Part shown: in pieces, positions 1 through 64,000 of the stretch
Layout of the letters: every line of letters starts with the position of its first letter
Numbering within the stretch: the first letter of the stretch is position 1
DNA from: an uncultured Vicinamibacterales bacterium
GTDB lineage: Bacteria > Acidobacteriota > Vicinamibacteria > Vicinamibacterales > UBA8438
NCBI GenBank assembly: GCA_958295905.1
Contig: OY282382.1
Location: 3,942,910 to 4,006,909, forward strand
Direction of reading: 5' to 3'
Length of the DNA: 64,000 bases
Position numbers and translations under genes: made by a program
Notes under the pieces: generated by a model
Seen by the model: only the letters and a program-made list of their open reading frames with translations
Database searches by the model: none
What the model was told of the DNA's origin: nothing

Positions 1-71
1 GCCGCGAGTGCGCGGTTCGCCGACCGCTGCGGCGCTCTCGTCACGGGTCCCCTCGGCGCGGGAGGTGCGCG

Positions 72-785
72 ATGACCGCCGCCGGCCCGAACGACCTGGC
101 GCGGGCCCTCCGAGCATTCTTCGCCGATCACCTGCCCCGGGTGCGCGGAACGAGTCCCCATACCGTCCGGAGCTATCGGGACAGCCTGGTGCTGCTGCTG
201 CGCTTCGTCGCAACCCGGTCGCAGCGGTCCGTCCTCGAACTGGACCTGGACGACCTCGGACCCCAGCCGATCCTCGCGTTTCTTCAGTACCTGGAGTGCG
301 ACCGGCACAACAGCGTCGCCACCCGCAACGTCCGCCTCGCCGCGGTCCACGCGTTCTTCCGATACTGCGCCATGGAGTACCCCGCACGGCTCGAACACTG
401 TCAACGTGTTCTCGCCGTCCCGTTCAAACGGACCGGCAGCCGCCCGGTGGAGTACCTCGAGCACGAGGAGATCGACGCCATCCTGGGCGCCGTCGATCGC
501 CGCACCGTCGACGGTCGGCGCGACTATGCGCTCCTCGCCACGATGTTCAACACCGGCGCCCGGGTCCAGGAAATCGTCGTGCTGAGCGTCGCCGACCTGC
601 GGCTGGACGCACCTGCACAGGTCCGCCTCCACGGCAAGGGGCGGAAGGAACGCGTCTGCCCGCTGTGGTCCCAGACCGCCGACCTGTTGCGTTCCCTGCT
701 GGCCGAACGCGATCGCGAACTGCAATCCGACGAGCCGGTCTTCCGCAATCACCGCGGGATGCGCCTAACCCGATTCGGCGACTAA
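72..785 (+). pseudogene. Tyrosine recombinase (phage-integrase family), C-terminally truncated
   Basis: 237-aa ORF with an N-terminal core-binding pattern ([16 protein letters not shown]) and the first catalytic boxes ([10 protein letters not shown]; [12 protein letters not shown]). It stops before the HxxR/Tyr box, and the stop codon lies inside the palindrome at 779-806. Confidence 0.7.
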
Positions 786-806
786 TGTTGAGCTCAACAT
801 TAGTCG
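779..806. repeat. 28-bp perfect palindrome (cgactaatgttgag|ctcaacattagtcg) with an AT-rich centre
   Basis: Read directly; both arms are exact reverse complements. It sits exactly at the junction of the truncated integrase and the IstB fragment. Confidence 0.95.
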
Positions 807-1108
807 ACGAGGTCGGCTACCTCGCCTACGATGCACGCGCCGCCGACCTCCTCTTCCAGCTCGTCAGCCGCCGCTACGAGCACCGCTCCCTCCTCATCAC
901 CACCAACCTGCCCTTCAAGCGCTGGGACACCGTCTTCCCCAACGCCTCCTGCGCCGTCGCCCTGATCGACCGCCTGACCCACCACGCGGAGATCCTCGCC
1001 ATCGAGGGCCAGAGCTATCGCCGCCGCGAGGCCGAGCTCACCCGGCAGCAGCGCAGCCGCAAACGTCTGTCCCGCAAACGGGCCTCTGACAACGGCGGTC
1101 AGCAGTGA
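785..1108 (+). pseudogene. IS21-family IstB-like ATPase, C-terminal fragment only
   Basis: The last ~105 aa of ORF 8..1108 read [46 protein letters not shown]...[13 protein letters not shown]. This is a typical IstB Walker-B-to-C-terminus pattern. The N-terminal two thirds and the istA partner are absent. Confidence 0.75.
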
Positions 1109-1183
1109 GCACAGTCGATGGCGGTGCAGAAATGATCACTTTCAGGCGCTCGACAACACGCCGCGGGAAACCGGTCCGGGACC

Positions 1184-1513
1184 TCAGCGGACGCGGTCGA
1201 TCAGGCGCGTCAGGTTGGCGATGTGGTCCATCAGCCTGACCCGGCCGGTCGGGGTCAGGGTGTACCAGGTCACCGGACGCCGGCCGCGGAAGGTCTTCTC
1301 GATCGACAGGTAGCCGGCGTTCTCGAGCTTGCGCAGATGGGTGCCGATACTGCCGTCGGTCTCTTCGAGCACCTTCTTGAGGCGGCTGAACGACATCGCG
1401 TCGTGCTTCGAAAGGAACACGCAGATGGCGAGCCGCACCCGGTGCTCGAAGAGCCCGTCGAGCGACGCCAGCTCGTCGAGGCCGCCGATGTCCGGATCAG
1501 CTCGTTGCGTCAC
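1184..1513 (-). CDS. Winged-helix (HTH_34/ArsR-like) transcriptional regulator
   Basis: 109-aa ORF with a GTG start. The pattern is RLAICVFLS...MSFSRLKKVLEETDGSIGTHLRKLENAGYLSIEK...VTWYTLTPTGR. Confidence 0.7.
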   Translation of the reverse strand: MTQRADPDIGGLDELASLDGLFEHRVRLAICVFLSKHDAMSFSRLKKVLEETDGSIGTHLRKLENAGYLSIEKTFRGRRPVTWYTLTPTGRVRLMDHIANLTRLIDRVR

Positions 1514-1607
1514 GGGTCGGGGCGCCCAGGAACGCCTGCGCCACGAGCGCGGCCGCGATGACCACGCCCGTGACGCTCCACCGGTAGCCCGGCACGAAGA
1601 ACGTCAT
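1497..1607 (-). CDS. Candidate 36-aa single-TM micro-protein, overlapping the start of the regulator
   Basis: Hand translation gives [36 protein letters not shown]. Nearly all third codon positions are G/C, and it overlaps the regulator start by 17 nt. It is below the ORF-track size cutoff. Confidence 0.35.
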
Positions 1608-2146
1608 CACGGAAACGGCCGCGACCCGCCCTCAGGACGTTGATCGATATCGACTTGTCAGGTTCAACAAAGGCCGGCCTGTTCCCTCACCGGCGACTTG
1701 CAAGGCAAACGATTCCCTTCGGCGTCCTCACCGCAGCGCGGGGCCGGACCGGCGCATCGGCGGCGAACAGGCCGAGTCAAGGTGCGGCGGCCCTCGTGTC
1801 GACAGTGGCCCGAACGTGCGTCAATCCGGACAAGTCTTCGAGCACACCTGTAGGGGGTCAAGGTTGGGCATCATTCGAAAAATGCCCGGTTTGGACAGGC
1901 GTGCGCGGAGCCGTCGTCCAGGCCGAGAGCCCCGCGAAGCGGGCGCGGAGCGAAAGCGACGCGCCTTGACGCCGGCGAGCGCACCGAAGCGGCCGGTCGG
2001 ACGACGCCCCGGCCACCACAACGTCTTGGGGCCGGCGCCGGGCTCGAATCGACCGCGTTCGGCAACCGCCAGGCGGTCGCCGCCGGTGGCGGCGCGGGGG
2101 GGGGTTGGGCGGCTTCGCCGGGACGCGGCGGCGCGCTCAGCGCGGA

Positions 2147-3967
2147 TCAGCCCTGCTCCCAGCCGCAGGACCGGCCGGCGTTCTGCTCGTCGAGCCAAGC
2201 CTGGAGGGGGGCGAAGTAGTCGAGGATGGCGGTGGCGTCCATCTCGCGCCGGCCCGTGCCCAGCTCGAGCACGTCGGGCCAGGGCCGGCTCGCGCCCGGC
2301 TCGAGCATCGCCTGCAGCCGCCGCCCCGCCTCCCGGCTGCCGAAGATCGAGCACCGGTGCAGCGGACCCTCGTGGCCGGCCGTCTCGCACAACGCCCGGT
2401 GGAACTGGAACTGCAGGATGTGGGCGAGGAAGTAGCGCGTATAGGACACGTTGGCGGGAATGTGATATTTGGCGCCGGGATCGAAGTCGGCTTCGCTGCG
2501 CGGCGCCGGGGGGCTGACGCCCTGATACGCGGTCCGGAGGTCCCACCAGCCCTCGTTGTACGATTCCGGCGGAATGTCCCCCGAGAACACCCGCCAGCGC
2601 CACTGATCGACGAGCAGGCCGAACGGCAGGAACGCGACCTTGTCGAGCGCGAGCCGCAGCAGCCGCCCGATGTCCCGGTCGGCCGGCGGCGCCCGATCGA
2701 GCAGGCCGACCTCGACCAGGTACTCCGGGGTCATGGAGAGGGCGATGGTGTCGCCGATGCCTTCGTGGAAGCCGCCGTTGGCGCCGTCCCGGTACAGCGG
2801 CGACTGGCCCCGGTAGGCGCGCTGATAATAGTTGTGGCCCAGCTCGTGGTGGATGGTGACGAAGTCCCCGCCGTTCACTTCGAGGCACATCTTGATGCGC
2901 ACGTCCGAACCGTAGTCCAGGTTCCAGGCGCTGGCGTGGCAGACCACGTCGCGGTCGGCGGGCTGGACGAACAGCGACCGCTCCCAGAACGTGTCCGGCA
3001 GCGGGTCGAACCCGAGCGAGTTGAAGAAGCGTTCGCCGTAGCGCACCATCGCGATCTCGCCGACGTCCGCGTCCTCGAGCAGATCGGTCAGGTCGTAGCC
3101 CGGGTCGGTCCGCCGCGGGGCGACGAGATCGAAGACGTTGGCCCACGTCTGACTCCACATGTTGCCGAGCAGATGGGCGGGAATCGCCTCGTCCGGGGGG
3201 ACGATGGCCGAGCCGTACTCGTCGGCCAAGCCCGCCCGGACGTGGCAGTGGAGCGACTCGTAGAGCGGGCGCACCTGGTCCCACAACCGTTCGAGCTCGG
3301 CCGTGAACGCATCGGGGGGCATGTCGTAGCCGGCGCGCCACAGCTCGCCGAGATCGGCGAACCCCAGGTCGCGGGCGCCGATGTTGGCCAATTCCACGAA
3401 GCGGGCATAGGAGTCGCGCATCGGCGGCGCCACCGCCCGCCAGCCGAGCCACAGGTCCAGCAGCTCGTCGGTGTCGCGGACCTCGGCGAGCCGCCGTTCG
3501 AGCTGCGGCAGCGACAGGCACTCCCCGCCGCCGCCGGAACAGTACGCGCCCCGGCCGTACGCGGCCTCCATCCCCGCGGCGATGGCCGACAGTTCCGCCT
3601 GCCGCGCCGGATCGGCGGGCGCCGCCACCCCCATCGACGTCTTCAACCGCAGCAGCTTGCGCCGGAGGTCGTCGGGAAGGTCGACCCCGTCGAAGCGCGC
3701 GGCGTCGGCGGCCAGCGCCATGGTGAGGCCGATGACCGCGGTCCGGGCCTCGGCCGCCTGCGCCGTGGTGTCCTCGGTGATGTAGGTGTTCTGGATCCAC
3801 GACGCCCGCCCCGCCGAGATCCAGGCATCGAGGAGCCGGGTCTCCGCCGCGTCGAGAAAGGCGCGCGCCTCGTCGGCGGACGGCGGGGCCTCGGCGCAGG
3901 CGGCGGTCAGGATGCAGAGCACGCCGACGCACCGGAAGACGCGCTTCATGGACAGCCTGCCCTTCAT
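2147..3967 (-). CDS. Peptidyl-dipeptidase A (M2 family, ACE-like zinc peptidase), probable lipoprotein
   Basis: [10 protein letters not shown] zinc motif and ACE-like length. The N-terminus [24 protein letters not shown] has a lipobox. The ATG at 3967 overlaps the purA stop (ATGA); an alternative ATG lies at 3949. Confidence 0.85.
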
Positions 3968-5319
3968 GACGATCCTGCGTTGAAAGCCGGCGGCCGGGGC
4001 TGCGAAACCGGCCGCGCGCGTCCGGCCTGCCACCGGTCGACGAGTCCGCCGCGCACGAGAATGGTGTCGGCCCGATCCGAGCCGGTCGAGATGATGGCGA
4101 CCGGCACCCCGCTCAGGGCCTCGATCCGCGCCAGGTAGGCCCGGGCCTCCGGCGGCAGGTCTCCGTACCGACGCACGCCGGCGGTCGGCCGAGACCACCC
4201 TGGCAGGCGCTCGTACACCGGCCGGCAGCCGGCGAGGATCGCGGGGCTCGCGGGAAACTCCGTCAGCAGGCCCTCCCCGTGGCGGTAGGCGGTGCACAGG
4301 GGAATCTCGTCGAGGCCGTCGAGCACGTCCAGCTTGGTGACCGCGAGCGCATCCAGCCCGTTCACGCGCACCGCGTAGCGGACCGCCACCGCGTCGTACC
4401 AGCCGCACCGGCGCGGGCGGCCGGTCGAGGCGCCGTACTCGCGCCCGCTCTCCCGCAGCAGGTCGCCCTCGGCGCCGTGCAGCTCGGTGGGCAGCGGCCC
4501 CTCGCCGACCCGGGTCGTGTAGGCCTTGGCGATACCGAGGACGGAGCCGACGGCGCGGGGACCGATCCCGAGACCGGTGCAGATCCCGCCGACGGTCGCG
4601 TTGGACGAGGTGACGAACGGATACGTGCCGTGGTCGATGTCGAGCAGGGTCCCCTGGGCGCCCTCAAGAAGCACCCGCTCGCCGGCCTCGAACGCCCGCG
4701 CGAGGAAGACCGACGCGTCGCCCACCCAACCCGCCAGGCGCCGCCACGCCGCGCGCACCTCCGCGTGCAGCGCCCGCCAGTCGGCCTCCGGCCCCCCCAA
4801 CGCCTCGTTGCGCGCCGACACGTTCGCCCGAATCGCCGAGGCCAGGAACCCGTCTTCCGACGCATCGCCGAGGTCGGCGACCCGGATGCCGCGGCGTCCG
4901 GCCTTGTCCTCGTAGGTCGGCCCGATGCCGCGCGAGGTCGTGCCGATCCGCTGATCGCCGCGACGCGCCTCGGACAGCGCTTCGAGGTCGCGGTGATACG
5001 GCAGAATGACGTGCGCCCGGTCGCTGATGAGCAGCCGGTCGCCGACCTCGACGCCCTGTGCGGCGAGCGTCTCGATCTCCGAGAACAACGCCACCGGATC
5101 GATCACGACGCCGTTCCCGATGACACAGCGCACCCCCGGGTGCAGAATGCCGGACGGCAACAGGTGCAGAATGAACTCGGCCCCGCCCACCCGCACGGTG
5201 TGACCGGCGTTGTGGCCTCCCTGATAACGCGCCACAATGGACACGTTGGGCGTGAGCAGGTCGACGACCTTGCCCTTGCCCTCGTCGCCCCATTGCGCAC
5301 CGATGACGGCGATGTTCAC
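3964..5319 (-). CDS. purA: Adenylosuccinate synthetase
   Basis: NIAVIGAQWGDEGKGKVVD P-loop and YQGGHNAGHTV motif. GTG start at 5319 is preceded by a GAGGAA-like SD. The upstream part of ORF 3964..5796 is non-coding read-through. Confidence 0.9.
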   Translation of the reverse strand: MNIAVIGAQWGDEGKGKVVDLLTPNVSIVARYQGGHNAGHTVRVGGAEFILHLLPSGILHPGVRCVIGNGVVIDPVALFSEIETLAAQGVEVGDRLLISDRAHVILPYHRDLEALSEARRGDQRIGTTSRGIGPTYEDKAGRRGIRVADLGDASEDGFLASAIRANVSARNEALGGPEADWRALHAEVRAAWRRLAGWVGDASVFLARAFEAGERVLLEGAQGTLLDIDHGTYPFVTSSNATVGGICTGLGIGPRAVGSVLGIAKAYTTRVGEGPLPTELHGAEGDLLRESGREYGASTGRPRRCGWYDAVAVRYAVRVNGLDALAVTKLDVLDGLDEIPLCTAYRHGEGLLTEFPASPAILAGCRPVYERLPGWSRPTAGVRRYGDLPPEARAYLARIEALSGVPVAIISTGSDRADTILVRGGLVDRWQAGRARPVSQPRPPAFNAGSS

Positions 5320-5550
5320 ACTGTTCCTCGTTCCGTGAGAGTCGGCCCCGACAGCCTGCCGCAGAAGGCCCCGGCGCCTTCGACGGGCGGTCTCGGCGCG
5401 ATGCGGGGTTCCGCCGCAGGCTGCCCAGCCCTTCCATCGGGCCGCGTCTCCGGCCGAACGCCGCCGGGCGGTTGTCCCGGTCGCGCCCGATCCGGCGACG
5501 CCAAATGATCGATCGTAGCAGAAGGGGCCGAACCGCGCATCAGTCAGGAT

Positions 5551-5665
5551 CCAGGACCATCCCACGCTCCGCCACCGCCGTGCGCAGGCCGAATCGCGGC
5601 GGGTCCTGGGGCTCCGGACATGCGGAATCGTGGGTCTGACACCGCGCCGGCCGGTCGGCAAGACA
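5551..5665 (-). repeat. Partial copy of the REP/MITE-like element (family of 18528, 27758, 63685)
   Basis: ccaggaccatcccacgctccgccaccgc...ccggtcggcaagac matches the reverse complement of the 27.8-kb copies from one terminus through the 36-bp core. Confidence 0.7.
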
Positions 5666-5792
5666 CGGCCGGCCGGGTCCCGGGCCGGCGCCGGCCGCCG
5701 CCGCAGACCGGGAGTCCGCGCCGTGGAACGGTGCGGACCCCGGCAGGGCCGGGCGGCGATCGGAGCCGCCGGCGACGACGTCCGGGCCGGCG

Positions 5793-6758
5793 TCAAGCAG
5801 GTTCCTCCGCGCCATCGAGCGCCGCGAGCGCCCGCTCGGCCGCACGCTGCTCCGCTTCCTTCTTGCTGCGGCCCTCACCCCGGGCCAGCGCCCGCTCCCC
5901 CACCCGGATCTCGGTCTCGAACACCCGGCGATGAGCCGGCCCGGTCATGCCCACCAACTCGTACCGCGGCAGGCCCCGGTCGCGGGACTGCAGCCGCTCC
6001 TGCAGGGCGGACTTGTGATCCCGGGTCATGCCGGGGGTGAGATCTCCGGCTCGGACGACCTCGATCTGGGGCCTGAACCACCGTTCGATGAACCGGGCCG
6101 CCCCTTCGATTCCCCCGTCGAGATAGACGGCGGCGACCACCGCCTCGAAGGTGTCGGCGATGAGCGACCGCTTGGCTCGACCGCCGGTTCTCTCTTCTCC
6201 GCGCCCCAGCAGGAGATGGTTGCCGAGACCCAGCCGTTCGCCGACCTGGGCCAGCGCCGCGGTGGAGACGAGCGCCGCCCGCGCCTTCGACTTCTGTCCC
6301 TCGTTCCAGTCGGGACACTCCCGAAACAACCGATCCGAGATCACGAACCCGAGCACCGCGTCGCCCAGGAACTCGAGCGATTCGTTGTCGCGGACGCCGC
6401 CGCTGGCATCCTCGTGCGCCCGGGAACGATGGGTCAGAGCATGCTCGAGGAGCCCGGGGTCCTTGAAGCGATACCCCAGGGCCTCCTCGACGGCGCGAAA
6501 CTCGTCCCGAATGCGCATCAGTCGGTCGGAGACCTGCTGTCCGAACTCGGCGATGAGTCGGCGGGCGCGTGGGGCCTCCGCGCCGCGCACGGTCAGCCGC
6601 ACTTCCCCCAACCCGCTGACGGTGAGGGGAAAGATGGCGTGGGGCGCCCCCGACGAGAGGACCGCGTCGATGCCCCGCGTCTCGAGGAGCCCGCTCACCA
6701 CATTGGCCTCGATCGTGGACGGGGTGCGGAATACGACTTTCGGATCGGAATCGGTCAC
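5793..6758 (-). CDS. rnc: Ribonuclease III with an ~80-aa N-terminal DUF2007-like extension
   Basis: RNase III signature ESLEFLGDAVLG plus a C-terminal dsRBD. The GTG start overlaps the upstream gene stop (GTGA). Confidence 0.85.
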   Translation of the reverse strand: MTDSDPKVVFRTPSTIEANVVSGLLETRGIDAVLSSGAPHAIFPLTVSGLGEVRLTVRGAEAPRARRLIAEFGQQVSDRLMRIRDEFRAVEEALGYRFKDPGLLEHALTHRSRAHEDASGGVRDNESLEFLGDAVLGFVISDRLFRECPDWNEGQKSKARAALVSTAALAQVGERLGLGNHLLLGRGEERTGGRAKRSLIADTFEAVVAAVYLDGGIEGAARFIERWFRPQIEVVRAGDLTPGMTRDHKSALQERLQSRDRGLPRYELVGMTGPAHRRVFETEIRVGERALARGEGRSKKEAEQRAAERALAALDGAEEPA

Positions 6759-8938
6759 AGGCGGCTCGCGGGCGGCGGGAGGGCCGGCGGATCGCCGACC
6801 CGGAGGAGCACGATGGTCATGTCGTCATGCTGCTCCGCGCCGCCCGCGAACGCCTCGACGTCGCCCAGGACGCGCTGTTTCAATTCGTGCGGCGGCAGGT
6901 GGTTCTGCTCGGCCAGGGTACGGCTCAGCCGCTCTTCGCCGAAGAAATCCGAGGCCTCGTTCATCGCCTCGGTAACGCCGTCGGTGAACAACGCCACGAC
7001 ATCGCCGGCTTCGACCGGGAACGTGGACTCTTCGAGCAGCTCGGCGAATCTCTCCGCGGCTCCGTCGATCTGCAACCCCACCACCATCCCGTCCGGAACC
7101 AGCACCCGGGGCGTGGGCGTTCCCGCCGGCGCGGCCGGAACGTGGATCAAGGGGGTATGACCGGCCCGCGCATAGGCGAGACGGCGGGCCGCGAGGTCGA
7201 CGATCGCGTACGTCATGGTGATGAAGGTCCGGCTGTCGAGGCTGGCGGACAGAATGCGATTGACCTCGATGAGCAGTTGCCGGGGGCTCTGGTGGAACCG
7301 GCTCAGCGACAGCACCACGCCCTTCAGCTCGGCCATGTAGAAGGCCGCGGACGTACCCTTCCCGGAGACGTCGGCCACCAGCACCCCCAGCCGATGCTCG
7401 TCCAGCCGGATGAAATCGTAGTAGTCGCCGCCGACCTCCCGGGCGGGACGGCAGGCCGCGGTCACCGCGAGGCCCGGCACGGAGGCGGGTCCGTCGGGCA
7501 GGAGGGACATCTGGATGTCCCGCGCGATCCGCAGCTCCTCCTCGAGCCGGCGCTTCTCCTCGGCCTGGGTCAACAGATCCGCGATGCTGCCGGTCATCGC
7601 GTTGAACGACTTGGCCAGCTCGCCGAGCTGGTCCTCCGTGTCGACCCGGATGCGGTGGGTGAGATCGCCCTCCCGCACCCGTTCGGTGCCGGTGAACAGC
7701 GCGTGCACCGCCCCGGTGATCGACTTGGCGAGGACGAAGCCCATGACCAGGGCCACCGCCTCGATGGTCAGGAACATCACCCCTATCACCATCAGCACGG
7801 CCAGGAAGGTGCTGGCCATGACGTCGCCGCCCTCGGCGAACTGACGGTAGAACTCCACGGGGTGCACGCGAAACCACACCGCGCCGCGCCCCTGCCCGCC
7901 GGTGGACCAGTCGAGCAGGTCGACGTAGGCCCTCACCGGCGGATCCAGGGTCGGCGCGGCGCTCCGGGCCGGCGTCCCGAACAAGACCCGGACCGCGTCG
8001 GACGCGGCTCCGGCGGGGATGGCGCTACCGTCGGCCATCGTGGCCACCTCGAAATCGGTGAGGGTGACGCCGCGGGAGGCCTGCATGCGCCGCGTGACGT
8101 TCCCGGCGATCGGAAGGTCCGCGACCACCGCGTACGATTGCCCTTCCGCCTCGAACCTCCGCGCCCCGCGCGCCACCACCGTCCAGCCCGCCCCCCCCCG
8201 TGTCAGGACGAGCCCGGCCGCATCGCGGCCATCGCCGAGCCAGGCGGGAAAGCCCGGATCGCCCGAGTCATGCCGCCACGGCCCGGCGGCGCCGACGCGG
8301 CCGGTCTCCTTTCCCGACGACACGCCGATGGATGCGTCGGGATACCGCTCCTCGAACTCCCGCAGGCGACGCGCCAGCACCGCGCCCAAGTCCGCGGAAT
8401 CGACACGCCCGCGCAGATCGATGGAAGTCTTGTCCGCGAGCTCCTTCGCGTCCTCCACCGCGTCCGCGAAGCTGCGCTGCACGAGCGAGGAGCTGACCGT
8501 CGAGAGGAGCAGGGCGCCCGACACCAGGAAGCACGCGCCGAACGCCAGGATCGGCACGAAGCCGATCAGGACGTAGGACAGCACGAGCTTCCGCCGGACC
8601 CGCCACAGGAAACGTTGCAGCAGCAACGTCAGCATCCGCGCCAGCAGGTAGCCGAGGGCCGCCACGAGGGCGACGGTTCCCACCGTGTCGATCGCCCGCA
8701 GCCAGCCCGTGGCGGCTCCGCCGAACACCGCGATCAGCGTCTTGACTCCGACGACCGCGAAGATCGCGCGGCCGGGCGTCGAGGCCGCGAACAGCCCCGC
8801 CATGTCGCCGAGCGCTTCGACGAGGACGCGCAGGCGTCCGCCGACGCGGCCGTCTCCGCCGCCGGAGACGGGAGGCGCGGGAGCGGGGGAAGCGGCGGTC
8901 TTTCCGGCAGGATCGGAAGCCGGTGCCTGCGAAGCCAT
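6755..8938 (-). CDS. Membrane HAMP-domain PP2C/SpoIIE-type serine phosphatase
   Basis: 727 aa with TM segments, a HAMP-like linker (LTHRIRVDTEDQLGELAKSFNAMT) and a PP2C pattern (GGDYYDF...VADVSGKG...FTDGVTEA). Confidence 0.8.
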   Translation of the reverse strand: MASQAPASDPAGKTAASPAPAPPVSGGGDGRVGGRLRVLVEALGDMAGLFAASTPGRAIFAVVGVKTLIAVFGGAATGWLRAIDTVGTVALVAALGYLLARMLTLLLQRFLWRVRRKLVLSYVLIGFVPILAFGACFLVSGALLLSTVSSSLVQRSFADAVEDAKELADKTSIDLRGRVDSADLGAVLARRLREFEERYPDASIGVSSGKETGRVGAAGPWRHDSGDPGFPAWLGDGRDAAGLVLTRGGAGWTVVARGARRFEAEGQSYAVVADLPIAGNVTRRMQASRGVTLTDFEVATMADGSAIPAGAASDAVRVLFGTPARSAAPTLDPPVRAYVDLLDWSTGGQGRGAVWFRVHPVEFYRQFAEGGDVMASTFLAVLMVIGVMFLTIEAVALVMGFVLAKSITGAVHALFTGTERVREGDLTHRIRVDTEDQLGELAKSFNAMTGSIADLLTQAEEKRRLEEELRIARDIQMSLLPDGPASVPGLAVTAACRPAREVGGDYYDFIRLDEHRLGVLVADVSGKGTSAAFYMAELKGVVLSLSRFHQSPRQLLIEVNRILSASLDSRTFITMTYAIVDLAARRLAYARAGHTPLIHVPAAPAGTPTPRVLVPDGMVVGLQIDGAAERFAELLEESTFPVEAGDVVALFTDGVTEAMNEASDFFGEERLSRTLAEQNHLPPHELKQRVLGDVEAFAGGAEQHDDMTIVLLRVGDPPALPPPASRL

Positions 8939-8976
8939 ATGAGGGCCTTGCGGATGTTACCAGAGCGCGCCGGCGG

Positions 8977-9327
8977 TCAGGGCCGTTCGCCTCCGCCGGG
9001 CGGCGCGCCGGTCATCGCCTCGATCCACGCCACGTAACGCGGATCGCCGTCCACCGCGGGAATCACGAGGAACTCCGGCGTCTCGTAGGGATGCAGCTCG
9101 CCCACGCGGCGGCGCAGGCGGTCGACGCAGGCGCTCCGCGTCTTCACGAGCAACTGACGCTCCTGCGCCCGTTCGATCCGGCCCTCCCATCGATAGACCG
9201 ACTCGACGGCCGGCAGGATGTTCACGCAGGCCGCGCAGCGCTCGCCGACGAGGGTGGAGGCGAAGCCGGCGGCATCGGCATCCACCGGAAACGTGATCAA
9301 GACCACGACCGCGTCGGAAGAGGCCAC
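8977..9327 (-). CDS. cutA: Divalent-cation tolerance protein CutA
   Basis: Motifs CAACVNILP...SVYRWEG and YETPE. The GTG at 9327 is preceded by a GGAGGAA SD; the longer track ORF start is unlikely. Confidence 0.8.
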   Translation of the reverse strand: MASSDAVVVLITFPVDADAAGFASTLVGERCAACVNILPAVESVYRWEGRIERAQERQLLVKTRSACVDRLRRRVGELHPYETPEFLVIPAVDGDPRYVAWIEAMTGAPPGGGERP

Positions 9328-9464
9328 TCGTTCCTCCGTGTTCCGCCGGCGGGGCCGGCCCGCCGGCAGCAGCCCGGCCACAATCGCCCGCGGCTCCGCG
9401 GGCCGCTCAACCAACCCGGCGGGAGTCCTGCTCTCGGCCCCCGCTTCGACCGATACATGAAAGC

Positions 9465-9977
9465 ATGCCCCAGACCGCACGACGCGCGACCCGGCGGAGC
9501 GGGGTCCGGAGCTCCCGGGGACGAGCGCGGCCCGCGCAGCCGGCGCTCCCCTTCCCCGGCGCGGAGCGGGCCGAGGTTCCCCCGCCGCGCCGCGGGGAGC
9601 AGAGCTCGTGGCGGAGACGGCATCTCGCGCGGTTGCTGTTCAGCCTCCTGACCGCCATCCTGATCGCGAACGCGCTGATCGGCGAACGGGGACTGCCGGC
9701 CACCCTCCGGATTCGGCGGGAGCACCGGGAGCTGGCCGACACCATCGCCGAACTGCGGGAGACGAACCAGCGTCTGCACCGTGAAGCGGAGCGCCTTCGC
9801 AGCGATCCGGCCGCGATAGAGGAGCTGGCGCGCCGGGATCTTGGACTCATCCGTCCCGGCGAACAGCTCTTCGTCGTCACCGACCGCGCCGCGCCGCTTC
9901 CGGCCGAGCACGAGCTGGCCCGCCGCCGCACCGTTCCGAACGGCGCGCAGACCGAAGGCTTGCTCATCTCCGATTGA
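9465..9977 (+). CDS. ftsB: Septum formation initiator (FtsB/DivIC family)
   Basis: TM helix LLFSLLTAILIANALIG, then a coiled coil and the DPAAIEELARRDLGLIRPGE motif. The exact start is uncertain. Confidence 0.7.
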   Translation: MPQTARRATRRSGVRSSRGRARPAQPALPFPGAERAEVPPPRRGEQSSWRRRHLARLLFSLLTAILIANALIGERGLPATLRIRREHRELADTIAELRETNQRLHREAERLRSDPAAIEELARRDLGLIRPGEQLFVVTDRAAPLPAEHELARRRTVPNGAQTEGLLISD

Positions 9978-10048
9978 TCGGGTATCATACATTCATCGAT
10001 TGGATCGCAACGTTCCGGTCGACCCGCTTGAGCGGATCGGCCGATTGA

Positions 10049-10125
<77 letters not shown>

Positions 10126-10131
10126 ACACAA

Positions 10132-10166
10132 ACGGGCCGGCATCACATGCCGGCCCGTTTTCTTGT
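10132..10166 (+). terminator. Rho-independent terminator after the tRNA
   Basis: 12-bp stem acgggccggcat/atgccggcccgt with a 4-nt loop, followed by TTTTCTT. Confidence 0.8.
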
Positions 10167-10251
10167 GTACCGGGCTTCCGCCGGGAGTCCGGCACGGCCG
10201 GCGGGCAGAGCCGCAGGAGGCGGTCGTTGCCGGGGCCGGGGGAATCCGATC

Positions 10252-12027
10252 ATGCCGCAAGCCCGCGGAGCGCGTTTTCTCGTGGACGTCGTCGAACCGC
10301 AGGACGTCGTGTGTCCGGAGGACATGGGCGACGACGAGAGGCTGTTGATGCGCTCGATCCGGGAGTTCGCCGAGCAGGAGGTGGCGCCGCTGCTCGATGA
10401 GATCGACCGGCGCGACATCGAGGTCATCCGTCCCCTGTTCAAGAAGGCGGCCGACCTCGGCATCTTCATGGCGGAGGTCCCGGAGACCCACGGCGGCCTC
10501 GGCCTGAGTCCGCTCGCCGTCGCCGGGATGAACGAGTGCCGGTCCCATCTCGGGGGGCTCGCCTCGACGGTCTTCGCGCACCAGGGCATCGGCACCATCC
10601 CCCTGATCAACTTCGGGACCCCGGCCCAGATCGACCGCTATCTGGAGCGCTGCATGCGCGGCGAACTGATGGCGGCGTTCGCGCTGACCGAGCCCGAGGC
10701 CGGTTCGGACGCCATGAGCATCCGGACGACGGCGGTGCTCAACCCCGAGAAGACGCACTACGTCGTCAACGGTTCCAAGCAGTGGATCACCAACGCGGGG
10801 TGGGCCGACCTGTTCATCCTCTTCGCCAAGGTGGACGGCGCGGCGTTCTCGGCCTTCCTGCTGGAACGGGACACGCCGGGGGTGACCGTCGGCCCCCACG
10901 AGCGCCTGCTGGGTCTCCAGGGCTCGTCGGTGTGCGCGATGCAGCTCGACGACGTCGCGATTCCCGTCGACAACCTCCTCGGCGCGGTGGGCCAGGGCCA
11001 TCGCGTGGCGCTGTGCACCCTCAACGTCGGCCGCATGAAGATGGGCGCCAACTGCGCCGGCTCGGCCAAGAAGATCCTCGCGACGACGACCCGCTACGCG
11101 GCCGACCGGCGGCAGTTCGGCCGGCCGATCGCGGAGTTCGGCCTGATCCAGCGCAAGCTCGCGGACATGGCGGCCCGGGCCTACGGCGCCGAGTCGGTCG
11201 CCTACCGCACCGCCGGACTCGTCTACGCCGCCATCGAGGACCTGGGCCGGCGCGGCGCCGACGCGCTCGACGTCAAGCTGCGGACCTTCGCCGAGTTCTC
11301 GGTCGAGTGCGCCATGGCGAAGGTCATCGGGTCGGAGGCGTACCATGCCGCGGCCGACGACGCCTTGCAGGTGTACGGCGGGTACGGCTTCAGCGAGGAG
11401 TATCCGGCCGCCCGCTGGTACCGGGACTCGCGAATCACCCGCATCTACGAGGGCACCAGCGAGATCTGCCGCCTCGGCATCGCCAAGACCCTCCTGAAGC
11501 GGGCGGACCGCGGAGAACTCGCGCTCCGCGACGCGGTGGCCGGCCTGTCCGCCCCCCGGGACCCGGCGTCCCGCGACACCAGCCTCGCGGCCCTGCGCGC
11601 CCGGACCGGCGGTCTGAAGCGCGTGTTCCTCTTCGTGCTGGGGGAGGTGTGGGACACCCTGGACGCGGCGCGCCTGCTCGACCCCGCCCACCAGCCGTAC
11701 CTCGCGGGCCTCGCGGACATCGCCATGGAGACGTATCTGGCCGAGAGCACGGTCCTGCGGGTCTCCAAGCGGTGGGACGGCCGCCCCGACGGCGAGTCGG
11801 CGGCGGAGACCGCCCTGGCCCGGATCGTGCTCTTCCGATCGACGGAACGGATTCGGCGGGAAGCCACCGAGCTGCTGGGAAGCCTGCTGGACGGTGACCG
11901 GCTCACCGCCGCCCTGGAACGCACCGCCGCCTGGCTCCCCGTCCCCGTCGGTCTCGTCGACAGCCGCGCGCACGTCGCCCGGGAACTCGTCGCCCTTGGC
12001 GGCTGGGTGCAACCGGCAGCACCATGA
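10252..12027 (+). CDS. Acyl-CoA dehydrogenase (long form)
   Basis: ACAD pattern (AFALTEPEAGSDA; YRDSRITRIYEGTSEI). ATG at 10252. Confidence 0.85.
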   Translation: MPQARGARFLVDVVEPQDVVCPEDMGDDERLLMRSIREFAEQEVAPLLDEIDRRDIEVIRPLFKKAADLGIFMAEVPETHGGLGLSPLAVAGMNECRSHLGGLASTVFAHQGIGTIPLINFGTPAQIDRYLERCMRGELMAAFALTEPEAGSDAMSIRTTAVLNPEKTHYVVNGSKQWITNAGWADLFILFAKVDGAAFSAFLLERDTPGVTVGPHERLLGLQGSSVCAMQLDDVAIPVDNLLGAVGQGHRVALCTLNVGRMKMGANCAGSAKKILATTTRYAADRRQFGRPIAEFGLIQRKLADMAARAYGAESVAYRTAGLVYAAIEDLGRRGADALDVKLRTFAEFSVECAMAKVIGSEAYHAAADDALQVYGGYGFSEEYPAARWYRDSRITRIYEGTSEICRLGIAKTLLKRADRGELALRDAVAGLSAPRDPASRDTSLAALRARTGGLKRVFLFVLGEVWDTLDAARLLDPAHQPYLAGLADIAMETYLAESTVLRVSKRWDGRPDGESAAETALARIVLFRSTERIRREATELLGSLLDGDRLTAALERTAAWLPVPVGLVDSRAHVARELVALGGWVQPAAP

Positions 12028-12148
12028 ACGCCGCGGCGGACAGAGACCGGCGCACGCGGGAGCTCGAGCCGCGAATCTCCATGCCATGCTCGGAACGCAA
12101 GCCCTGACGACCAGGTCCGGAGCAAGGTTCGACGCGGACGGCGCGGGC

Positions 12149-13216
12149 TCACCCCAGGGCGGCGACGATGGCCGCGGTCATGTCGGCCGTGGCCGCGGCG
12201 CCGCCGAGGTCGCCGGTGCGGGGATCGCCGGCGGCCAGCACCTGCTCCACCGCCGCCTCGATCGCGGCCGCGCCCTGCGCCTCGCCCAGATGCTCCAGCA
12301 TCATCGCCCCGGTCAGCATCTGGGCGACGGGGTTGGCGACGCCCTTGCCGGCGATGTCCGGAGCCGACCCGTGGACGGGCTCGAACATCGAGGGATGCGT
12401 GCGGTCGGGGTTGAGATTCGCGCCGGGGGCGAGTCCTATCGATCCGGCCACGGCCGGGCCGAGGTCGGACAGGATGTCGCCGAACAGGTTGCTCGCGACG
12501 ATGACGTCGAACCAGTCGGGATGCTGAACGAGGTGCGCGGACAGGATGTCGATGTGGTACTGGTCGGTCCGCACGTCGGGATACGCGGCGGCCATCGCCT
12601 CGAAGCGCTCGTCCCAGAACGGCATGGTGTGGATGATGCCGTTCGACTTGGTCGCCGAGGTCAGATGCCGCTCGGGCCGCGCCAGCGCCCGTTCGAAGGC
12701 GTACCGCAGCACCCGGTCGACGCCCTCCCGCGTGAACACCGACTGCTGCACGGCCAGCTCGCCCGGCGTCCCCGCGTAGAGGCGGCCGCCGATCTCCGAG
12801 TATTCGCCCTCGTTGTTCTCGCGGACGATGACGAAGTCGATGTCGGACGGGCGGCGATCCGCGAGCGGCGTGCGCACCCCCGGCCAGAGCCGGACGGGAC
12901 GCAGGTTGACGTATTGCCGGAACTGCCGGCGGATGGGGATGAGCAGTCCCCACAGGGACACGTGGTCGGGCACCCCGGGGTACCCCACGGCGCCGAGGAA
13001 CACCGCGTCAAAGCCCGCGAGCTCGGCGACGCTGCGTCCCCCCGTCATGCTGCCGGTGCGGGCGTACAGCTCGCACGACCAGTCGAACTCCGTCCAGTCG
13101 AAGCCGAATCCTAACCGCTCGCCGACCGCCGCGAGCAGTGTCCGGGCCGCGGGCACGACCTCCTTGCCGATCCCGTCGCCGGGAATGACCGCAATACGAT
13201 AGGTGGTGTCTGTCAT
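12149..13216 (-). CDS. Tartrate dehydrogenase/decarboxylase / D-malate dehydrogenase family (isopropylmalate-DH fold)
   Basis: Near-collinear with E. coli DmlA from memory: RIAVIPGDGIGKEV, NLRPVRL, VRENNEGEYS, SATKSN, NLFGDILSDL. Confidence 0.85.
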   Translation of the reverse strand: MTDTTYRIAVIPGDGIGKEVVPAARTLLAAVGERLGFGFDWTEFDWSCELYARTGSMTGGRSVAELAGFDAVFLGAVGYPGVPDHVSLWGLLIPIRRQFRQYVNLRPVRLWPGVRTPLADRRPSDIDFVIVRENNEGEYSEIGGRLYAGTPGELAVQQSVFTREGVDRVLRYAFERALARPERHLTSATKSNGIIHTMPFWDERFEAMAAAYPDVRTDQYHIDILSAHLVQHPDWFDVIVASNLFGDILSDLGPAVAGSIGLAPGANLNPDRTHPSMFEPVHGSAPDIAGKGVANPVAQMLTGAMMLEHLGEAQGAAAIEAAVEQVLAAGDPRTGDLGGAAATADMTAAIVAALG

Positions 13217-13416
13217 GGTTTTCGTTCGGGAAGTCGTGACGCGATGGACGGCGGCTCGGGAGTCCGCGGCGAAAGCCCCGTCGCAGCCCGCCGCCGCCGC
13301 ATGCCGCGTGGACGGCGTGGCCCCCCGTTCGCAGATGCCCGGCGGGCTCCCCCGCCGCGCGCCGCCGCGCGGGCGGTCCGCCGATCTCGGCGCGACACGC
13401 GGTTCACCGCAGGCTC

Positions 13417-14601
13417 CTACGCTACCGCACCGCGTCGCCGCAACGTGGCGATCTCGTCGGCGCCGAATCCGGCGTCAGCGAGCACGCCGTCCGTATGCTG
13501 GCCGAGCCGCGGCGCGGGACGGCCCGGCGACAGCGGCGTCTCCGAGAGCTTGATCGGGGTGCCGAGGGTCCGGATCCGGCCCAGGGTCGGATGCTCGGTC
13601 TCCACCACCAGACCGCGGGCGCGGACATGGGGATCGGCCATCACCTCGGCATAGTCGTTGATGGGGCCGCACGGCACCCCGTGGCTCTCGAGCCGCTCCA
13701 GCCAGTGGGCGCGGGGGCGGGTCTCCATCACCGCCTCGATGCGGGCCGCGAGCGCTTCCCGGTTGCGGATGCGGTGGGTGTCGTCCCGGTAGTCGGGATC
13801 GGCGGCCCACTCGGGATGCCCCAGGGCCTCGCACAGCCGCTGGAACGTGCGGTCGTTGGCCGCCCCGATCGTCATGTGCCCGTCGGCGCAGCGGATCGCC
13901 TGGTACGGCGCGTTCATGCGATGGGCGGACCCCAGGCGCTCCGGCACCCCGCGCCCCGAGAAATACTGCGTCGCCTCCCACACCGACAGGGCGACGCCCG
14001 CGTCGACCAGCGACGTGTCGACGAGCTGGCCGCGGCCGGTGCGGGCCCGCGCCAGCAGGGCGGACAGAATGCCGGCGAGGGCGAAGAGCGCCGCCCCGAG
14101 GTCGGTCACCGGTATCCCCGCCTTGACCGGAGGGCGCCCCGCCTCGCCGGTGACCGACATCAGGCCGGAGACGCCCTGGGCCACGAGGTCGAAGCCCCCC
14201 TTGCCGGCGGACGGGCCGGTCTGCCCGTACCCCGAGATGGACGCGTACACGAGGCGCGGACAGCGCTGCGACAGCTCGGCGTACCCCAGACCGAACTTCG
14301 CCAGCACCCCCGGCCGGTAGTTCTCCACCAGCACGTCGGACACCGCGGCGAGACGCCGCACCGCCCCGCGGCCGTCCGGCCGCTTCAGATCGACGACGAT
14401 GCCGCGCTTGCCCCGGTTGACGGCGTTGAAGCTCGGGCTGTCCGCGCCGACCGCCCCCGGCATGCGCCGCGTCGAGTCGCCGGCCGGAGGCTCGACCTTG
14501 ATCACGTCGGCGCCCATGTCGCACAGTAGCATCGAGCAGAACGGCCCGGCCATCACCTGGGTCAGGTCGAGCACGCGCAGTCCGTCCAGTGCTGATGTCA
14601 T
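13417..14601 (-). CDS. Family III CoA-transferase (CaiB/BaiF)
   Basis: LRVLDLTQVMAGPFCSMLLCDMGADVIKVEPP signature. ATG at 14601; the track start at 14649 is also possible. Confidence 0.85.
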   Translation of the reverse strand: MTSALDGLRVLDLTQVMAGPFCSMLLCDMGADVIKVEPPAGDSTRRMPGAVGADSPSFNAVNRGKRGIVVDLKRPDGRGAVRRLAAVSDVLVENYRPGVLAKFGLGYAELSQRCPRLVYASISGYGQTGPSAGKGGFDLVAQGVSGLMSVTGEAGRPPVKAGIPVTDLGAALFALAGILSALLARARTGRGQLVDTSLVDAGVALSVWEATQYFSGRGVPERLGSAHRMNAPYQAIRCADGHMTIGAANDRTFQRLCEALGHPEWAADPDYRDDTHRIRNREALAARIEAVMETRPRAHWLERLESHGVPCGPINDYAEVMADPHVRARGLVVETEHPTLGRIRTLGTPIKLSETPLSPGRPAPRLGQHTDGVLADAGFGADEIATLRRRGAVA

Positions 14602-14715
14602 CGTCCCCAGCCCGGCAACCGTCGCCCGGCGGCCCCGTTTGCCGCCCAACCCACCTTCAGGCGTCCGCCCCGCTCCGCCGCGCGAACGTCCGGAAGGAAC
14701 CAGGAGAGTCTACCC

Positions 14716-15501
14716 GTGTCCACTTCTGACGCCATCTACGCTGTCGACGGTCCCGTCGCGACCCTCACGTTCAACCGCCCCGCGGCCCGCAACGCCATGA
14801 CCTGGGCGATGTACGACGCCCTCCTCGATGCCTGCGACGCCGTCGACGCCGACCCCGCGGTGATGGTCATCGTCCTGCGCGGCGCCGGCGACCGCGCCTT
14901 CGTGGCCGGCACCGACATCAGCCAGTTCCAAGACCTGCGGACCGCGGACGACGCGCTGGGGTACGAGTCGAAGCTCGATCGCGTGATCGACCGGCTGGAA
15001 CGGGTACAGATACCGACCATCGCCCGGGTCCAGGGCGTGGCCGTCGGCGGCGGCTGCATCATGGCCGTCGCCTGCGATCTGCGCATCTGCGGTCCCGGCG
15101 CCCGGTTCGGCATCCCCGTCGCGCGGACCCTGGGCAACTGCCTGTCGGCCGCCAACTGCGCCCGGCTGCTGGACCTCGTGGGACCGGCGCGGCTCAAGGA
15201 CCTCATGTACACCGCCCGGCTCCTCGACGCCCGCGAGGCCCTGGCGGCGGGGCTCGCGACCCAGGTCGTCGACGCCGAGGGTCTCGACGACGCGGTGGCC
15301 GAGACGGCCGCGGCCATCGCCGCCAACGCCCCCCTGACGATTCGCGCCACCAAGGAGCTCGTCCGCCGCGTGCAGCGCGGGCGGCGGCCCGACCCGGCCC
15401 TCGCCCACGATCTCATCATCGACTGCTATACGAGCGACGACTTCCAGAACGCGGTGGAGGCGTTCGTGGCCCGCCGCGCTCCGGCGTGGTCGGGACGGTG
15501 A
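14716..15501 (+). CDS. Enoyl-CoA hydratase/isomerase (crotonase fold)
   Basis: LTFNRPAARNAM...RAFVAGTDI...VQGVAVGGGC. GTG start with an AGGAGAG SD 7 nt upstream. Confidence 0.85.
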   Translation: MSTSDAIYAVDGPVATLTFNRPAARNAMTWAMYDALLDACDAVDADPAVMVIVLRGAGDRAFVAGTDISQFQDLRTADDALGYESKLDRVIDRLERVQIPTIARVQGVAVGGGCIMAVACDLRICGPGARFGIPVARTLGNCLSAANCARLLDLVGPARLKDLMYTARLLDAREALAAGLATQVVDAEGLDDAVAETAAAIAANAPLTIRATKELVRRVQRGRRPDPALAHDLIIDCYTSDDFQNAVEAFVARRAPAWSGR

Positions 15502-15577
15502 CCGCCCGTCCGCATCCCGCGGCCCGCGACGGCGGGCCCCGCCCCATTCGACCGGCGATGCCTCCTGCCTGACCGCG

Positions 15578-15611
15578 CCGTGCCGCGGAGCGCGACGACT
15601 CCGCGGCACGG
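15578..15611. terminator. 13-bp perfect GC hairpin between convergent genes (possible bidirectional terminator, no U-tract)
   Basis: ccgtgccgcggag-cgcgacga-ctccgcggcacgg read directly. It lies between the crotonase and pgi 3' ends. Confidence 0.4.
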
Positions 15612-15765
15612 GCGCGATACGCTCCCCGTCACGCCTAGTGGTCCGTCACGTCATAAGCTTCCGACAGACGGACTTGAGTCGATGATGTGATTCTCCTGCA
15701 TGGGAGACCGTTCTTGGTTCGAGAAGAGTTCCCCGATAATCCTAATGTTTATTTGTGGCTATGCA

Positions 15766-17487
15766 CTAGCCGGGCTCGGGCGTTCTTCGCCCGCCGGAGC
15801 CCCCACCGGCCGCCGGCGGCGCCGGTCTGGTTGCGACGGGGGGTTCCGCCACGGGCCGCGCCGCCGCGTCCCCGACGAGCGACGCCAGCCGTTCGAGCCC
15901 GGCCGCGGCGCCGCCACCCAGATGCAGCCGGACCACGCGGCGCCCGCGCGCGGCCAGCACCTCATGGTCGCCGAGCGCCTGCGCCATCTTCACCGTCCCG
16001 AACGTGCACGAGCGGCCCGGAACCGCCAGATCGCGGGCCGTGTCGTCGGTCGTGAGGACCACGAACACCCCGGTCGCCGGCCCCCCCTTGAACACTTGGC
16101 CGGTCGAATGGAGATAGCGCGGTCCGAACCCGACGCTCGTCGCCACGCGCCGGGCGTCGCGGACCCGGCGGCGGACGCGCTGCAGCGCCTCTGCGTTGTC
16201 CCCGCTCCGATCCAGGTACGCCAACAGGGCCAGATAGTCGCCGGGGCCCGCGCTCGCCACGTGCGCCGACACGAGCCGTTCGAGCGTGGCCGACCCGCCG
16301 GCCGCCGGCCGCAGCCGCGCGGCGGCACCGGCGTCGGCGAACAGGGCGATCCCGTCCGACTCGGCCACCGGCCGCTCGTCCGGCGGTCCCCCGGCCGCCT
16401 CCCAGGCCGCGGTCAGCGACCGCGCCGCGACCTTGGCGGCCTCCACGTCGGGCTGGTCGAAGGGGTTCACCCCCAGCACCGCCCCGCAGACGGCGGTGGC
16501 GAGCTCCCACCGGAAGAACTCGGCGGCCAGCGCCTCCCGGCCCGGCACCGGCAGGGTGACGACGGGGTGGCCGGCGGCGGCGAGGACGGCGAGGGCGGCA
16601 TCCTGCTCGAGATCGGGATCGTCCTCGACCCGCACGTGGACGAACAGACGGTCGCTACCGTACGCCGAGGGCGGACCAAGCTCCTCGTCGACGACGGGAA
16701 TCAGGCCCCGCCCCGCCTTGCCCGTCGACTCCGCCAGCAACTGCTCCAGCCACGCGCCGAGGGCGCGAACCGAGGGCGACAGCACCAGGGTGATCTTGTC
16801 CCGGCCGGCGGCGGCGGCGAGACCGAGCAGGAGCCCCAGCCGCGCCCCCGGGTTCCGGCCGGCGGGCACGGCGGGGCCGCAGAGCTCGGCCATCCTTCCC
16901 GCGGGCGCCAGGAACGCCGGCACGTCCACCCCGCAGGCCGCGGCGGGGACGAGGCCGAAGTTCGACAGCACCGAGAACCGCCCCCCCACGTCGGGGCGGC
17001 CGCTCCACACCTGCCGGAAGCCTTCCGTCCCGGCCATCGCCTCGAGGGCCGAGCCCGGATCGGTGATCGCCACGAAATGCGCGCCGGCCCGATCGGGTCC
17101 GACCGCCTGCCGCATGCGATCGAGGAAGTAGTCGGCGAGTAGCGCCGGCTCGAGGGTCGTTCCGGACTTGCTCGACACGATGCACAGGGTGCGGGGCAGG
17201 TCGAGCCGGGATGCGGTCCGCGCGATCTGCGCCGGGTCGGTCGAATCGAGCACGTGCAGCGCCGGCACCCGCGGCGCGAGAATCCGGCCGATGACCTCGG
17301 CGCCGAGACTGGATCCTCCCATGCCGAGGAGGAGGACGTCGGTGAACCCGCCCGCCCGCACCCCTTCGGCGAAGCGAGACAGCGCACCGGCCGGCAGGGC
17401 GGCGCCGGCCAGATCCAGCCACCCCAGCCAGCGCGCCTCGTCGCCCCCGGTCCAGACACCGGCATCCTTCCGCCACACGCGGCCCAC
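15766..17487 (-). CDS. pgi: Glucose-6-phosphate isomerase (Tal-Pgi-type PGI domain)
   Basis: SIS motifs LLLGMGGSSLG and IVSSKSGTTLEP; N-terminus RVWRKDAGVWTG...WLGWLD. The start is uncertain because the frame stays open upstream of the GTG at 17487. Confidence 0.8.
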   Translation of the reverse strand: MGRVWRKDAGVWTGGDEARWLGWLDLAGAALPAGALSRFAEGVRAGGFTDVLLLGMGGSSLGAEVIGRILAPRVPALHVLDSTDPAQIARTASRLDLPRTLCIVSSKSGTTLEPALLADYFLDRMRQAVGPDRAGAHFVAITDPGSALEAMAGTEGFRQVWSGRPDVGGRFSVLSNFGLVPAAACGVDVPAFLAPAGRMAELCGPAVPAGRNPGARLGLLLGLAAAAGRDKITLVLSPSVRALGAWLEQLLAESTGKAGRGLIPVVDEELGPPSAYGSDRLFVHVRVEDDPDLEQDAALAVLAAAGHPVVTLPVPGREALAAEFFRWELATAVCGAVLGVNPFDQPDVEAAKVAARSLTAAWEAAGGPPDERPVAESDGIALFADAGAAARLRPAAGGSATLERLVSAHVASAGPGDYLALLAYLDRSGDNAEALQRVRRRVRDARRVATSVGFGPRYLHSTGQVFKGGPATGVFVVLTTDDTARDLAVPGRSCTFGTVKMAQALGDHEVLAARGRRVVRLHLGGGAAAGLERLASLVGDAAARPVAEPPVATRPAPPAAGGGSGGRRTPEPG

Positions 17488-17712
17488 CAGGCCTTCGCGG
17501 TCCCAGCGCCGGCAGTGCTCGTCAAGGGCGGCCTGGAGGGCGGGACCAAGCTGCCATCCAGGCGTGGCGTCAGTCAGGGGAAGCTCCAGTAGGACACGTG
17601 CGACGGGGGTTCGAACCGCACCGGCGAACCGGAGCGCGGCCGGCGCGGCCTTGCGGCCGCGTCGGGAGTTCCGTTGACGCGAAACCCCTGCGGGGCGAGC
17701 CCCTGGGCGGCA

Positions 17713-18189
17713 TCAGCTCTCCGCCCGGTGCCGGGCCTCGAGCCGCTGCACCTTCTCGATCCGCCGGCGATGGCGCTCGTCGCGTGAGAACGTCGCGGCC
17801 AGGAACGTCTCGACGAGCTCGCGGGCCAGCGCCACCCCGACGATGCGCGCCCCGAGAACCAGGACGTTCATGTCGTCGTGCTCCACCCCCTGATGAGCGG
17901 AGTACGTATCGTGGCAGACCGCGCCCCGGATGCCGGGCACCTTGTTCACGGCCACCCCGGCGCCCACGCCGCTCCCGCAGATCATCACCCCGCGATCGGC
18001 GCGGCCGTCGCGGACGGTCAGGGCCAGCGACTCCGCGTAGTCGGGATAGTCGGCCGGCGCCTCGCTGTCGGTGCCGACGTCGACCACCTCGTGTCCGCCG
18101 TCCCGCAACAGGTCCGCGATGAGCGCCTTCAGATGGAAGCCGGCGTGGTCCGATCCTATCGCCACCCGCATCGTGCCGTTTTCCGCCAT
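17713..18189 (-). CDS. rpiB: Ribose-5-phosphate isomerase B
   Basis: [12 protein letters not shown]...[19 protein letters not shown]...[11 protein letters not shown] is the classic RpiB/LacAB pattern. Confidence 0.9.
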
Positions 18190-18527
18190 CCCCCTGCCAC
18201 CGAGGCGGTCCCCCCCCGCCGAACCCGCCGGACGATACGCCGGACACCGGGACCGGCAGTCAGAACGTTGACCGATATCGATGCGTCAAGCTCGACAAGG
18301 ACCGCCGTGGACTCCCTTGCCGGCGCACGGTTGCGCGGCACGGTGGTTCCGTCAGCGTCCCCCGGAAAATCGTCGCCTGCGGCTCCGATGGCCGCCCAAC
18401 CAACCCTCCAGGAGTCCGCGCCGTTCTACGGGCACTCCAAGTGCGCGCCAACCGCGGAACACGGTGATGAATCGTACTACAGAAGCGCCGCGGGAAGAGC
18501 CCGCATCAGCCGGCGGCCCAGGAGCAT

Positions 18528-18764
18528 CCCACGCTGCCTGCGCGTGACGGCCCGCCCCCGATTCGAGGGGTCGCCACCGTCTTGCCGACCGGCCGGCGCC
18601 GCGTGCTCCCAACTACGGTTGAACACAATCACTTGCTTCAAGTCGCCACCGTCTTGCCGACCGGCCGGCGCCGCGTGAGACCCACGATTCCGCACGTCCG
18701 GAGCCCCAGGACCCACCACGATTCCGCCTGCGCACGGCGGTGGCGGAGCGTGGGATGGTCCTGG
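18528..18764 (+). repeat. REP/MITE-like element copy carrying an internal 36-bp duplication around a 36-bp insert
   Basis: Termini ccaggagcatcccacgct ... agcgtgggatggtcctgg are inverted. DR1 is 18569-18604, the insert is 18605-18640 and DR2 is 18641-18676. Confidence 0.85.
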
Positions 18765-19076
18765 CCGGCGTCCGGGCGGCCGACGAGGCGCCGGGCACGG
18801 GTGCTGTCCGGCGGCACCGTCCGCCAGGAGGCGTCAGCCGGCATCCGGGCGGGCCGGACACGACGCGCGACGAGGCAGGGCCGAACTCCGGATAGCGCGG
18901 AGAGGACCGGCGGACACGCCCGAGGTCGGCGATCGGTTGTCGGCCGACTCCGGGCGCCGCGGGAGGACCGCCCACCCGCGGCGGCGCGGGCGGGCGTCGG
19001 CGTCCATCCCGGCTCCGGCACGGCGACACCCTCGGAACCGGGCACCGGCGTTCGCATCGTACTGCCAGGGGATCTC

Positions 19077-20210
19077 CTACGCCGTATCCGCCGACAGATA
19101 CCGGCGTCCGGACAAGACCATGGCGCCGAGGCCCAGCCACGTGGCCGCGAGCCAGAACAGCCCCCCGACCCAAGGCACCGCGAACAGCAGGTAGAGGACC
19201 ACGACGCCGACGGCCATCGCCGCGTACGGCGAGACGCCGGGGCGGCCGGCGCGGGCGAGAAGCAGTCCTCCCGCCCAGGCCGCGATCGGGAGCTTCGCCA
19301 CGTAGAGGGCCACGCCGAACAGCAGCGCGGCAATGACGCCGATGGGCAGCCCGACCACCGTCGCCATGACCAGGACGGCCGCGACGGGAACGATCAGGAA
19401 CGCGCCGAACCCGAGCAGGGCGCCGAGCGTGGTCTCCTCCGCGACGGCCGAGACCAACTCCCGCACGAGGCGCCGGAACAGCGCCACGGCGAGCATGCCG
19501 GCGAGCAGCGCCGCGCCGGTCTGCCAGCTCCAGAAGAGGAGGCTTCCCGCTACGCCGCCGTCATCCTCGTCGTTCTCGTCGGTCGGTTCCTCATAGCGCA
19601 CCGCGCCCGCCACCCGGGCCGCCGCTTCCGGGCTGAGGGGTATGCGCGTGCGGTAGTCGAGGTCGCCGTCGATGCGCGCGCCGGGGGCGAGGTCGAGGCG
19701 GTCGGCGATGACGTTCGCGTCGCCGAGCACCGCGCCGTAAAGGGTGATCTGCCCCGCCGCGGCAAGCAGATTCTCCTCCACCGTGCCCTCGATGTCCAGG
19801 ATGCTCGCGGCGGCCACGAGGCCTCCCCGGACGACCGTGCTCTCGAGAAGCTGCACCCGGTTGCCCCCCGCGATCAGATCGCCGTCGATGGTGGTGTTCA
19901 CGGTGACCTGGTCGCCGACTATCCGGGTGGAATCGCCGATGGGACCCCGCAGGTCGACGGTCCTGCCCGCCGCGAACACGTCGCCGTCGACCTGCCCGTC
20001 CACGAGCACCCGCCGCCCCGCCGCCACCAGGTCTCCCGCCAACTGCCCGTGGACGCGTATCGCTTCGCCGGCGGCGTAGAGGTCGCCCTCGCGGACCTCG
20101 CCGCCGGGGATGGTCACCGCCGCACCCGCCTCGGTCTCCTGCGCCCCGGCCGGCACCGGCGCGGCCGCCAGCGCCGCCGTCAGGATCAACCCTATCGCCC
20201 TGTGAACCAT
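19077..20210 (-). CDS. Membrane protein with bactofilin-like beta-helical repeats and a C-terminal multi-TM region
   Basis: Signal peptide MVHRAIGLILTAALAAAPVPAGA, repeated G-D-L/V-x-A-A-G motifs, and hydrophobic C-terminal helices. ATG at 20210. Confidence 0.55.
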   Translation of the reverse strand: MVHRAIGLILTAALAAAPVPAGAQETEAGAAVTIPGGEVREGDLYAAGEAIRVHGQLAGDLVAAGRRVLVDGQVDGDVFAAGRTVDLRGPIGDSTRIVGDQVTVNTTIDGDLIAGGNRVQLLESTVVRGGLVAAASILDIEGTVEENLLAAAGQITLYGAVLGDANVIADRLDLAPGARIDGDLDYRTRIPLSPEAAARVAGAVRYEEPTDENDEDDGGVAGSLLFWSWQTGAALLAGMLAVALFRRLVRELVSAVAEETTLGALLGFGAFLIVPVAAVLVMATVVGLPIGVIAALLFGVALYVAKLPIAAWAGGLLLARAGRPGVSPYAAMAVGVVVLYLLFAVPWVGGLFWLAATWLGLGAMVLSGRRYLSADTA

Positions 20211-20490
20211 GTGTATCGTCCTCTCAGCCCGAAGAGCGGCGCCTGCGGCCCCGCTCTCCGCCCAACCAACCCTCCAGGGAGTCGGCGCCCCTCCGGAGGG
20301 AGGCGGCACCGTTCTAAGACTCCTGGCGTGGATGGTGCCGTCCCCGGCCGGGTGCCGCAACCGGATTGTGATGGGCGGTCGCCCGGGGCCCACCAGCGGC
20401 CGGGAACCGCCGATGGCCGGCCGGCAGCCGGAGTCCAAGCTCCGCTGCCGCTCTTCAGCCGGGTTGCGCCGCTTGAGCCGGCCGCCGCCC

Positions 20491-20766
20491 TTGGCCCGCT
20501 GCCGCACCGCCGACCCCGGCGCGGGGTGCCGCCACGGACCGCCAGGCTCACCCCGGAAACACCCCGCGCAGCCCCGTAGCTTGTGGCCCGCTGCCGCACC
20601 GCCGACTCCGGCGCGGCGCGGGTTCCGCCACGGACCGCCAAGCTCACCCCCGGAAACACCCCGCGCAGCCGCCGGGCTTGGTCTTTTGCGGGGTGGGACC
20701 TCCGCACTGGAGGATTCACCACGGAAAGACCTCGCGCAGCCGCCGGGCCTGCCGGCGGGACAGGGG
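20491..20766. repeat. Three tandem ~90-97-bp units, the last being the authentic 3' end of the LytTR gene
   Basis: ggcccgctgccgcaccgccgac...ccacgga..cgcgcagccgccgggc recurs at 20491, 20581 and 20678. Confidence 0.8.
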
Positions 20767-21480
20767 CACCGTACCCGCGCCGGGACACACGATCGTCCAG
20801 GCGCCCGCGTCGGCCGGCCGGATCTCGGCGATCCGCCCGAGATTGACGAGGCAGCCGCGGTGGGCCCGGAAGAACCGGCCCTTGAGCCGGCCTTCGAGCT
20901 CGGACAGCGTGCGGTCGACGAGGAACCGCCCGGCCGCGGTCCTCGCGAAGACCAGCGCGTCCTCCGCCTCGAACCAGATGATCTCCTCGGGGTCGAGCAG
21001 AAGCACCCCCGACCCGCGCCGCACGCTGACGCGGTCGATCGCGGGCGGCGCCGCAGCCCGCCCGCCGACCAGCCGCCGCAGAACGTCGAGATCGTCGAGG
21101 ATGCGCCGGGCCGAGCCCGCGCCCTCGATCCGCTCGCGCGCGCGGTCGAGGGCCTCGGCGAACCGCTCGCGACCGACCGGCTTCAGCAGGTAGTCGATCG
21201 ATCTCACCTCGAAGGCCGGCACCGCGTAGCGGTCGTAGGCGGTGACGAAGACGACGTGCGGAACGTGCCTCACCCGATCGAGGACGTCGAAGCCGGTGCC
21301 CTCGGGCATCTCGACGTCGAGAAAGCACAGGTCGGGCGTGGTCTCGTCGATCAGCCGCACCGCCGCCTCGGCATCGGCGGCTTCGCCCGCGAGTTCGAAG
21401 CCGGGATGCGCGGCGAGCAGCCGCTTCACCCGGTCGCGGGCCGGCCGCTCGTCGTCGACGACGACGCATCGGTGGCTCAT
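20716..21480 (-). CDS. LytTR-family response regulator
   Basis: Receiver domain (VVVDDE...DLCFLDVEMP) plus a LytTR DNA-binding domain. The ATG at 21480 overlaps the kinase stop (ATGA). Confidence 0.85.
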   Translation of the reverse strand: MSHRCVVVDDERPARDRVKRLLAAHPGFELAGEAADAEAAVRLIDETTPDLCFLDVEMPEGTGFDVLDRVRHVPHVVFVTAYDRYAVPAFEVRSIDYLLKPVGRERFAEALDRARERIEGAGSARRILDDLDVLRRLVGGRAAAPPAIDRVSVRRGSGVLLLDPEEIIWFEAEDALVFARTAAGRFLVDRTLSELEGRLKGRFFRAHRGCLVNLGRIAEIRPADAGAWTIVCPGAGTVPLSRRQARRLREVFPW

Positions 21481-22580
21481 GGCGCGCACTGCGCGGCCCC
21501 GGGAAGGACGGGGGCGGCGGGCAGGACGAGCCGGGCGCGGGCCCCCGCGCCGCCCGGCCCCGCGGACAGCGCGACGGCCGCGCGGGCCCCGTAGGCGGTC
21601 TCGAGCCGGCGGACGATGTTGCCCAGCCCGTGGCCGTCGCGAATCAGGCCCCCGCCCGCGCCGGAGAGTCCGACCCCGTCGTCGACCACGTCTATGCGCA
21701 GCATGCCTTTCTCGACGAAGGCCGAGACATCGATGCGTCCTCCGCGCGCCCGCGGCGCGAGCCCGTGCCCCACCGCGTTCTCGATCAGCGGCTGGAGGAT
21801 CAAGCCGGGCACGCGCACCGCCAGCGACTCGGGGGCGACGTCCCAGCCGACCCGCAGCCGGTGGCCGAAACGGATGTGCTCGATCCGCAGGTAGCCTCGG
21901 GTGAAGGCGATCTCGTCGCGCAGGGGGACGGGTGCGGCGTCGGCCGCGTCGAACACATAGCGGAACAGTTCGGCGAACGTCTCCAACAGCTCCTCGGCCT
22001 GGCGCGCGTCCTCTTCAAGCAGGGACACGATGGTGTTGAGGGTGTTGAAGAAGAAGTGCGGGTTGATCCGCGCCTGCAGCGCGGCCAGCTCGGCCCGCGC
22101 CGCTTCCTCGCGCAGCCGCGCCTCGACCAGCCGGACCTCCCGCATTTCGCGCAGGGCGTCGTGCAGCCGCAGCCGCATCTCCTCGTAGCCGAGCACGACG
22201 CCGCCGACGACGAGGGCGAGGACGCTGTTCAGGACGACCACCGCGACCGCGAGCCGCGGCTCGCGGAAGACGAACAGCGGATAGACGCCGAGCACGGCCA
22301 AGCTGCCGAGAACCGCCCCCGAGATCAGGGCCAGGACCAGCAGCGGGAACCGCAACAGGCCCGAGCGCCCCCGCAGCCGCGGGAACAGCCACACCGAGCC
22401 GATCAGAGCGGTGAGCCCCACCACGTTGGCGAACAGCGCCGAGATCACGAGAATCGGGCGCTCGACGCCGTCGCCCTGGAAGACGCTCACGCCTAGACCG
22501 ATGGCGAGGCCCGCGAGGCTGCAGGCCGCGATCCACAGCGCGGCGTGGCGGCCTGCCGCCTGGCCATGAGTGGAGGTCAC
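21477..22580 (-). CDS. LytS-type sensor histidine kinase
   Basis: TM N-terminus, His_kinase motif INPHFFFNTLNTI, and a HATPase C-terminus (ENAVGHG...DDGVG). Confidence 0.85.
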   Translation of the reverse strand: MTSTHGQAAGRHAALWIAACSLAGLAIGLGVSVFQGDGVERPILVISALFANVVGLTALIGSVWLFPRLRGRSGLLRFPLLVLALISGAVLGSLAVLGVYPLFVFREPRLAVAVVVLNSVLALVVGGVVLGYEEMRLRLHDALREMREVRLVEARLREEAARAELAALQARINPHFFFNTLNTIVSLLEEDARQAEELLETFAELFRYVFDAADAAPVPLRDEIAFTRGYLRIEHIRFGHRLRVGWDVAPESLAVRVPGLILQPLIENAVGHGLAPRARGGRIDVSAFVEKGMLRIDVVDDGVGLSGAGGGLIRDGHGLGNIVRRLETAYGARAAVALSAGPGGAGARARLVLPAAPVLPGAAQCAP

Positions 22581-22722
22581 GGCTGTCGGGGAACCCGCCT
22601 CGAACCGAAGAGAGTCCCGGCGCAGACGAAGTGGAAGAAGCGCATCGTCGGACTCAAGTCCGCCTATCCGAAATCAGGAACGACGCGACGAGCCACCAGG
22701 CTCCCGGCCGTCCGGGGCCGGA

Positions 22723-23937
22723 TCACCGCACTCTCGCGAGGACGAGGGTGACGTCGTCATGGGCGTCGATGGGGCCGCTCCATTGCAGCAGCGCGTCGAG
22801 CACGATCTCGATCACGGCGTCGAGCGGACGCGCGCGGTGGGCGCGCAGCAGATCGGCCAGCCTCGCCGCCCCGAACTCCTCGCCGTCCGGCGCCGGTGCC
22901 TCGGTGACGCCGTCGGTGAACAGCGCCAGCAGGTCACCCGGCGCGAGGGTCCGGGTGGCGGTCTCGTAGGCCGCGCCTTCGAACAACCCGATGGGCATGC
23001 CGCCTTCGTGGCAGCGGATCATCTCGTCCTTCCGGATCAGGATCGCCGGCAGATGCCCGGCGTTGCTGTAGGACAGGCGGCGGGTCTCGGGATCGAAGGC
23101 GGAGAGGAAGGCGGTGGCGTAGCGGGCGGCGGAGGACGAGCCCAACAGCGCCTCGTTCAGGCCCGCCGCGAGCCGTTCCGGGCTCCCCGCCGTGGGGAAG
23201 CGGCTGCGCATCGAGGCCTGGAGACTGGCCATGAGGAGGGCGGCGGGAACCCCCTTGCCGGACACGTCGGCGATGACCAGGCCCAGCCGGCCGCCGCCGT
23301 CCTGGAGGTAGTCGTAGTAGTCGCCGCCCACCGCGATGGCGGGCCGGCAGACGCCGGCCAGCTCAAGCCCGGCGACCGACGGGGCCCCGCCCGGCAGCAG
23401 CTCGCGCTGCACCTCGCGGGCCACGGTCAGCTCGCGCTCGAGCGCGTCCCGTTCCCGGAGGACGCGGTACGACGCCTCGATCTGGCGGCGCATCCGGTCA
23501 TAGGCGCCCAGGGCCACCGCGACCCCCGCCGCGAGCACCGCGTTGAACGCGACCAGAAGCAGGGCCGCCCGGGGCTGCGCCAACAAGAAGAACGGATCGG
23601 TGACGATGACGACGATCGAGCCGAAGATCGTGCCCGACACCACGATCAACGCATCGAGCGCCAAGCGCAGCGCCGCCGGCAGCCGCGCCAGCAGCGGGAA
23701 AACCAGCCGCGCCGAGACATACGCGCTGAAGCCGACGACCTCGGCGAACAGCACGCTCAACCGCAGGACGGGGCCGAGGTCGACACCGGCCCCGAACGAG
23801 ACTCCGACCGCGAACACGATGCCGACCGCGAGCCATGCCGCGGTCCACCCCGCCAGGAAGTGCCACCCCGGGGCGGCCACGGTCTCGACCGGGCTCCGGG
23901 GATTCGGGGCCTGCTTCGCATCGGAAGATGGGGTCAT
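22723..23937 (-). CDS. Membrane-anchored PP2C/SpoIIE-type phosphatase
   Basis: Five or so TM helices, then GGDYYDY...IADVSGKG...FTDGVTEA. Confidence 0.8.
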   Translation of the reverse strand: MTPSSDAKQAPNPRSPVETVAAPGWHFLAGWTAAWLAVGIVFAVGVSFGAGVDLGPVLRLSVLFAEVVGFSAYVSARLVFPLLARLPAALRLALDALIVVSGTIFGSIVVIVTDPFFLLAQPRAALLLVAFNAVLAAGVAVALGAYDRMRRQIEASYRVLRERDALERELTVAREVQRELLPGGAPSVAGLELAGVCRPAIAVGGDYYDYLQDGGGRLGLVIADVSGKGVPAALLMASLQASMRSRFPTAGSPERLAAGLNEALLGSSSAARYATAFLSAFDPETRRLSYSNAGHLPAILIRKDEMIRCHEGGMPIGLFEGAAYETATRTLAPGDLLALFTDGVTEAPAPDGEEFGAARLADLLRAHRARPLDAVIEIVLDALLQWSGPIDAHDDVTLVLARVR

Positions 23938-24003
23938 GGGGGATGCCGGGCCTGCAAGATGAGGACGCGCGAGTTCGCCCGCCGACGCCGCACGAGCAGA
24001 GGC

Positions 24004-24252
24004 TCACCGTTCGCCGCGGCCATCCGAAACGGGCCGCGCCGCCGTCGTGCCGCGGTTGCGGGGCCTCGGGCAGGCGGCCCGCAACCGTCCCGCCGCGTGG
24101 CTCCAGTCCGCCCGCGTCGGGGCGGACGGCGGCGGCACGATCCGCGCAACGGGCCGCCCGTCGCGACGCATCTCGATCTCTCCGCCCGGTTCGACGTCGG
24201 CGGACAAGATGGCGGGATGGTGCTGGATGGGTCGGACGTTGAACGACTTCAC
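24004..24252 (-). CDS. Possible Phd/YefM-like antitoxin, orphan
   Basis: AILSADVEPGGEIEMRRDGRPVARIVPP resembles the antitoxin core (vLdrVe.Ge.i.ItrrGrPVArLvP). No toxin partner is seen and the C-terminal half is low complexity. Confidence 0.35.
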   Translation of the reverse strand: MKSFNVRPIQHHPAILSADVEPGGEIEMRRDGRPVARIVPPPSAPTRADWSHAAGRLRAACPRPRNRGTTAARPVSDGRGER

Positions 24253-24359
24253 GTCCTACAAAATGCCTGACACCGGCTGGCCGTGTCAACGACGGGACTG
24301 ACCGGCGCCCGGACCTCGGCGCGTCAGCGCGGGAGTAAAGGTTCGCGCGCGCGGCCGTG

Positions 24360-24980
24360 TCAACGACGGGGACTGACCGGCGCCCGGACCTGCTGACCCC
24401 CGGGCTCGATCCGCTCGACGGGTACCGCGTGTCCGTCCCGCAGCACGTGTCGGGTCCCGCCGGCGAGAACGCTCCAGCCTCCGTTCCACCGCTCGATGCG
24501 GGGGCGATGCCCGGGAAACGGATGGGACCGGCGGAACGCGGTGTCGCCCGACACGAAGAAGAGCAGACCGGGGGCCGTGTCGCCCCGGCAACCGGGACTC
24601 CGGAACACCAGGGCGTCCCGGTTGCCGTCGCCGTCGAAGTCGCGCTGGTCCGGGAGATCGAGACACATGTCGTCCGTCTCTCCGAGCACCACGTGCTCGC
24701 GGTTTCCGATGCGGGCGACGAGGATGTCGAAGAATCGGGCACCCTTCACGACGTGGTAGACGATGCCGGAGGGTGATTCCGGGGCATCCCCGCGCCCGCC
24801 GGCGACATCGTTCGTCCCCGGCGCGGCCAACGACCGCGTCTCGTCCGTCTCGGGGGCGGGAGCAGCATCGGAAGCCGGCGGCGGCGCGGGATGGCCGGCG
24901 GGGACCGGCCCGGAATCGATCCGGCAGCCGGCGAGCGCCGCCCCGAGGACGAGGACCGTTCCCAGCTCCATGACGCGCAT
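24360..24980 (-). CDS. Hypothetical lipoprotein with an FG-GAP-like DxDGDG motif
   Basis: Signal peptide/lipobox LVLGAALAGC, and DQRDFDGDGNRDALVF. Confidence 0.5.
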   Translation of the reverse strand: MRVMELGTVLVLGAALAGCRIDSGPVPAGHPAPPPASDAAPAPETDETRSLAAPGTNDVAGGRGDAPESPSGIVYHVVKGARFFDILVARIGNREHVVLGETDDMCLDLPDQRDFDGDGNRDALVFRSPGCRGDTAPGLLFFVSGDTAFRRSHPFPGHRPRIERWNGGWSVLAGGTRHVLRDGHAVPVERIEPGGQQVRAPVSPRR

Positions 24981-25083
24981 CAGGTTCTACACCGCCGCGT
25001 CGATGGCGAGCGCCGCCCCGAGGACGAGGACCGTCCCCGGGGCGGCGGCCGGTTTCATGCGATGCCGGATGAGCAGCCGGCGA

Positions 25084-25425
25084 TCAGCCGAGCACGCCGG
25101 CGTAGCTGTCGGCGTCGAAGCCGACGAGCAGGATTCCGCCGACCCGCAGGAGCGGCGCCCGCAGGTTGCCGGTGGCGCCGACCATCGCGTCGAGCACCGT
25201 GTCGTCGGGCGCGCCGCGCGGCTCGAACTGCTGGACCCGCCGGCCCTTGGCCACGACGATGCGCGACGCCGCCGCGGCCAGCTCGCGGGCGTCCGACCGG
25301 CCGAGCTTGCGGCTCGCCGGCACCCGCTCTTCAACCTCGATCCCGTTGGCCTCCAGAAACCTGGAGGCTTTCACGCAGCTCGTTCAACCGGATCGGTGGT
25401 AGTACCAGTCGACCCTACTGCCCAT
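25084..25425 (-). CDS. ArsC/Spx-family redox protein, candidate selenoprotein (in-frame TGA at 25384-25386 read as Sec)
   Basis: Hand translation upstream of the track ORF gives MGSRVDWYYHRSG-TGA-TSCVKASRFLEANGI. This aligns with the Spx/ArsC N-terminus (..LY.SPSCTSCRKARAWLEEHEI), with the first Cys replaced by TGA. Confidence 0.65.
25349..25368 (-). promoter_or_regulatory. SECIS-like hairpin downstream of the in-frame UGA
   Basis: RNA reads GCCUCCAG-GUUU-CUGGAGGC, an 8-bp perfect stem with a loop that begins GU. The stem starts 15 nt after the UGA. Confidence 0.55.
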
Positions 25426-26425
25426 CGTCCGCCGCCGTCTTCTCGACCGCCCGGGCCCCCGTCAGCGTGCCGTCCATGCCGTAGTTGCCCTCGTGGCAGG
25501 CGTACTCGAACAGCGGGAGGCCGCTCTGCCGCATCGGCAACTCCACCGACCACGGCTGCGTCCACGTCGTCGGGTCGGTCACCGTGAAGCTGTAGAGCAG
25601 CACATCCTCGCTCCCGCGCCGGAACCGCTCGACGAGGTGGAGGTTCCGGCTCGAGTTCCGGAAGCTGGTCTCGCGCAGGAAGTTCTTCGTCTCGACGACC
25701 AGGGTGTCGCCGTCCCAGTGGCCGCGCGAGTCGCCGGTCCACAGCGGCACCGGGCCGTGGCCGCTGCCGTCGAGGGGGATGATCCGGGCGTTGTGGACCA
25801 TTTCGTTGAGCAGCACGACGTGGTCGGCGGTCTGGAAGATCTGCACGTTCATGTTGTAGGCGGCGGGCAGCATCGGTGGTCCCGAGTTGAAGCCGGTGAT
25901 GCAGCGCTCGCCAAGGGGGCGATCTTCGGGGCCCCACGACGGCCGCTGGTTGATGCGCAGGCGCTCCGCCGCGCGGGCCTCCGCCGCCACCGTCAGCGCC
26001 GGCACCCGCCCGTTCGGGGGATCGACGACCAGCGAGGTCCGGCGGGTCTCGACGACGGAGTCGCCGCGGTCCCACCAGAAGTCGTTGTAGGCGAGGGCGA
26101 GGTCGCGGCTCTCGCGCGTGCCGTTGACCTGTCCCCGGTCGGTGGTCTCCAGCTTCCTGGCTTCCCGATCCCGGTCGGCGTTGCTCGCCTGCACGCGCTC
26201 GGCGGCGTAAGCGGCGACCTCCTCCTCGGAGAGGAACGCCTGGTCGGCGAACTCCTCCGGACGCTCGAGCGGGGTCACGGTCCGGAAATCCCAGACGCCG
26301 CTGATGTCGGGGTGCCCGTCAGGGGTGCGCAGGATCCCGCTCTCGGACTGGGCGGCGGCCGGGGTCGAGAGCGACAGCGCAAGCACGGCGCTGCCCGCGA
26401 GCACGGCGGCGGTTCGGATGGTCAT
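25415..26425 (-). CDS. Secreted protein of unknown function, EYACHEGNY family, paralog 1
   Basis: Signal peptide MTIRTAAVLAGSAVLALSLSTPAAA. Shared blocks are [68 protein letters not shown] and [19 protein letters not shown]. Confidence 0.75.
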   Translation of the reverse strand: MTIRTAAVLAGSAVLALSLSTPAAAQSESGILRTPDGHPDISGVWDFRTVTPLERPEEFADQAFLSEEEVAAYAAERVQASNADRDREARKLETTDRGQVNGTRESRDLALAYNDFWWDRGDSVVETRRTSLVVDPPNGRVPALTVAAEARAAERLRINQRPSWGPEDRPLGERCITGFNSGPPMLPAAYNMNVQIFQTADHVVLLNEMVHNARIIPLDGSGHGPVPLWTGDSRGHWDGDTLVVETKNFLRETSFRNSSRNLHLVERFRRGSEDVLLYSFTVTDPTTWTQPWSVELPMRQSGLPLFEYACHEGNYGMDGTLTGARAVEKTAADDGQ

Positions 26426-26442
26426 GGTCGTTTCACCTCTGT

Positions 26443-26630
26443 GTGAGAATGGGCGGCTACCCCGCAACCCGGGCCGTTCCGCCCAACTGCGAACGGCTCC
26501 TGAGTGAGAATGGACGGTTATCCCGCAACCCGGGCCGTTCCGCCCAACTGCGAACGGCTCCTGCGTGAGAATGCGCGGCTACCCGCAACCCGGGCGGTTC
26601 CGCCTGACGGCGAACGGCCCCGGTTGCGGT
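26443..26630. repeat. Three tandem 61-bp units filling the paralog 2-paralog 1 intergenic region
   Basis: The unit gtgagaatgggcggctaccccgcaacccgggccgttccgcccaactgcgaacggctcctga starts at 26443, 26504 and 26565. Each contains the hairpin gccgttccgc..gcgaacggc. Confidence 0.85.
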
Positions 26631-26634
26631 CCAC

Positions 26635-27678
26635 CTACTTCGACGCCTCGGCCGCTTCCGCCACCCGCGCGCCGGCGAGGATGTTGTAGAGGCCGTAGTT
26701 GCCCTCGTGACAGGCGTACTCGAACACCGGCTGGTCGTTCCACACCATGGGCACCTCGTAGGTCCACGGCCGCGACCAGACGGTGGGATCGTCGATGGTC
26801 GCCTCGTACATCAGCACCCCCGCCGACACCCGCGTGAACCGCTCCGTAAGACGCAGGTTCGCGTCGGTCGCCCCCGACCGGAAGCTCGTCTCGCGCAGGA
26901 AGTTCCCCGTCTCGACGACCAGGGTGTCCCCCTCCCAGTGGCCGCGCGAGTCGCCCGTCCACTGCGGGAGGTCGATGGCGGGACGCCCGTCGAGGGGCAC
27001 GATGCGCGCGTTGTGGTTCATCTCGTTGAGCAGGACCACATGGTCGGGGGTCTGGAAGATCTGCACGTTGTTGTTGTAGCCGCCCGGAGTCATCGGGGGG
27101 CCGGCGTTGAAGCCGGTGATGCAGCGCAACTGCAGCCCGTTGGCGCCGAGGTCCTCGACCCAGCCGCCCGGCGTCGGCTCGTGATTGGCCGTGCCTTCCC
27201 GCGCCGCCCGCAGCGCCGCCTGCCGCTCGGCCGCCTCGGGGACCAGCGCCGGGATCGTCCCGTCCGGCGGGTCGACGACCAGCGACGTCCGCCGTGTGTC
27301 GACGATGGTGGTGCCGCGGTCGAGCCAGAAGTTGTTGTAGAAGCCGGGAGCGCCCTCCTCCCCGCGGTCCACGCTCTCGGTGACCTCCGTTCTCACGGCG
27401 GGACGATTCAGGAGGTCTTCATTGCGGGCCAGGGTCTCCTGCTCCAGGTTCGCGGCCTCCTCCTCGGTCAGAAACGCCCGGTCTCCCAGCGCCTCGGGAC
27501 GTTCCATCGGGGTGATGGAGCGGAAGTCCCACACGCCCTGCAGATCGGGCGCGCCCCACCCGGTCCGCGACGCCGCTTCCCCGGCCGCCTGCCCGGCTGC
27601 GGCCGCCGGGGCCAGCATGCCGAACGCGACCACGGCCACGATCGCCCGACCTGCCGCCGCACAATGTCGATGGTTCAT
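26635..27678 (-). CDS. EYACHEGNY-family secreted protein, paralog 2
   Basis: Same conserved blocks. ATG at 27678 with a GAGGAGGG SD, and a signal peptide. Confidence 0.75.
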   Translation of the reverse strand: MNHRHCAAAGRAIVAVVAFGMLAPAAAAGQAAGEAASRTGWGAPDLQGVWDFRSITPMERPEALGDRAFLTEEEAANLEQETLARNEDLLNRPAVRTEVTESVDRGEEGAPGFYNNFWLDRGTTIVDTRRTSLVVDPPDGTIPALVPEAAERQAALRAAREGTANHEPTPGGWVEDLGANGLQLRCITGFNAGPPMTPGGYNNNVQIFQTPDHVVLLNEMNHNARIVPLDGRPAIDLPQWTGDSRGHWEGDTLVVETGNFLRETSFRSGATDANLRLTERFTRVSAGVLMYEATIDDPTVWSRPWTYEVPMVWNDQPVFEYACHEGNYGLYNILAGARVAEAAEASK

Positions 27679-27757
27679 GTCACCCTCCTCGTCCACCCGC
27701 GTGGTTACGATGATCGCCTACTTCGGCGGCCGGACGCAAGCGTCCCCAGGGACCGCG

Positions 27758-28113
27758 CCAGGGGCATCCCGCGCTGACGGCGCGCGACGGCCCGCCCCCG
27801 ATTCGAGGGGTCGCCACCGTCTTGCCGACCGGCCGGCGCCGCGTGAGACCCACGATTCCGCACGTCCGGAGCCCCGGGACCCGCCACGTTCCGCCTGCGC
27901 ACAGCGGTGGCGGAGCGTGGGATGGTCCTGGAGACCGCGCAGGGGCATCCCACGCTGACGGCGCGCGACGGCCCGCCCCCGATTCGAGGGGTCGCCACCG
28001 TCTTGCCGACCGGCCGCCGCCGCGTGAGACCCACGATTCCGCACGTCCGGAGCCCCGGGATCCGCCACGATTCCGCCTGCGCACAGCGGTGGCGGAGCGT
28101 GGGATGGTCCTGG
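27758..28113 (+). repeat. Two tandem copies (period 181 bp) of the REP/MITE-like element
   Basis: Each copy has inverted termini CCAGGnnCATCCCACGCT / AGCGTGGGATGGTCCTGG and a single copy of the 36-bp core gtcgccaccgtcttgccgaccggcc(g/c)gcgccgcgtg. Confidence 0.85.
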
Positions 28114-28306
28114 GGACCGCGGGGCGCACGTCAAGAAAGGAGGCCCGCCGCTGGAAGTACCCGGCGTGACCGGCCCCCGGCGCCAAGCGCCGATAAAGCC
28201 CATCGCCGACCTGATCAGGGCCGGGGGCAGTCATTTCACCGATATGACGTGCACCCGGGGACCGCGTTCGCGCCGCCGCCGGCCGCGTTCGGCACCCCCG
28301 AACGCA

Positions 28307-29659
28307 TCAATAGTCGGCCGCATCCAGCGAGAAGCTGACGATCTCCTCGTCGTTCCGGGTCAACACATGCCGGTTGGCGTAGGCGGGATGGACCCAGTTG
28401 ACGCTGCGCAGCTCCCGCCGGTTGCCGGGGAGGGAGGTCGGCTCGATCAGCCGGGTGCGGCTGATCTCGTCGTAGCCGGCCGGGCTCATCCGGGCGATGA
28501 TCAGCTCGCCCCGGTCGTTGTTGAGGAACACCCGGTCGCGGTTCTTGACCATGAACCCCGACACCCAGCGGCGGCGCTCCACGGTGGCGGCCTGGGTCTC
28601 CCAGATGCGCTCGCCGGTCTCGGCGTCCAGACACCGGAGCTGGCCGTAGCTGCAGATGCCGTAGATGTACCCGCCGTCGATGATCGGGGTGGCGAGCACC
28701 GCGTGCAGGCCCTCGGTGCGGATCTCGCTGTTGCTGTTTCCTTTCCAGGCGATGGCCGCCCCCGGGCGATCCTGATTGAGGGCCAGCATCATCGGACCGT
28801 CGTAGAACGTGGTGAAGAAGAGCCGGGCGCCCACCTGCACCGGCACCGCCACGGTCATGGCCCCGCCGACGACGTACGGCTGCCGCCAGTACGTCTCCCC
28901 CGTCACCGGGTCCAGCGAGGCGACCTCCTCGGGATTCCAGATGATGAGCTGCCGCGCCCCCCCGGCCTCGATGATGATGGGCTGCGCGACCCCGAGGTCC
29001 GCCTCGCTCGGCAGAGCCCGCCACCGCTCTTCCCCGGTCATCTTGTCGAAGGCGACGACGCGGGCGTCCGGCGAGCCGCCGACCAGGCAGATGAGCCGAT
29101 CGCCGTCGACGAGGGGGGCGCTCGCGAAGCCCCAGTCGAAGCCCCACTGCATGCGGTCGACGCCGTAGTCCCCGCCGTAGTGCTTGCGCCAGAGGATCTC
29201 GCCGGTGTCGACGGCGAGCGCCGACAGCATGCCGGTGCGGCCGAGCACGTACACCCGGTCGCCGTCGACGGTCGGGGTCGCCCCCGGCCCGATCTCCCAC
29301 TGGATGCCCGCGTAGTCCGCCTCCCACGACTGCGTCCACAGGATCTCGCCCGTCGCCTCGTCGAGGGCCAGCGCCCGCTCGACGCCGCGCATGCCCTGTT
29401 GCGGCTCCCAGTCGGTGATGAACACGCGGCCGTCGACGACCGACGGCCCCGAGTAGCCGGCCTCGATGGGCGTGCGCCAGCGCGCCTTCAGCCCGTCGTC
29501 GGGGAACGCGCGGACGATGCCGGTCTCGGTCCACACCCCGCGGCGCCCCGCGCCGCGGAACTCGGGCCAGTCGTCGGCCGCCACCTCCGCCGCCCCGCCG
29601 GCCAGGCCGGCCGCGCAGACCAGCGCCACGGTCAGTCTCGAGTGTCTCGAGTCAATCAT
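28307..29659 (-). CDS. PQQ-like / BamB-like beta-propeller repeat protein, exported
   Basis: Signal peptide MIDSRHSRLTVALVCAAGLAGGAA, then DWPEFRG and repeated propeller blades (G.I.W, DG.V...). Confidence 0.7.
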   Translation of the reverse strand: MIDSRHSRLTVALVCAAGLAGGAAEVAADDWPEFRGAGRRGVWTETGIVRAFPDDGLKARWRTPIEAGYSGPSVVDGRVFITDWEPQQGMRGVERALALDEATGEILWTQSWEADYAGIQWEIGPGATPTVDGDRVYVLGRTGMLSALAVDTGEILWRKHYGGDYGVDRMQWGFDWGFASAPLVDGDRLICLVGGSPDARVVAFDKMTGEERWRALPSEADLGVAQPIIIEAGGARQLIIWNPEEVASLDPVTGETYWRQPYVVGGAMTVAVPVQVGARLFFTTFYDGPMMLALNQDRPGAAIAWKGNSNSEIRTEGLHAVLATPIIDGGYIYGICSYGQLRCLDAETGERIWETQAATVERRRWVSGFMVKNRDRVFLNNDRGELIIARMSPAGYDEISRTRLIEPTSLPGNRRELRSVNWVHPAYANRHVLTRNDEEIVSFSLDAADY

Positions 29660-30036
29660 GCGTGCGTATCCCCAATCGAAGGCTTGCGTAGAGCCGTGGC
29701 TCGTCCGCCGAGAAGGACGAGCCGGGTTCCGATGGCCGCCGTCACCGGTGCGCATGCCGCACCCGCGGGCCGCCGGCCGATCATCGCGCCAAGAGCTCGG
29801 TGAAGCCGCCGGAACCCGTCGAGACCGGCGCCGACCCGTGCCGCCGACCGGTCACTCCGCGCCAGAAGTCCTGTCGCGGTAACGCACCTGCATCCCATGG
29901 CGCCGGCCGCGCGCCGCCCGCCGGCCGGTCACCGCGCCGCGACCGCGGCGGAGCCGCCAGAAGCCCGTCGAGACAGGCACCCGGCCGCGCGCCGCCCGCC
30001 GACCGGTCACTGCGCCGCGACCGCGGCGGAGCGCTG

Positions 30037-30147
30037 GGAGTCTGCGCCGCAGAACGGTTTTGGGTCCGATTTGGCACAATATATAGCGGTCAATCACCAG
30101 AGCTTGCGCAACATATGGTGGTCATAATTTCCTGCGGCGCAGACTCC
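30037..30147. repeat. AT-rich 79-bp core flanked by perfect 16-bp inverted repeats (MITE- or structured-RNA-like)
   Basis: ggagtctgcgccgcag (30037-30052) and ctgcggcgcagactcc (30132-30147) are exact reverse complements. The core is visibly far less GC-rich than its surroundings. Confidence 0.8.
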
Positions 30148-30174
30148 TAGGCCGTCGAAACAGACGCCGGCCGG

Positions 30175-31125
30175 TCACTGCGCCGCGAGCTCGGTGTACA
30201 GCGCATCCACGGCCGCCGGCAGATTCGTCAGGTCGTAGCCGGCGTACCGGTCCGGCAGTTCCAGCGCCTCCGCGGCCTCCACGGCGCTGCGCCCCGCCGC
30301 GAACTCGCGCTCGACCGCGGCCACGAGGTCCCGGGTGAACGCGGCGTACTCGGCGAGGTCGTCCCAGGTCAGGAAACCGCTCCAGGCGCGGGCCGCGCCG
30401 CGATCGCGGCGCCCCCGGCCCGCGTAGGTCGTGGGGAACGGCCCGTGTCCGGTGATGACCCGGGCGACGCCGTCGATGGCCGCGACGGCGCGGTCCAGCG
30501 TCTCCGGGAAGGCGAGCCCGCTGCCGCCCCGCTCGAGATCGATGACCGGGACCGCCTTGTCGGGAAACAGGCCGCCCAAATAGGCGACGGCCTTCTCGGG
30601 AAAGACGACCACGACGTCGCCGTCGGTGTGGGCGGGACCGAAGTGGTGCAGCTCGATGCGATCGAGGTCGTCGAGCAGCGAGAAGCGATCGGTGAAGGTG
30701 GCGGTGGGCAGCCCCGGGCCGCCCTCAGCGTACCGGCCGTCGCGCAGCATCGCGGCCCGGGCGTTGGCATGCGCGATGATCGTCACCGCGTCGGGGAACT
30801 CCGCGTTGCTCCCCGCGTGTTCGGCGTGGGCATGGGTGTTGATGATGGTGGTCACCGGCAGGTCGGTCACCTGCTCGACGACCTCGCGGACCGCCCCGCC
30901 CCAGCCCGGCGGCTTCGTATCGATGAGGACCACGCCGCCGTTGATCTCGTCGATGAGGGCAAGGCCGTTCCCGCCGCCGCCCCCGAGGTGGTACAGCACG
31001 TCGCGGACGTTCAGGGTGTCGATCTCGACGATCCGCTCGGTCTGCGCGGCCGCCGGCGCGCCGGCGGCCCACGCCGCGACGGCGGCGGCCGCGCCAATCC
31101 ATCTCACGTAATCACTCCGGCGCAT
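30175..31125 (-). CDS. MBL-fold metallo-hydrolase, exported
   Basis: INTHAHAEHAGSN metal motif, and signal peptide MRRSDYVRWIGAAAAVAAWAAGAPAAA. Confidence 0.8.
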   Translation of the reverse strand: MRRSDYVRWIGAAAAVAAWAAGAPAAAQTERIVEIDTLNVRDVLYHLGGGGGNGLALIDEINGGVVLIDTKPPGWGGAVREVVEQVTDLPVTTIINTHAHAEHAGSNAEFPDAVTIIAHANARAAMLRDGRYAEGGPGLPTATFTDRFSLLDDLDRIELHHFGPAHTDGDVVVVFPEKAVAYLGGLFPDKAVPVIDLERGGSGLAFPETLDRAVAAIDGVARVITGHGPFPTTYAGRGRRDRGAARAWSGFLTWDDLAEYAAFTRDLVAAVEREFAAGRSAVEAAEALELPDRYAGYDLTNLPAAVDALYTELAAQ

Positions 31126-31221
31126 CCAGAACTCCTCGCCCGGGAACCGCCGCGGCGCGGCTCCGGTTCCCGCCCCGCCAACCCGCAAGAAGTCCGCCCC
31201 GCTGCCCGGCGCGCACCCCGG

Positions 31222-31453
31222 AAACGCTGACGGGAATCACCTTTAGCCGCGCGCCAAGCGCGCGAACCGCAGAAAACGGGCCGCGCCCAACGGAAATCAC
31301 TTGCCGCGCGCCAAGCGCGCGAAACCGCGGAAACGGGCCGCGTCCAACGGGAATCTCCCTGTCGCGCATCAAGCGCACGAACCGCGGAAAACGGGCCGCG
31401 TCCAACGGGAATCTCCCTGCCACGCACCAAGCGCGCGAAACCGCGAAAACAGG
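31222..31453. repeat. Four tandem ~57-59-bp units between the TIM-barrel gene stop and the MBL gene start
   Basis: The unit cgggaatc.c..gccgcgcgccaagcgcgcgaa.ccgcggaaaacgggccgcg.ccaa starts near 31222, 31282, 31339 and 31397. It contains a GCGCGC..GCGCGC hairpin. Confidence 0.85.
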
Positions 31454-31493
31454 CTGCCCAGGCGCCATGGCGGCTTCGTATCGATCACGGTCC

Positions 31494-32402
31494 TCACAGC
31501 ACCCCGGCCTGCTCCATCACCGCCTCGCACTTGCCCCGTATCTCGGTCGCCACCTCGAACGGATCCCCCTGCACCAGCTCCGCCCGGAACAGCTCGACCG
31601 AGAGGGCGCCGGTGAACTGCTTTTCGGCCAGCTTCTCGAGGATGCGCACCACGGGGGCGATGCCGTCGCCGGGAATCAGCCGCGAGTCGTTGTCGATGAG
31701 CTCCCGCGGCGTGTCGAGCAGGTCCTGGAAGTGGGTGTGGGCCAGCTCGCCCGGCTCGAGCAGGTCGAGGTCCTCGAACTTGCTCAGGCCCGACCAGAAG
31801 TGGAAGAAGTCGATCATCGGGCGGACGTTGGGGTGGGCGGCGGCCCGAATCGTCGCCAGCGACGACGTCAGCGTGGACAGATGGGTCGACGTGCGGGTGA
31901 ACTCGATCATCGCGGTCAGGTCGAACCCCGCGGTGATCTCCCCCACCTCGTGGATGCACGCGGGCGTCGCGTCGAAGTCGGCCGCGGTGACCGGCCGGTT
32001 CGTGATCGACGGCGAGTAGACCCTCTGCAGCCCCAGGCCGGCGAACTGCTCGCACCGCCGCCGCCACGTGTCGAGCGAGGCCGCCCGGGCCGGTCCCGGA
32101 ATCCACAGATCCGGCAGCACGATGGCGGCCGAGACCGGCGTCAGCCCCGCGTCGCTCAGCACGCGCCGCGCCGCCGCCAGGGTGTCGTTGGCGAGGAAGT
32201 CCACGAGCAGCCGGTCGGTCAGTTCGACGTAGCGGATGCCCGCCCGCGCCCAGCCCTCCAGCGACCCGCGGTAGCCGGCGCCGCGGGAGGTGTTCTGGTG
32301 CATGGCCAGCAGCATCCGGCCGGGCGCGGCCGACTGCGCCTGGACCAGCCGCGCCAGGGGGACGGCCAGCGGCGACAGCAGAAGATTACGTCTCGTCAGC
32401 AT
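31494..32402 (-). CDS. Sugar-phosphate isomerase/epimerase (xylose-isomerase-like TIM barrel) with a Tat-like signal
   Basis: N-terminus MLTRRNLLLSPLAVPLARLVQAQSA, and TIM-barrel family features (VELTD..., IEFTR, HFHFW). Confidence 0.7.
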   Translation of the reverse strand: MLTRRNLLLSPLAVPLARLVQAQSAAPGRMLLAMHQNTSRGAGYRGSLEGWARAGIRYVELTDRLLVDFLANDTLAAARRVLSDAGLTPVSAAIVLPDLWIPGPARAASLDTWRRRCEQFAGLGLQRVYSPSITNRPVTAADFDATPACIHEVGEITAGFDLTAMIEFTRTSTHLSTLTSSLATIRAAAHPNVRPMIDFFHFWSGLSKFEDLDLLEPGELAHTHFQDLLDTPRELIDNDSRLIPGDGIAPVVRILEKLAEKQFTGALSVELFRAELVQGDPFEVATEIRGKCEAVMEQAGVL

Positions 32403-32650
32403 GATTCCTACCCCGTAGTGGCAGCATCCGGCCAAGTTCGGCCGACTGCGCCTGGACCAGCCGCGCCGGGGACGCCGGCAGAAAGAATACACCTCGTCGG
32501 CAGGGATCCTACCCCGTAGTGGCCGGCATCCGGCCGGGTTCGGCCGACGGCGCCTGGACCAGCCGCGCCAAGGGGACGGCTAGGGGCGACAGCAGAAGAC
32601 CACGTCTCGTCAGCATGGACTCCTACCCCGTCGTGGGCCGGCCATCGGCG
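32331..32650. repeat. Triplicated ~102-112-bp unit comprising the start codon and signal-peptide coding end of the TIM-barrel gene
   Basis: cga(c/g)(t/g)gcgcctggaccagccgcgcc...tctcgtcagcatg..tcctaccccgt.gtgg starts at 32331 (authentic), 32443 and 32545. Confidence 0.85.
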
Positions 32651-32786
32651 ACCGCGGGTCCTCCCGCCGCCGGGGACCGGGCGGCTTCGCGGCGAGCCCG
32701 ACAACACGCCGCCTGCGGCGCCGCTTGCCGCCCAACCGCCCCGCCGGGGAGTCCGTGCGGCGGCGCCGTTCCGCCGCCGCCGACTT

Positions 32787-33803
32787 CTAGCGGCCGCCCG
32801 CCTCCGCTTCCTGCATGACCGCGCCGGCGAGGATGTTGTAGAGCCCGTAGTTGCCCTCGTGGCACGCATACTCGAACAGCGGCTGGTCGTTCTTCACCAT
32901 GGGAATCTGGTAGCTCCAGGGCCGGTCCCAGGCGTTGGGATCGTCGACCGTCACCTGATACATCAGCGTGCCCCCGGACACCCGCGTGAACCGCTCGACG
33001 AGGTTCAGATCGGCGGTCGTGACGCCGCCCCGGAAGCTGGTCTCGCGCAGGAAGTTGGTCGTCTCCACGACCAGGGTGTCGCCTTCCCAGCGCCCGCGCG
33101 AATCGCCCATCCACTGTCGGACCCCGTCCTCGACGTGCGGGCGGCCGTCGAGCGGGATCACGCGCGAGCTGTGCACCATCTCGTTGAGCAGGACCACGTG
33201 GTCGGGCGTCTGGAACACCTGGAGGTTCTGGTTGTAGCCGCCCGGGGTCATCGGCGGTCCGGAGTTGAAGCCGAGGAGGCAGCGGACCGCGAACATGCCC
33301 GGCCCGAGGTCCTCCACCCAACCGCCGGCGGTCGGCGAGTGGCGGTTGACGCCGGCCCGCGCCTGCCGCTGCGCCGCCTGCCGCGCCGCCGCGTCCGCCG
33401 ACAGGGCCGGCACCCGGCCGTCGGGCGGGTCGGTCACCAGCGACGTCTGCCGGGTCTCGCTGACCTTGTTCCCCGGGTCGAACCAGAACTGGTTGTAGTT
33501 GCCCACCACGTCGGCCGGCTCCTGGTCGTCGCGCACTTCGAACGCGGCGAGGCGTTCGGCCTCGTACTGCGCCGCCTCCTCGGGCGTGAACACCGCCTGG
33601 CCGGCCAAAGACTCGGGCCGCTCGAAGGGCGTCAGGGTGCGGAAGTCCCACACCCCGTTGAGGTCCGGGGCGCCCCACGCCGTCCGGGGCATCGCGCCCT
33701 CCCCGGCCGCCGCCGGCTGGGCCGGTGCCGCGCCGGGGGCGAGAGCCCCGGCCGCGAGAACGAGCCCTGCGCACACCGCCGCCGGATGTCGATGGATGAC
33801 CAC
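32787..33803 (-). CDS. EYACHEGNY-family secreted protein, paralog 3
   Basis: Same blocks. GTG at 33803 lies 5 nt after GGAGGAA, followed by a signal peptide. Confidence 0.75.
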
Positions 33804-33985
33804 GGACTTCCTCCTTCGCTGGGTTCCGTATCCGATCGAGCCTTCGATCGCGGCATCATCGCTCCGATGCCCGCGGCCGTCAACCCGCGCGCGGCGCCGG
33901 GGGCGCACGTCAAGAAAGTGAGGCGCAGAAGACGGCGGGGGGACGGCGGGAACGAATCCGCAACGTGTATGCTGAGCGCACGGCT

Positions 33986-34111
33986 GTGAAGACGATTACC
34001 ATCGACTTGGAATCGTACGAGTTGCTCGCCGCACGCAGGCGGCCGGGGGAATCCTTCAGCCGCGTGATCAAGCGCACCCTGCGGGACGAACGATACACGC
34101 CCCTTCGATGA
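33986..34111 (+). CDS. Small VapB/DUF217-like putative antitoxin, probably C-terminally disrupted
   Basis: Hand translation from the GTG gives [40 protein letters not shown]. This matches the tItI..e.Ye.L...k...eSFS.vI..l pattern of small CopG-like antitoxins (recalled from memory). No PIN toxin follows. Confidence 0.45.
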
Positions 34112-34404
34112 TCCCGGCGGCGATGGGATAGCCCGCCACGAGGTAGCGGTCGTCGTGCAGACACGGCGCGTATCTTCAGCAGGTGGTCGGCGCACCTGTC
34201 GACCGGCTTGCGCGGGTGTCCTTCGAGAAACCGGGCGACGGTCGCCACACGCCGCATCGCCGCCACCCGGCTGACCTTGCCCTTCGAGAATGCCCCGCAC
34301 GCGCGCCCAGGCCAGTGCGCCAACCTCGGGCTCCCCGCCTTCAACTCGAAGCAAGTTGGGGTGTGCCGATCTCGCAAGTTCAACAACGAGAGGGACAATC
34401 CCAC

Positions 34405-36891
34405 ATGAGCTGGCTAGATGATCTGGGGCGCGATCTGCGTCACGCGGTCCGCAGTCTGGGGCGCAACGCGGGCTTCACGGCCACCGTGACGCTCATCCTG
34501 GCGCTGGGCATCGGCGCCAACACCGCCATGTTCAGCATCGTCTACGGCGTCCTGCTACGGCCGCTCCCGTACCCGGACGCTGACGGCATCGTGCGCATCA
34601 GCGAGCCGCTGCTCGTGTCGAGTGCTTCGGAGTACCTGTCGAACCGATCGACGTTGCTGCTTCAGGGGAACGCGGAGTCCTTCGAGCAGATCGCCGTCCA
34701 CCAGGACATGACCGCCGATTGGGACGGCGCCAAGCTGACCGGCGGCAGGGTCTCGCCATCCCTGTTCCCGCTGTTGCGGGCCGCGCCGCACCTGGGGCGG
34801 CTGTTCCTGGACGAGGAGGCGGTGCCGGGCACGGCGAGCGTGGTGCTGCTGAGCCACGGCGCATGGACAAGCCGCTTCGGCGCCGATCCGTCCGTCGTCG
34901 GGACCACGATGAGTCTCAATGGTGATTCGCACCTCGTGGTCGGCGTGCTGTCCGAAGGGCTCAATTTCCCGTCCCCGAGCACCGAGTTCTGGGTGCCGTA
35001 CGTCATCCAGCCACCCGCCGATCAGGGTTCGGCGGGTGGCGTCGCATCTCCCGTGATCGGCCGGCTGCGCCCCGGTGTCTCCGCAGAGCAGGCAGCAGCC
35101 GAAATCGACAGCATCCTGCAAGACAACAGGACCCCGCTCCAGGCGCTGGTCGCCGCCGGCGGCGATGGCAATGCGCCGGGTGCCCGCGTGATCCCGCTGC
35201 TAGAGGAGATGGTCGGCGAGTACCGCCCCGCCCTCTGGATACTGACCGCCGTGGCAGTGCTCGCGTTGCTGGTCGCCGGTCTGAACGTCGCCGGTCTGCT
35301 CCTAGCCCGCGGCGTGGCCCGCCGGCGCCTGCTCGCCATCAGTGCGGCCCTCGGCGCCAGCCGCGGGAGGCTCGTGCGTCAGCTCCTGACCGAGAGCGTA
35401 GTGCTGACGCTGATCGGAGGCGCGGCGGGGCTGACCGTCGCCGGCCTGATCCTCAGCGCCGTACCTGCGCTCGCGCCGGTCGACGTCGCCCGCCTGGATG
35501 AGGTCGGGATCGACGGCACGGTGTTTGCTTTCACGGCAGGCCTGTCGCTCGTCGTCGGGCTGTTGTGCGGCGCCGGACCGGCACTCCAATGCTCCCAGGT
35601 CCGCCTCGTGGACGCCCTCAACGAGGGCAGTGCCGCCAGCGGCTCGCGCACTCACCGCTTGCGCACGGCGATGTCCGCGATGCAGGTCGCCGCGGCGGTC
35701 ATGCTGCTGATCGGCGCAGGGCTATTCGTCCAGAGCTTGGTCCAGCTCCTCACCTTCGACCGCGGCTTCGATCCTACCAACGTGATCACGATGGAGGTCT
35801 CGAACCCGCTGGGCGCTGCACCGCACGAGATGGCGACCCGGTTGCCCGAGATAACAACGATGCACCAGCAGTTCCACGAGCGCCTCGTCGACGAGGTGTT
35901 GCCCCGGATCCAGCCCCTTGCCGACGTGGAAGCCGTTGGCCTCTCCCGCAACGTGCCCTTCGGGCGCAATGTGTCCAGCAACGGCATCCTCCGGGTGGCC
36001 GGTACGCCCTTGTCGAGCGATCTGAACGAGAGGCCGCGTACGGCGCTGCAGGTGGTGAGCCCCGGCTACCTCGACACCCTGCGGTTCCGTCTGCGGGCCG
36101 GCCGCACGTTCACACCCCAGGACGGACGCGAGAGCCCGCGGGTCCTGGTCGCCAACGAGACGCTGGCCCGACAGCTCTTTGGCAATGAGCCGGCGGTCGG
36201 CCGGCGGGTGGACGTGGGTCCTGGCGAGCCGTGGGAGGTCGTCGGCGTCGTGGGCGACATCGTGTACGATGGCCTCGACCTTACGGGCGAGAGGCAGCCG
36301 GAGGCGTACTTCCCACTCGCCCAGGCCACCGACACGCTCTTCGGTTTCACCACGGGCGTGCGGATCTCCGTGAGGACCGCGAGCGGCTCGCTGGCCGTCG
36401 TCCCGTTCGTCCGCGAGGCTGTCACCGCGGCGAATCCGCAGGCGACCATCAGCGAGATCTCGACGATGGAGACGCGCCTGCTGAACGCCGTCGCCTGGCC
36501 GCGCCTCTATGTCTTCTTCGTCGGGTCGCTCGCCGGGCTTGCGCTGATCCTCGCGGCGGTCGGCATCTACGGCCTCCTCAGCTACACCGTGGCTCAGCGC
36601 GAGCGCGAGATCGGCATCCGCATGGCGTTGGGTGCCCGGAGTTCCCGGATCCTCGCGCTGGTGATTGGGCAGGGCGTCGTGCTGGTGGGCGTCGGAGGGT
36701 TGATCGGCGTGGGCGCCGCAACGGTATTCCGCCCGCTGCTAGAGAGCTTCCTCTACGGTGTAGCCGCCGGCGATAGCCTGTCGTTCCTGGTGGCACCTCT
36801 CGTTCTGGCCGCCGTTGCGCTGGCGGCCTGCTGGTTCCCGGCGCGGCGGGCGGCGCGCGTCGATCCCGTGGGGCTGCTGCGCCTCGAATAG
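34405..36891 (+). CDS. ADOP-family duplicated MacB/FtsX-type ABC transporter permease
   Basis: 828 aa. The N-terminus MSWLDDLGRDLRHAVRSLGRNAGFTATVTLILALGIGANTAMFSIVYGVLLRPLPYP is the hallmark ADOP start, and there are two FtsX-like halves. Confidence 0.85.
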   Translation: MSWLDDLGRDLRHAVRSLGRNAGFTATVTLILALGIGANTAMFSIVYGVLLRPLPYPDADGIVRISEPLLVSSASEYLSNRSTLLLQGNAESFEQIAVHQDMTADWDGAKLTGGRVSPSLFPLLRAAPHLGRLFLDEEAVPGTASVVLLSHGAWTSRFGADPSVVGTTMSLNGDSHLVVGVLSEGLNFPSPSTEFWVPYVIQPPADQGSAGGVASPVIGRLRPGVSAEQAAAEIDSILQDNRTPLQALVAAGGDGNAPGARVIPLLEEMVGEYRPALWILTAVAVLALLVAGLNVAGLLLARGVARRRLLAISAALGASRGRLVRQLLTESVVLTLIGGAAGLTVAGLILSAVPALAPVDVARLDEVGIDGTVFAFTAGLSLVVGLLCGAGPALQCSQVRLVDALNEGSAASGSRTHRLRTAMSAMQVAAAVMLLIGAGLFVQSLVQLLTFDRGFDPTNVITMEVSNPLGAAPHEMATRLPEITTMHQQFHERLVDEVLPRIQPLADVEAVGLSRNVPFGRNVSSNGILRVAGTPLSSDLNERPRTALQVVSPGYLDTLRFRLRAGRTFTPQDGRESPRVLVANETLARQLFGNEPAVGRRVDVGPGEPWEVVGVVGDIVYDGLDLTGERQPEAYFPLAQATDTLFGFTTGVRISVRTASGSLAVVPFVREAVTAANPQATISEISTMETRLLNAVAWPRLYVFFVGSLAGLALILAAVGIYGLLSYTVAQREREIGIRMALGARSSRILALVIGQGVVLVGVGGLIGVGAATVFRPLLESFLYGVAAGDSLSFLVAPLVLAAVALAACWFPARRAARVDPVGLLRLE

Positions 36892-36916
36892 GAGGGGCTG
36901 CTGGCGCAGCCCCTCC
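36891..36916 (+). terminator. 11-bp GC hairpin immediately after the ADOP stop (no U-tract)
   Basis: ggaggggctgc-tggc-gcagcccctcc. Confidence 0.4.
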
Positions 36917-36931
36917 CTGAATTCGGGGCGA

Positions 36932-37027
36932 CTAGCCGCCCTCGCCGTCGCACCAAACGGGGCCGCAGGTCACGATGATGTAGTCGTCGGTGATGTAAAA
37001 CTCGCACTCGATGTAGCAGTCCGCCAT
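36932..37027 (-). CDS. Candidate 31-aa Cys-rich micro-protein
   Basis: Hand translation gives MADCYIECEFYITDDYIIVTCGPVWCDGEGG. 29 of 31 third positions are G/C, against about 50% in the overlapping track ORF 36753..37052. Confidence 0.4.
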   Translation of the reverse strand: MADCYIECEFYITDDYIIVTCGPVWCDGEGG

Positions 37028-37112
37028 CAGGCGAGTCAAATCGCTTCAACATTGTCCGCTTCCTTCCTCCTCGGGTTTAAAGGCCCGGGCACCAAGCCCC
37101 GACCAAGACCAA

Positions 37113-37739
37113 TTACCTTGGGCGCCAGTCCCGCACACGCGTGCGGGCCTCTTCGAGTTGTTCGGGCGTCATGCGCGCGGCGAGGAACTCGATCAGCCTT
37201 CCTCCGCTTGCGGCGTCCCTGTTGTTCGCGACGAGGGTCAGCCACATGTAGGCGGAGACGAAGTCCTGCTCCACACCGTACCCGTTCATGTACAACGTCC
37301 CGAGGATGACCTGTGGACCAGCCCTGCCGGCCTCAGCAGCGGGCCGGGCCCAGCGGGCAGCCTCGGTGTAGTCCCGCTCCACGCCGAAACCGTTGAAGTA
37401 CGCCGCCGCGAGGATGCTCTGCCCGCGGGCGTGCCCTTGATCGGCCGCGAGTCTGGCCCATCGCAGGGCCTGCTCGTAGTCGACGTCCACGCCGCGGCCG
37501 TTGAAGTACACCACCGCGAGGAGGGCCTGCGCGTCGGGGTCCCCCTGCTCGGCACGGAGCCGGTCCTCTTCCGTGGCGGTCTCTCGGGCGAACCTGTCGA
37601 TGAGCTCCTGTCTTCGAGCTTCATCGTCTTGCGGAGCCTGCACGCTGGAGGCTTGCGAGGCGCCGGCCGGCACCTCCTGGGAGCACGCGGAGGTTCCGAT
37701 CAGCACCGCGACACCGGGGTAAATCAGCCTCGATAGCAT
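37113..37739 (-). CDS. Sel1-repeat lipoprotein
   Basis: MLSRLIYPGVAVLIGTSAC lipobox, and four Sel1 repeats (A...L...Y..G.GV..D...A..W...AA). Confidence 0.8.
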   Translation of the reverse strand: MLSRLIYPGVAVLIGTSACSQEVPAGASQASSVQAPQDDEARRQELIDRFARETATEEDRLRAEQGDPDAQALLAVVYFNGRGVDVDYEQALRWARLAADQGHARGQSILAAAYFNGFGVERDYTEAARWARPAAEAGRAGPQVILGTLYMNGYGVEQDFVSAYMWLTLVANNRDAASGGRLIEFLAARMTPEQLEEARTRVRDWRPR

Positions 37740-38291
37740 GATGCCGCCGCCATAACGTCCATACGATACCGGGCCGAGGCTCGCTTGGCCGAGACGCGGC
37801 AGGGAGAATTGATGTGCCCAGGGGTACACGCAACGCCGTTCCGCGTCAACGAACCGCCCCAACTGCCCCATCACCCCCGCCGGCCCGACCTGACCCTCAC
37901 GGGCTGTCAGTTGGCGCGTGCCACACCACCGGCGGGGCTTCCCGTGTTGCGTCCATTCCCCTCTTCCATGCGTGCCGCCGCCAATACCCCGGCGGAACCG
38001 GCCGGTGCCCCCGTCGCTCGCTTCCCGGCCCGTGGCAGCCTTCCCCGTATTGTGGGCGGGTCGGCTTCCGCATTCGTCGTTTCGAGGCCTGCTCGGCGTT
38101 CACTCGCGTTGCCGCCCGCATGGTCGCTGAGCCGCCCAATGGCGGCCCGTTGTCGTCGAAGTGCTTCAGGCGATGACCGTGTGCCAACGCCCGCCGCCAA
38201 TGTCGCATCCGGCGTGTATACTGGTCTGAATTCGAGCGTCTTGCCAGATTTCTGTTGCGAGCTTGGTCCCCGCAACCGCGGGAGGGGTCGA

Positions 38292-39329
38292 ATGCGGGCA
38301 CGTTCCATCGTCGCGCTCAGCGCGCTCGTCGTCGTTTCGCTTCTCGCCGGCCCGGCGCTCGGACAGGCGCCGCCACGGCTGCCCGACGGCCGGCCGGACC
38401 TGCAGGGTGTGTGGGACTTCCGCACGATGACCCCGCTGCAGCGGCCCCGCATGCTGGCCGACCGGGAGTTCCTCACGGAGGAAGAGGCGGCGGCCCAGGA
38501 GACCCAGGTCGCGGCGCGAAGGGCCCAGTTGCTCGAGCCGAGCGAGGTGCGGACCGAGCCGCTGCCGGCCGGGGGCGGGGGCCGCGCGGTGGGCGGCTAC
38601 AACGACTTCTGGCTCGACTACGGCACGACCCTCGTCGACGACCGGCGGACCTCGCTGATCGTCGATCCGCCGGACGGCCGGCTGCCCGCGCTGACCCCCG
38701 AGGGCGAGGCCCTCCGCCAAGTCGGCTCGCTGATCGAGGACCTGCCGATCCCACCGCCGGTGCGGGTCCGGAGCGCCGGCACCGGCGCCGACCGGCCCGA
38801 AGACCGCGGTCTCGCCGAGCGCTGCCTCGTCGGGTTCAACAGCGGCCCGCCCATGATGCCGAGCGGGTACAACAACAACATGCAGCTCTTTCAGACCGCG
38901 GACAACGTCGTGCTCCTGAACGAGATGGTGCACGACCTGCGGGTGATCCCCCTCGACGGCCGCCCGCAGTTACCGGCCGGCCTCCGCCAGTGGGCCGGCA
39001 GCTCGCGCGGGCACTGGGAGGGCGACACCCTGGTGGTCGAGACGACCAACATGACGGACAAGACCGGCAGCTTCGACCCGTCCGCCACCACCGCCATCGG
39101 CACCGGCCTCACCGTCACCTTGACCGAGCGGTTCACCCGCCTCGACGACGACACCCTGCTCTACGAGTACACCGTGGACGACCCCGTCATCTTCACGCGC
39201 CCGTTCACCGTCGCGGTTCCGATGCGCCGCTCGCCCGAGCCGATGTTCGAGTACGCCTGCCACGAGGGCAACTACGGCCTGCTGAACATCCTGACCGGTG
39301 CCCGCGCCGAGGATGTCGCGGCCCGCTGA
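38292..39329 (+). CDS. EYACHEGNY-family secreted protein, paralog 4
   Basis: ATG at 38292 after GGGAGGGG, signal peptide MRARSIVALSALVVVSLLAGPALG, and the same conserved blocks. Confidence 0.75.
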   Translation: MRARSIVALSALVVVSLLAGPALGQAPPRLPDGRPDLQGVWDFRTMTPLQRPRMLADREFLTEEEAAAQETQVAARRAQLLEPSEVRTEPLPAGGGGRAVGGYNDFWLDYGTTLVDDRRTSLIVDPPDGRLPALTPEGEALRQVGSLIEDLPIPPPVRVRSAGTGADRPEDRGLAERCLVGFNSGPPMMPSGYNNNMQLFQTADNVVLLNEMVHDLRVIPLDGRPQLPAGLRQWAGSSRGHWEGDTLVVETTNMTDKTGSFDPSATTAIGTGLTVTLTERFTRLDDDTLLYEYTVDDPVIFTRPFTVAVPMRRSPEPMFEYACHEGNYGLLNILTGARAEDVAAR

Positions 39330-39470
39330 GCCTCGCCGCCGTGCGGGCCGTTCCGTAACCGACAGAGGTTAATGCGGAATGGTCCGCACGGTCCCGGACG
39401 GCCGGCGCATCGCCAACGGGCCAACCGCGTCCGTCGACCTCAAGCCTTTATCGGTGTGACCCCGCCCGTC

Positions 39471-42400
39471 GCTCAACGAAGGCCGGGGCGTGAACCCCGG
39501 CGACACGCGAGCTCCTGCTGGTGCGCCAGGCGCCGTTGGAACGCTCAACGAAGGCCGGGGCGTGAACCCCGGCGACACGCGGTGTGCTTGGTGGCGCCGG
39601 TGAGTCCGACGCTCGCTCAACGAAGGCCGGGGCGTGAACCCCGAACGACACGCGTGGGCGGAGGCGACGACCGCCCGGCTCCGCGGGGACGCTCAACGAA
39701 GGCCGGGGCGTGAACCCCGGCGACACTGGTCGGCACCGGCGGTCCCGGCGCCGGCGTATCGCGCTCAACGAAGGCCGGGGCGTGAACCCCGGCGACACTG
39801 GGGCCGCGACGGCGACCTGGGGCTCGAACCTGGTCGCTCAACGAAGGCCGGGGCGTGAACCCCGGCGACACGCGCAGGGCGGCCTGCACCGACATCCCGC
39901 TCCCCGACCGCTCAACGAAGGCCGGGGCGTGAACCCCGGCGACACGCGCAGGGCGGCGCACGCGCACGGCAGTCCCGGCTCGCTCAACGAAGGCCGGGGC
40001 GTGAACCCCGGCGACACCCGAGCCGCCCACGACCGAATTGTGCGCCTCCGTCCGCGCTCAACGAAGGCCGGGGCGTGAACCCCGGCGACACGTGGCCGGC
40101 GGCGCGGTCGAGTGGGGCAGCCGCCTGATCGCTCAACGAAGGCCGGGGCGTGAACCCCGGCGACACTGGCCGGCGGCGCGTGCGGTCCGGAGATTAGTCC
40201 GCGCTCAACGAAGGCCGGGGCGTGAACCCCGGCGACACCACCGCCGCCAGGGCGGTGCTGATGTCGGTCCCCCGCGCTCAACGAAGGCCGGGGCGTGAAC
40301 CCCGGCGACACCCGCGGGCACCGGCGCGAGGGTGCATCTCCTGACGCACCGCTCAACGAAGGCCGGGGCGTGAACCCCGGCGACACCGGACGGCGTGGGT
40401 GAGTCCGCAGGCGAGGCAGTACGCTCAACGAAGGCCGGGGCGTGAACCCCGGCGACACTGTCGGGCGCCGGGGACGGCTCCCTCAGGTCCATCCGCCGCT
40501 CAACGAAGGCCGGGGCGTGAACCCCGGCGACACTACCCGGCCGGGCGGCGCGGCGGTGGCGAGCAACGACGCTCAACGAAGGCCGGGGCGTGAACCCCGG
40601 CGACACGTCGGCTTCTACGGCCTCCGGGGGGCGGCACTCCCTCGCTCAACGAAGGCCGGGGCGTGAACCCCGGCGACACACGCGGAGCTCTACGGCATCC
40701 CCATCAGGATCGGACACGCTCAACGAAGGCCGGGGCGTGAACCCCGGCGACACTTGCGGCGGGCGCTCCGGGCGGTCCCGTCGGGATGACGCTCAACGAA
40801 GGCCGGGGCGTGAACCCCGGCGACACGACGAACGGCGCCGAGTTCCGCAGCGCCGCCGGGGCCCCGCTCAACGAAGGCCGGGGCGTGAACCCCGGCGACA
40901 CGCGGTGCGGCACGACTCCGCGAGTGTCTGTGTCACCGCTCAACGAAGGCCGGGGCGTGAACCCCGGCGACACGGCCTGGATCCGGCGATACAGCTCCGG
41001 ACTGACGTACGCTCAACGAAGGCCGGGGCGTGAACCCCGGCGACACCAGAAAAGACGATGGGCCCCTCCGGCCGGAAGTGCGTCGCTCAACGAAGGCCGG
41101 GGCGTGAACCCCGGCGACACGCCGGACAAATCGAACTGCGTCTGCAGCGCGGTAACGCTCAACGAAGGCCGGGGCGTGAACCCCGGCGACACCTCATCGC
41201 CTTGTCCAGCGCCGGGTTGCCGCTCGGGTCCGCTCAACGAAGGCCGGGGCGTGAACCCCGGCGACACCCGGCACGCTCAGGCGCGCGCCGACATCGCCGT
41301 GGTCGCTCAACGAAGGCCGGGGCGTGAACCCCGGCGACACAGCACGACGGCGAGCACCTCATACATCGGTCCACGCGCTCAACGAAGGCCGGGGCGTGAA
41401 CCCCGGCGACACACATACGGCGTTCGGGCCCGTGCCGCCCGTCCGCGCGCGCTCAACGAAGGCCGGGGCGTGAACCCCGGCGACACCCCCAGGAGGGCTC
41501 GGCGCGCGAGACGGGGCCGACGGCGGTCGCTCAACGAAGGCCGGGGCGTGAACCCCGGCGACACGCGAGCGCCCATGATTTCCCGACGCCGGCCAGGCCC
41601 GCTCAACGAAGGCCGGGGCGTGAACCCCGGCGACACTCAGCGATTGGCTAACCCACGCCCCGGCGACCCGCTTCGCTCAACGAAGGCCGGGGCGTGAACC
41701 CCGGCGACACGCACACATCGTCACCGCGGTCAGACGCGGCGGGGGGCGCTCAACGAAGGCCGGGGCGTGAACCCCGGCGACACTCGTTCCACGACCCGTA
41801 CCCGATGCCGACACCGGTCGCTCAACGAAGGCCGGGGCGTGAACCCCGGCGACACGTCCGGCGGAGTCGGCGCATGCCGAAGGTCCCGGCGCGCTCAACG
41901 AAGGCCGGGGCGTGAACCCCGGCGACACTCCCGGGGTTGCTGCGCTCGGTCAGCACGCTCACGGCCGACGCTCAACGAAGGCCGGGGCGTGAACCCCGGC
42001 GACACCATCCACCGGCCGACCCTTGTCGGTCCCCGCCATCGGCGCTCAACGAAGGCCGGGGCGTGAACCCCGGCGACACGGCACCTTCCGCTTCGAGGCC
42101 GCGGGGAGTGCCGACGCTCAACGAAGGCCGGGGCGTGAACCCCGGCGACACTCCCGCCGGACTCGGCGAGAGCCTGCTTGGACCAGCCCGCTCAACGAAG
42201 GCCGGGGCGTGAACCCCGGCGACACCGGCGCGCCGGCCCCGGCCCGGTCCCGCGCTTCTTGAGCGCTCAACGAAGGCCGGGGCGTGAACCCCGGCGACAC
42301 CGGCCGAGAGCGGGACGCCCATGGGTATGCCTCCTCGCTCAACGAAGGCCGGGGCGTGAACCCCGGCGACACTTCGCCCAGGACCGCGCCCGCAGCGACT

Positions 42401-45400
42401 TCGACCGGTGCGCTCAACGAAGGCCGGGGCGTGAACCCCGGCGACACGAACCCGCGCCCGGAGGACCTTCCAACGCTTGGTGTTCGCTCAACGAAGGCCG
42501 GGGCGTGAACCCCGGCGACACGCACAGGGCGGATGAGCCACGACCGGACTGCCGCCCGCCGCTCAACGAAGGCCGGGGCGTGAACCCCGGCGACACGTCG
42601 TCACCGACGGCAACGCTTCGCCGTCGAGCGTCGCTCAACGAAGGCCGGGGCGTGAACCCCGGCGACACCTCCCGAGCACGATCACAAGGAAGCGTTCTGC
42701 CTGATGTGCGCTCAACGAAGGCCGGGGCGTGAACCCCGGCGACACGCAGGCGTGGACGCGGATCAGGTCGGCGCTCCCACACGCTCAACGAAGGCCGGGG
42801 CGTGAACCCCGGCGACACCAGCAACCGGAGTGTGTCACTGCCACTGCCGGTAGCCGTTCGCTCAACGAAGGCCGGGGCGTGAACCCCGGCGACACCTTGG
42901 CCCCTGATGATGTCGCTGACGCCGCTGACTTCCGCTCAACGAAGGCCGGGGCGTGAACCCCGGCGACACCCACGAGGCGGCCGGCAGGAGCACGTCCGGG
43001 TCGCCCGCCGCTCAACGAAGGCCGGGGCGTGAACCCCGGCGACACACCTTGAAATCGACTATACCGGCCAACTTGTCGCCGCTCAACGAAGGCCGGGGCG
43101 TGAACCCCGGCGACACGGCGGCGCTCGGTGACCAGGTGGGCGGGAGCCTGACCGGCGCTCAACGAAGGCCGGGGCGTGAACCCCGGCGACACTTGGCGCT
43201 CGAACCGGGCCGCGGGCAGGTCGCGGACCGCTCAACGAAGGCCGGGGCGTGAACCCCGGCGACACACTCCACGATGGCGACAGCGCGGGCGCTGACCGGC
43301 TACTCCCGCTCAACGAAGGCCGGGGCGTGAACCCCGGCGACACTGGTAAAGATAGCTCCCCGCACCGGTGCCACCTACTCCCGCTCAACGAAGGCCGGGG
43401 CGTGAACCCCGGCGACACACAAACTCCAGACTGGAACCCATCACAGGAACCATGACCGCTCAACGAAGGCCGGGGCGTGAACCCCGGCGACACCCGACCA
43501 TGCCGGCCGAACCAGCGAACCTCCCCCCGCTCAACGAAGGCCGGGGCGTGAACCCCGGCGACACTTCTTGAGCTCGCCGGTGATCTGGTTCAAGCCGCCC
43601 GCTCAACGAAGGCCGGGGCGTGAACCCCGGCGACACCTCGCGGAGCAGGATGGCGCGGCGCATCGGCGGATGCGCTCAACGAAGGCCGGGGCGTGAACCC
43701 CGGCGACACCTCGCGGAGCAGGATGGCGCGGCGCATCGGCGGATGCGCTCAACGAAGGCCGGGGCGTGAACCCCGGCGACACGCCACCGCGAGATACCAG
43801 CAGACGCGGTGTTGGGTGCGCTCAACGAAGGCCGGGGCGTGAACCCCGGCGACACCACGAGAAGCGCCGCGGCCAGCGCCTCGCGCCGCGTCGCTCAACG
43901 AAGGCCGGGGCGTGAACCCCGGCGACACCACACCTGCGCCAGGTCGCCCTTGTGCGCCTCGTACGCTCAACGAAGGCCGGGGCGTGAACCCCGGCGACAC
44001 CTAGCATCCTGGGATTGGCTACTCACCGTATTCAGTTCGCTCAACGAAGGCCGGGGCGTGAACCCCGGCGACACTTCTTCTGCTTCTCGGCGCGCCACAC
44101 CTCGATCCGCGCTCAACGAAGGCCGGGGCGTGAACCCCGGCGACACCCGACCCAAACCTCGGCCCGGCCAGTATCTGGCCACGCTCAACGAAGGCCGGGG
44201 CGTGAACCCCGGCGACACCCTCGGCTTGCAGCCGCACATCGTGGCGCTGTCTGCCGCTCAACGAAGGCCGGGGCGTGAACCCCGGCGACACCGGCGCGCC
44301 GGGCTCGAGCCCGGCGCGCCAGGTGCTCGCTCAACGAAGGCCGGGGCGTGAACCCCGGCGACACATGCGTCCACCGGCGGACGTTCCCCCGCGCGGCCGC
44401 CGCTCAACGAAGGCCGGGGCGTGAACCCCGGCGACACTCGCCGATCCTGACCAGCCCGCACCGGACGACCTCGGGCGGCGCTCAACGAAGGCCGGGGCGT
44501 GAACCCCGGCGACACTCGCCGAACTCCACGGGGGGCGGGTCGCCCCGCCGCGCTCAACGAAGGCCGGGGCGTGAACCCCGGCGACACTCCAGGACCAAAA
44601 GTCATGATCGAGAAACGGCACGGCGCTCAACGAAGGCCGGGGCGTGAACCCCGGCGACACGCGGCGGTGCCCAGCGCTTGAGGCACGGCGTCCGACGCTC
44701 AACGAAGGCCGGGGCGTGAACCCCGGCGACACCGTCACCAGGCATCCGGGGGCCGACAGTCTCATCGACGCTCAACGAAGGCCGGGGCGTGAACCCCGGC
44801 GACACGCGAGCGCCCATGATTTCCCGACGCCGGCCAAGCCCGCTCAACGAAGGCCGGGGCGTGAACCCCGGCGACACCACACCGGCAAGGCCGCAGCCGA
44901 CGTTCGCCTACACCGCTCAACGAAGGCCGGGGCGTGAACCCCGGCGACACTCGCGCGCCTGCCCGGGGAGACCCGTCACATCGTCGCTCAACGAAGGCCG
45001 GGGCGTGAACCCCGGCGACACGCCTGCGTTCCGGGGCGCTGACGCGCCTAGAGGGCCACCGCTCAACGAAGGCCGGGGCGTGAACCCCGGCGACACGTCG
45101 ATGGCCCCGCTGAACCGGGACGATTTCGACGCCGCTCAACGAAGGCCGGGGCGTGAACCCCGGCGACACCCTGATTGGCCCTTGCTGACTGACTGATAAG
45201 TGAATGCGCTCAACGAAGGCCGGGGCGTGAACCCCGGCGACACAAGAGCGCCGAAGCCGGGGGGACGGAACTCCATCGTCGCTCAACGAAGGCCGGGGCG
45301 TGAACCCCGGCGACACTCGACCCGGAGATCGACGGCCGCGAGGCCGACGGGCGGGCCGCTCAACGAAGGCCGGGGCGTGAACCCCGGCGACACCCGCGGG

Positions 45401-48400
45401 GGTCGCCCCGATCTGGCCGCTCGTGTTCCACGCTCAACGAAGGCCGGGGCGTGAACCCCGGCGACACTCGCCGACTTCCCCGTTGCTGTTCCGGGTCAAC
45501 CGGATCGCTCAACGAAGGCCGGGGCGTGAACCCCGGCGACACGTGCTCGACATGGGGCGCGCCGCCTTGGATGCTTCGGTCGCTCAACGAAGGCCGGGGC
45601 GTGAACCCCGGCGACACTCGGTGGATTTAGCTGCGCCGGTGAGGCTCCGGCTCGCTCAACGAAGGCCGGGGCGTGAACCCCGGCGACACCCGCGACACGG
45701 CGCCGGCGGCGGTGTCGTCGAACGGCGCTCAACGAAGGCCGGGGCGTGAACCCCGGCGACACCCCCTTGGATGATGATCTTATACCGCCCGCCCACGAGC
45801 GCTCAACGAAGGCCGGGGCGTGAACCCCGGCGACACGGACATGCTCCGGCGCGGCTTCCTCGCCGGAGATCGCTCAACGAAGGCCGGGGCGTGAACCCCG
45901 GCGACACCCCCGCCTACCCGAGCACGAACCCGCACCGTGACCCGCTCAACGAAGGCCGGGGCGTGAACCCCGGCGACACGTGGGTCTACGGCGCGTCGAT
46001 TACCGCGGGCACGGGCGCTCAACGAAGGCCGGGGCGTGAACCCCGGCGACACGCCCGTCGTCTCGCGGCACAACCACGCGCCGCCGCCCTCCGCTCAACG
46101 AAGGCCGGGGCGTGAACCCCGGCGACACACCCGACGCCGGGTGGCTGGCCGGGCAGGCCGAGCGGGCCGCTCAACGAAGGCCGGGGCGTGAACCCCGGCG
46201 ACACGAGGCTGGGCGTAGGGTCCCGACGCATGGCCGGATACTCGCTCAACGAAGGCCGGGGCGTGAACCCCGGCGACACCCCATTCCGCCAGCATGCAGG
46301 GGCCGGGCCACAACAACCGCGCTCAACGAAGGCCGGGGCGTGAACCCCGGCGACACCCGCCGCGCAGGGCGGCGCACGCGCACGGCAGTCCGGGCTCGCT
46401 CAACGAAGGCCGGGGCGTGAACCCCGGCGACACCCCATTCCGCCAGCATGCAGGGGCCGGGCCACAACAACCGCGCTCAACGAAGGCCGGGGCGTGAACC
46501 CCGGCGACACATACTCGAAGAGCTGCACAAGAACGGTGAGTTTGCCCGCTCAACGAAGGCCGGGGCGTGAACCCCGGCGACACGGGCCGCCCGGTTCCTC
46601 GGGCTCGGCGGCGGCGGCTGGTACGCTCAACGAAGGCCGGGGCGTGAACCCCGGCGACACCCTCCCCGGCGGGCACGGGGTGTAGCCGCGGCCCTTGCCC
46701 GCTCAACGAAGGCCGGGGCGTGAACCCCGGCGACACGGCGTTGACGCCCAGGGTCCGCTGGCCGCCGACGTGCGCTCAACGAAGGCCGGGGCGTGAACCC
46801 CGGCGACACCGCCTCGGGCACGAGGCGCGGGTCGAAGCCACGCTCCGCTCAACGAAGGCCGGGGCGTGAACCCCGGCGACACCGACACGTAGTACTCCAC
46901 GTCGGCCGACTGCTCAGCCGCTCAACGAAGGCCGGGGCGTGAACCCCGGCGACACCCGCAGCGGGCCGCCGCGGACATCCCACGACGCGACCGCGCTCAA
47001 CGAAGGCCGGGGCGTGAACCCCGGCGACACGCCCGGCGACCGCGGGTACTTCCGGGGGGGCGGGGCCGCTCAACGAAGGCCGGGGCGTGAACCCCGGCGA
47101 CACGCATCCTGTTCGGCGGGGGCGCCAAGCGGCCGGCGCGCTCAACGAAGGCCGGGGCGTGAACCCCGGCGACACTCGGAGTGGCGGCGTTCCTGCGCCT
47201 GCATCCAATCGTCGCTCAACGAAGGCCGGGGCGTGAACCCCGGCGACACGCGCCCACGCCGGGTCGTTGCCGTCCGTCATCACGTGCGCTCAACGAAGGC
47301 CGGGGCGTGAACCCCGGCGACACCCACACCGACGACAGCACGCCGACCGCCCAACCGCACGCTCAACGAAGGCCGGGGCGTGAACCCCGGCGACACGCTG
47401 ATACGGCGCTTGGTGGCGCGCGTGGATGAGCTCGCTCAACGAAGGCCGGGGCGTGAACCCCGGCGACACTCGGAGCTCGGCGACACGACCGGCGCGGTGG
47501 ATGAGGCCGCTCAACGAAGGCCGGGGCGTGAACCCCGGCGACACCTCCTGCCTGCTGTCCAGACCCAACGCCCTGTCGAGCGCTCAACGAAGGCCGGGGC
47601 GTGAACCCCGGCGACACACGCGCCACACGGGGTCCGGGGCCGATGGGTGGTGGATGCGCTCAACGAAGGCCGGGGCGTGAACCCCGGCGACACGCCCGGG
47701 CCCCCGGCCCCATCCCCAAGGGCGCCCTCCGCGCTCAACGAAGGCCGGGGCGTGAACCCCGGCGACACACGCGACGATACAGATGATCGCCTCGATGTCC
47801 ATCGATCGCTCAACGAAGGCCGGGGCGTGAACCCCGGCTTCTTCGTGACCGCGGACTCGGCCTCGACGTAGACCGCTCAACGAAGGCCGGGGCGTGAACC
47901 CCGGCGACACCCCTTCACGACCGAGCGAGCGGAGCGAGCGAGGGAGCGCTCAACGAAGGCCGGGGCGTGAACCCCGGCGACACACGACCGCCACGGATCG
48001 CGCGCCGTCGGCCGATCCGCTCAACGAAGGCCGGGGCGTGAACCCCGGCGACACGCGCGGCACGCCCGGCGGCGCCTACCTGGCGTCGCGCGGGCGCTCA
48101 ACGAAGGCCGGGGCGTGAACCCCGGCGACACGCCGTTGTGGGCGATGTAATAGCGGTTGTCGTCCGGGCGCTCAACGAAGGCCGGGGCGTGAACCCCGGC
48201 GACACTCCCGCGGGCCGGGGTGCCGTCGGCACTGGACCGCCCCGCTCAACGAAGGCCGGGGCGTGAACCCCGGCGACACACGCTCCGCATGTCATATGGT
48301 TACGCTCCGCGTGTCCGCTCAACGAAGGCCGGGGCGTGAACCCCGGCGACACTCGTCGTCGGCCGGGGTCTCGTCGGCGTCGTGATCCGCTCAACGAAGG

Positions 48401-51400
48401 CCGGGGCGTGAACCCCGGCGACACTGGAGCACCCACAGCAGCCGCCGGCTGACCTTGCCCATCGCTCAACGAAGGCCGGGGCGTGAACCCCGGCGACACT
48501 TCACAGAAAGCTCGGCGTCAGTTCTTGGCACGTCAACGCTCAACGAAGGCCGGGGCGTGAACCCCGGCGACACTTCTCGAGCCGCCCGCGCCACGCCTTG
48601 AGCTCGGCGTTCGCTCAACGAAGGCCGGGGCGTGAACCCCGGCGACACTCCGCGGACCTCGAACGGCCGCGAGAGCGAGTGGGTCGCTCAACGAAGGCCG
48701 GGGCGTGAACCCCGGCGACACGGGGCCGCCCGGCGACATGGAGTGGCTGACAGCGCACGCTCAACGAAGGCCGGGGCGTGAACCCCGGCGACACCATCAC
48801 GAGGTCGGCGGTCTCCCCGCGGCCGTCGCGCGCTCAACGAAGGCCGGGGCGTGAACCCCGGCGACACGCGATACAGCGGAGGAATCTACCACGGAGGCAA
48901 CCTCGCTCAACGAAGGCCGGGGCGTGAACCCCGGCGACACTGCGACCTCTCCGTTGCTCAACCTCGTCAGCCGGATCGCTCAACGAAGGCCGGGGCGTGA
49001 ACCCCGGCGACACCCGCCGCGATGCTCTCGCTGCAGCGGCTAGGGCTCACGCACGCTCAACGAAGGCCGGGGCGTGAACCCCGGCGACACGCTCTGGGCG
49101 GACGGGCCCAGCGCGCCGCCAAGCGCGCGCTCAACGAAGGCCGGGGCGTGAACCCCGGCGACACTCCAAGCCGTTGCGGACGCCGCCGCGGCGGCCGGCG
49201 GGGAACGCTCAACGAAGGCCGGGGCGTGAACCCCGGCGACACCCTCCAGAGCGAATCCGACCGCCACCGGGTCGTAGACCGCTCAACGAAGGCCGGGGCG
49301 TGAACCCCGGCGACACGGCTTGAAGTGCATCTTGGCCTGAGCCTTGGCTGTCGCTCAACGAAGGCCGGGGCGTGAACCCCGGCGACACAACGCCGCCCTC
49401 GCGTGCGCGGCGTTCCTCGCGGCCGCTCAACGAAGGCCGGGGCGTGAACCCCGGCGACACCTGTTGCAACTTCCCACGACTGCCCGCCCAGCCCGCCGCG
49501 CTCAACGAAGGCCGGGGCGTGAACCCCGGCGACACCTGTCTCCCACCTTCGGCCCGCGCCCCGCGAGCGAACGCTCAACGAAGGCCGGGGCGTGAACCCC
49601 GGCGACACACGCCGGCCACGAGCATGTAGTGCGTCGCGCCCATCGCTCAACGAAGGCCGGGGCGTGAACCCCGGCGACACTGGTGGTGTGCGGCCCTGAC
49701 GGCCGCCGAGGACGATGGCGCTCAACGAAGGCCGGGGCGTGAACCCCGGCGACACGTGCGAGGCGGCGTCATTCAGCGCGGCGAAGGAAGCCGCTCAACG
49801 AAGGCCGGGGCGTGAACCCCGGCGACACTCGAGCCACTCGGCCTCGAGCAGGCCCGAGTCTATCGCGCTCAACGAAGGCCGGGGCGTGAACCCCGGCGAC
49901 ACCCTCCAGCACCGCCGCCCCGACATCCCCCGACCGACCCGCTCAACGAAGGCCGGGGCGTGAACCCCGGCGACACTCGGGCCTCCGCAGTTGCGCGGGT
50001 GCTGGCTAGTCCGCGTCGCTCAACGAAGGCCGGGGCGTGAACCCCGGCGACACCGCACATGGATGTGGCTCGTCGCCACATTTTCAACATCGCTCAACGA
50101 AGGCCGGGGCGTGAACCCCGGCGACACGCCGACGGCGTGAAGGGGGCCGATCTCAAGGCCGCCCCCGCTCAACGAAGGCCGGGGCGTGAACCCCGGCGAC
50201 ACGCGGAGCAGCGCGGATGCAATGTCACCGGATCTGCCCCCGCTCAACGAAGGCCGGGGCGTGAACCCCGGCGACACCACCAAGCCGCCCGCCAACCGGG
50301 ACACGTCGTCCGCCGTCGCTCAACGAAGGCCGGGGCGTGAACCCCGGCGACACTGCCGCAGTCGCCGAACGTCAACGGCCTCATCGTGCGCTCAACGAAG
50401 GCCGGGGCGTGAACCCCGGCGACACCTGCCCCGGTGCCGCGGGCGCGCCCGCCACCCGCGTCGCTCAACGAAGGCCGGGGCGTGAACCCCGGCGACACGC
50501 ACCCGTATACCCATAGTCCCCATAGGCCCGGAACGCTCAACGAAGGCCGGGGCGTGAACCCCGGCGACACCCGCGCGGCTCATCCGCCCGCGCGAACCGT
50601 CAGCCGCTCAACGAAGGCCGGGGCGTGAACCCCGGCGACACCACGAGCCATCCGGCGGCGATCGTCTTGCCCGACTCCGCTCAACGAAGGCCGGGGCGTG
50701 AACCCCGGCGACACACGAAATCACGCAGGATTTGCCGGCGTTCTTCGTATCGCTCAACGAAGGCCGGGGCGTGAACCCCGGCGACACCCGGCGTATCCGC
50801 GCCGCCGTCGATTTCGGCGCGGACGGCGCTCAACGAAGGCCGGGGCGTGAACCCCGGCGACACCTCCTGGGTGGATGGCCCTGATTGGCCCTTGCTGACT
50901 GCGCTCAACGAAGGCCGGGGCGTGAACCCCGGCGACACCGCCGCGCAGGGCGGCGCACGCGCACGGCAGTTCGGGCTCGCTCAACGAAGGCCGGGGCGTG
51001 AACCCCGGCGACACTCCCGGAGCGGCTACAAGACCATCGTCGATCTCGACGGGCGCTCAACGAAGGCCGGGGCGTGAACCCCGGCGACACCCCGGCGCGC
51101 CGATGGCCCGCGCTTCATCGAGCTCGTCCGCTCAACGAAGGCCGGGGCGTGAACCCCGGCGACACCGCTGCCGCGATCCGGTGTGGGGGGCCGTCAAGTC
51201 CGCTCAACGAAGGCCGGGGCGTGAACCCCGGCGACACTCAGAGCGTCCGCCGCGCCGGAGCGGCTTAGTGCACGCTCAACGAAGGCCGGGGCGTGAACCC
51301 CGGCGACACTGGGCGTGGGCGGCGTGGCCGCCGGGATGCATCTCGCTCAACGAAGGCCGGGGCGTGAACCCCGGCGACACCCGCTCAGTGACTCTGTGGC

Positions 51401-54099
51401 GAACACGGCATGACTGATCGCTCAACGAAGGCCGGGGCGTGAACCCCGGCGACACCGGCAAACCGATCGGCCAGCTAGCCGCCGATTCCCGTCACCGCTC
51501 AACGAAGGCCGGGGCGTGAACCCCGGCGACACGCGCAGGGCGGCGCACGCGCACGGCAGTCCTCGTTCGCTCAACGAAGGCCGGGGCGTGAACCCCGGCG
51601 ACACCCGGGGTCGGATGTCCCGGACGGGCCGATGGTGTGGGCGCTCAACGAAGGCCGGGGCGTGAACCCCGGCGACACACGTCGAGGCCGCGGTCGATCA
51701 GGTCGGCGACGAGCGCCCGCTCAACGAAGGCCGGGGCGTGAACCCCGGCGACACTGCCCAGCGCCGCGTAGTTCAGCGGCCGAGTCACTGCGCTCAACGA
51801 AGGCCGGGGCGTGAACCCCGGCGACACGCCGGCGCTGGCTGAGCTCGATACCGCGCTCGGTGCGCTCAACGAAGGCCGGGGCGTGAACCCCGGCGACACC
51901 CGCCCGGACCCCTGCCGCGGCGCGATGCTCTCACCAGCGCTCAACGAAGGCCGGGGCGTGAACCCCGGCGACACTCGCCCGGACGGCGGTGCTCAAGGCC
52001 GCCCGGGCGCGCTCAACGAAGGCCGGGGCGTGAACCCCGGCGACACCAGGCGGCGCGTCGATCCCGGAGCCCACCGTCTGGAGCGCTCAACGAAGGCCGG
52101 GGCGTGAACCCCGGCGACACCGGTGCGAAGCCGGATGCGCCGGCCGCCACCTGGACGCGCTCAACGAAGGCCGGGGCGTGAACCCCGGCGACACTTGAGG
52201 GCGTGGCGAATCTCCTGCCCGTTGAGCGGGGCGCTCAACGAAGGCCGGGGCGTGAACCCCGGCGACACGCCAACACGGCGGCGCAGCGGGCCGCCGTCCA
52301 AGCCGCTCAACGAAGGCCGGGGCGTGAACCCCGGCGACACTCCAGCCGGCGGGGCGGGCCCGGAGGTCGGCGTCGTGCGCTCAACGAAGGCCGGGGCGTG
52401 AACCCCGGCGACACAGTTCGACCTCGCGGATGAAGTCGCCGAGCAGCTGCGCTCAACGAAGGCCGGGGCGTGAACCCCGGCGACACGTCCTGGTTGCCGA
52501 CGAGCGTGCCCTCGAACGCGCTCGCTCAACGAAGGCCGGGGCGTGAACCCCGGCGACACGCCAGTGCCGCGGGTGCATCGCAGCGCGGCGGAGAGGCGCT
52601 CAACGAAGGCCGGGGCGTGAACCCCGGCGACACTCGATCTTGTGGGTCCAGGTCCTCACGCTCACGCGCGCTCAACGAAGGCCGGGGCGTGAACCCCGGC
52701 GACACTCGAGTCGGCCGCGCAGGTGACCCTCTGGCCCGGGCGCTCAACGAAGGCCGGGGCGTGAACCCCGGCGACACGACCTGCTGGGCGCGATCCAGCT
52801 CTGGCTAGTCCGCTCGCTCAACGAAGGCCGGGGCGTGAACCCCGGCGACACGCGGGCATCTGGGGGGCGCACTAGATGGTACCGAGGCTCGCTCAACGAA
52901 GGCCGGGGCGTGAACCCCGGCGACACCCGCGGCGCGTGCTGTGCACGGTCTGCACCGATCGCGCTCAACGAAGGCCGGGGCGTGAACCCCGGCGACACCT
53001 GGAGCCGGTGCAATGCCGGCGGCCGATGCGGGAGCGCTCAACGAAGGCCGGGGCGTGAACCCCGGCGACACCGCCGGCGGCGCGTTGAGCACGTCGACCC
53101 GCCGCAGCGCTCAACGAAGGCCGGGGCGTGAACCCCGGCGACACAGGCGCTCGAAGCCGCGGCGGAAGCCCGCGACGACGCTCAACGAAGGCCGGGGCGT
53201 GAACCCCGGCGACACATCCGCCATGCGGCTGTTGGCGGCGTTCATGTGGCGCGCTCAACGAAGGCCGGGGCGTGAACCCCGGCGACACTCTATCGTATGG
53301 GTCCAGGTCCTCACGCTCACGTGCGCTCAACGAAGGCCGGGGCGTGAACCCCGGCGACACCCCACGCGCGGCACCGCGTGCAGTAGACACCCTCCTCCAG
53401 CGCTCAACGAAGGCCGGGGCGTGAACCCCGGCGACACCGTACCGCAGGGCGGTGCCGGTGACGCGGCGCGACTCGCTCAACGAAGGCCGGGGCGTGAACC
53501 CCGGCGACACACCCGACGGTTCGGCCAGGCGGCGGTCACGCATCCATCGCTCAACGAAGGCCGGGGCGTGAACCCCGGCGACACGCGCCCGACAGCCCGG
53601 CAGTGCCGAGCTGGATGACCTCGCTCAACGAAGGCCGGGGCGTGAACCCCGGCGACACTGGCGTGTCTCGCACTGTCCGGCATGGAGGCGCCTCCCGCGC
53701 TCAACGAAGGCCGGGGCGTGAACCCCGGCGACACGTGAAGGGGACGCCGACGCGGACGGCGCCGATGGAACGCTCAACGAAGGCCGGGGCGTGAACCCCG
53801 GCGACACTGGTCCGGCGTCATCGGGCCGCCCGCCGCGTGGCCCGCTCAACGAAGGCCGGGGCGTGAACCCCGGCGACACGTCCCGCATCGCCACCAGAAG
53901 CCGAGCGTCCCGTCCGCTCAACGAAGGCCGGGGCGTGAACCCCGGCGACACCCGCGTCCGCGTTCGAGGTCTGCGCCTGCATCGCGGCCGCTCAACGAAG
54001 GCCGGGGCGTGAACCCCGGCGACACTCGACACGCCGGCCGGGACGGCGTTCCGCGCCCGGGTCGCTCAACGAAGGCCGGGGCGTGAACCCCGGCGACAC
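39471..54099 (-). CRISPR. CRISPR array with a 36-bp repeat and about 200 spacers of 35-41 bp
   Basis: The plus-strand repeat is gctcaacgaaggccggggcgtgaaccccggcgacac. The transcribed (minus) form is GTGTCGCCGGGGTTCACGCCCCGGCCTTCGTTGAGC, a 7-bp stem plus an 11-nt 3' tail. The period is 72-77 bp. A degenerate repeat at the 39.6-kb end and the leader and cas2 at the 54.1-kb end set the orientation. The count is estimated from length divided by period. Confidence 0.97.
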
Positions 54100-54293
54100 C
54101 CTAATCATACGTAGGGGGCTGCATCAAGACGAACGTGTCCCGTTCAGAGGACATCCGAAGTTCGCCAGTGGCGCAGCTTGCGGTCCTGCGAGGCATCGTT
54201 GAACCCTATTCCGTCGGTGAGGTCCGGTTCAAGTCTGACAATGACGCCCGACCCCCTATGGCCGTTCAGAATCACCGGGGGTTCGCAGGTAGA
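54100..54293 (-). promoter_or_regulatory. CRISPR leader
   Basis: 194-bp non-coding, visibly lower-GC stretch between the cas2 stop and the first perfect repeat. Confidence 0.7.
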
Positions 54294-54584
54294 TCAAATC
54301 ACCCAGGGCTGACCGAGTTCGTGACGCTGGCCTCGCCCGAAACGGAGCGTTGCGTCGTCGATACGGCCGGGGAAGCGATAGACGATCACCGAGTCGCGTT
54401 GGTGATCAATCACGTCCTGGACCTCGCCGATCATGCGGGTCAGCTTGGTGGGAGAGAGCCGGCACTCGAAGACCGAGAGCTGCACGCGGATGCCGTACTT
54501 CTCGCAGACCTCGGCTACACGCTTGAGCCGCGATGCCCCATCCCCCTCCGTGTCGGCGATGTCGTAGGTGACGAGGACGTCCAT
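54294..54584 (-). CDS. cas2: CRISPR-associated endoribonuclease Cas2
   Basis: MDVLVTYDI...RLKRVAEVCEKYGIRVQLSVFEC. ATG at 54584, 4 nt after the cas1 stop. Confidence 0.9.
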   Translation of the reverse strand: MDVLVTYDIADTEGDGASRLKRVAEVCEKYGIRVQLSVFECRLSPTKLTRMIGEVQDVIDHQRDSVIVYRFPGRIDDATLRFGRGQRHELGQPWVI

Positions 54585-54588
54585 CGCT

Positions 54589-55605
54589 TCATGGCAGCAC
54601 GAACGGCGGATACGCCGGCAGATCACCGCGGAGGTGACGGGCGAGCAGAGTCGCCTGGACCGACGGCAGCGCCCAGCGGCCTATCTGGCGACCCAAGAGC
54701 GGATGCCGGATCTCGGCTTCCTTGTGTTCCTCCCAAGCCTTGATCAGACCCGTCCGACCGTCGTCGCTCAGGTAGACGCCGCCTCCCGGCACCTGGACGA
54801 AGCTGTCGTGGCCGACTTGCCGGCGGCGAATCAGGGACACGACGAATCGGTCTGTCAGGGCGCGCTGCTCCTCGGCAAGGTCCAGGGCGAGCGAGGGGCG
54901 GCCGGCACGCGGACGATGGAAGAAGCCCATCTGGTAATCCAGGCCGACGCTCTCCGCCGCGCCGATGCACTCCGTCACCAGCAAGCCGTAGCAAAATCCG
55001 AGCATGGCGTTGACGGGGTCCCGGGGCGGCCGACGTGTTCTTGCCGAGAAATCCAGGTCACTCGACGCGAGGGCCTGACCGACCGCGCGAAAGTAGATTC
55101 TGGCCGCATCGCCTTCAATACCCCGAATGTGGTCCGCAGTTTCGGCGTCGACCAGTCGAGCGATCCGCTCCCGGATCTGGGCGCCGCGAGCCGCGAGCCG
55201 TTCTGCCTCGGCGGCATTCTTCTCATCGCGCGACCACCGATCGACGACCTTCCGGCTGTTCTGGAGCTTCGCCGCAACAATTGCCTTGGACAGGGCGAGC
55301 GACTTGACGTCGTCCATGGCGGTCCGGAACAGCGCCGTACGCAAATGCACGTTCCCGCCGGTCGCGCCGTTGACGACGAACCGGATGGCTCCGCTCATGT
55401 GGAGCGCGGCCACGCGAACACCGCGGCGCACGCACGCATCCAGAGCCTGGGTGGTGACCTGCGCGCCGCCCAGCACGACCAGAGCGTCAATCGCTTCGAG
55501 CGGAATCCGCTGACTCCCGTCCGGCGAGGACACGAGCAGCGACCCGCGGCGATGCTGCACGCGGGCGCGATGGTTGCGGACGTACACGGTGCTCAGGTAG
55601 CGCAT
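54589..55605 (-). CDS. cas1: CRISPR-associated integrase Cas1
   Basis: 338 aa with the Cas1 pattern (IEGDAARIYF, NAMLGFCYGLL, DLAEE). It is not fused to Cas4. Confidence 0.9.
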   Translation of the reverse strand: MRYLSTVYVRNHRARVQHRRGSLLVSSPDGSQRIPLEAIDALVVLGGAQVTTQALDACVRRGVRVAALHMSGAIRFVVNGATGGNVHLRTALFRTAMDDVKSLALSKAIVAAKLQNSRKVVDRWSRDEKNAAEAERLAARGAQIRERIARLVDAETADHIRGIEGDAARIYFRAVGQALASSDLDFSARTRRPPRDPVNAMLGFCYGLLVTECIGAAESVGLDYQMGFFHRPRAGRPSLALDLAEEQRALTDRFVVSLIRRRQVGHDSFVQVPGGGVYLSDDGRTGLIKAWEEHKEAEIRHPLLGRQIGRWALPSVQATLLARHLRGDLPAYPPFVLP

Positions 55606-56210
55606 CCGAATACGGCGTCGGCCATGTACCGCTCTACCTTACGGGGCCTGCTCGTGAGCTCGGGCAAACAGTGGTGCAGTAGCTGGCATTCCGCACACCG
55701 GCGGTCGTTGGGCGCGTCCGGCAGATCGGCCGTCAGCATCTGCTTCCGGATCTCGTGGATGACGGTCTGCACGTCGTGGCGCAACTCCACCGTGAAATCG
55801 ACCAGAACGCGGCGCCGCGGTCCGCCGTACCACACATGGCCGTGCGGCACGGCGGCGTCGAACATCTCCTCGAGACACAGCGCCTGCGCGCACAGCTGGA
55901 GATCCGCAGCCATTCCATGCCGTACACCCGCCTTGTATTCGACGGGATGGACCGCTCCATCGTCTACTTCGACTGCATCGGCGCGGCCCGACAGTCCCAG
56001 TCTCTCGGACCAGAGCGGGATGGAGCGAAGTATCTGTCGCCCCCGTTCACGGCGATGCTGGCCGCTGTCGACCCGGCGATGCGCGCGCATGCCCTTCACG
56101 GTGTGGACGTTGTCGCTCCAGACGCCGTCGCAATGGATCAGGGCGCATTGGCGCGGACAGTACGCGAAGTGCTCAATGGCGGAGATCGGAACGACGGGCT
56201 CGGTGTTCAC
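55593..56210 (-). CDS. cas4: CRISPR-associated exonuclease Cas4
   Basis: FAYCPRQ N-terminal Cys, the GRADAVE...PVEYK nuclease motif and C-terminal CAECQLLHHC. It overlaps cas1 by 13 nt. Confidence 0.9.
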   Translation of the reverse strand: MNTEPVVPISAIEHFAYCPRQCALIHCDGVWSDNVHTVKGMRAHRRVDSGQHRRERGRQILRSIPLWSERLGLSGRADAVEVDDGAVHPVEYKAGVRHGMAADLQLCAQALCLEEMFDAAVPHGHVWYGGPRRRVLVDFTVELRHDVQTVIHEIRKQMLTADLPDAPNDRRCAECQLLHHCLPELTSRPRKVERYMADAVFGCAT

Positions 56211-57106
56211 AACCGTTCAGGTCCGAATGCTCTGGTCGTGTCGGCCGAGCCTCTGGGGTCAAACCGGACGCTCCGCCACCCCGCGTGGACGCCCACCCGC
56301 GGCCATGTGACTCTGTTCTCGGGGTTCCACACGTCCATCAGCGCGTCGATGCCGGCACTATCGAGTGGCCGGCTCCATGCAGGCCAGTGGAAGCGGCGCG
56401 GAGCGCGACTCTCCGAAGCGCTTCGCCATCCCCTCTGCCTCTCACGCACGTCTGCGTATCGGTCCAGCCGCCGGTCGGCCCCGCGACCCCGTACGGGCAG
56501 CATCGCGAGGCCGAAGAACGCGAGCACCTCGACCACGGGGTCGATCCACATCGAGGTCACGTCCGACTGCGAGCCAAGCCTAGTCTGGTCGAATCCTAGT
56601 CCATTGTCCTGCACGCGTGCGGCATGACCAGCCAACGACTCTCGGAGCTGGGCCGACGAGAGATCCACTCGCGCATGGAGCTTCATCAGCCGATGATGCA
56701 GCCACTTGATCGTTCCCGGGCCGGCAGGATCCAGGGGAGCGTGCGCGACCTCGCCGTTCTCGTCGACGCACAGATCGGTCATGGTCGACGACAGCGTCCA
56801 GGAATATCGGTGACCTCGCGCCGCTCGTGCTCGGGCAACGAACGCTTCCACCGGTACCTTGCGTCGAACTTCCCCAGCTCCGCGCCAGTTCTTGGCAATC
56901 GGCAGGTCAGACAGCAACGCCTCGTCCGGCCATGACTCGACAATGGCCGCGACCGGATCGACTTCGTTGGCTGAGAGCACCGCCAGGGGCTCGCCGTCCG
57001 TCGTCCAGTGCAGTCGGATCCGGGAATCCAGCACGGTCGCGCCCACCGCCGCGAGCCAGCCGTTGAGCCAGTCAGCCGGCAAGCCGGGACACGTCACCTG
57101 GGTCAT
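56207..57106 (-). CDS. Type I-U large-subunit candidate (Csb3/Csx17/Cas8u-like), only 299 aa
   Basis: The ATG at 57106 overlaps the cas3 stop (ATGA). The N-terminus CPGLPADWLNGWLAAVGATVL resembles the Cas8u/Csx17 start (GC..PL..YLKALG..RL). The position between cas3 and cas4 fits. Confidence 0.55.
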   Translation of the reverse strand: MTQVTCPGLPADWLNGWLAAVGATVLDSRIRLHWTTDGEPLAVLSANEVDPVAAIVESWPDEALLSDLPIAKNWRGAGEVRRKVPVEAFVARARAARGHRYSWTLSSTMTDLCVDENGEVAHAPLDPAGPGTIKWLHHRLMKLHARVDLSSAQLRESLAGHAARVQDNGLGFDQTRLGSQSDVTSMWIDPVVEVLAFFGLAMLPVRGRGADRRLDRYADVRERQRGWRSASESRAPRRFHWPAWSRPLDSAGIDALMDVWNPENRVTWPRVGVHAGWRSVRFDPRGSADTTRAFGPERL

Positions 57107-60000
57107 CGGGGCGTCTCCGGCTCCCCGTTGACTCCCGCGGAAACGGCGTGGTCCGCGCGGATCACGATCGCTTCGAGCAGCGCCAGTCCCCACGGGCCGA
57201 AGCGGTCGTTGAGCCGTGCGAAGCGAGCCGGCTGATCCCAGTCGACGACGCCGAGATCGGCGGGCGCCTCGACGGACGAGCCTTCCACCGTCGCGGATAC
57301 CGCCTCGAGCGTGCCGTCGGAGACCGGCGGCACGAGCGGCCGGCCCTTGCCGTGGTGGCTGATCACCAAGTGCAGCAGCAGGTCCCGCTGCGCGGGATCG
57401 CCCCAGGCGGGGTTCTGCTGCAGCCATGCCCGCACCAGTCGGGCCGACAGATCCTCGTGACGGCCGCCCCGGGGCCATCCGGCCGCGACGCGCATCTCCT
57501 CCCAACGGTGACGCGGCGCGTTCGATTTGGCCACGAGCACGCCCCGCGCGCCATCCGGATCGAGCCAGCGCTGGAAACGCCGGTCGGCCTTGCCGATATC
57601 GTGCAGCCGCCCGGCGTGCTCGACCACGGTTGTCAGATCGCTCGGCAGCCCGATACGGTTCGCGATGACGCGCGCCCGCGTTGCCACGGCGTGACCGTGC
57701 CGGTCAAGCTCGATCGCGGCCGGGCCGAGCGACGTCTCGTCGAAGTCGCCGCTCCGCGGTTCGCGGTCCGGAGCCTCGACCCGGAACCGAGGCGCCTCCC
57801 TGCGGACTTCGACGACCCGCGGACGCAACGTGTCGACAAAGCCTTGCCACTCGGTCTCATCCCAGCCGTCCGGCTTGGGAGCCGTCCTGACCCTGGCCAG
57901 GACTTCCTTCGCCGCGTCGTCGCGCTCGGCCTGGTCGACGTCCTCGCCGTCGGCGGCAATCCCCCGCAAGGTATCGATGAGACCGCCGAGCGCAACCCCA
58001 CAGAGGCGCTTGATCGCTGTCGCATCGAGTGGCAGGCCATGTCCGGCCAGAGATGCATCCACGACCGGGCCGGAAGCGGCAGGGTTCCAGCCGAACGCAT
58101 CCAGCAGGCCGCGATCGGCCGGCAATACGATCTGGTCGCCGGGCCGCAGACCCGCGCCGGATGCCGCCTCCACCGTCACGCCGTCCGAAGCCAGGCGCCG
58201 GACCTCCTCGTCGCTCAGCACTTCGCGCACGGCCGTGATCGAGACATCGACCGCCTCGCGATCCGTGGCGCGCGGCCACAGCCGCTCACCGTTTTCGGGC
58301 ACATGGACGCGCCAGATCAGCGAAACCGTGTACTGCGCACCTGCGATGCCGCTGAAGTACGGCTCCACCGGCGCCTCGCCGTCAGGCGGCGTGGTCGTCT
58401 TGGTCCACTCCCGCAGAATCCCGGGCAGGATCTCCGGCGCGCGGTCGGAGTCCTCGCCCGGCGGCCCGAGAATCCCGACCACGCGTCTGGGCGACAGGTT
58501 CACAGTCCCGCCGTCGCCGCAGGCATCCTGCAATCTATCGCGGACGCTTGCGGGCTCCTCGCCGTAGACCGGCCAGGTGTCTGAGTCCTGGCCGGCGGCT
58601 CCGCCACGGCGCCGCGGCTTGGGCGGCGGCAGATGCACATAGACGGCGCGCGCATGCGCGTATCGTCCGAGTCGGTTCAGTCTGCCCAGACGCTGGGTGA
58701 GCGCCCGAACGCCGCACGCCTCGGTGACCAGGTATTCAGCGTCGATGTCCGCTCCGACCTCGAGCGTCTGCGTAGCGACCACTATCAGATGGCGTTGGCG
58801 GCCGACCGTCGGGTCGCGGGTCGCAGCCATGCCGTCCACGGGATCGAGGATGCGCGCCCGTATCCGCTCCGCCTCCCGCTCGCGTGAGAGCCCCGTCAGG
58901 AGGAGCAGCTCCGCCGCCTTCACCGCCTTCTGCTTGCGCAGTCGGTCGAACGTCTCCCGCGCCGTCTTCGGGGTATTGGCGAAGACGACACACGCGGCAG
59001 GGGCCGGCGCCGCCCCGATGAGCTCCAGCGTTGCATCCGCCAGACGCTTGGCGCTGTCACCGGTTTCGATCCGCAGCGCGAGCGGCTTCGCCGCGTCGAG
59101 CCGTTGTTGCACGATTGGGTGCGCTTTGTCCTCGCTGTTGAGGTCGAATCGCTCGCCGGCCGGCGACTTGCCGGTCGCCGTCAGCGCCACCACCCTGGCT
59201 CTCGATCGGGCTTCGCGGAGAATGGCCCGGGCGCCGGGTATGCACTCCGTGAGCGCGGGGAGCAACGCCGTCAGGTGCGGCGCCAAGTGAGCCTCGTCGA
59301 GCAGGACCAGGCTGTCGGTTCCGGCCATGGCGGCATCGACCGCGCGCAAACGTCGGCTCGATCCGTAGCCGCGAAACAGCAGTCGCGAGCCGTACATGGG
59401 CAAAGTGCACAGCAGAACGGCAGGGTGCGCCGGGTCAATCGGCGTGCGAGACCCGATGCCGCCGCGCAACCGGATCACTTCCAGCGGCGCGGCAGCCGGA
59501 TCGGCCGACAGGGAGCGCAGACCGTGAGCTGCACCCGACCGGCCGCGCAATTTGGGCATCCTCCGAGCCGGATCGGCGGACAGCGAACGCAAACGGTGAG
59601 CTACCGCTGCGACGACGTCTCGCTCCGGCGCTACGGACTCTGCCGACTCCGAATCGAAGAGCCTTGTGGCGATCTCTTCCGCATGTACGGCCGTCGAGTC
59701 GACCAGCAGGCGCCGGTTCACAACCCACCATAGGCGGGTCGGGGCGGTACGCTTCGCCGGGGCGCGGTCCGCCTGCGACGCCAGCCACCACACGGCGATA
59801 TCAAGACAGGCGGTCTTGCCCAGGCCCGTCGGAACACCGACCTCGGCGGGCCACACACCGGTCGTCGCGACCTCCTCGGCCAGACGCGTCTGCCAGGGAA
59901 ACGGATTGCGCCCGTTCAGCGCCCAATAGAACTCGGCGAACGTGGGCATGGGCGCCGGCGCAGCCCCGCCGCTCGACGTTCCGTTCCGTCGCTCAGTCAT
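57103..60000 (-). CDS. cas3: Cas3 helicase with a C-terminal HD nuclease domain (type I-U/I-G architecture)
   Basis: Motif I PTGLGKTACLD, motif II LLDEAHL, and a C-terminal HD (RLHDIGKADRRFQ; VISHHGKGRP). Start candidates are 60027, 60000 and 59949. Confidence 0.9.
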   Translation of the reverse strand: MTERRNGTSSGGAAPAPMPTFAEFYWALNGRNPFPWQTRLAEEVATTGVWPAEVGVPTGLGKTACLDIAVWWLASQADRAPAKRTAPTRLWWVVNRRLLVDSTAVHAEEIATRLFDSESAESVAPERDVVAAVAHRLRSLSADPARRMPKLRGRSGAAHGLRSLSADPAAAPLEVIRLRGGIGSRTPIDPAHPAVLLCTLPMYGSRLLFRGYGSSRRLRAVDAAMAGTDSLVLLDEAHLAPHLTALLPALTECIPGARAILREARSRARVVALTATGKSPAGERFDLNSEDKAHPIVQQRLDAAKPLALRIETGDSAKRLADATLELIGAAPAPAACVVFANTPKTARETFDRLRKQKAVKAAELLLLTGLSREREAERIRARILDPVDGMAATRDPTVGRQRHLIVVATQTLEVGADIDAEYLVTEACGVRALTQRLGRLNRLGRYAHARAVYVHLPPPKPRRRGGAAGQDSDTWPVYGEEPASVRDRLQDACGDGGTVNLSPRRVVGILGPPGEDSDRAPEILPGILREWTKTTTPPDGEAPVEPYFSGIAGAQYTVSLIWRVHVPENGERLWPRATDREAVDVSITAVREVLSDEEVRRLASDGVTVEAASGAGLRPGDQIVLPADRGLLDAFGWNPAASGPVVDASLAGHGLPLDATAIKRLCGVALGGLIDTLRGIAADGEDVDQAERDDAAKEVLARVRTAPKPDGWDETEWQGFVDTLRPRVVEVRREAPRFRVEAPDREPRSGDFDETSLGPAAIELDRHGHAVATRARVIANRIGLPSDLTTVVEHAGRLHDIGKADRRFQRWLDPDGARGVLVAKSNAPRHRWEEMRVAAGWPRGGRHEDLSARLVRAWLQQNPAWGDPAQRDLLLHLVISHHGKGRPLVPPVSDGTLEAVSATVEGSSVEAPADLGVVDWDQPARFARLNDRFGPWGLALLEAIVIRADHAVSAGVNGEPETPR

Positions 60001-61396
60001 CGACAGGAATGCAGAGCCCGAAACCACGTTGCCGCCCGGAGCCGATCACGACGGGTCCCGGCACCGCTTCAGCGAATCTGAGCTCGACGTGCGAGTACGG
60101 CAGTGCAGGCCGGCTTCGCCGGTTCACCTCCACGGGGGCAAGATCGAGCGCCCCCGCGACCAGGGGCGCGCGCGTCGACCGAAAAGTGACCGGTTCCGGC
60201 AGACCGGCGTGAAGGCACCAGCGGGTCACTTCCGCAAGGTCGAGGGTGCGTCGTCGTTCGTGGATCGCCGGAAACGCCGTCACCCAGGCGCGCGATTTGC
60301 GACGCCAACGGTCCGGATGAGCTGCGAGCGGTCGGTCCTCGTCTTCGCGGGGGGTAACCGACACGTCGACGCCACCACCAATCAGCCGGTTCACGGCAAA
60401 CGCCGCGTCACGGGCCATCCGGCGCGCGGTGACGTCACACCCCGGTGGCATCCACAGCGCCAGACCATGAATGCGTCCGCGCGACCACCGGTGGCCGACG
60501 TCCGGAAGGGCCAGATAGCGAGCAATGTCGTAGCCGCCCCCATTGAACCCGTGGCCATGCAACACGCCTGGCGGCTCTCCATGGAGCCGTTGGTGTTGAC
60601 TGAGGACCGCCTCCTTGAACAGCCTTGTAACCGTGGATATGCGGCGGCCCGAGAGGGCGACCGCAAGCCGCAGCCACGCCGCGACTTCGCCTCTGTCGAC
60701 CGGTTTGGCCGACCCGGGCGCGAGGTACGTCCTTCCATGCCTGAGCGCCGGGAACTGCAGCCGGCTCACCGACGCCCCGCGTTCGATCCACGTGTCGTAC
60801 ATCCGATCGAGCATCCGGAGATCGCCCGGCTCGGACACGTTGATGACGGTGTGGCCGAGCTGGTCGGGGATGAAAGCGTCGTTCTCCGTTGCCGACACGG
60901 GCAGCCGCGTCGTGACACGTAAGCGTACCGGCGAATCGGAGGCGCCCAGATAACCGATCCGCGCGGCGCGCCGTCCGAGGGCAACGAGAGTCGCTCGATC
61001 CGGGGATTCAGTGTTCCACGAGTAAACAACGACGGGACTGCGCGGCGTGACCCGCACCCCCGGGCGGTTGAGTGCCCCCGACCTGCCCACGTACTCCTGG
61101 TGGGTCGACTTCGATGCAGTGCCCTCGTGCCTGACGACGTATCGCGGTTCGAGTCGTTGGTGGCAGGGCTTGGCGTGCGCATGGATGACCGGTGGCGGCA
61201 ACCGTTCGAACCACGCCAGCTCCGCGCCGTCGGTCACTCGGCACCTGTCTCGCGTGCCGTCCGCCGCAACCAGCGCCGCAAAGAGGCGTGCCGGCGAGGG
61301 AGGCCACTCGCCGCGGATCAGGCGGCCCGTGTTCGCAGTGCCGTCCGGGTCGCCGCGAAACGTCCCGTGCAGAAGCTCCACCGAGATCGCCAACAT
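59993..61396 (-). CDS. csb2: Csb2 (Cas5u/Cas6u fusion, GSU0054 family)
   Basis: MLAISVELLHGTFRGDP....GEWPPSPARLFAALVAA is the characteristic Csb2 N-terminus. The ATG at 61396 overlaps the csb1 stop (ATGA). Confidence 0.8.
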   Translation of the reverse strand: MLAISVELLHGTFRGDPDGTANTGRLIRGEWPPSPARLFAALVAADGTRDRCRVTDGAELAWFERLPPPVIHAHAKPCHQRLEPRYVVRHEGTASKSTHQEYVGRSGALNRPGVRVTPRSPVVVYSWNTESPDRATLVALGRRAARIGYLGASDSPVRLRVTTRLPVSATENDAFIPDQLGHTVINVSEPGDLRMLDRMYDTWIERGASVSRLQFPALRHGRTYLAPGSAKPVDRGEVAAWLRLAVALSGRRISTVTRLFKEAVLSQHQRLHGEPPGVLHGHGFNGGGYDIARYLALPDVGHRWSRGRIHGLALWMPPGCDVTARRMARDAAFAVNRLIGGGVDVSVTPREDEDRPLAAHPDRWRRKSRAWVTAFPAIHERRRTLDLAEVTRWCLHAGLPEPVTFRSTRAPLVAGALDLAPVEVNRRSRPALPYSHVELRFAEAVPGPVVIGSGRQRGFGLCIPVDD

Positions 61397-62592
61397 CAGT
61401 CGGCAAGCTCCGGCCACGTCGAGCGGATTGCGGCCTTGAGGTTCTCCTTGGGCTTGAGCACCTTCGGGGGCTGACCCCAGCCGTCGAGCGGTACACACGC
61501 CTCTCTGGCGTGGTCCACCGCCGACCGCAGCAGCGCAAGGGTAGCCGTGGCGTCGCCGAGGTCGCGAGCCTCGTCGCCGTCGCTTCCGAGCCACGTCACG
61601 TTTCTCGATGCCGGCCGCAATTCAGCACCGGAGCGCAACGCGAACCCCCGTCCGAAAGCAAGCTGGTGGGCATGCAGTCCGAGCGCCACCAGCAGGGCTC
61701 GCGCCGCCGCGTCCGCGTTCGGCTGATCTCCACCGAGACTGACTCGACGGAGCTGCGCGAAAGAGACGGTCGCGCGCTGTGTCACCCACGCGAACGAGAC
61801 CGCCGCCGCGGTTGCGTCGCTACCCATGAACGGCACCTGGCCGTGGCCCATCTCGGAGAGCTTGTCCTTCTTGCCGCCGGCAACGCTCACCTCTTTCCCG
61901 ACCTCCCATTTCGTCCGGTCGTCCGGATTGGAAGTCACGACCTCGTCGGTGTTCAGGTTCAGGGCATCGCCCTTCAGTCCGAGGACGCGGGTCTCCGTCG
62001 AAGCGGGCTGCCAGCCGATGATCTCCGACACCCAGGCGCGAGCGTGCTTGCTGTTGTGCCGCTTCTTGCCCAGATGAGACTGCCAGAACCCGTACAGCAG
62101 CGCTTGCGGAAACCACGCCATCAGGGGGCCGCACGCCTGCGCGGTGGCGCCGAAGATGGCGCTTCCGAGCTTCGTCTTGATGAAGTCCTGGCCGTCCATC
62201 GTGGAGTCCCGGAGGTACGCATCGCCGTTGCGATGCGGGAACTGCAGGCTCGACAGGCTTGTCGGCAGATGCGCCGGCAGATGAGGCAAACCGGACAGGT
62301 CGAGTACGAGCTCGGGTACGGACGTCGATTCGCGGTGTCGGCGCAGCGCGTCTTCCAGCCGGTTGGCCTGCGACGGCACGTTGTCGATCACGATGACCGG
62401 CGTGGGCTCCGCCGCGTCCGGCGCGCGCCAGCGCCGATCCTGTTGATAGACACCACCTTCGTAGACCGCCGGTTTGACCGGTCCTCCGGGACCGGCCAGC
62501 GGTACGAGCTCCGTGTCGACCCGAATGCCGTCGTCGAACGAGTCGTCGGCGCAGCCGTTCAGCAACTCCGTGAAATCGATCATGTCGGCCAT
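61396..62592 (-). CDS. csb1: Csb1 (Cas7u, GSU0053 family)
   Basis: First gene of the operon. The ATG at 62592 lies 6 nt after GGAGGT. Size and position fit a type I-U Cas7, but family recognition from the sequence is weaker than for csb2. Confidence 0.65.
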   Translation of the reverse strand: MADMIDFTELLNGCADDSFDDGIRVDTELVPLAGPGGPVKPAVYEGGVYQQDRRWRAPDAAEPTPVIVIDNVPSQANRLEDALRRHRESTSVPELVLDLSGLPHLPAHLPTSLSSLQFPHRNGDAYLRDSTMDGQDFIKTKLGSAIFGATAQACGPLMAWFPQALLYGFWQSHLGKKRHNSKHARAWVSEIIGWQPASTETRVLGLKGDALNLNTDEVVTSNPDDRTKWEVGKEVSVAGGKKDKLSEMGHGQVPFMGSDATAAAVSFAWVTQRATVSFAQLRRVSLGGDQPNADAAARALLVALGLHAHQLAFGRGFALRSGAELRPASRNVTWLGSDGDEARDLGDATATLALLRSAVDHAREACVPLDGWGQPPKVLKPKENLKAAIRSTWPELAD

Positions 62593-62913
62593 GCGGCCAC
62601 CTCCGCGCGATTCCGTGACCCGACCGCGCCTGCCAGTGTCCAGTCCCAACTAATATTTGCTCGTGGCACAGGTCCGGTCATCCAGGCAATCGTTGTTGGC
62701 GCAGAACCCGAGGGGCGTGCTGCCGTGCCGGCGTCTGCGCCCGCCGGGATTACGATTCTCTTGTCGGTCGCTGCGTTCCGCGCCACCAGATCGGCGCGCC
62801 GTGCCCCACGCACGCATCGAAGACGTGAATGCCCGCAGCGACGAGGGACCGCTGAGTTGCGCGGCGTCGTGCTCGACTCCCTCCCGGCTCACGAAGCGCG
62901 GGCGGCCGGTTCG

Positions 62914-63432
<519 letters not shown>

Positions 63433-63684
63433 CGCTCACACCTCCAAAATGACCCGACGCCCGGGTTCGAGCTGCGGGTATCCCGCCTGATCCGGTCTCG
63501 GTGCGACGCCGGGTTCCACCGCAGGCCGCCGGCCGGGTCGGACGGGCCCCATTCTCACACGGCTGTCACGGGTGGGCCCGACCAACGGCGTCGGCCCATG
63601 CCGCGCGGCGGGCCGGGGTCCCCTGCGCGTGGGAGTCGCAGGCGGACTCGCCGACGCCGCCGGCTCCCGGCCCGGCGCCGGACA

Positions 63685-63934
63685 CAGGACCATCCCACGC
63701 TCCGCCACCGCCGTGCGCAGGCCGCATCGTGGCGGATCGTGGGGCTCCGGACGGGCGGAACCGTGGGTCCCACGCGGCGCCGACCGGTCGGCAAGACAGT
63801 GGCGACCCCGCCGCCGACGAATACCGGCGCATGCTCGCCGCCGCGGCACGCGGCGCCGGCCGGTCGGCAAGACGGCGGCGACCCCTCGAATCGGGGCGGG
63901 CCCGTCACGCGCCGTCAGCGTGGGATGCCCCTGG
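63685..63934 (-). repeat. REP/MITE-like element copy (reverse orientation) with a duplicated 36-bp core around a 37-40-bp insert
   Basis: caggaccatcccacgct...agcgtgggatgcccctgg. Core copies lie at 63771-63806 and 63847-63882. Confidence 0.8.
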
Positions 63935-64000
63935 CGCCGGACGGCATGCCCATTGAACCGCCCGCGGGGAGTTGATAAGGTGAGGCGTTCACGTTGGACG

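Follow-up and report, generated by a model that had tools for sequence, protein, structure and literature searches.

Strain-specific insertions of spacer-sized DNA with 36-bp target duplications in a Vicinamibacterales lineage, best explained by ectopic Cas1-Cas2-type integration

The window (the whole 64,000-nt stretch of DNA analysed here) carries a type I-G CRISPR-Cas locus on its minus strand. The complete cas operon (54294..62649) comprises csb1/cas7g, csb2, cas3g, a gene for a Cas3-extension family protein, cas4, cas1 (54589-55605) and cas2 (54294-54584); the last three are intact and form a complete Cas4-Cas1-Cas2 module within the window. The leader (54100..54293, minus strand) ends in ...TATGATTAGG and adjoins the first repeat of an array (39470..54099, minus strand) of 198 repeats of 37 bp, GTGTCGCCGGGGTTCACGCCCCGGCCTTCGTTGAGCG, with spacers of 34-41 nt. 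This repeat is identical over its 37 positions in 197/198 copies, so that the length of 36 bp given for it in the initial annotation of this DNA is not borne out; the modal spacer length of 36 nt, stated there as well, was confirmed. Within the array, one repeat has an altered 5' end and a degenerate repeat lies near the trailer (39579-39689). Counted from the leader, spacers 104/106 and 141/142 are two identical pairs, adjacent or close to one another, and spacers 35, 43, 105, and 192 form an overlapping family that samples one target.

A sister strain, L006, which we reached through its PPIase protein, is collinear with the window except for positions 39418-62766, which comprise the whole array and the cas operon (23.3 kb) and are missing from L006. 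In their place it has about 90 bp of unrelated sequence (L006 10663-10753), which includes the repeat-like string GTGTCGCGGGCACCCGATTGAGAAC. No Cas1 of this cluster is on record on the L006 contig or on that of another sister strain, L004, the sole large-contig match, at 100%, being evidently the source genome itself. Six related I-G loci (L026-L031), whose Cas1 is 93% identical, share the same operon and a 37-bp repeat (GGGTCGCC...GAGCG) and lie in six different contexts, with IS21, Tn3, ISL3, and IS110 transposase genes as neighbours. These varied, transposase-rich surroundings suggest that the I-G cassette is mobile, and in this genome it is probably a recent arrival.

The window also contains copies of a short non-coding element without an ORF, of which there are at least 60 in related contigs. 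The unit measures about 172 bp, its 18-nt terminal inverted repeats (CAGGGGCATCCCACGCTG / GAGCGTGGGATGGTCCTG) are 83% complementary, and at five loci it is flanked by direct repeats of 9-10 bp that correspond to target duplications, for example GCCCCCGGCC in contig L016. These repeats, the target duplications, and the size point to a MITE and not to a REP, as the element had been labelled, a REP being an imperfect palindrome of 20-40 nt that is usually clustered and linked to a RAYT transposase. The copy number, the dimensions and the lack of coding capacity are those of the known class of MITEs; what sets the element apart is the 36-bp duplication described below, which lies inside the host element and is unrelated to its own transposition. 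No Rfam family matches the element, PLSDB holds no copy of it, and it is absent from the orthologous loci of a related species. A scan of a genome collection with a 20-mer of the right arm gave at least three loci; among the matches listed, two were chance matches inside genes, and the remaining one, from a Vicinamibacterales MAG, was a diverged copy of the MITE. Folding showed neither the element nor its core to be unusually stable.

A single 36-bp core is the norm in this family. By sequence comparison, the reference "empty" form is the MITE at 27759..27930 (plus strand), which is followed in tandem by a second single-core unit at 27940..28112 (plus strand). Their cores, at 27810-27845 and 27991-28026, have the flanks of the doubled copy described below, in agreement with the initial annotation, which had pointed to insert-free copies here. 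The number of tandem units varies: there are two in the window (27751-28121) and in L005 (232-586), and one in L004 (297-467), and the units are separated by copies of an 8-9 bp target duplication (GGGACCGCG / GAGACCGCG). A further MITE, at 5550..5664 (minus strand), lies just downstream of an RNase III-like gene and is 5'-truncated, its left arm missing and the break falling about 9 nt into the core. To tabulate cores more widely, we compared a six-frame translation of the MITE with a protein collection and obtained 55 spurious ORFs at E <= 0.001, which with two cluster members made a set of 57 ORFs and 66 cores. The sole doubled locus among these is that of L006. The MITE copies of L016 have a single core, as do all copies seen at the DNA level outside the events. 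Scans of JGI metagenomes for the doubled core and for the left junction found neither, and the element is absent from them.

Between positions 18519 and 18763 (plus strand), in the rpiB-proximal intergenic region, lies a MITE whose core is doubled (event E1). Its terminal inverted repeats are CAGGAGCATCCCACGCTG / GAGCGTGGGATGGTCCTG, and it is flanked by a 10-bp direct repeat, GCCGGCGTCC, that is perfect in L004. The core, GTCGCCACCGTCTTGCCGACCGGCCGGCGCCGCGTG, a 36-mer for which 0 chance matches are expected, was found by exact pattern matching within the window at 18570..18605 and again at 18642..18677, both on the plus strand. The initial annotation had recognized this exact duplication and placed it at 18569-18604 and 18641-18676, one base to the left of its true position. 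The two copies enclose a unique, spacer-like insert of 36 nt, CTCCCAACTACGGTTGAACACAATCACTTGCTTCAA (18606..18641, plus strand), which, as had been noted, is low in GC (16/36, or 44%, against 71% over the whole window). Because the bases preceding the two copies (g / a) and those following them (c / a) differ, the duplication is exactly 36 bp.

The pre-insertion state is found in L004 and L005, two contigs of one long-read metagenome assembly on which the RpiB protein of the window is encoded without any difference. At the corresponding place each has this MITE, with one core and no insert, and its sequence there is shorter than that of the window by exactly 72 bp. Their rpiB-proximal intergenic region is otherwise about 98% identical to that of the window, the added core and insert being the sole large difference. 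This empty orthologous site, together with the single core that is the rule of the family, identifies E1 as a strain-specific insertion with a 36-bp target-site duplication and upholds the earlier view that it is not a two-copy tandem repeat. A tandem-repeat search with TRF did not report the locus, and a tandem repeat or VNTR is ruled out by the 36 nt between the copies, which are unrelated to the flanks and absent from the sister strains. E1 is not a canonical CRISPR array either. Such an array has a leader and several evenly spaced repeats that the Cas6-type nuclease of its own system can process, whereas E1 consists of no more than two copies of a core that differs from the resident repeat and is without its hairpin, and a leader was not identified.

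The window contains a second doubled core that the initial annotation had overlooked. It belongs to a MITE upstream of the PPIase gene (63685..63933, minus strand; event E3), with cores at 63847-63882 and 63771-63806 and a different, GC-rich insert of 40 nt at 63807-63846. The edges of E3 are ambiguous, allowing 36-39 bp duplicated and 37-40 nt inserted. Upstream of the same gene, L006 has two tandem MITEs, both with doubled cores. The E3 insert recurs there with 1 SNP, between cores that have since come to differ at four positions; E3 is an old event. The second tandem MITE of L006 holds another insert (E2), 38 nt long, between identical cores with clear 36-bp edges; these cores share three variants private to that MITE copy, which fits a duplication in situ. 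The same 36 bp of the MITE have been targeted at least three times independently, with inserts of 36, 38, and 37-40 nt, and the core is a recurrent target.

One might suppose instead that the two-core form is ancestral, as a MITE subfamily with a mini-array, and that the single cores of the sister strains arose through recombination between direct repeats. Recombination between cores does seem to occur: near the PPIase gene the window has one MITE where L006 has two, and the right arm of this single MITE matches the second unit of L006, the pattern expected of such an exchange. Yet nearly all copies have a single core, the inserts of the three doubled cores are unrelated, E2 has its copy-private variants in both of its cores, and sites outside the MITE have the same structure and are empty in sister strains. 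We consider an ancestral two-core form highly improbable, and favour insertion.

These sites outside the MITE came from a scan for short direct repeats parted by unique sequence. There are at least seven units at unrelated non-MITE sites, with a duplication of about 36 bp and a unique insert of 35-41 nt; two of them lie in genes and several are polymorphic between strains. In all, this acidobacterial lineage has at least ten such repeat-spacer-repeat scars, of which E1 is one, scattered over unrelated sites. Non-tandem direct repeats show a cluster of offsets at 71-76 bp, and a scan of unrelated and viral contigs gave no such pairs. The non-redundant sequence covered for this species, roughly 85 kb, contains about ten units, from which we estimate a density of about one per 10 kb. 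Four intergenic tandem repeats of the window (20492-20670, 26439-26618, 31230-31454, and 32378-32578), with periods of 96, 61, 58, and 102 bp, respectively, have nothing in common with the MITE or with the 71-76 bp class.

Two events alter predicted proteins. E7 is private to L004 (12357-12464), where a 36-bp duplication and a 36-nt insert lie inside the 3' end of pgi; L005 and the window, in which the empty target is at 15804..15839 (minus strand), lack it. The 72-bp insertion is in frame and lengthens the predicted glucose-6-phosphate isomerase by 24 residues, to 598 aa from 574 aa. E4 is present in all three strains and corresponds to window positions 24930..25040 (plus strand), where an insert of 39 nt (24966-25004) lies between two 36-bp repeats, 24930-24965 and 25005-25040, that agree at 34/36 positions. 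This 75-bp spacer-like insertion falls at the 5' end of a 206-aa ORF (24980..24360, minus strand), where the duplicated segment encodes the hydrophobic stretch GTVLVLGAALA. Read from the old ORF start, MKPAAAPGTVLVLGAALAIDAAV, the frame now meets a stop inside the insert, which also supplies a new ATG that restores MRVMELGTVLVLGAALAG..., using the duplicated hydrophobic segment again. We see the units best as scars, some of which alter genes (pgi and the signal-peptide gene at 24.9 kb).

Two further differences between the strains were recorded. Between pgi and the next gene, the window has a low-GC segment of about 133 bp (15636-15768, TAGTGCATAGCCACAAATAAACATTAGG...) that is absent from both sister strains, and L004 has a private segment (14907-18833) with genes for a DDE transposase, an HTH protein, a TniQ-like protein, and a UvrD-like helicase, which occurs neither in the window nor in L005.

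The remaining units have the same build. E8 is private to L006 (20121-20227; 36-bp duplication, 35-nt insert), and its empty target is at 29939..29974 of the window (minus strand). E5/E6 lie beyond the window's end (L006 7600-7785), as three 36-bp repeats with spacers of 38 and 39 nt. E9 and E10 are on L016, a 1.66-Mb contig of the same assembly, with repeat and insert lengths of 36+39 and 37+39, and E11 and E12 are two loci in a related species (L007-L013), with repeats of 32-38 bp and inserts of 33-40 nt. A possible older unit at 24284..24391 (plus strand), with repeats of about 34 bp that include one indel and an insert of about 40 nt, is uncertain; we dropped it as a clean event, L004 differing there by a larger indel. 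An insert, a direct target duplication and an identifiable empty site were found together at E1, E7, and E8.

Wherever the edges of an event are unambiguous, 36 bp are duplicated. The inserts, of 35-41 nt, fall within the 34-41 nt range of the resident spacers; in sequence they are related neither to one another nor to local DNA nor to any resident spacer. The targets share no motif with each other or with the CRISPR repeat, are not unusually palindromic and show no enrichment in hairpins. Excision footprints were rejected as an explanation since the inserts have no common ends, and copying from nearby sequence was rejected since they are unrelated to local DNA. The initial annotation had held that an insert common to an element subfamily, or duplications of arbitrary length, would count against integration; among what could be checked, the insert proved unique and the duplications were not of arbitrary length.

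The source of the inserts was sought as that annotation had proposed. The E1 insert has no match in local DNA, among the resident spacers, or in phages, plasmids, and IMG/VR, and no credible candidate emerged from these checks. For all event inserts, BLAST against phages and plasmids and half-spacer scans of IMG/VR gave only chance matches of 18-21 nt that do not extend. About 110 resident spacers, when compared with the phage collection, matched nothing either, and the missing protospacers of the inserts consequently carry no weight.

The units might also be taken to serve the I-G effector, either as a working mini-CRISPR array or as a regulator resembling a crRNA. The cas operon region has one doubled MITE about 1 kb upstream of it, and mini-arrays with a regulatory function close to cas loci are on record. 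Against such a role, the core is similar to the resident repeat in GTCGCC only, has no repeat-like hairpin (-10.8 vs -17.1 kcal/mol, z ~0) and no matching 3' handle, and the units are strain-private and scattered, with some inside genes. We give this reading very little credence; with both hairpin and 3' handle missing from the core, processing of the unit into crRNA is unlikely.

Integration of the Cas1-Cas2 type at ectopic sites is in our view the best explanation of the units, and a probable one. At E1, a spacer-sized fragment of 36 nt would have been integrated recently, and in this strain specifically, at the centre of a MITE copy. An integrase would cut the two strands 36 bp apart, the fragment would be joined to both cut ends, and, in filling the gaps, repair would double the intervening 36 bp. 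Cas1-Cas2 works by the same chemistry in CRISPR adaptation; here it would act off-target and outside the array, and its product would be a solitary repeat-spacer-repeat unit, the seed of a "neo-CRISPR". The polarity of insertion, the constant 36-bp duplication, the unrelated inserts of 35-41 nt, the repeated targeting of the core and the polymorphism among strains are observed; the nature of the enzyme we infer. A fixed stagger of about one repeat length, inserts heterogeneous within the range of spacer lengths, reuse of a site, and clean empty sites are the hallmarks of Cas1-Cas2.

A process independent of Cas proteins might be an integrase with a 36-bp stagger or a repair process that captures short DNA at staggered breaks. 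The density of about one unit per 10 kb, the presence of units in strains without the I-G locus, the lack of a target motif and of protospacers for the inserts are all in keeping with it. However, a fixed 36-bp duplication combined with heterogeneous inserts of 35-41 nt is not, to our knowledge, the product of any transposase or repair pathway; both lengths moreover coincide with the sizes of CRISPR repeats and spacers, and the inserts, without common termini and not templated nearby, are not excision footprints. Such a process seems unlikely to us, and staggered integration of the Cas1-Cas2 type is the only known chemistry that fits.

Which Cas1-Cas2 module would be responsible is a separate matter. 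The initial annotation had named the resident system, there called type I-U; its mechanism holds as the best explanation, in view of the empty sites and the constant 36-bp duplication, while the attribution to that system is not established. Of the probability that we assign to Cas1-Cas2-type integration, roughly half falls to the resident I-G module and half to another one. In favour of the former, the left junction of the MITE resembles the leader-repeat junction of the I-G array, GATT--AGGGTGTCGCC aligning with GATTCGAGGG-GTCGCC at an offset of 1-2 nt. This likeness, which had been offered as an extra clue, is real but weak, since 0.6% of random 26-nt windows from the same DNA score as well (p ~0.006). 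A weak likeness to the leader-repeat junction is also a property of the off-target sites of purified Cas1-Cas2 (PMC6895254). In the same work the second cut was set by a ruler that moves by a base if the repeat is altered (PMC6895254), and a one-base shift, 36 instead of 37 bp, is plausible on non-cognate targets. A conserved spacer-end nucleotide that might reconcile 36 with 37 bp was sought, and no rule fits all events.

Attribution to the adjacent I-G system is nevertheless doubtful. The duplications are 36 bp and the repeat 37 bp, both in the resident array and in the six related ones. L006 has private events and neither array nor cas locus, and L004, with no Cas1 of this type on record on its contig, has a private event as well. 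A similar scan of about 55 kb of non-redundant flank of the related I-G loci gave no such unit. The density of about one unit per 10 kb is, in addition, far above what would be expected of rare off-target integration. On the other side, insertion alleles can pass between cas-positive and cas-negative strains in a recombining population, the I-G cassette may come and go, and host factors may set specificity, all of which are arguments against excluding it.

The same observations lend themselves to another possibility, which we put forward tentatively: a different Cas1-Cas2 module with a 36-bp repeat, located elsewhere in these genomes and common to all strains, would have made the insertions, and the I-G system would be a bystander. 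The difference between 36 and 37 bp, the private events of L006 and L004, the lack of events beside related I-G loci and the transposase-rich, differing contexts of a cassette that probably arrived recently would all follow. Against this, the ORF-derived matches include no array built on a repeat like the MITE core, and E1 is specific to the window, that is, to an I-G-positive strain, with a junction that resembles the I-G leader-repeat junction.

Ectopic integration of the Cas1-Cas2 type has counterparts in known systems. For type I-E in E. coli, new arrays were shown to arise from off-target integration (Nivala et al., 2018, as cited in later work). The neo-CRISPRs described there and our units share a spacer-sized insert, a site outside CRISPR at which roughly one repeat length has been duplicated, and the ability of repeated integration to build a small array, as at L006 7600-7785. 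In contrast to what is described there, the events reported here are natural, took place without over-expression and are resolved by the empty sites of sister strains; with about 1 per 10 kb they lie close together, they hit the MITE core recurrently and genes occasionally, the duplicated length falls one base short of the resident repeat, and some events are in strains without the resident system.

Isolated arrays, too, have been proposed to originate, among other ways, from off-target acquisition (Shmakov et al., 2020, cited through PMC13142298). Orphan mini-arrays are, like our units, short arrays away from cas genes with repeats unlike the cognate repeat; here the pre-integration state is seen directly and most units have a single spacer. 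Ectopic acquisition in S. thermophilus CRISPR1/3 (PMC7999890) likewise takes place away from the leader-proximal repeat, but inside a bona fide array and at true repeats, whereas the targets here are non-CRISPR. An I-U/I-G adaptation module studied earlier acquires mainly 36-bp spacers (Almendros et al., 2019; PMC6547450), and canonical adaptation of this type thus shares with our case the modal insert of about 36 nt and, in the window, the presence of Cas4, Cas1, and Cas2. It differs in that the site here is not the leader-proximal repeat and the duplication is 36 and not 37 bp, and, unlike in that system, Cas4 and Cas1 are separate genes here.

The dense, strain-polymorphic class of spacer-like insertions is more notable than E1 alone. 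Off-target spacer integration had earlier been shown directly only in engineered E. coli and loosely inferred from orphan mini-arrays; here, several independent events allow the filled site of one strain to be compared directly with the empty site of its sisters, and they include a recurrent MITE hot spot and insertions within genes. A broader reading, which we hold to be possible though far from assured, is that this Vicinamibacterales-like lineage has a promiscuous spacer integrase that inserts fragments of about 36 nt with 36-bp duplications across the chromosome, of which about one scar per 10 kb survives. Such an integrase may be a Cas1-Cas2 whose leader specificity has been lost in this host, or an enzyme apart from the resident CRISPR-Cas system. 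If this reading is true, such an integrase would be a mutational force that lengthens proteins, as with the 24 residues added to the pgi product, rebuilds gene starts and seeds proto-arrays, and the strains would offer a natural, strain-resolved snapshot of the birth of a CRISPR array. Should the enzyme be a Cas1-Cas2, the lineage would allow target choice, and the working of the ruler on non-cognate DNA, to be studied in a natural system, would show what adaptation costs the genome and would provide a route to de novo array birth; should it not be the resident system, something new would be integrating spacer-sized DNA in these bacteria.

Follow-up and report, generated by a model that had tools for sequence, protein, structure and literature searches.

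The minus strand of the 64-kb stretch of DNA under study (hereafter, the window) carries, at positions 25084–25425, what we consider, with a probability of about 93%, to be a real selenocysteine (Sec)-encoding gene. Its product would be a cytoplasmic thioredoxin-fold protein of 113 aa belonging to family NF041106, with the motif Sec14-Thr-Ser-Cys17, an in-frame UGA decoded under the direction of a hairpin in the mRNA and a likely oxidoreductase function.

Translation of the minus strand from 25440 to 25084 gives RRRRTMGSRVDWYYHRSG*TSCVKASRFLEANGIEVEERVPASRKLGRSDARELAAAASRIVVAKGRRVQQFEPRGAPDDTVLDAMVGATGNLRAPLLRVGGILLVGFDADSYAGVLG*, with asterisks marking TGA codons. The upstream part is RRRRTMGSRVDWYYHRSG, and the peptide following the first TGA opens with TSCVKASRFLEANGIEVEE and ends with ...GVLG*. 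The start codon, ATG (25423–25425), is the first start codon of the frame. An ATG occupies the equivalent codon, 13 positions before the Sec codon, in 130 of 161 distinct Sec forms and in all genomes of the close clade. The in-frame UGA for Sec14 (25384–25386) is the first position of a U-T-S-C redox motif, positions 25392–25372 reading SG*TSCV. The TGC at 25375–25377 encodes Cys17, the presumed resolving cysteine of the UxxC pair, whose column is invariant in both alignments made (A1 and A3). The genuine stop codon at 25084–25086 is also a TGA. The coding character of the interval is reflected in a GC3 of 0.94 for this frame, the GC-content of the window being 70–73%, and in the full-length match of the translation to the NF041106 profile. 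Long plus-strand ORFs covering the same interval were rejected as antisense artefacts of a 72% GC genome. The initial annotation of this DNA had proposed just this model, with ATG at 25425, an in-frame TGA and T-S-C after it, and the model is exact in both coordinates and strand.

A search of approximately 5.8 billion proteins returned 270 homologs. Most of them are 79–99 aa long and begin at various points 3′ of the TGA, while a minority of 112–117 aa read M..(V)DWYYHRxGCxxC. Full-length homologs are rare in the databases and carry Cys at the column of the Sec residue (U column) or, in two JGI entries, W. Alignment A1, in which the U and C columns coincide, shows no variation at D6, W7, Y9, R11 and C17. 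At the DNA level the picture is uniform. A scan of genomes, taking one genome per species and the best 80 loci, found TGA at the U column in 80/80 cases; these loci span Myxococcota, Acidobacteriota, Gammaproteobacteria, Binatia, Spirochaetes, Opitutales and other groups. A metagenome scan returned 80 loci, of which 78 matched the motif search, and TGA was present in all 78 despite the use of a Cys-form query. A close clade of 12 loci, corresponding to six genomes with 83–90% amino acid identity and shared synteny, retains the ATG, the 13 upstream codons, the TGA and the TSC in 12/12 loci. Altogether TGA was found at this column in 161/161 distinct DNA-level relatives, and the two collection scans contained no Cys forms. 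The proposal that the TGA stands in place of the first redox Cys, giving UTSC, is thus borne out by full-length protein homologs with Cys and DNA-level relatives with TGA. Homologs with neither Cys nor Sec in this column had been named as grounds for rejecting it; the column holds Cys in the proteins, or TGA in the 80, 78 and 12 loci of the three sets.

Some genomes of Marinacidobacterales contain two copies of the selenoprotein gene. Such pairs are L030 and L036, both on OZ253507.1, and L019 and L041, both in one MAG (CBDANW01). The sequence around the TGA is identical in the two copies of OZ253507.1, which lie far apart on a chromosome of 10.2 Mb.

A different reading of the locus places the true start at the GTG of 25372–25374, which encodes Val18 in our model. 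The gene would then encode 96 aa with no CxxC-type motif, the TGA would lie outside it and the hairpin would be a by-product of the peptide sequence. This start is the one chosen in the mechanical ORF list (GTG 25374, 96 aa), and truncated forms of 79–99 aa (P0001 and dozens of relatives) are what public collections hold. However, the callers choose different starts from genome to genome, and the family is stored (P0001–P0044 and P0121–P0125) as fragments that start inconsistently and measure 79, 83, 85, 96 or 99 aa. The GTG itself is not conserved even at 83–90% identity, the codon being GTG, AGC, GCG, TCC or GCC across the six close-clade genomes, whereas the upstream ATG and the peptide DWYYHRSG are kept in all six. 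The 13 codons 5′ of the TGA, conserved from phylum to phylum in the form DWYYHRxG, evolve synonymously; within the close clade they differ from the window by 0–2 synonymous and 0–1 non-synonymous changes per genome. A product started at the GTG would also lack strand 1 and the active site. Since the upstream codons and the ATG are conserved and the GTG is not, a start at the GTG is excluded as far as these comparisons go, and we regard this reading as extremely improbable. Homologs beginning at the GTG, which would have counted against the initial annotation, did not emerge, and its statement that ORF calling misses the gene was correct, as both the 96-aa ORF and the fragments in public collections testify.

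The same data bear on the possibility that the locus is a pseudogene, in which a Cys codon (TGC or TGT) became TGA in a lineage incapable of Sec insertion, or in which the Sec trait has been lost. A change of TGC to TGA requires a single base, and no Sec machinery is visible in the 64-kb window. ARAGORN and Rfam found only tRNA-Met there and no tRNA-Sec, and tblastn with E. coli queries gave no match to SelA, SelB or SelD either in the window or in the fetched flanks of the relatives. Against decay stands the occurrence of TGA in 161/161 distinct relatives, so the codon is ancestral and not recent. Neither before nor after the TGA is the reading frame broken, and in the six close-clade genomes the codons 5′ of it are under purifying selection and the hairpin is kept. 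A recent nonsense mutation is excluded because all members of the close clade retain the ATG, the codons preceding the TGA, the TGA itself and the TSC. Without Sec decoding, TGC replacements or decay would be expected, and none were seen. We therefore rate a pseudogene as very improbable. That purifying selection has kept this TGA-containing gene intact in six related genomes speaks, indirectly, for Sec decoding in the lineage, and the gene implies that Sec-decoding machinery is present in the source organism.

UGA might also be read as Trp or Gly under an alternative genetic code, and the two JGI entries with W at the Sec column (P0033 and P0045) are what such a code would produce. However, in P0045 the terminal TGA is likewise translated as W and a nonsense tail follows, so the W is a translation-table artefact. 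Moreover, the same gene terminates with TGA, and the GC-content of the window (70–73%) is unlike that of the known UGA-reassigned bacteria, which are low-GC lineages. The probability of reassignment is close to negligible. A GC3-based scan for other TGA read-through genes in the window yielded two candidates, both rejected as antisense artefacts; the scan missed its positive control and so had no power.

The reading of the UGA as Sec is accompanied by a hairpin of the SECIS type inside the coding sequence (25349–25368, minus strand). It has the structure GCCUCCAG-GUUU-CUGGAGGC and begins 15 nt past the TGA, with the 5′ arm at 25368–25361, the GUUU loop at 25360–25357 and the 3′ arm at 25356–25349. 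The distance from the UGA to the apical loop is 23 nt. The predicted folding energy is −14.6 kcal/mol (z = −4.2), and none of 200 shuffled sequences was as stable. When all TGA triplets of the window were counted in any frame and on both strands, a perfect 8-bp hairpin with SECIS spacing and an early loop G followed only 12 of 1433 (0.8%), so a chance occurrence is unlikely. The published criteria for bacterial SECIS elements are a loop of 3–9 nt, an upper stem of 4–16 bp, a G in the first two loop positions, a UGA-to-loop spacing of 16–37 nt and an MFE ≤ −7.5 kcal/mol (PMC13188914). The window hairpin lies within all of these ranges, having a 4-nt GUUU loop that begins with G and then U, 8 bp, a spacing of 23 nt and −14.6 kcal/mol. 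The hairpin described in the initial annotation is therefore present as it was drawn, with a GUUU loop, a start 15 nt past the TGA and a spacing inside the bacterial range. No such hairpin follows the stop TGA at 25086–25084. An Rfam search of positions 25250–25500 at E ≤ 10 gave no match, which is uninformative and was to be expected because Rfam contains no model for such an element.

The hairpin is maintained in the relatives at the RNA level. For the covariation analysis, 79 distinct segments of 60 nt were placed in a gap-free alignment that begins at the TGA and in which helix columns 19–26 face columns 31–38. In this alignment 89.6% of the helix cells are paired, compared with 24–42% when the 3′ partner is slid by 1–3 columns. 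Three pairs covary (G-C/U-A; G-C/C-G/A-U/G-U; and A-U/G-C), the observed covariation score was reached by none of 500 shuffles, and the same helix was recovered by RNAalifold. All six close-clade genomes retain the hairpin. A divergent subgroup of four metagenomic sequences (L147, L148, L150 and L164), encoding the peptide A/S-Q-G-F-L-A-K/Q, places a wholly different 8-bp stem, GCGCAGGG...CCUUGCGC, equally far from the UGA (19–37 nt after the TGA). This stem is a natural compensatory variant of the family SECIS. In the Cys forms L171, L173 and L174, three sequences in all and obtained by exact look-ups, only 3–5 of the 8 stem positions can pair and the hairpin is not formed.

The stem nucleotides also specify a conserved peptide, A-S-K/R-F-L-D/E-A, and a synonymous-codon test on the 161 distinct Sec forms was therefore used to look for constraint that the protein does not explain. 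The serine located in the stem (U+7, counted from the Sec residue) is encoded by TCC in 145 of 146 cases, with an entropy of 0.06 bit, whereas the serine outside the stem (U+2) uses AGC, TCC, TCT, AGT and TCG, with an entropy of 1.92 bits. Likewise, the lysine whose codon gives the loop G27 (U+8) is AAG in 126/126 cases (0 bits), and at four other lysine positions AAA and AAG are mixed (0.6–1.0 bit). The window has AGG at U+8, which retains the loop G. In most sequences the wobble base of the alanine at U+6 pairs with that of Asp/Glu at U+11. Such suppression of synonymous codons in the stem exceeds what the protein requires, which is a further point against a gene starting at the GTG.

With Sec written as Cys, the 113-aa protein matches NF041106 with 104.9 bits (cutoff 85; E = 3.1e-30) over profile positions 1–107 of 107, and the profile is also matched by 14/14 aligned relatives. 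The match to the Pfam ArsC family PF03960 is weaker, at 18.7 bits against a gathering threshold of 24. It covers positions 1–77 of 79 in the 113-aa form and only 42–77 of 79 in the GTG-started ORF; the N-terminal extension is needed for the ArsC domain because the start of the profile is covered only when the extension is present. Eight of the 14 relatives match PF03960 at E < 0.01, the best at 2.2e-7. These scores support homology to ArsC at the superfamily level, with the window sequence itself placed short of formal PF03960 membership. The Spx/MgsR model TIGR01617 (cutoff 75) gave 32.4 bits, the Spx equivalog models gave 11–16 bits, and the arsenate reductase equivalog TIGR00014 was absent among the NCBIfam matches at E ≤ 1. 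Of the Arg triad that, together with a catalytic Cys, marks glutaredoxin-coupled ArsC, only one Arg, within the motif GNLRAP, can be aligned.

Among known structures, the family profile matched Spx best (PDB 1z3e, E = 2.6e-8); next came an NMR structure related to ArsC, and YffB. In the alignment to 1z3e the U/C column falls on Cys10 of Spx, so the B. subtilis Spx motif SPSCTSCRKARAWLEEHEI, cited earlier as the counterpart of the window sequence, aligns as claimed. U14xxC17 corresponds to the N-terminal CxxC redox switch of Spx (C10xxC13) that characterises Spx/MgsR, and GNLRAP falls on GLLRRP. The GNLRAP motif (25153–25170, minus strand), whose residues are invariant in alignments A1 and A3, aligns in this way with the Arg and cis-Pro region of the ArsC/Spx fold. 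The AlphaFold model inspected is that of the Cys homolog P0016, 59% identical to the window protein (pLDDT 94.7). In it, C14xxC17 sits where strand 1 gives way to helix 1, the classical thioredoxin-fold position. Foldseek searches with this model gave Spx, YffB and ArsC-related structures at TM of about 0.5–0.56, then glutaredoxins, and the similarity of the modelled fold to the solved ArsC/Spx structures is only moderate. The protein is a divergent branch of the ArsC/Spx/YffB superfamily, neither Spx nor canonical ArsC; the original label "ArsC/Spx-like" was right at the superfamily level, and the precise family is NF041106.

The gene located immediately upstream (25415–26467, minus strand) is co-directional and encodes a secreted protein of 350 aa. 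It ends with ...TAADDGQ* at a TAG stop (25417–25415), and its end overlaps the first 11 nt of the selenoprotein gene (25425–25415). The overlap of stop and start points to translational coupling or an operon, restricted to this clade. The 350-aa gene is one of two tandem paralogs of about 350 aa (25415–26467 and 26635–27696, both on the minus strand) with signal peptides and a shared C-terminal motif. The pair has no NCBIfam match, and its relatives have no precomputed Pfam match. Each of the six close-clade genomes has the paralogs directly 5′ of the selenoprotein gene. Further 5′ in the clade are genes for PQQ-repeat, metallo-beta-lactamase-fold and AP-endonuclease-2-fold proteins, and 3′ of the selenoprotein gene are a gene for a protein of about 200 aa and then one for a SpoIIE-type phosphatase. 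Across the 80 genome loci no family-wide neighbours were found. Real neighbour clusters occur in at most 16 of the 80 loci, so there is no family-wide operon partner and no shared neighbour that would hint at a substrate, and the only frequent "neighbours" are antisense shadow ORFs of the selenoprotein gene itself. In one close relative (L085, L086 and L087), transposase genes (DDE_Tnp_1, ISAZ013 and Transposase_mut) surround and interrupt the syntenic block, and one of them splits the SpoIIE phosphatase gene.

Elsewhere in the window, a very large CRISPR array occupies positions 40046–54099. Its 37-nt repeat, CGCTCAACGAAGGCCGGGGCGTGAACCCCGGCGACAC, recurs about every 73 nt in about 190 copies, and the array accounts for a 13-kb stretch with an AT skew of +0.3 and no coding-like ORFs. 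A type I-G cas set adjoins the array (54589–62649, minus strand) and includes genes for Cas1 (54589–55605), Cas4 (55593–56216), Cas3g (57103–60027) and Csb1/Cas7g (61396–62649), all on the minus strand. A full-length duplicated permease of the ADOP family, which is named for Acidobacteria, is encoded at 34183–36891 on the plus strand (TIGR03434, 778 bits) and gives a hint of the phylum to which the source organism belongs.

The features described above can be arranged in a scheme of expression. Translation would begin at ATG 25425, within the overlap with the last 11 nt of the upstream gene, its stop codon included. At the UGA of 25386–25384 the hairpin positioned 15 nt downstream would recruit SelB-GTP-Sec-tRNA(Sec), and Sec would be inserted instead of termination taking place. 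The second UGA, at 25086–25084, lacks a hairpin and would terminate translation. In the folded protein, Sec14, placed at the N-terminus of helix 1, would attack an oxidised substrate, and Cys17 would resolve the intermediate as a selenenylsulfide.

Judging by its fold and motif, the protein most likely works as a UxxC selenol/thiol oxidoreductase in which Sec14 would be the nucleophile and Cys17 the resolving residue. Arsenate reduction by this selenoprotein is not supported by any of the evidence presented here. A more speculative idea, which we think rather unlikely, is that the NF041106 proteins are neither arsenate reductases nor Spx-like regulators but a separate kind of thioredoxin-fold oxidoreductase, dependent on selenium almost without exception and acting on a substrate of its own. 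In the clade of the window this substrate could be tied to the secreted 350-aa paralogs. If so, the predominance of Sec (161 forms versus 0 with Cys) would reflect a reaction that Cys performs poorly.

The main value of the gene lies in annotation. The misannotation of the family in public collections is systematic, the stored fragments being devoid of the active site. Reliance on truncated predictions leads to the selenoprotein being missed and to selenium use being under-counted in high-GC lineages.

Known bacterial systems offer several points of comparison. Like the bSECISearch consensus, the window element is a stem-loop within the coding sequence that follows the UGA closely, and its loop begins with G-U. 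The best-studied bacterial SECIS is that of E. coli fdhF, whose sequence is unrelated to the window hairpin. Spx of B. subtilis (1z3e and 3gfk), a CxxC redox sensor that binds RNA polymerase, is the nearest relative of solved structure by both profile and fold. It differs from the window protein in length (about 131 versus about 113 aa), in the moderate TM value of about 0.55 and in the score under the TIGR01617 cutoff. In addition, the middle region modelled for P0016 has a β-hairpin (E55–60 and E63–68), and the window protein bears no sign of RNA polymerase binding.

ArsC-like selenoproteins were already known, as the initial annotation had stated. Arsenate reductase selenoproteins with UxxS were found in the Sargasso Sea data (14 sequences; PMC1088965), "ArsC-like" selenoproteins were described in deltaproteobacterial genomes (PMC1794560), and the GOS survey listed both "Arsenate reductase (ArsC) 1" with UxxS and "Arsenate reductase 2" (cd03032) with UxxC (PMC2398784). 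The 2026 catalogue of prokaryotic selenoproteins includes NF041106 as "Arsenate reductase-like protein, UxxC", with one Sec, and states that nearly all prokaryotic selenoprotein families were found by bioinformatics and are still functionally uncharacterised (PMC13188914). The window protein shares with the Sargasso and GOS ArsC selenoproteins the ArsC/Spx superfamily, Sec at the first active-site Cys and the same TGA/Cys logic of discovery. Its motif is the same as that of the GOS "Arsenate reductase 2", with which it is probably identical, and different from that of the UxxS group.

With NF041106 (ArsC_rel_Se_1) the window protein has in common a full-length match above the cutoff, UxxC, a single Sec close to the N-terminus and a length of about 113 aa. 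The window reads DWYYHRSG-TGA-TSC where database homologs have Cys. The clade of the window differs from the rest of the family in having GATGNLRAP, with Ala, in place of GPTGNLRAP, with Pro, and in the operon-like overlap with the gene for the 350-aa secreted protein. Since the gene passes the curated family model and shows the defining features, it is a genuine member of NF041106, an already catalogued family, and its novelty is low. It introduces no new mechanism and adds one lineage to a widespread, functionally uncharacterised selenoprotein family.

Follow-up and report, generated by a model that had tools for sequence, protein, structure and literature searches.

Recurrent 36-bp duplications around spacer-sized inserts on a MITE-like element: probable natural ectopic CRISPR spacer integration in an uncultured bacterial species

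The CreTA/CreR mini-arrays, studied by the groups of Li and Koonin, are reportedly CRISPR-derived regulators. They retain the nucleotides on which Cas6 processing and Cascade loading depend, and their pseudo-spacer has a partial match to a promoter close by. Among the short repeats of bacterial genomes, REP and BIME sequences are imperfect palindromes of 20-40 nt that are often clustered and associated with RAYT transposases. Mini-CRISPR arrays and solitary repeat units are also carried by viruses and mobile elements; in these, the repeats are identical or nearly identical to the cas-associated repeat of the host and most spacers have identifiable targets (PMC8616872). Finally, off-target integration has been proposed as an origin of new arrays and was described for the type I-E system of Escherichia coli (Nivala et al. 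2018, as represented in 10.1101/148544, PMC6698737 and PMC7054753). In these accounts the evidence comes mainly from over-expressed Cas1-Cas2 in laboratory E. coli, and the natural cases given in the preprint are circumstantial only (10.1101/148544).

The locus described here is likely to represent natural, ectopic integration of CRISPR spacers that has recurred at a site borne by a MITE-like element, a phenomenon known mostly from the laboratory and a rarely documented natural path to new CRISPR-like arrays. The 64,000-nt stretch of DNA that was analysed (the window) is chromosomal DNA of 71% GC, and the closest named homologues of its RpiB are from Acidobacteriota MAGs (72-77% identity).

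The original prediction, made from the letters of the window, described at 63.8 kb two 36-nt cores with three mutual differences around an insert of 37-40 nt, both cores being the reverse complement of the core at 18.6 kb. This structure was recovered when the sequence was re-read (Table 1). The window contains six occurrences of the core, GTCGCCACCGTCTTGCCGACCGGCCGGCGCCGCGTG, at three mismatches or fewer, and none of 100 shuffled sequences contained it. The two copies at 63.8 kb differ from each other at core positions 7, 9 and 24. Both are preceded on the minus strand by GGG, so the boundary slides by 3 nt, which gives four possible splits: 36+40, 37+39, 38+38 or 39+37 nt. The 40-nt insert occurs once in the window and, as had been claimed, is unrelated to the 36-nt insert at 18.6 kb.

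Table 1. Coordinates of the element copies, cores, inserts, further repeat-insert-repeat sites and the type I-G locus. Positions are those of the window unless a sister-strain locus (L058, L060) is named.
Feature	Position	Strand	Description
Element copy A	5550-5674 (approx.)	-	5'-truncated: degenerate partial core and right arm, left arm absent
Element copy B	18518-18764	+	identical cores 18570-18605 and 18642-18677; 36-nt insert 18606-18641, 44% GC
Core sites in B	18570-18605, 18642-18677	+	both exact
Tandem element copies C1 (27758-27931) and C2 (27940-28113)	27758-28113	+	one core each, the unoccupied state
Core sites in C1 and C2	27810-27845, 27991-28026	+	3 mismatches or fewer to GTCGCCACCGTCTTGCCGACCGGCCGGCGCCGCGTG
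Element copy D	63684-63924	-	begins CCAGGGGCATCCCACGCT and finishes AGCGTGGGATGGTCCTGT on the minus strand; bears the one-spacer mini-array
Upstream core copy in D	63847-63882	-	GTCGCCGCCGTCTTGCCGACCGGCCGGCGCCGCGTG; 1 mismatch to the 18.6-kb core
Spacer-like insert in D	63807-63846	-	CCGCGGCGGCGAGCATGCGCCGGTATTCGTCGGCGGCGGG; 40 nt (37-40 if GGG is counted as duplication)
Downstream core copy in D	63771-63806	-	GTCGCCACTGTCTTGCCGACCGGTCGGCGCCGCGTG; 2 mismatches to the 18.6-kb core
8-bp direct repeat flanking D	63925-63932	.	CGCCGGAC; partner at 63676-63683
psi2, occupied	L060 20121-20227		36-nt repeat twice around a 35-nt insert
psi2, unoccupied in the window	29939-29974	-	reads GTCTCGACGGGCTTC...; 12 of the first 15 nt match the I-G repeat in register
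psi3, occupied	L058 12357-12464		36-nt repeat twice around a 36-nt insert
psi3, unoccupied in the window (L059 likewise single copy)	15804-15839	-	36 bp
psi4	L060 7600-7783		three 36-nt repeats; inserts of 38 and ~39-41 nt; candidate without empty-site control
psi5, candidate	24279-24391	+	38/39-nt repeat with one indel; 36-nt insert; also in L059
Type I-G array	39470-54099	-	198 repeats GTGTCGCCGGGGTTCACGCCCCGGCCTTCGTTGAGCG of 37 nt, 197 identical; spacers 34-41 nt, mode 36
Leader	54100-54293	-	194 nt
cas2	54294-54584	-	NCBIfam
cas1	54589-55605	-	NCBIfam
cas4	55593-56210	-	NCBIfam
csx17/cas8u2-like	56207-57106	-	NCBIfam
cas3g	57103-~60027	-	NCBIfam
csb2	59993-61396	-	NCBIfam
csb1	61396-62592	-	NCBIfam

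Alignment of the copies placed the core centrally within a MITE-like repeat of ~174 nt. The element has terminal inverted repeats (the left arm begins CCAGGGGCATCCCACGCT and the right arm finishes AGCGTGGGATGGTCCTGG), is non-coding, is found at no fewer than five loci in the 64 kb, always between genes, and each full copy is flanked by direct repeats of 7-8 bp (GCCGGCG at B, GACCGCG at C and GTCCGGCG at D). The pair at D looks like the target-site duplication of a MITE. Consistent with this, two contigs of a related species (L070/L071, ~88% identical) have at the D locus a 243-nt intergenic region that lacks the element and carries a single related copy of the flanking repeat (TGCGGCGCC, compared with GTCCGGCGCC in the window). 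The label REP given to the element in the original prediction does not fit, and REP/BIME identity was rejected on its length, its inverted-repeat ends and direct-repeat flanks, its folding (the whole element folds no better than shuffled sequences, z = -1.4, with a hairpin in the right arm only) and the lack of any RAYT gene seen. No parent transposon or transposase for the element was seen either. It had no match in Rfam at the gathering and E-value thresholds or in a plasmid collection searched with BLAST, and it was not present in ~130 kb of loci from related species. A scan for promoters and terminators around copy D found nothing.

We could compare the window with sister contigs that are 98-99% identical to it, retrieved by exact-protein look-up from a HiFi metagenome assembly (ENA ERZ19489113): s158.ptg000166l (locus L058) and s6886.ptg007551l (loci L059 and L060), so that ~125 kb of the species was covered in total. 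At the 18.6-kb locus, L058 and L059 each have one core, and the window is longer by exactly 72 nt, the 36-nt insert plus one 36-nt core. In the SNPs of the flanking PGI-rpiB region, polarised with related-species outgroups, L058 and L059 share no derived site, and the two other pairings share one and two. Since the SNPs give no support for a clade of L058 and L059, a single gain of the B event in the lineage of the window is the most parsimonious history, and the event appears to be recent and private to the window. The low GC content of the B insert (44%, against 71% for the genome) suggests that it is foreign DNA. These comparisons bear out the proposed single-core ground state, in which C1 and C2 are also found, and the orthologous loci turned out as expected: the B insert is missing from L058 and L059, and the whole element is missing at D from L070/L071. 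An outcome that was to have counted against insertion, namely that the inserts would prove to be conserved sequence of the element, did not occur.

The same comparisons bear on how the two forms are related. If the two-core form were ancestral, or a module of the element, single-core copies would have arisen by deletion between direct repeats and nothing would have been inserted. Element copies do recombine: the tandem C locus holds one copy in L058 and two in L059, the cores evolve in concert within L059, and the window copy of D resembles a recombinant (below). Every two-core copy nevertheless has a different, unique insert, the cores of B are identical around an insert of deviating composition, and two sites outside the element (psi2 and psi3, below) show an insert plus duplication against clean single-copy alleles. 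The two-core state would in any case still need an insertion to arise. Deletion is largely refuted and hardly credible as the source of the pattern.

The history at 63.8 kb is more complex. In L060, the D locus holds two tandem elements, D1 and D2, each with its own insert. The insert of D1 (L060 9324-9363) is that of the window copy with one substitution, and its core differences are likewise those of the window copy (GCC versus ACT, positions 7-9). In D2, two identical cores (GTCGCCACCGTCTTGCCGTCCGTCCGCCGCCGCGTG) flank a different insert of 38 nt. We found that the window copy tracks D1 into the downstream core and then follows the right arm of D2 from the 3' end of the core. It is best read as a D1/D2 recombinant, in which crossing-over between cores would have removed ~260 nt including the D2 spacer; its downstream core is probably itself recombinant, derived from the corresponding cores of D1 and D2, which L060 retains as separate elements. 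Because the D insert is common to the window and L060, the 63.8-kb event predates the split of the strains, in agreement with the earlier proposal that it is the older of the two: its cores have diverged, and those of the private B event are identical. The proposed independence of the insertions also stood, as the inserts at 18.6 and 63.8 kb are unrelated and D2 adds a third event with yet another insert. The same core has been used in at least three separate events (B, D/D1 and D2). Alleles lacking the insert are available for B, psi2 and psi3; for D, the only corresponding state is the element-free site in L070/L071.

We searched the window and all retrieved loci for direct repeats of 26-48 nt spaced by 25-50 nt. 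The additional cases (psi2 to psi5) are confined to the same species and all are intergenic. Two of them, psi2 and psi3, are strain-private, have clean single-copy alleles in the window and lie at sites unrelated to the core of the element. No clean empty allele was found for psi5, at which L058 carries a 379-nt deletion. With B private to the window, psi2 to L060 and psi3 to L058, none of the three strains is without a private event. Other hits were rejected as repeat-spacer-repeat structures: the window segment 24930-25034 consists of the N-termini of two paralogous small proteins, and L051 10541 and L052/L053 ~1547 are ordinary tandem repeats. The core had been predicted to be a preferred target for such insertions. 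It does qualify as a hot spot, with its three events, but psi2 and psi3, which are unrelated 36-bp sites, show that it is not the sole target.

A duplication of 36 bp around a unique insert of 35-40 nt that is missing from the empty allele fits integration by Cas1-Cas2. In this mechanism, Cas1-Cas2 would make staggered cuts on either side of a 36-bp segment that lies centrally in the MITE-like element, a prespacer of ~37-40 nt would be joined to the cut ends, and gap repair would leave the segment duplicated on either side of the insert. At 63.8 kb this would have happened before the split from the sister strain, in which two tandem elements with one spacer each persist, and the window copy would then have lost the second spacer through the crossing-over between cores. 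As a complete explanation, a CRISPR integrase acting outside its array probably made the mini-array; for the integration chemistry taken alone, our confidence is higher.

Processes unrelated to CRISPR can also duplicate short segments. Replication slippage, tandem duplication, filler end-joining at a staggered break or the footprint of an unknown transposon would each find suitable ground here, where tandem repeats (periods of 58-181 nt) are abundant between genes. Tandem duplication, however, would repeat the whole unit, and the inserts are missing from the empty alleles of B, psi2 and psi3. Transposon footprints would have ends in common, which the inserts do not. At least four events can be delimited without ambiguity; each duplicates 36 bp, the inserts measure 35-40 nt, and both sizes are typical of CRISPR integration. 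Casposases produce target duplications of 14-15 bp and IS elements of 2-14 bp, and we know of no transposase that gives a 36-bp duplication with inserts of 35-40 nt. We therefore regard a process of this kind as quite improbable and return to integration by Cas1-Cas2, for which a source has to be named.

The window encodes a complete type I-G CRISPR-Cas system that includes the adaptation genes cas1, cas2 and cas4 (Table 1; the lengths of the cas genes were compared with those in related cassettes). Its repeat folds as an 8-bp hairpin (-17.1 kcal/mol). The mini-array lies ~1.1 kb upstream of the first cas gene, and a cyclophilin gene (62914-63429), upstream of which element D is located, stands between D and csb1. 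The I-G block (39418-62766) is missing at this locus in L060 and in L070/L071. Related I-G cassettes, with Cas1 93% identical, were found in five contexts (L065-L069) beside transposase genes of IS21 or Tn3, and the cassette is thus evidently mobile. In these cassettes the repeat begins GGGTCGCC and the leader retains ATTAG just upstream.

The likeliest enzyme would be Cas1-Cas2, possibly with Cas4, of a type I-G system like that of the window, or of a copy resident in an ancestor. The inserts of 35, 36, 36, 38, 38, ~39 and 37-40 nt agree with the spacers of the array (34-41 nt, mode 36). Type I-U/I-G adaptation in Geobacter yields mostly 36-bp spacers (PMC6547450). B, D2, psi2 and psi3 each have a duplicated segment of exactly 36 bp, and that of D measures 36-39 bp; the canonical repeat has 37 nt. 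We considered whether the 37th nucleotide of the repeat derives from the spacer, by analogy with the PAM-derived 29th base of the E. coli I-E repeat; this is unlikely, as neither end base varies across 197 repeats and the base expected under such an origin is missing from the off-target inserts.

Similarity of the target sites to the I-G repeat gives a mixed picture. The 12 matches of psi2 in register have P ~1e-4 when random genomic 36-mers are the reference, uncorrected for ~50 comparisons. Free local alignment of the five pseudo-repeats with the I-G repeat gave P values of 0.2-0.45, none significant. The core of the element shares with the I-G repeat GTCGCC only, 2 nt out of register, together with a leader-like GATT..AGGG, and the junction of left arm and core (GCCCCC..GATTCGAGGG/GTCGCC) is loosely like that of leader and repeat (GCCCCC..GATTAGG/GTGTCGCC). 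The resemblance to the leader (GATT..AGGG.GTCGCC) is real but statistically unconvincing, since 1.7% of random sites score equally well in the junction test, and the core is not significantly repeat-like or junction-like.

The events are also not restricted to lineages that bear the module at this locus. Contig ptg007551l is without the island there, yet it has the private psi2 event and also D2, the history of which is less clear than that of psi2. Either that genome encodes an integrase at another place or its island has been lost recently. L070/L071 are without the island as well, so it may postdate the D event; the island may have been gained after that event or have been lost in the sister strain. 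Attribution to the system of the window is circumstantial, and we give its I-G module specifically an even chance of having been the integrase.

These observations are also those that would favour a second CRISPR-Cas system encoded elsewhere, for which the core would be the cognate repeat, the element a mobilised leader-repeat unit and the integrations on target. The duplication is 36 bp and not the 37 bp of the I-G repeat, three events share identical borders, the core does not resemble the I-G repeat, and a strain without the I-G island has events of its own. No long array with the core as repeat is present, however, in the window, the sister loci or IMG/VR (searched with the core); the mini-arrays in our data hold one or two spacers at most. 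JGI metagenomes, scanned with two patterns only, the two-core form and the conserved right end of the element, likewise gave nothing. The cores fold no better than shuffled sequences, with no conserved hairpin, and in their centre the copies have drifted apart freely. A repeat-specific system would also not explain why the unrelated 36-bp sites psi2 and psi3 were used in the same way. We consider a second system unlikely on this evidence, and off-target integration by a CRISPR integrase is the reading that we carry forward.

Searches for protospacers of all seven inserts gave only chance-level matches among phages, plasmids, the retrieved loci and the main array, and neither a protospacer nor a PAM emerged for any insert. 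The halves of the B insert retrieved nothing from IMG/VR apart from four chance 18-mer matches, and the 63.8-kb insert has no match, even partial, within the window. The mini-arrays do not have the make-up of bona fide CRISPR arrays, as the core is unlike the I-G repeat, has no conserved hairpin and was seen in no longer array. The cores are without the hairpin and without the 3' handle of the I-G repeat, and processing by the Cas6-type subunit of the I-G system is therefore unlikely.

A position just upstream of the cas genes and the presence of two repeat-like units around a single spacer-sized segment are reminiscent of a CreA/CreR-type regulatory mini-array, with which Cascade would be guided to a promoter in the neighbourhood and would repress it, for instance that of a toxin gene or of the cas operon. 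The missing hairpin and handle argue against this, as do the cyclophilin gene that intervenes before the cas operon and the same mini-array in a strain without a cas operon at the locus. The lack of any match for the inserts likewise speaks against a CreA-like role, which we regard as very improbable. The mini-array is probably a neutral scar with no function, or could at best seed a new array.

The locus and its sister strains provide natural occupied and empty alleles in one uncultured species, together with a hot spot on a mobile element. The apparent frequency and polymorphism of the events in this species were unexpected: their density may be ~1 per 10-15 kb of intergenic-rich sequence, with several private to strains that are 1-2% apart. 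We tentatively raise the idea that the family of MITE-like elements is a built-in integrase site, with a leader-like flank and a 36-bp pseudo-repeat, each copy seeding mini-arrays; alternatively, the elements could be mobile decoys that absorb adaptation events, and ectopic integration might be frequent. If this were true, the MITE-borne site would be a natural route for the birth and spread of CRISPR arrays, and ectopic spacer integration would be a measurable mutational process and not a rarity. It can be tested what the I-G or other responsible integrase recognises outside the leader, at what natural rate ectopic integration occurs and whether mobile repeats seed arrays. In such genomes, two-repeat "arrays" reported by CRISPR finders are likely to represent scars of integration and not functional loci.

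Of the known systems, CreTA/CreR elements resemble the locus in having two degenerate repeat-like units and one spacer-like segment near a cas locus; here, neither the processing and handle nucleotides nor a promoter match are present. The mini-arrays of mobile elements likewise consist of a single spacer with a repeat on either side, borne by a mobile genetic element, but the repeat described here is unlike that of the host I-G system, it resides on a non-coding MITE of 174 nt, and the searches for targets were negative. MITEs and REP/BIME sequences are, like the host element, short, non-coding, intergenic and multi-copy with inverted-repeat ends. In addition, the element is flanked by direct repeats of 7-8 bp and a relative has the corresponding site empty. 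It differs from both MITEs and REPs in a segment repeatedly duplicated around presumably foreign inserts of 36-40 nt, which is not known for either. The closest match is the neo-CRISPR described by Nivala, Shipman and Church (Nat Microbiol 2018), which, as the work is represented in the sources cited above, shares with our locus the spacer-sized insert, the approximately repeat-length duplication outside the array, an adaptation module in the genome and a weak similarity of the site to the true repeat. Compared with those I-E events, the ones described here are natural, polymorphic among co-occurring strains with empty alleles, recurrent on a mobile-element site and probably the work of a type I-G system.

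The type I-G CRISPR-Cas block of the window (39418-62766, 23.3 kb), which spans the cas operon, the leader and the 198-repeat array, is an indel polymorphism. Locus comparison showed that it is missing in the sister contig ptg007551l (L060) and in the related-species contigs L070 and L071, and in all three a 345-aa gene lies directly beside the cyclophilin gene, these being the genes that flank the block in the window. Related I-G cassettes (Cas1 93% identical; L065-L069) are found in five differing contexts, adjoining IS21 or Tn3 transposase genes. At the position of the block, L060 carries about 90 nt of unique sequence (10656-10760), which had no other match among the window and the compared loci. 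It includes GTGTCGCGGGCACCCGATTGAGAAC, both ends of which resemble a type I-G-style repeat and which could be the remnant of a lost array. The main array of the window is itself decaying at its trailer end (39470-39689): the final repeat has a degenerate 5' end (AAGAAGCC...), and an apparent 111-nt "spacer" (39579-39689) conceals a mutated repeat.

Further differences among the strains were detected. Neither sister strain has the low-GC (48%) insertion of about 131 nt that lies between the ECH and PGI genes (window 15635-15769), with the ends CTAGTG...CACTAG; it may represent a further very small mobile element. In the sister-strain locus L058, synteny is lost past the CoA-transferase gene by a strain-specific insertion (14907-19880) that codes for fragments of DDE_3 and HTH transposases, together with a TniQ-like protein and one resembling UvrD/AAA_19 helicases. 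Copy number also differs among strains for intergenic tandem repeats whose periods are 58, 61, 96 and 102 nt. The window also encodes four paralogues of about 350 aa (25415-26467, 26635-27696, 32787-33908 and 38292-39329). A Pfam scan of the 26635-27696 copy gave no match, and the other three are presumed to lack one as well, given their nucleotide similarity of 75-90%.

The MITE-like element has three cores in the sister-strain locus L059 (318-353, 501-536 and 9581-9616). All of them, from copies B, C1 and C2, have A instead of G at core position 28, a G-to-A change seen in no copy of the window or L058, where this base is G; the pattern suggests concerted evolution (gene conversion) between dispersed element copies. 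The tandem C copy is present once in L058 and twice in both the window and L059.

Repeat-spacer-repeat sites, one of them a candidate (psi5), were also identified outside the MITE-like element.

Repeat-spacer-repeat sites (psi2 to psi4, and the candidate psi5) outside the MITE-like element
Site	Position	Repeat	Arrangement	Distribution
psi2	L060 20121-20227	36 nt, GTCTCGACGGGCTTCTGGCGGCTCCACCGCGGTCGC	two copies around 35-nt insert	private to sister strain
psi3	L058 12357-12464	36 nt, CCGTCGCAACCAGACCGGCGGCGCCGGCGGCCGGTG	two copies around 36-nt insert	private to sister strain
psi4	L060 7600-7783, past right end of window	36 nt, CCGACGGCCGSCGCCCGGGGCYGCGCCCTYGGCARG	mini-array, three repeats, two spacers	
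psi5	window 24279-24391	GGCCGTGTCAACGACGGG(G)ACTGACCGGCGCCCGGACCT	two copies, one indel, around 36-nt insert	

The psi2 site, unrelated to the MITE-like element, has a single copy at the equivalent window position (29939-29974), and its repeat matches the I-G repeat in register at 12 of the first 15 nt. Downstream of the PGI gene, the psi3 repeat likewise occurs once in the window (15804-15839) and in L059. The two psi4 inserts measure 38 and about 39-41 nt, and the repeat could form a putative short hairpin, as judged by eye. A candidate for an older repeat-spacer-repeat is psi5, common to the window and L059; its first copy was lost in L058 by a 379-nt deletion (window 23958-24336).

Five ectopic inserts, those of the element copies B, D1 and D2 (the latter two in tandem in L060) and of psi2 and psi3, were set against the main array. 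In the orientation best fitting the I-G repeat, C is the first base in four of these inserts, against just 33% of main-array spacers. The duplication around these inserts is always 36 bp, whereas the canonical repeat is 37 nt.
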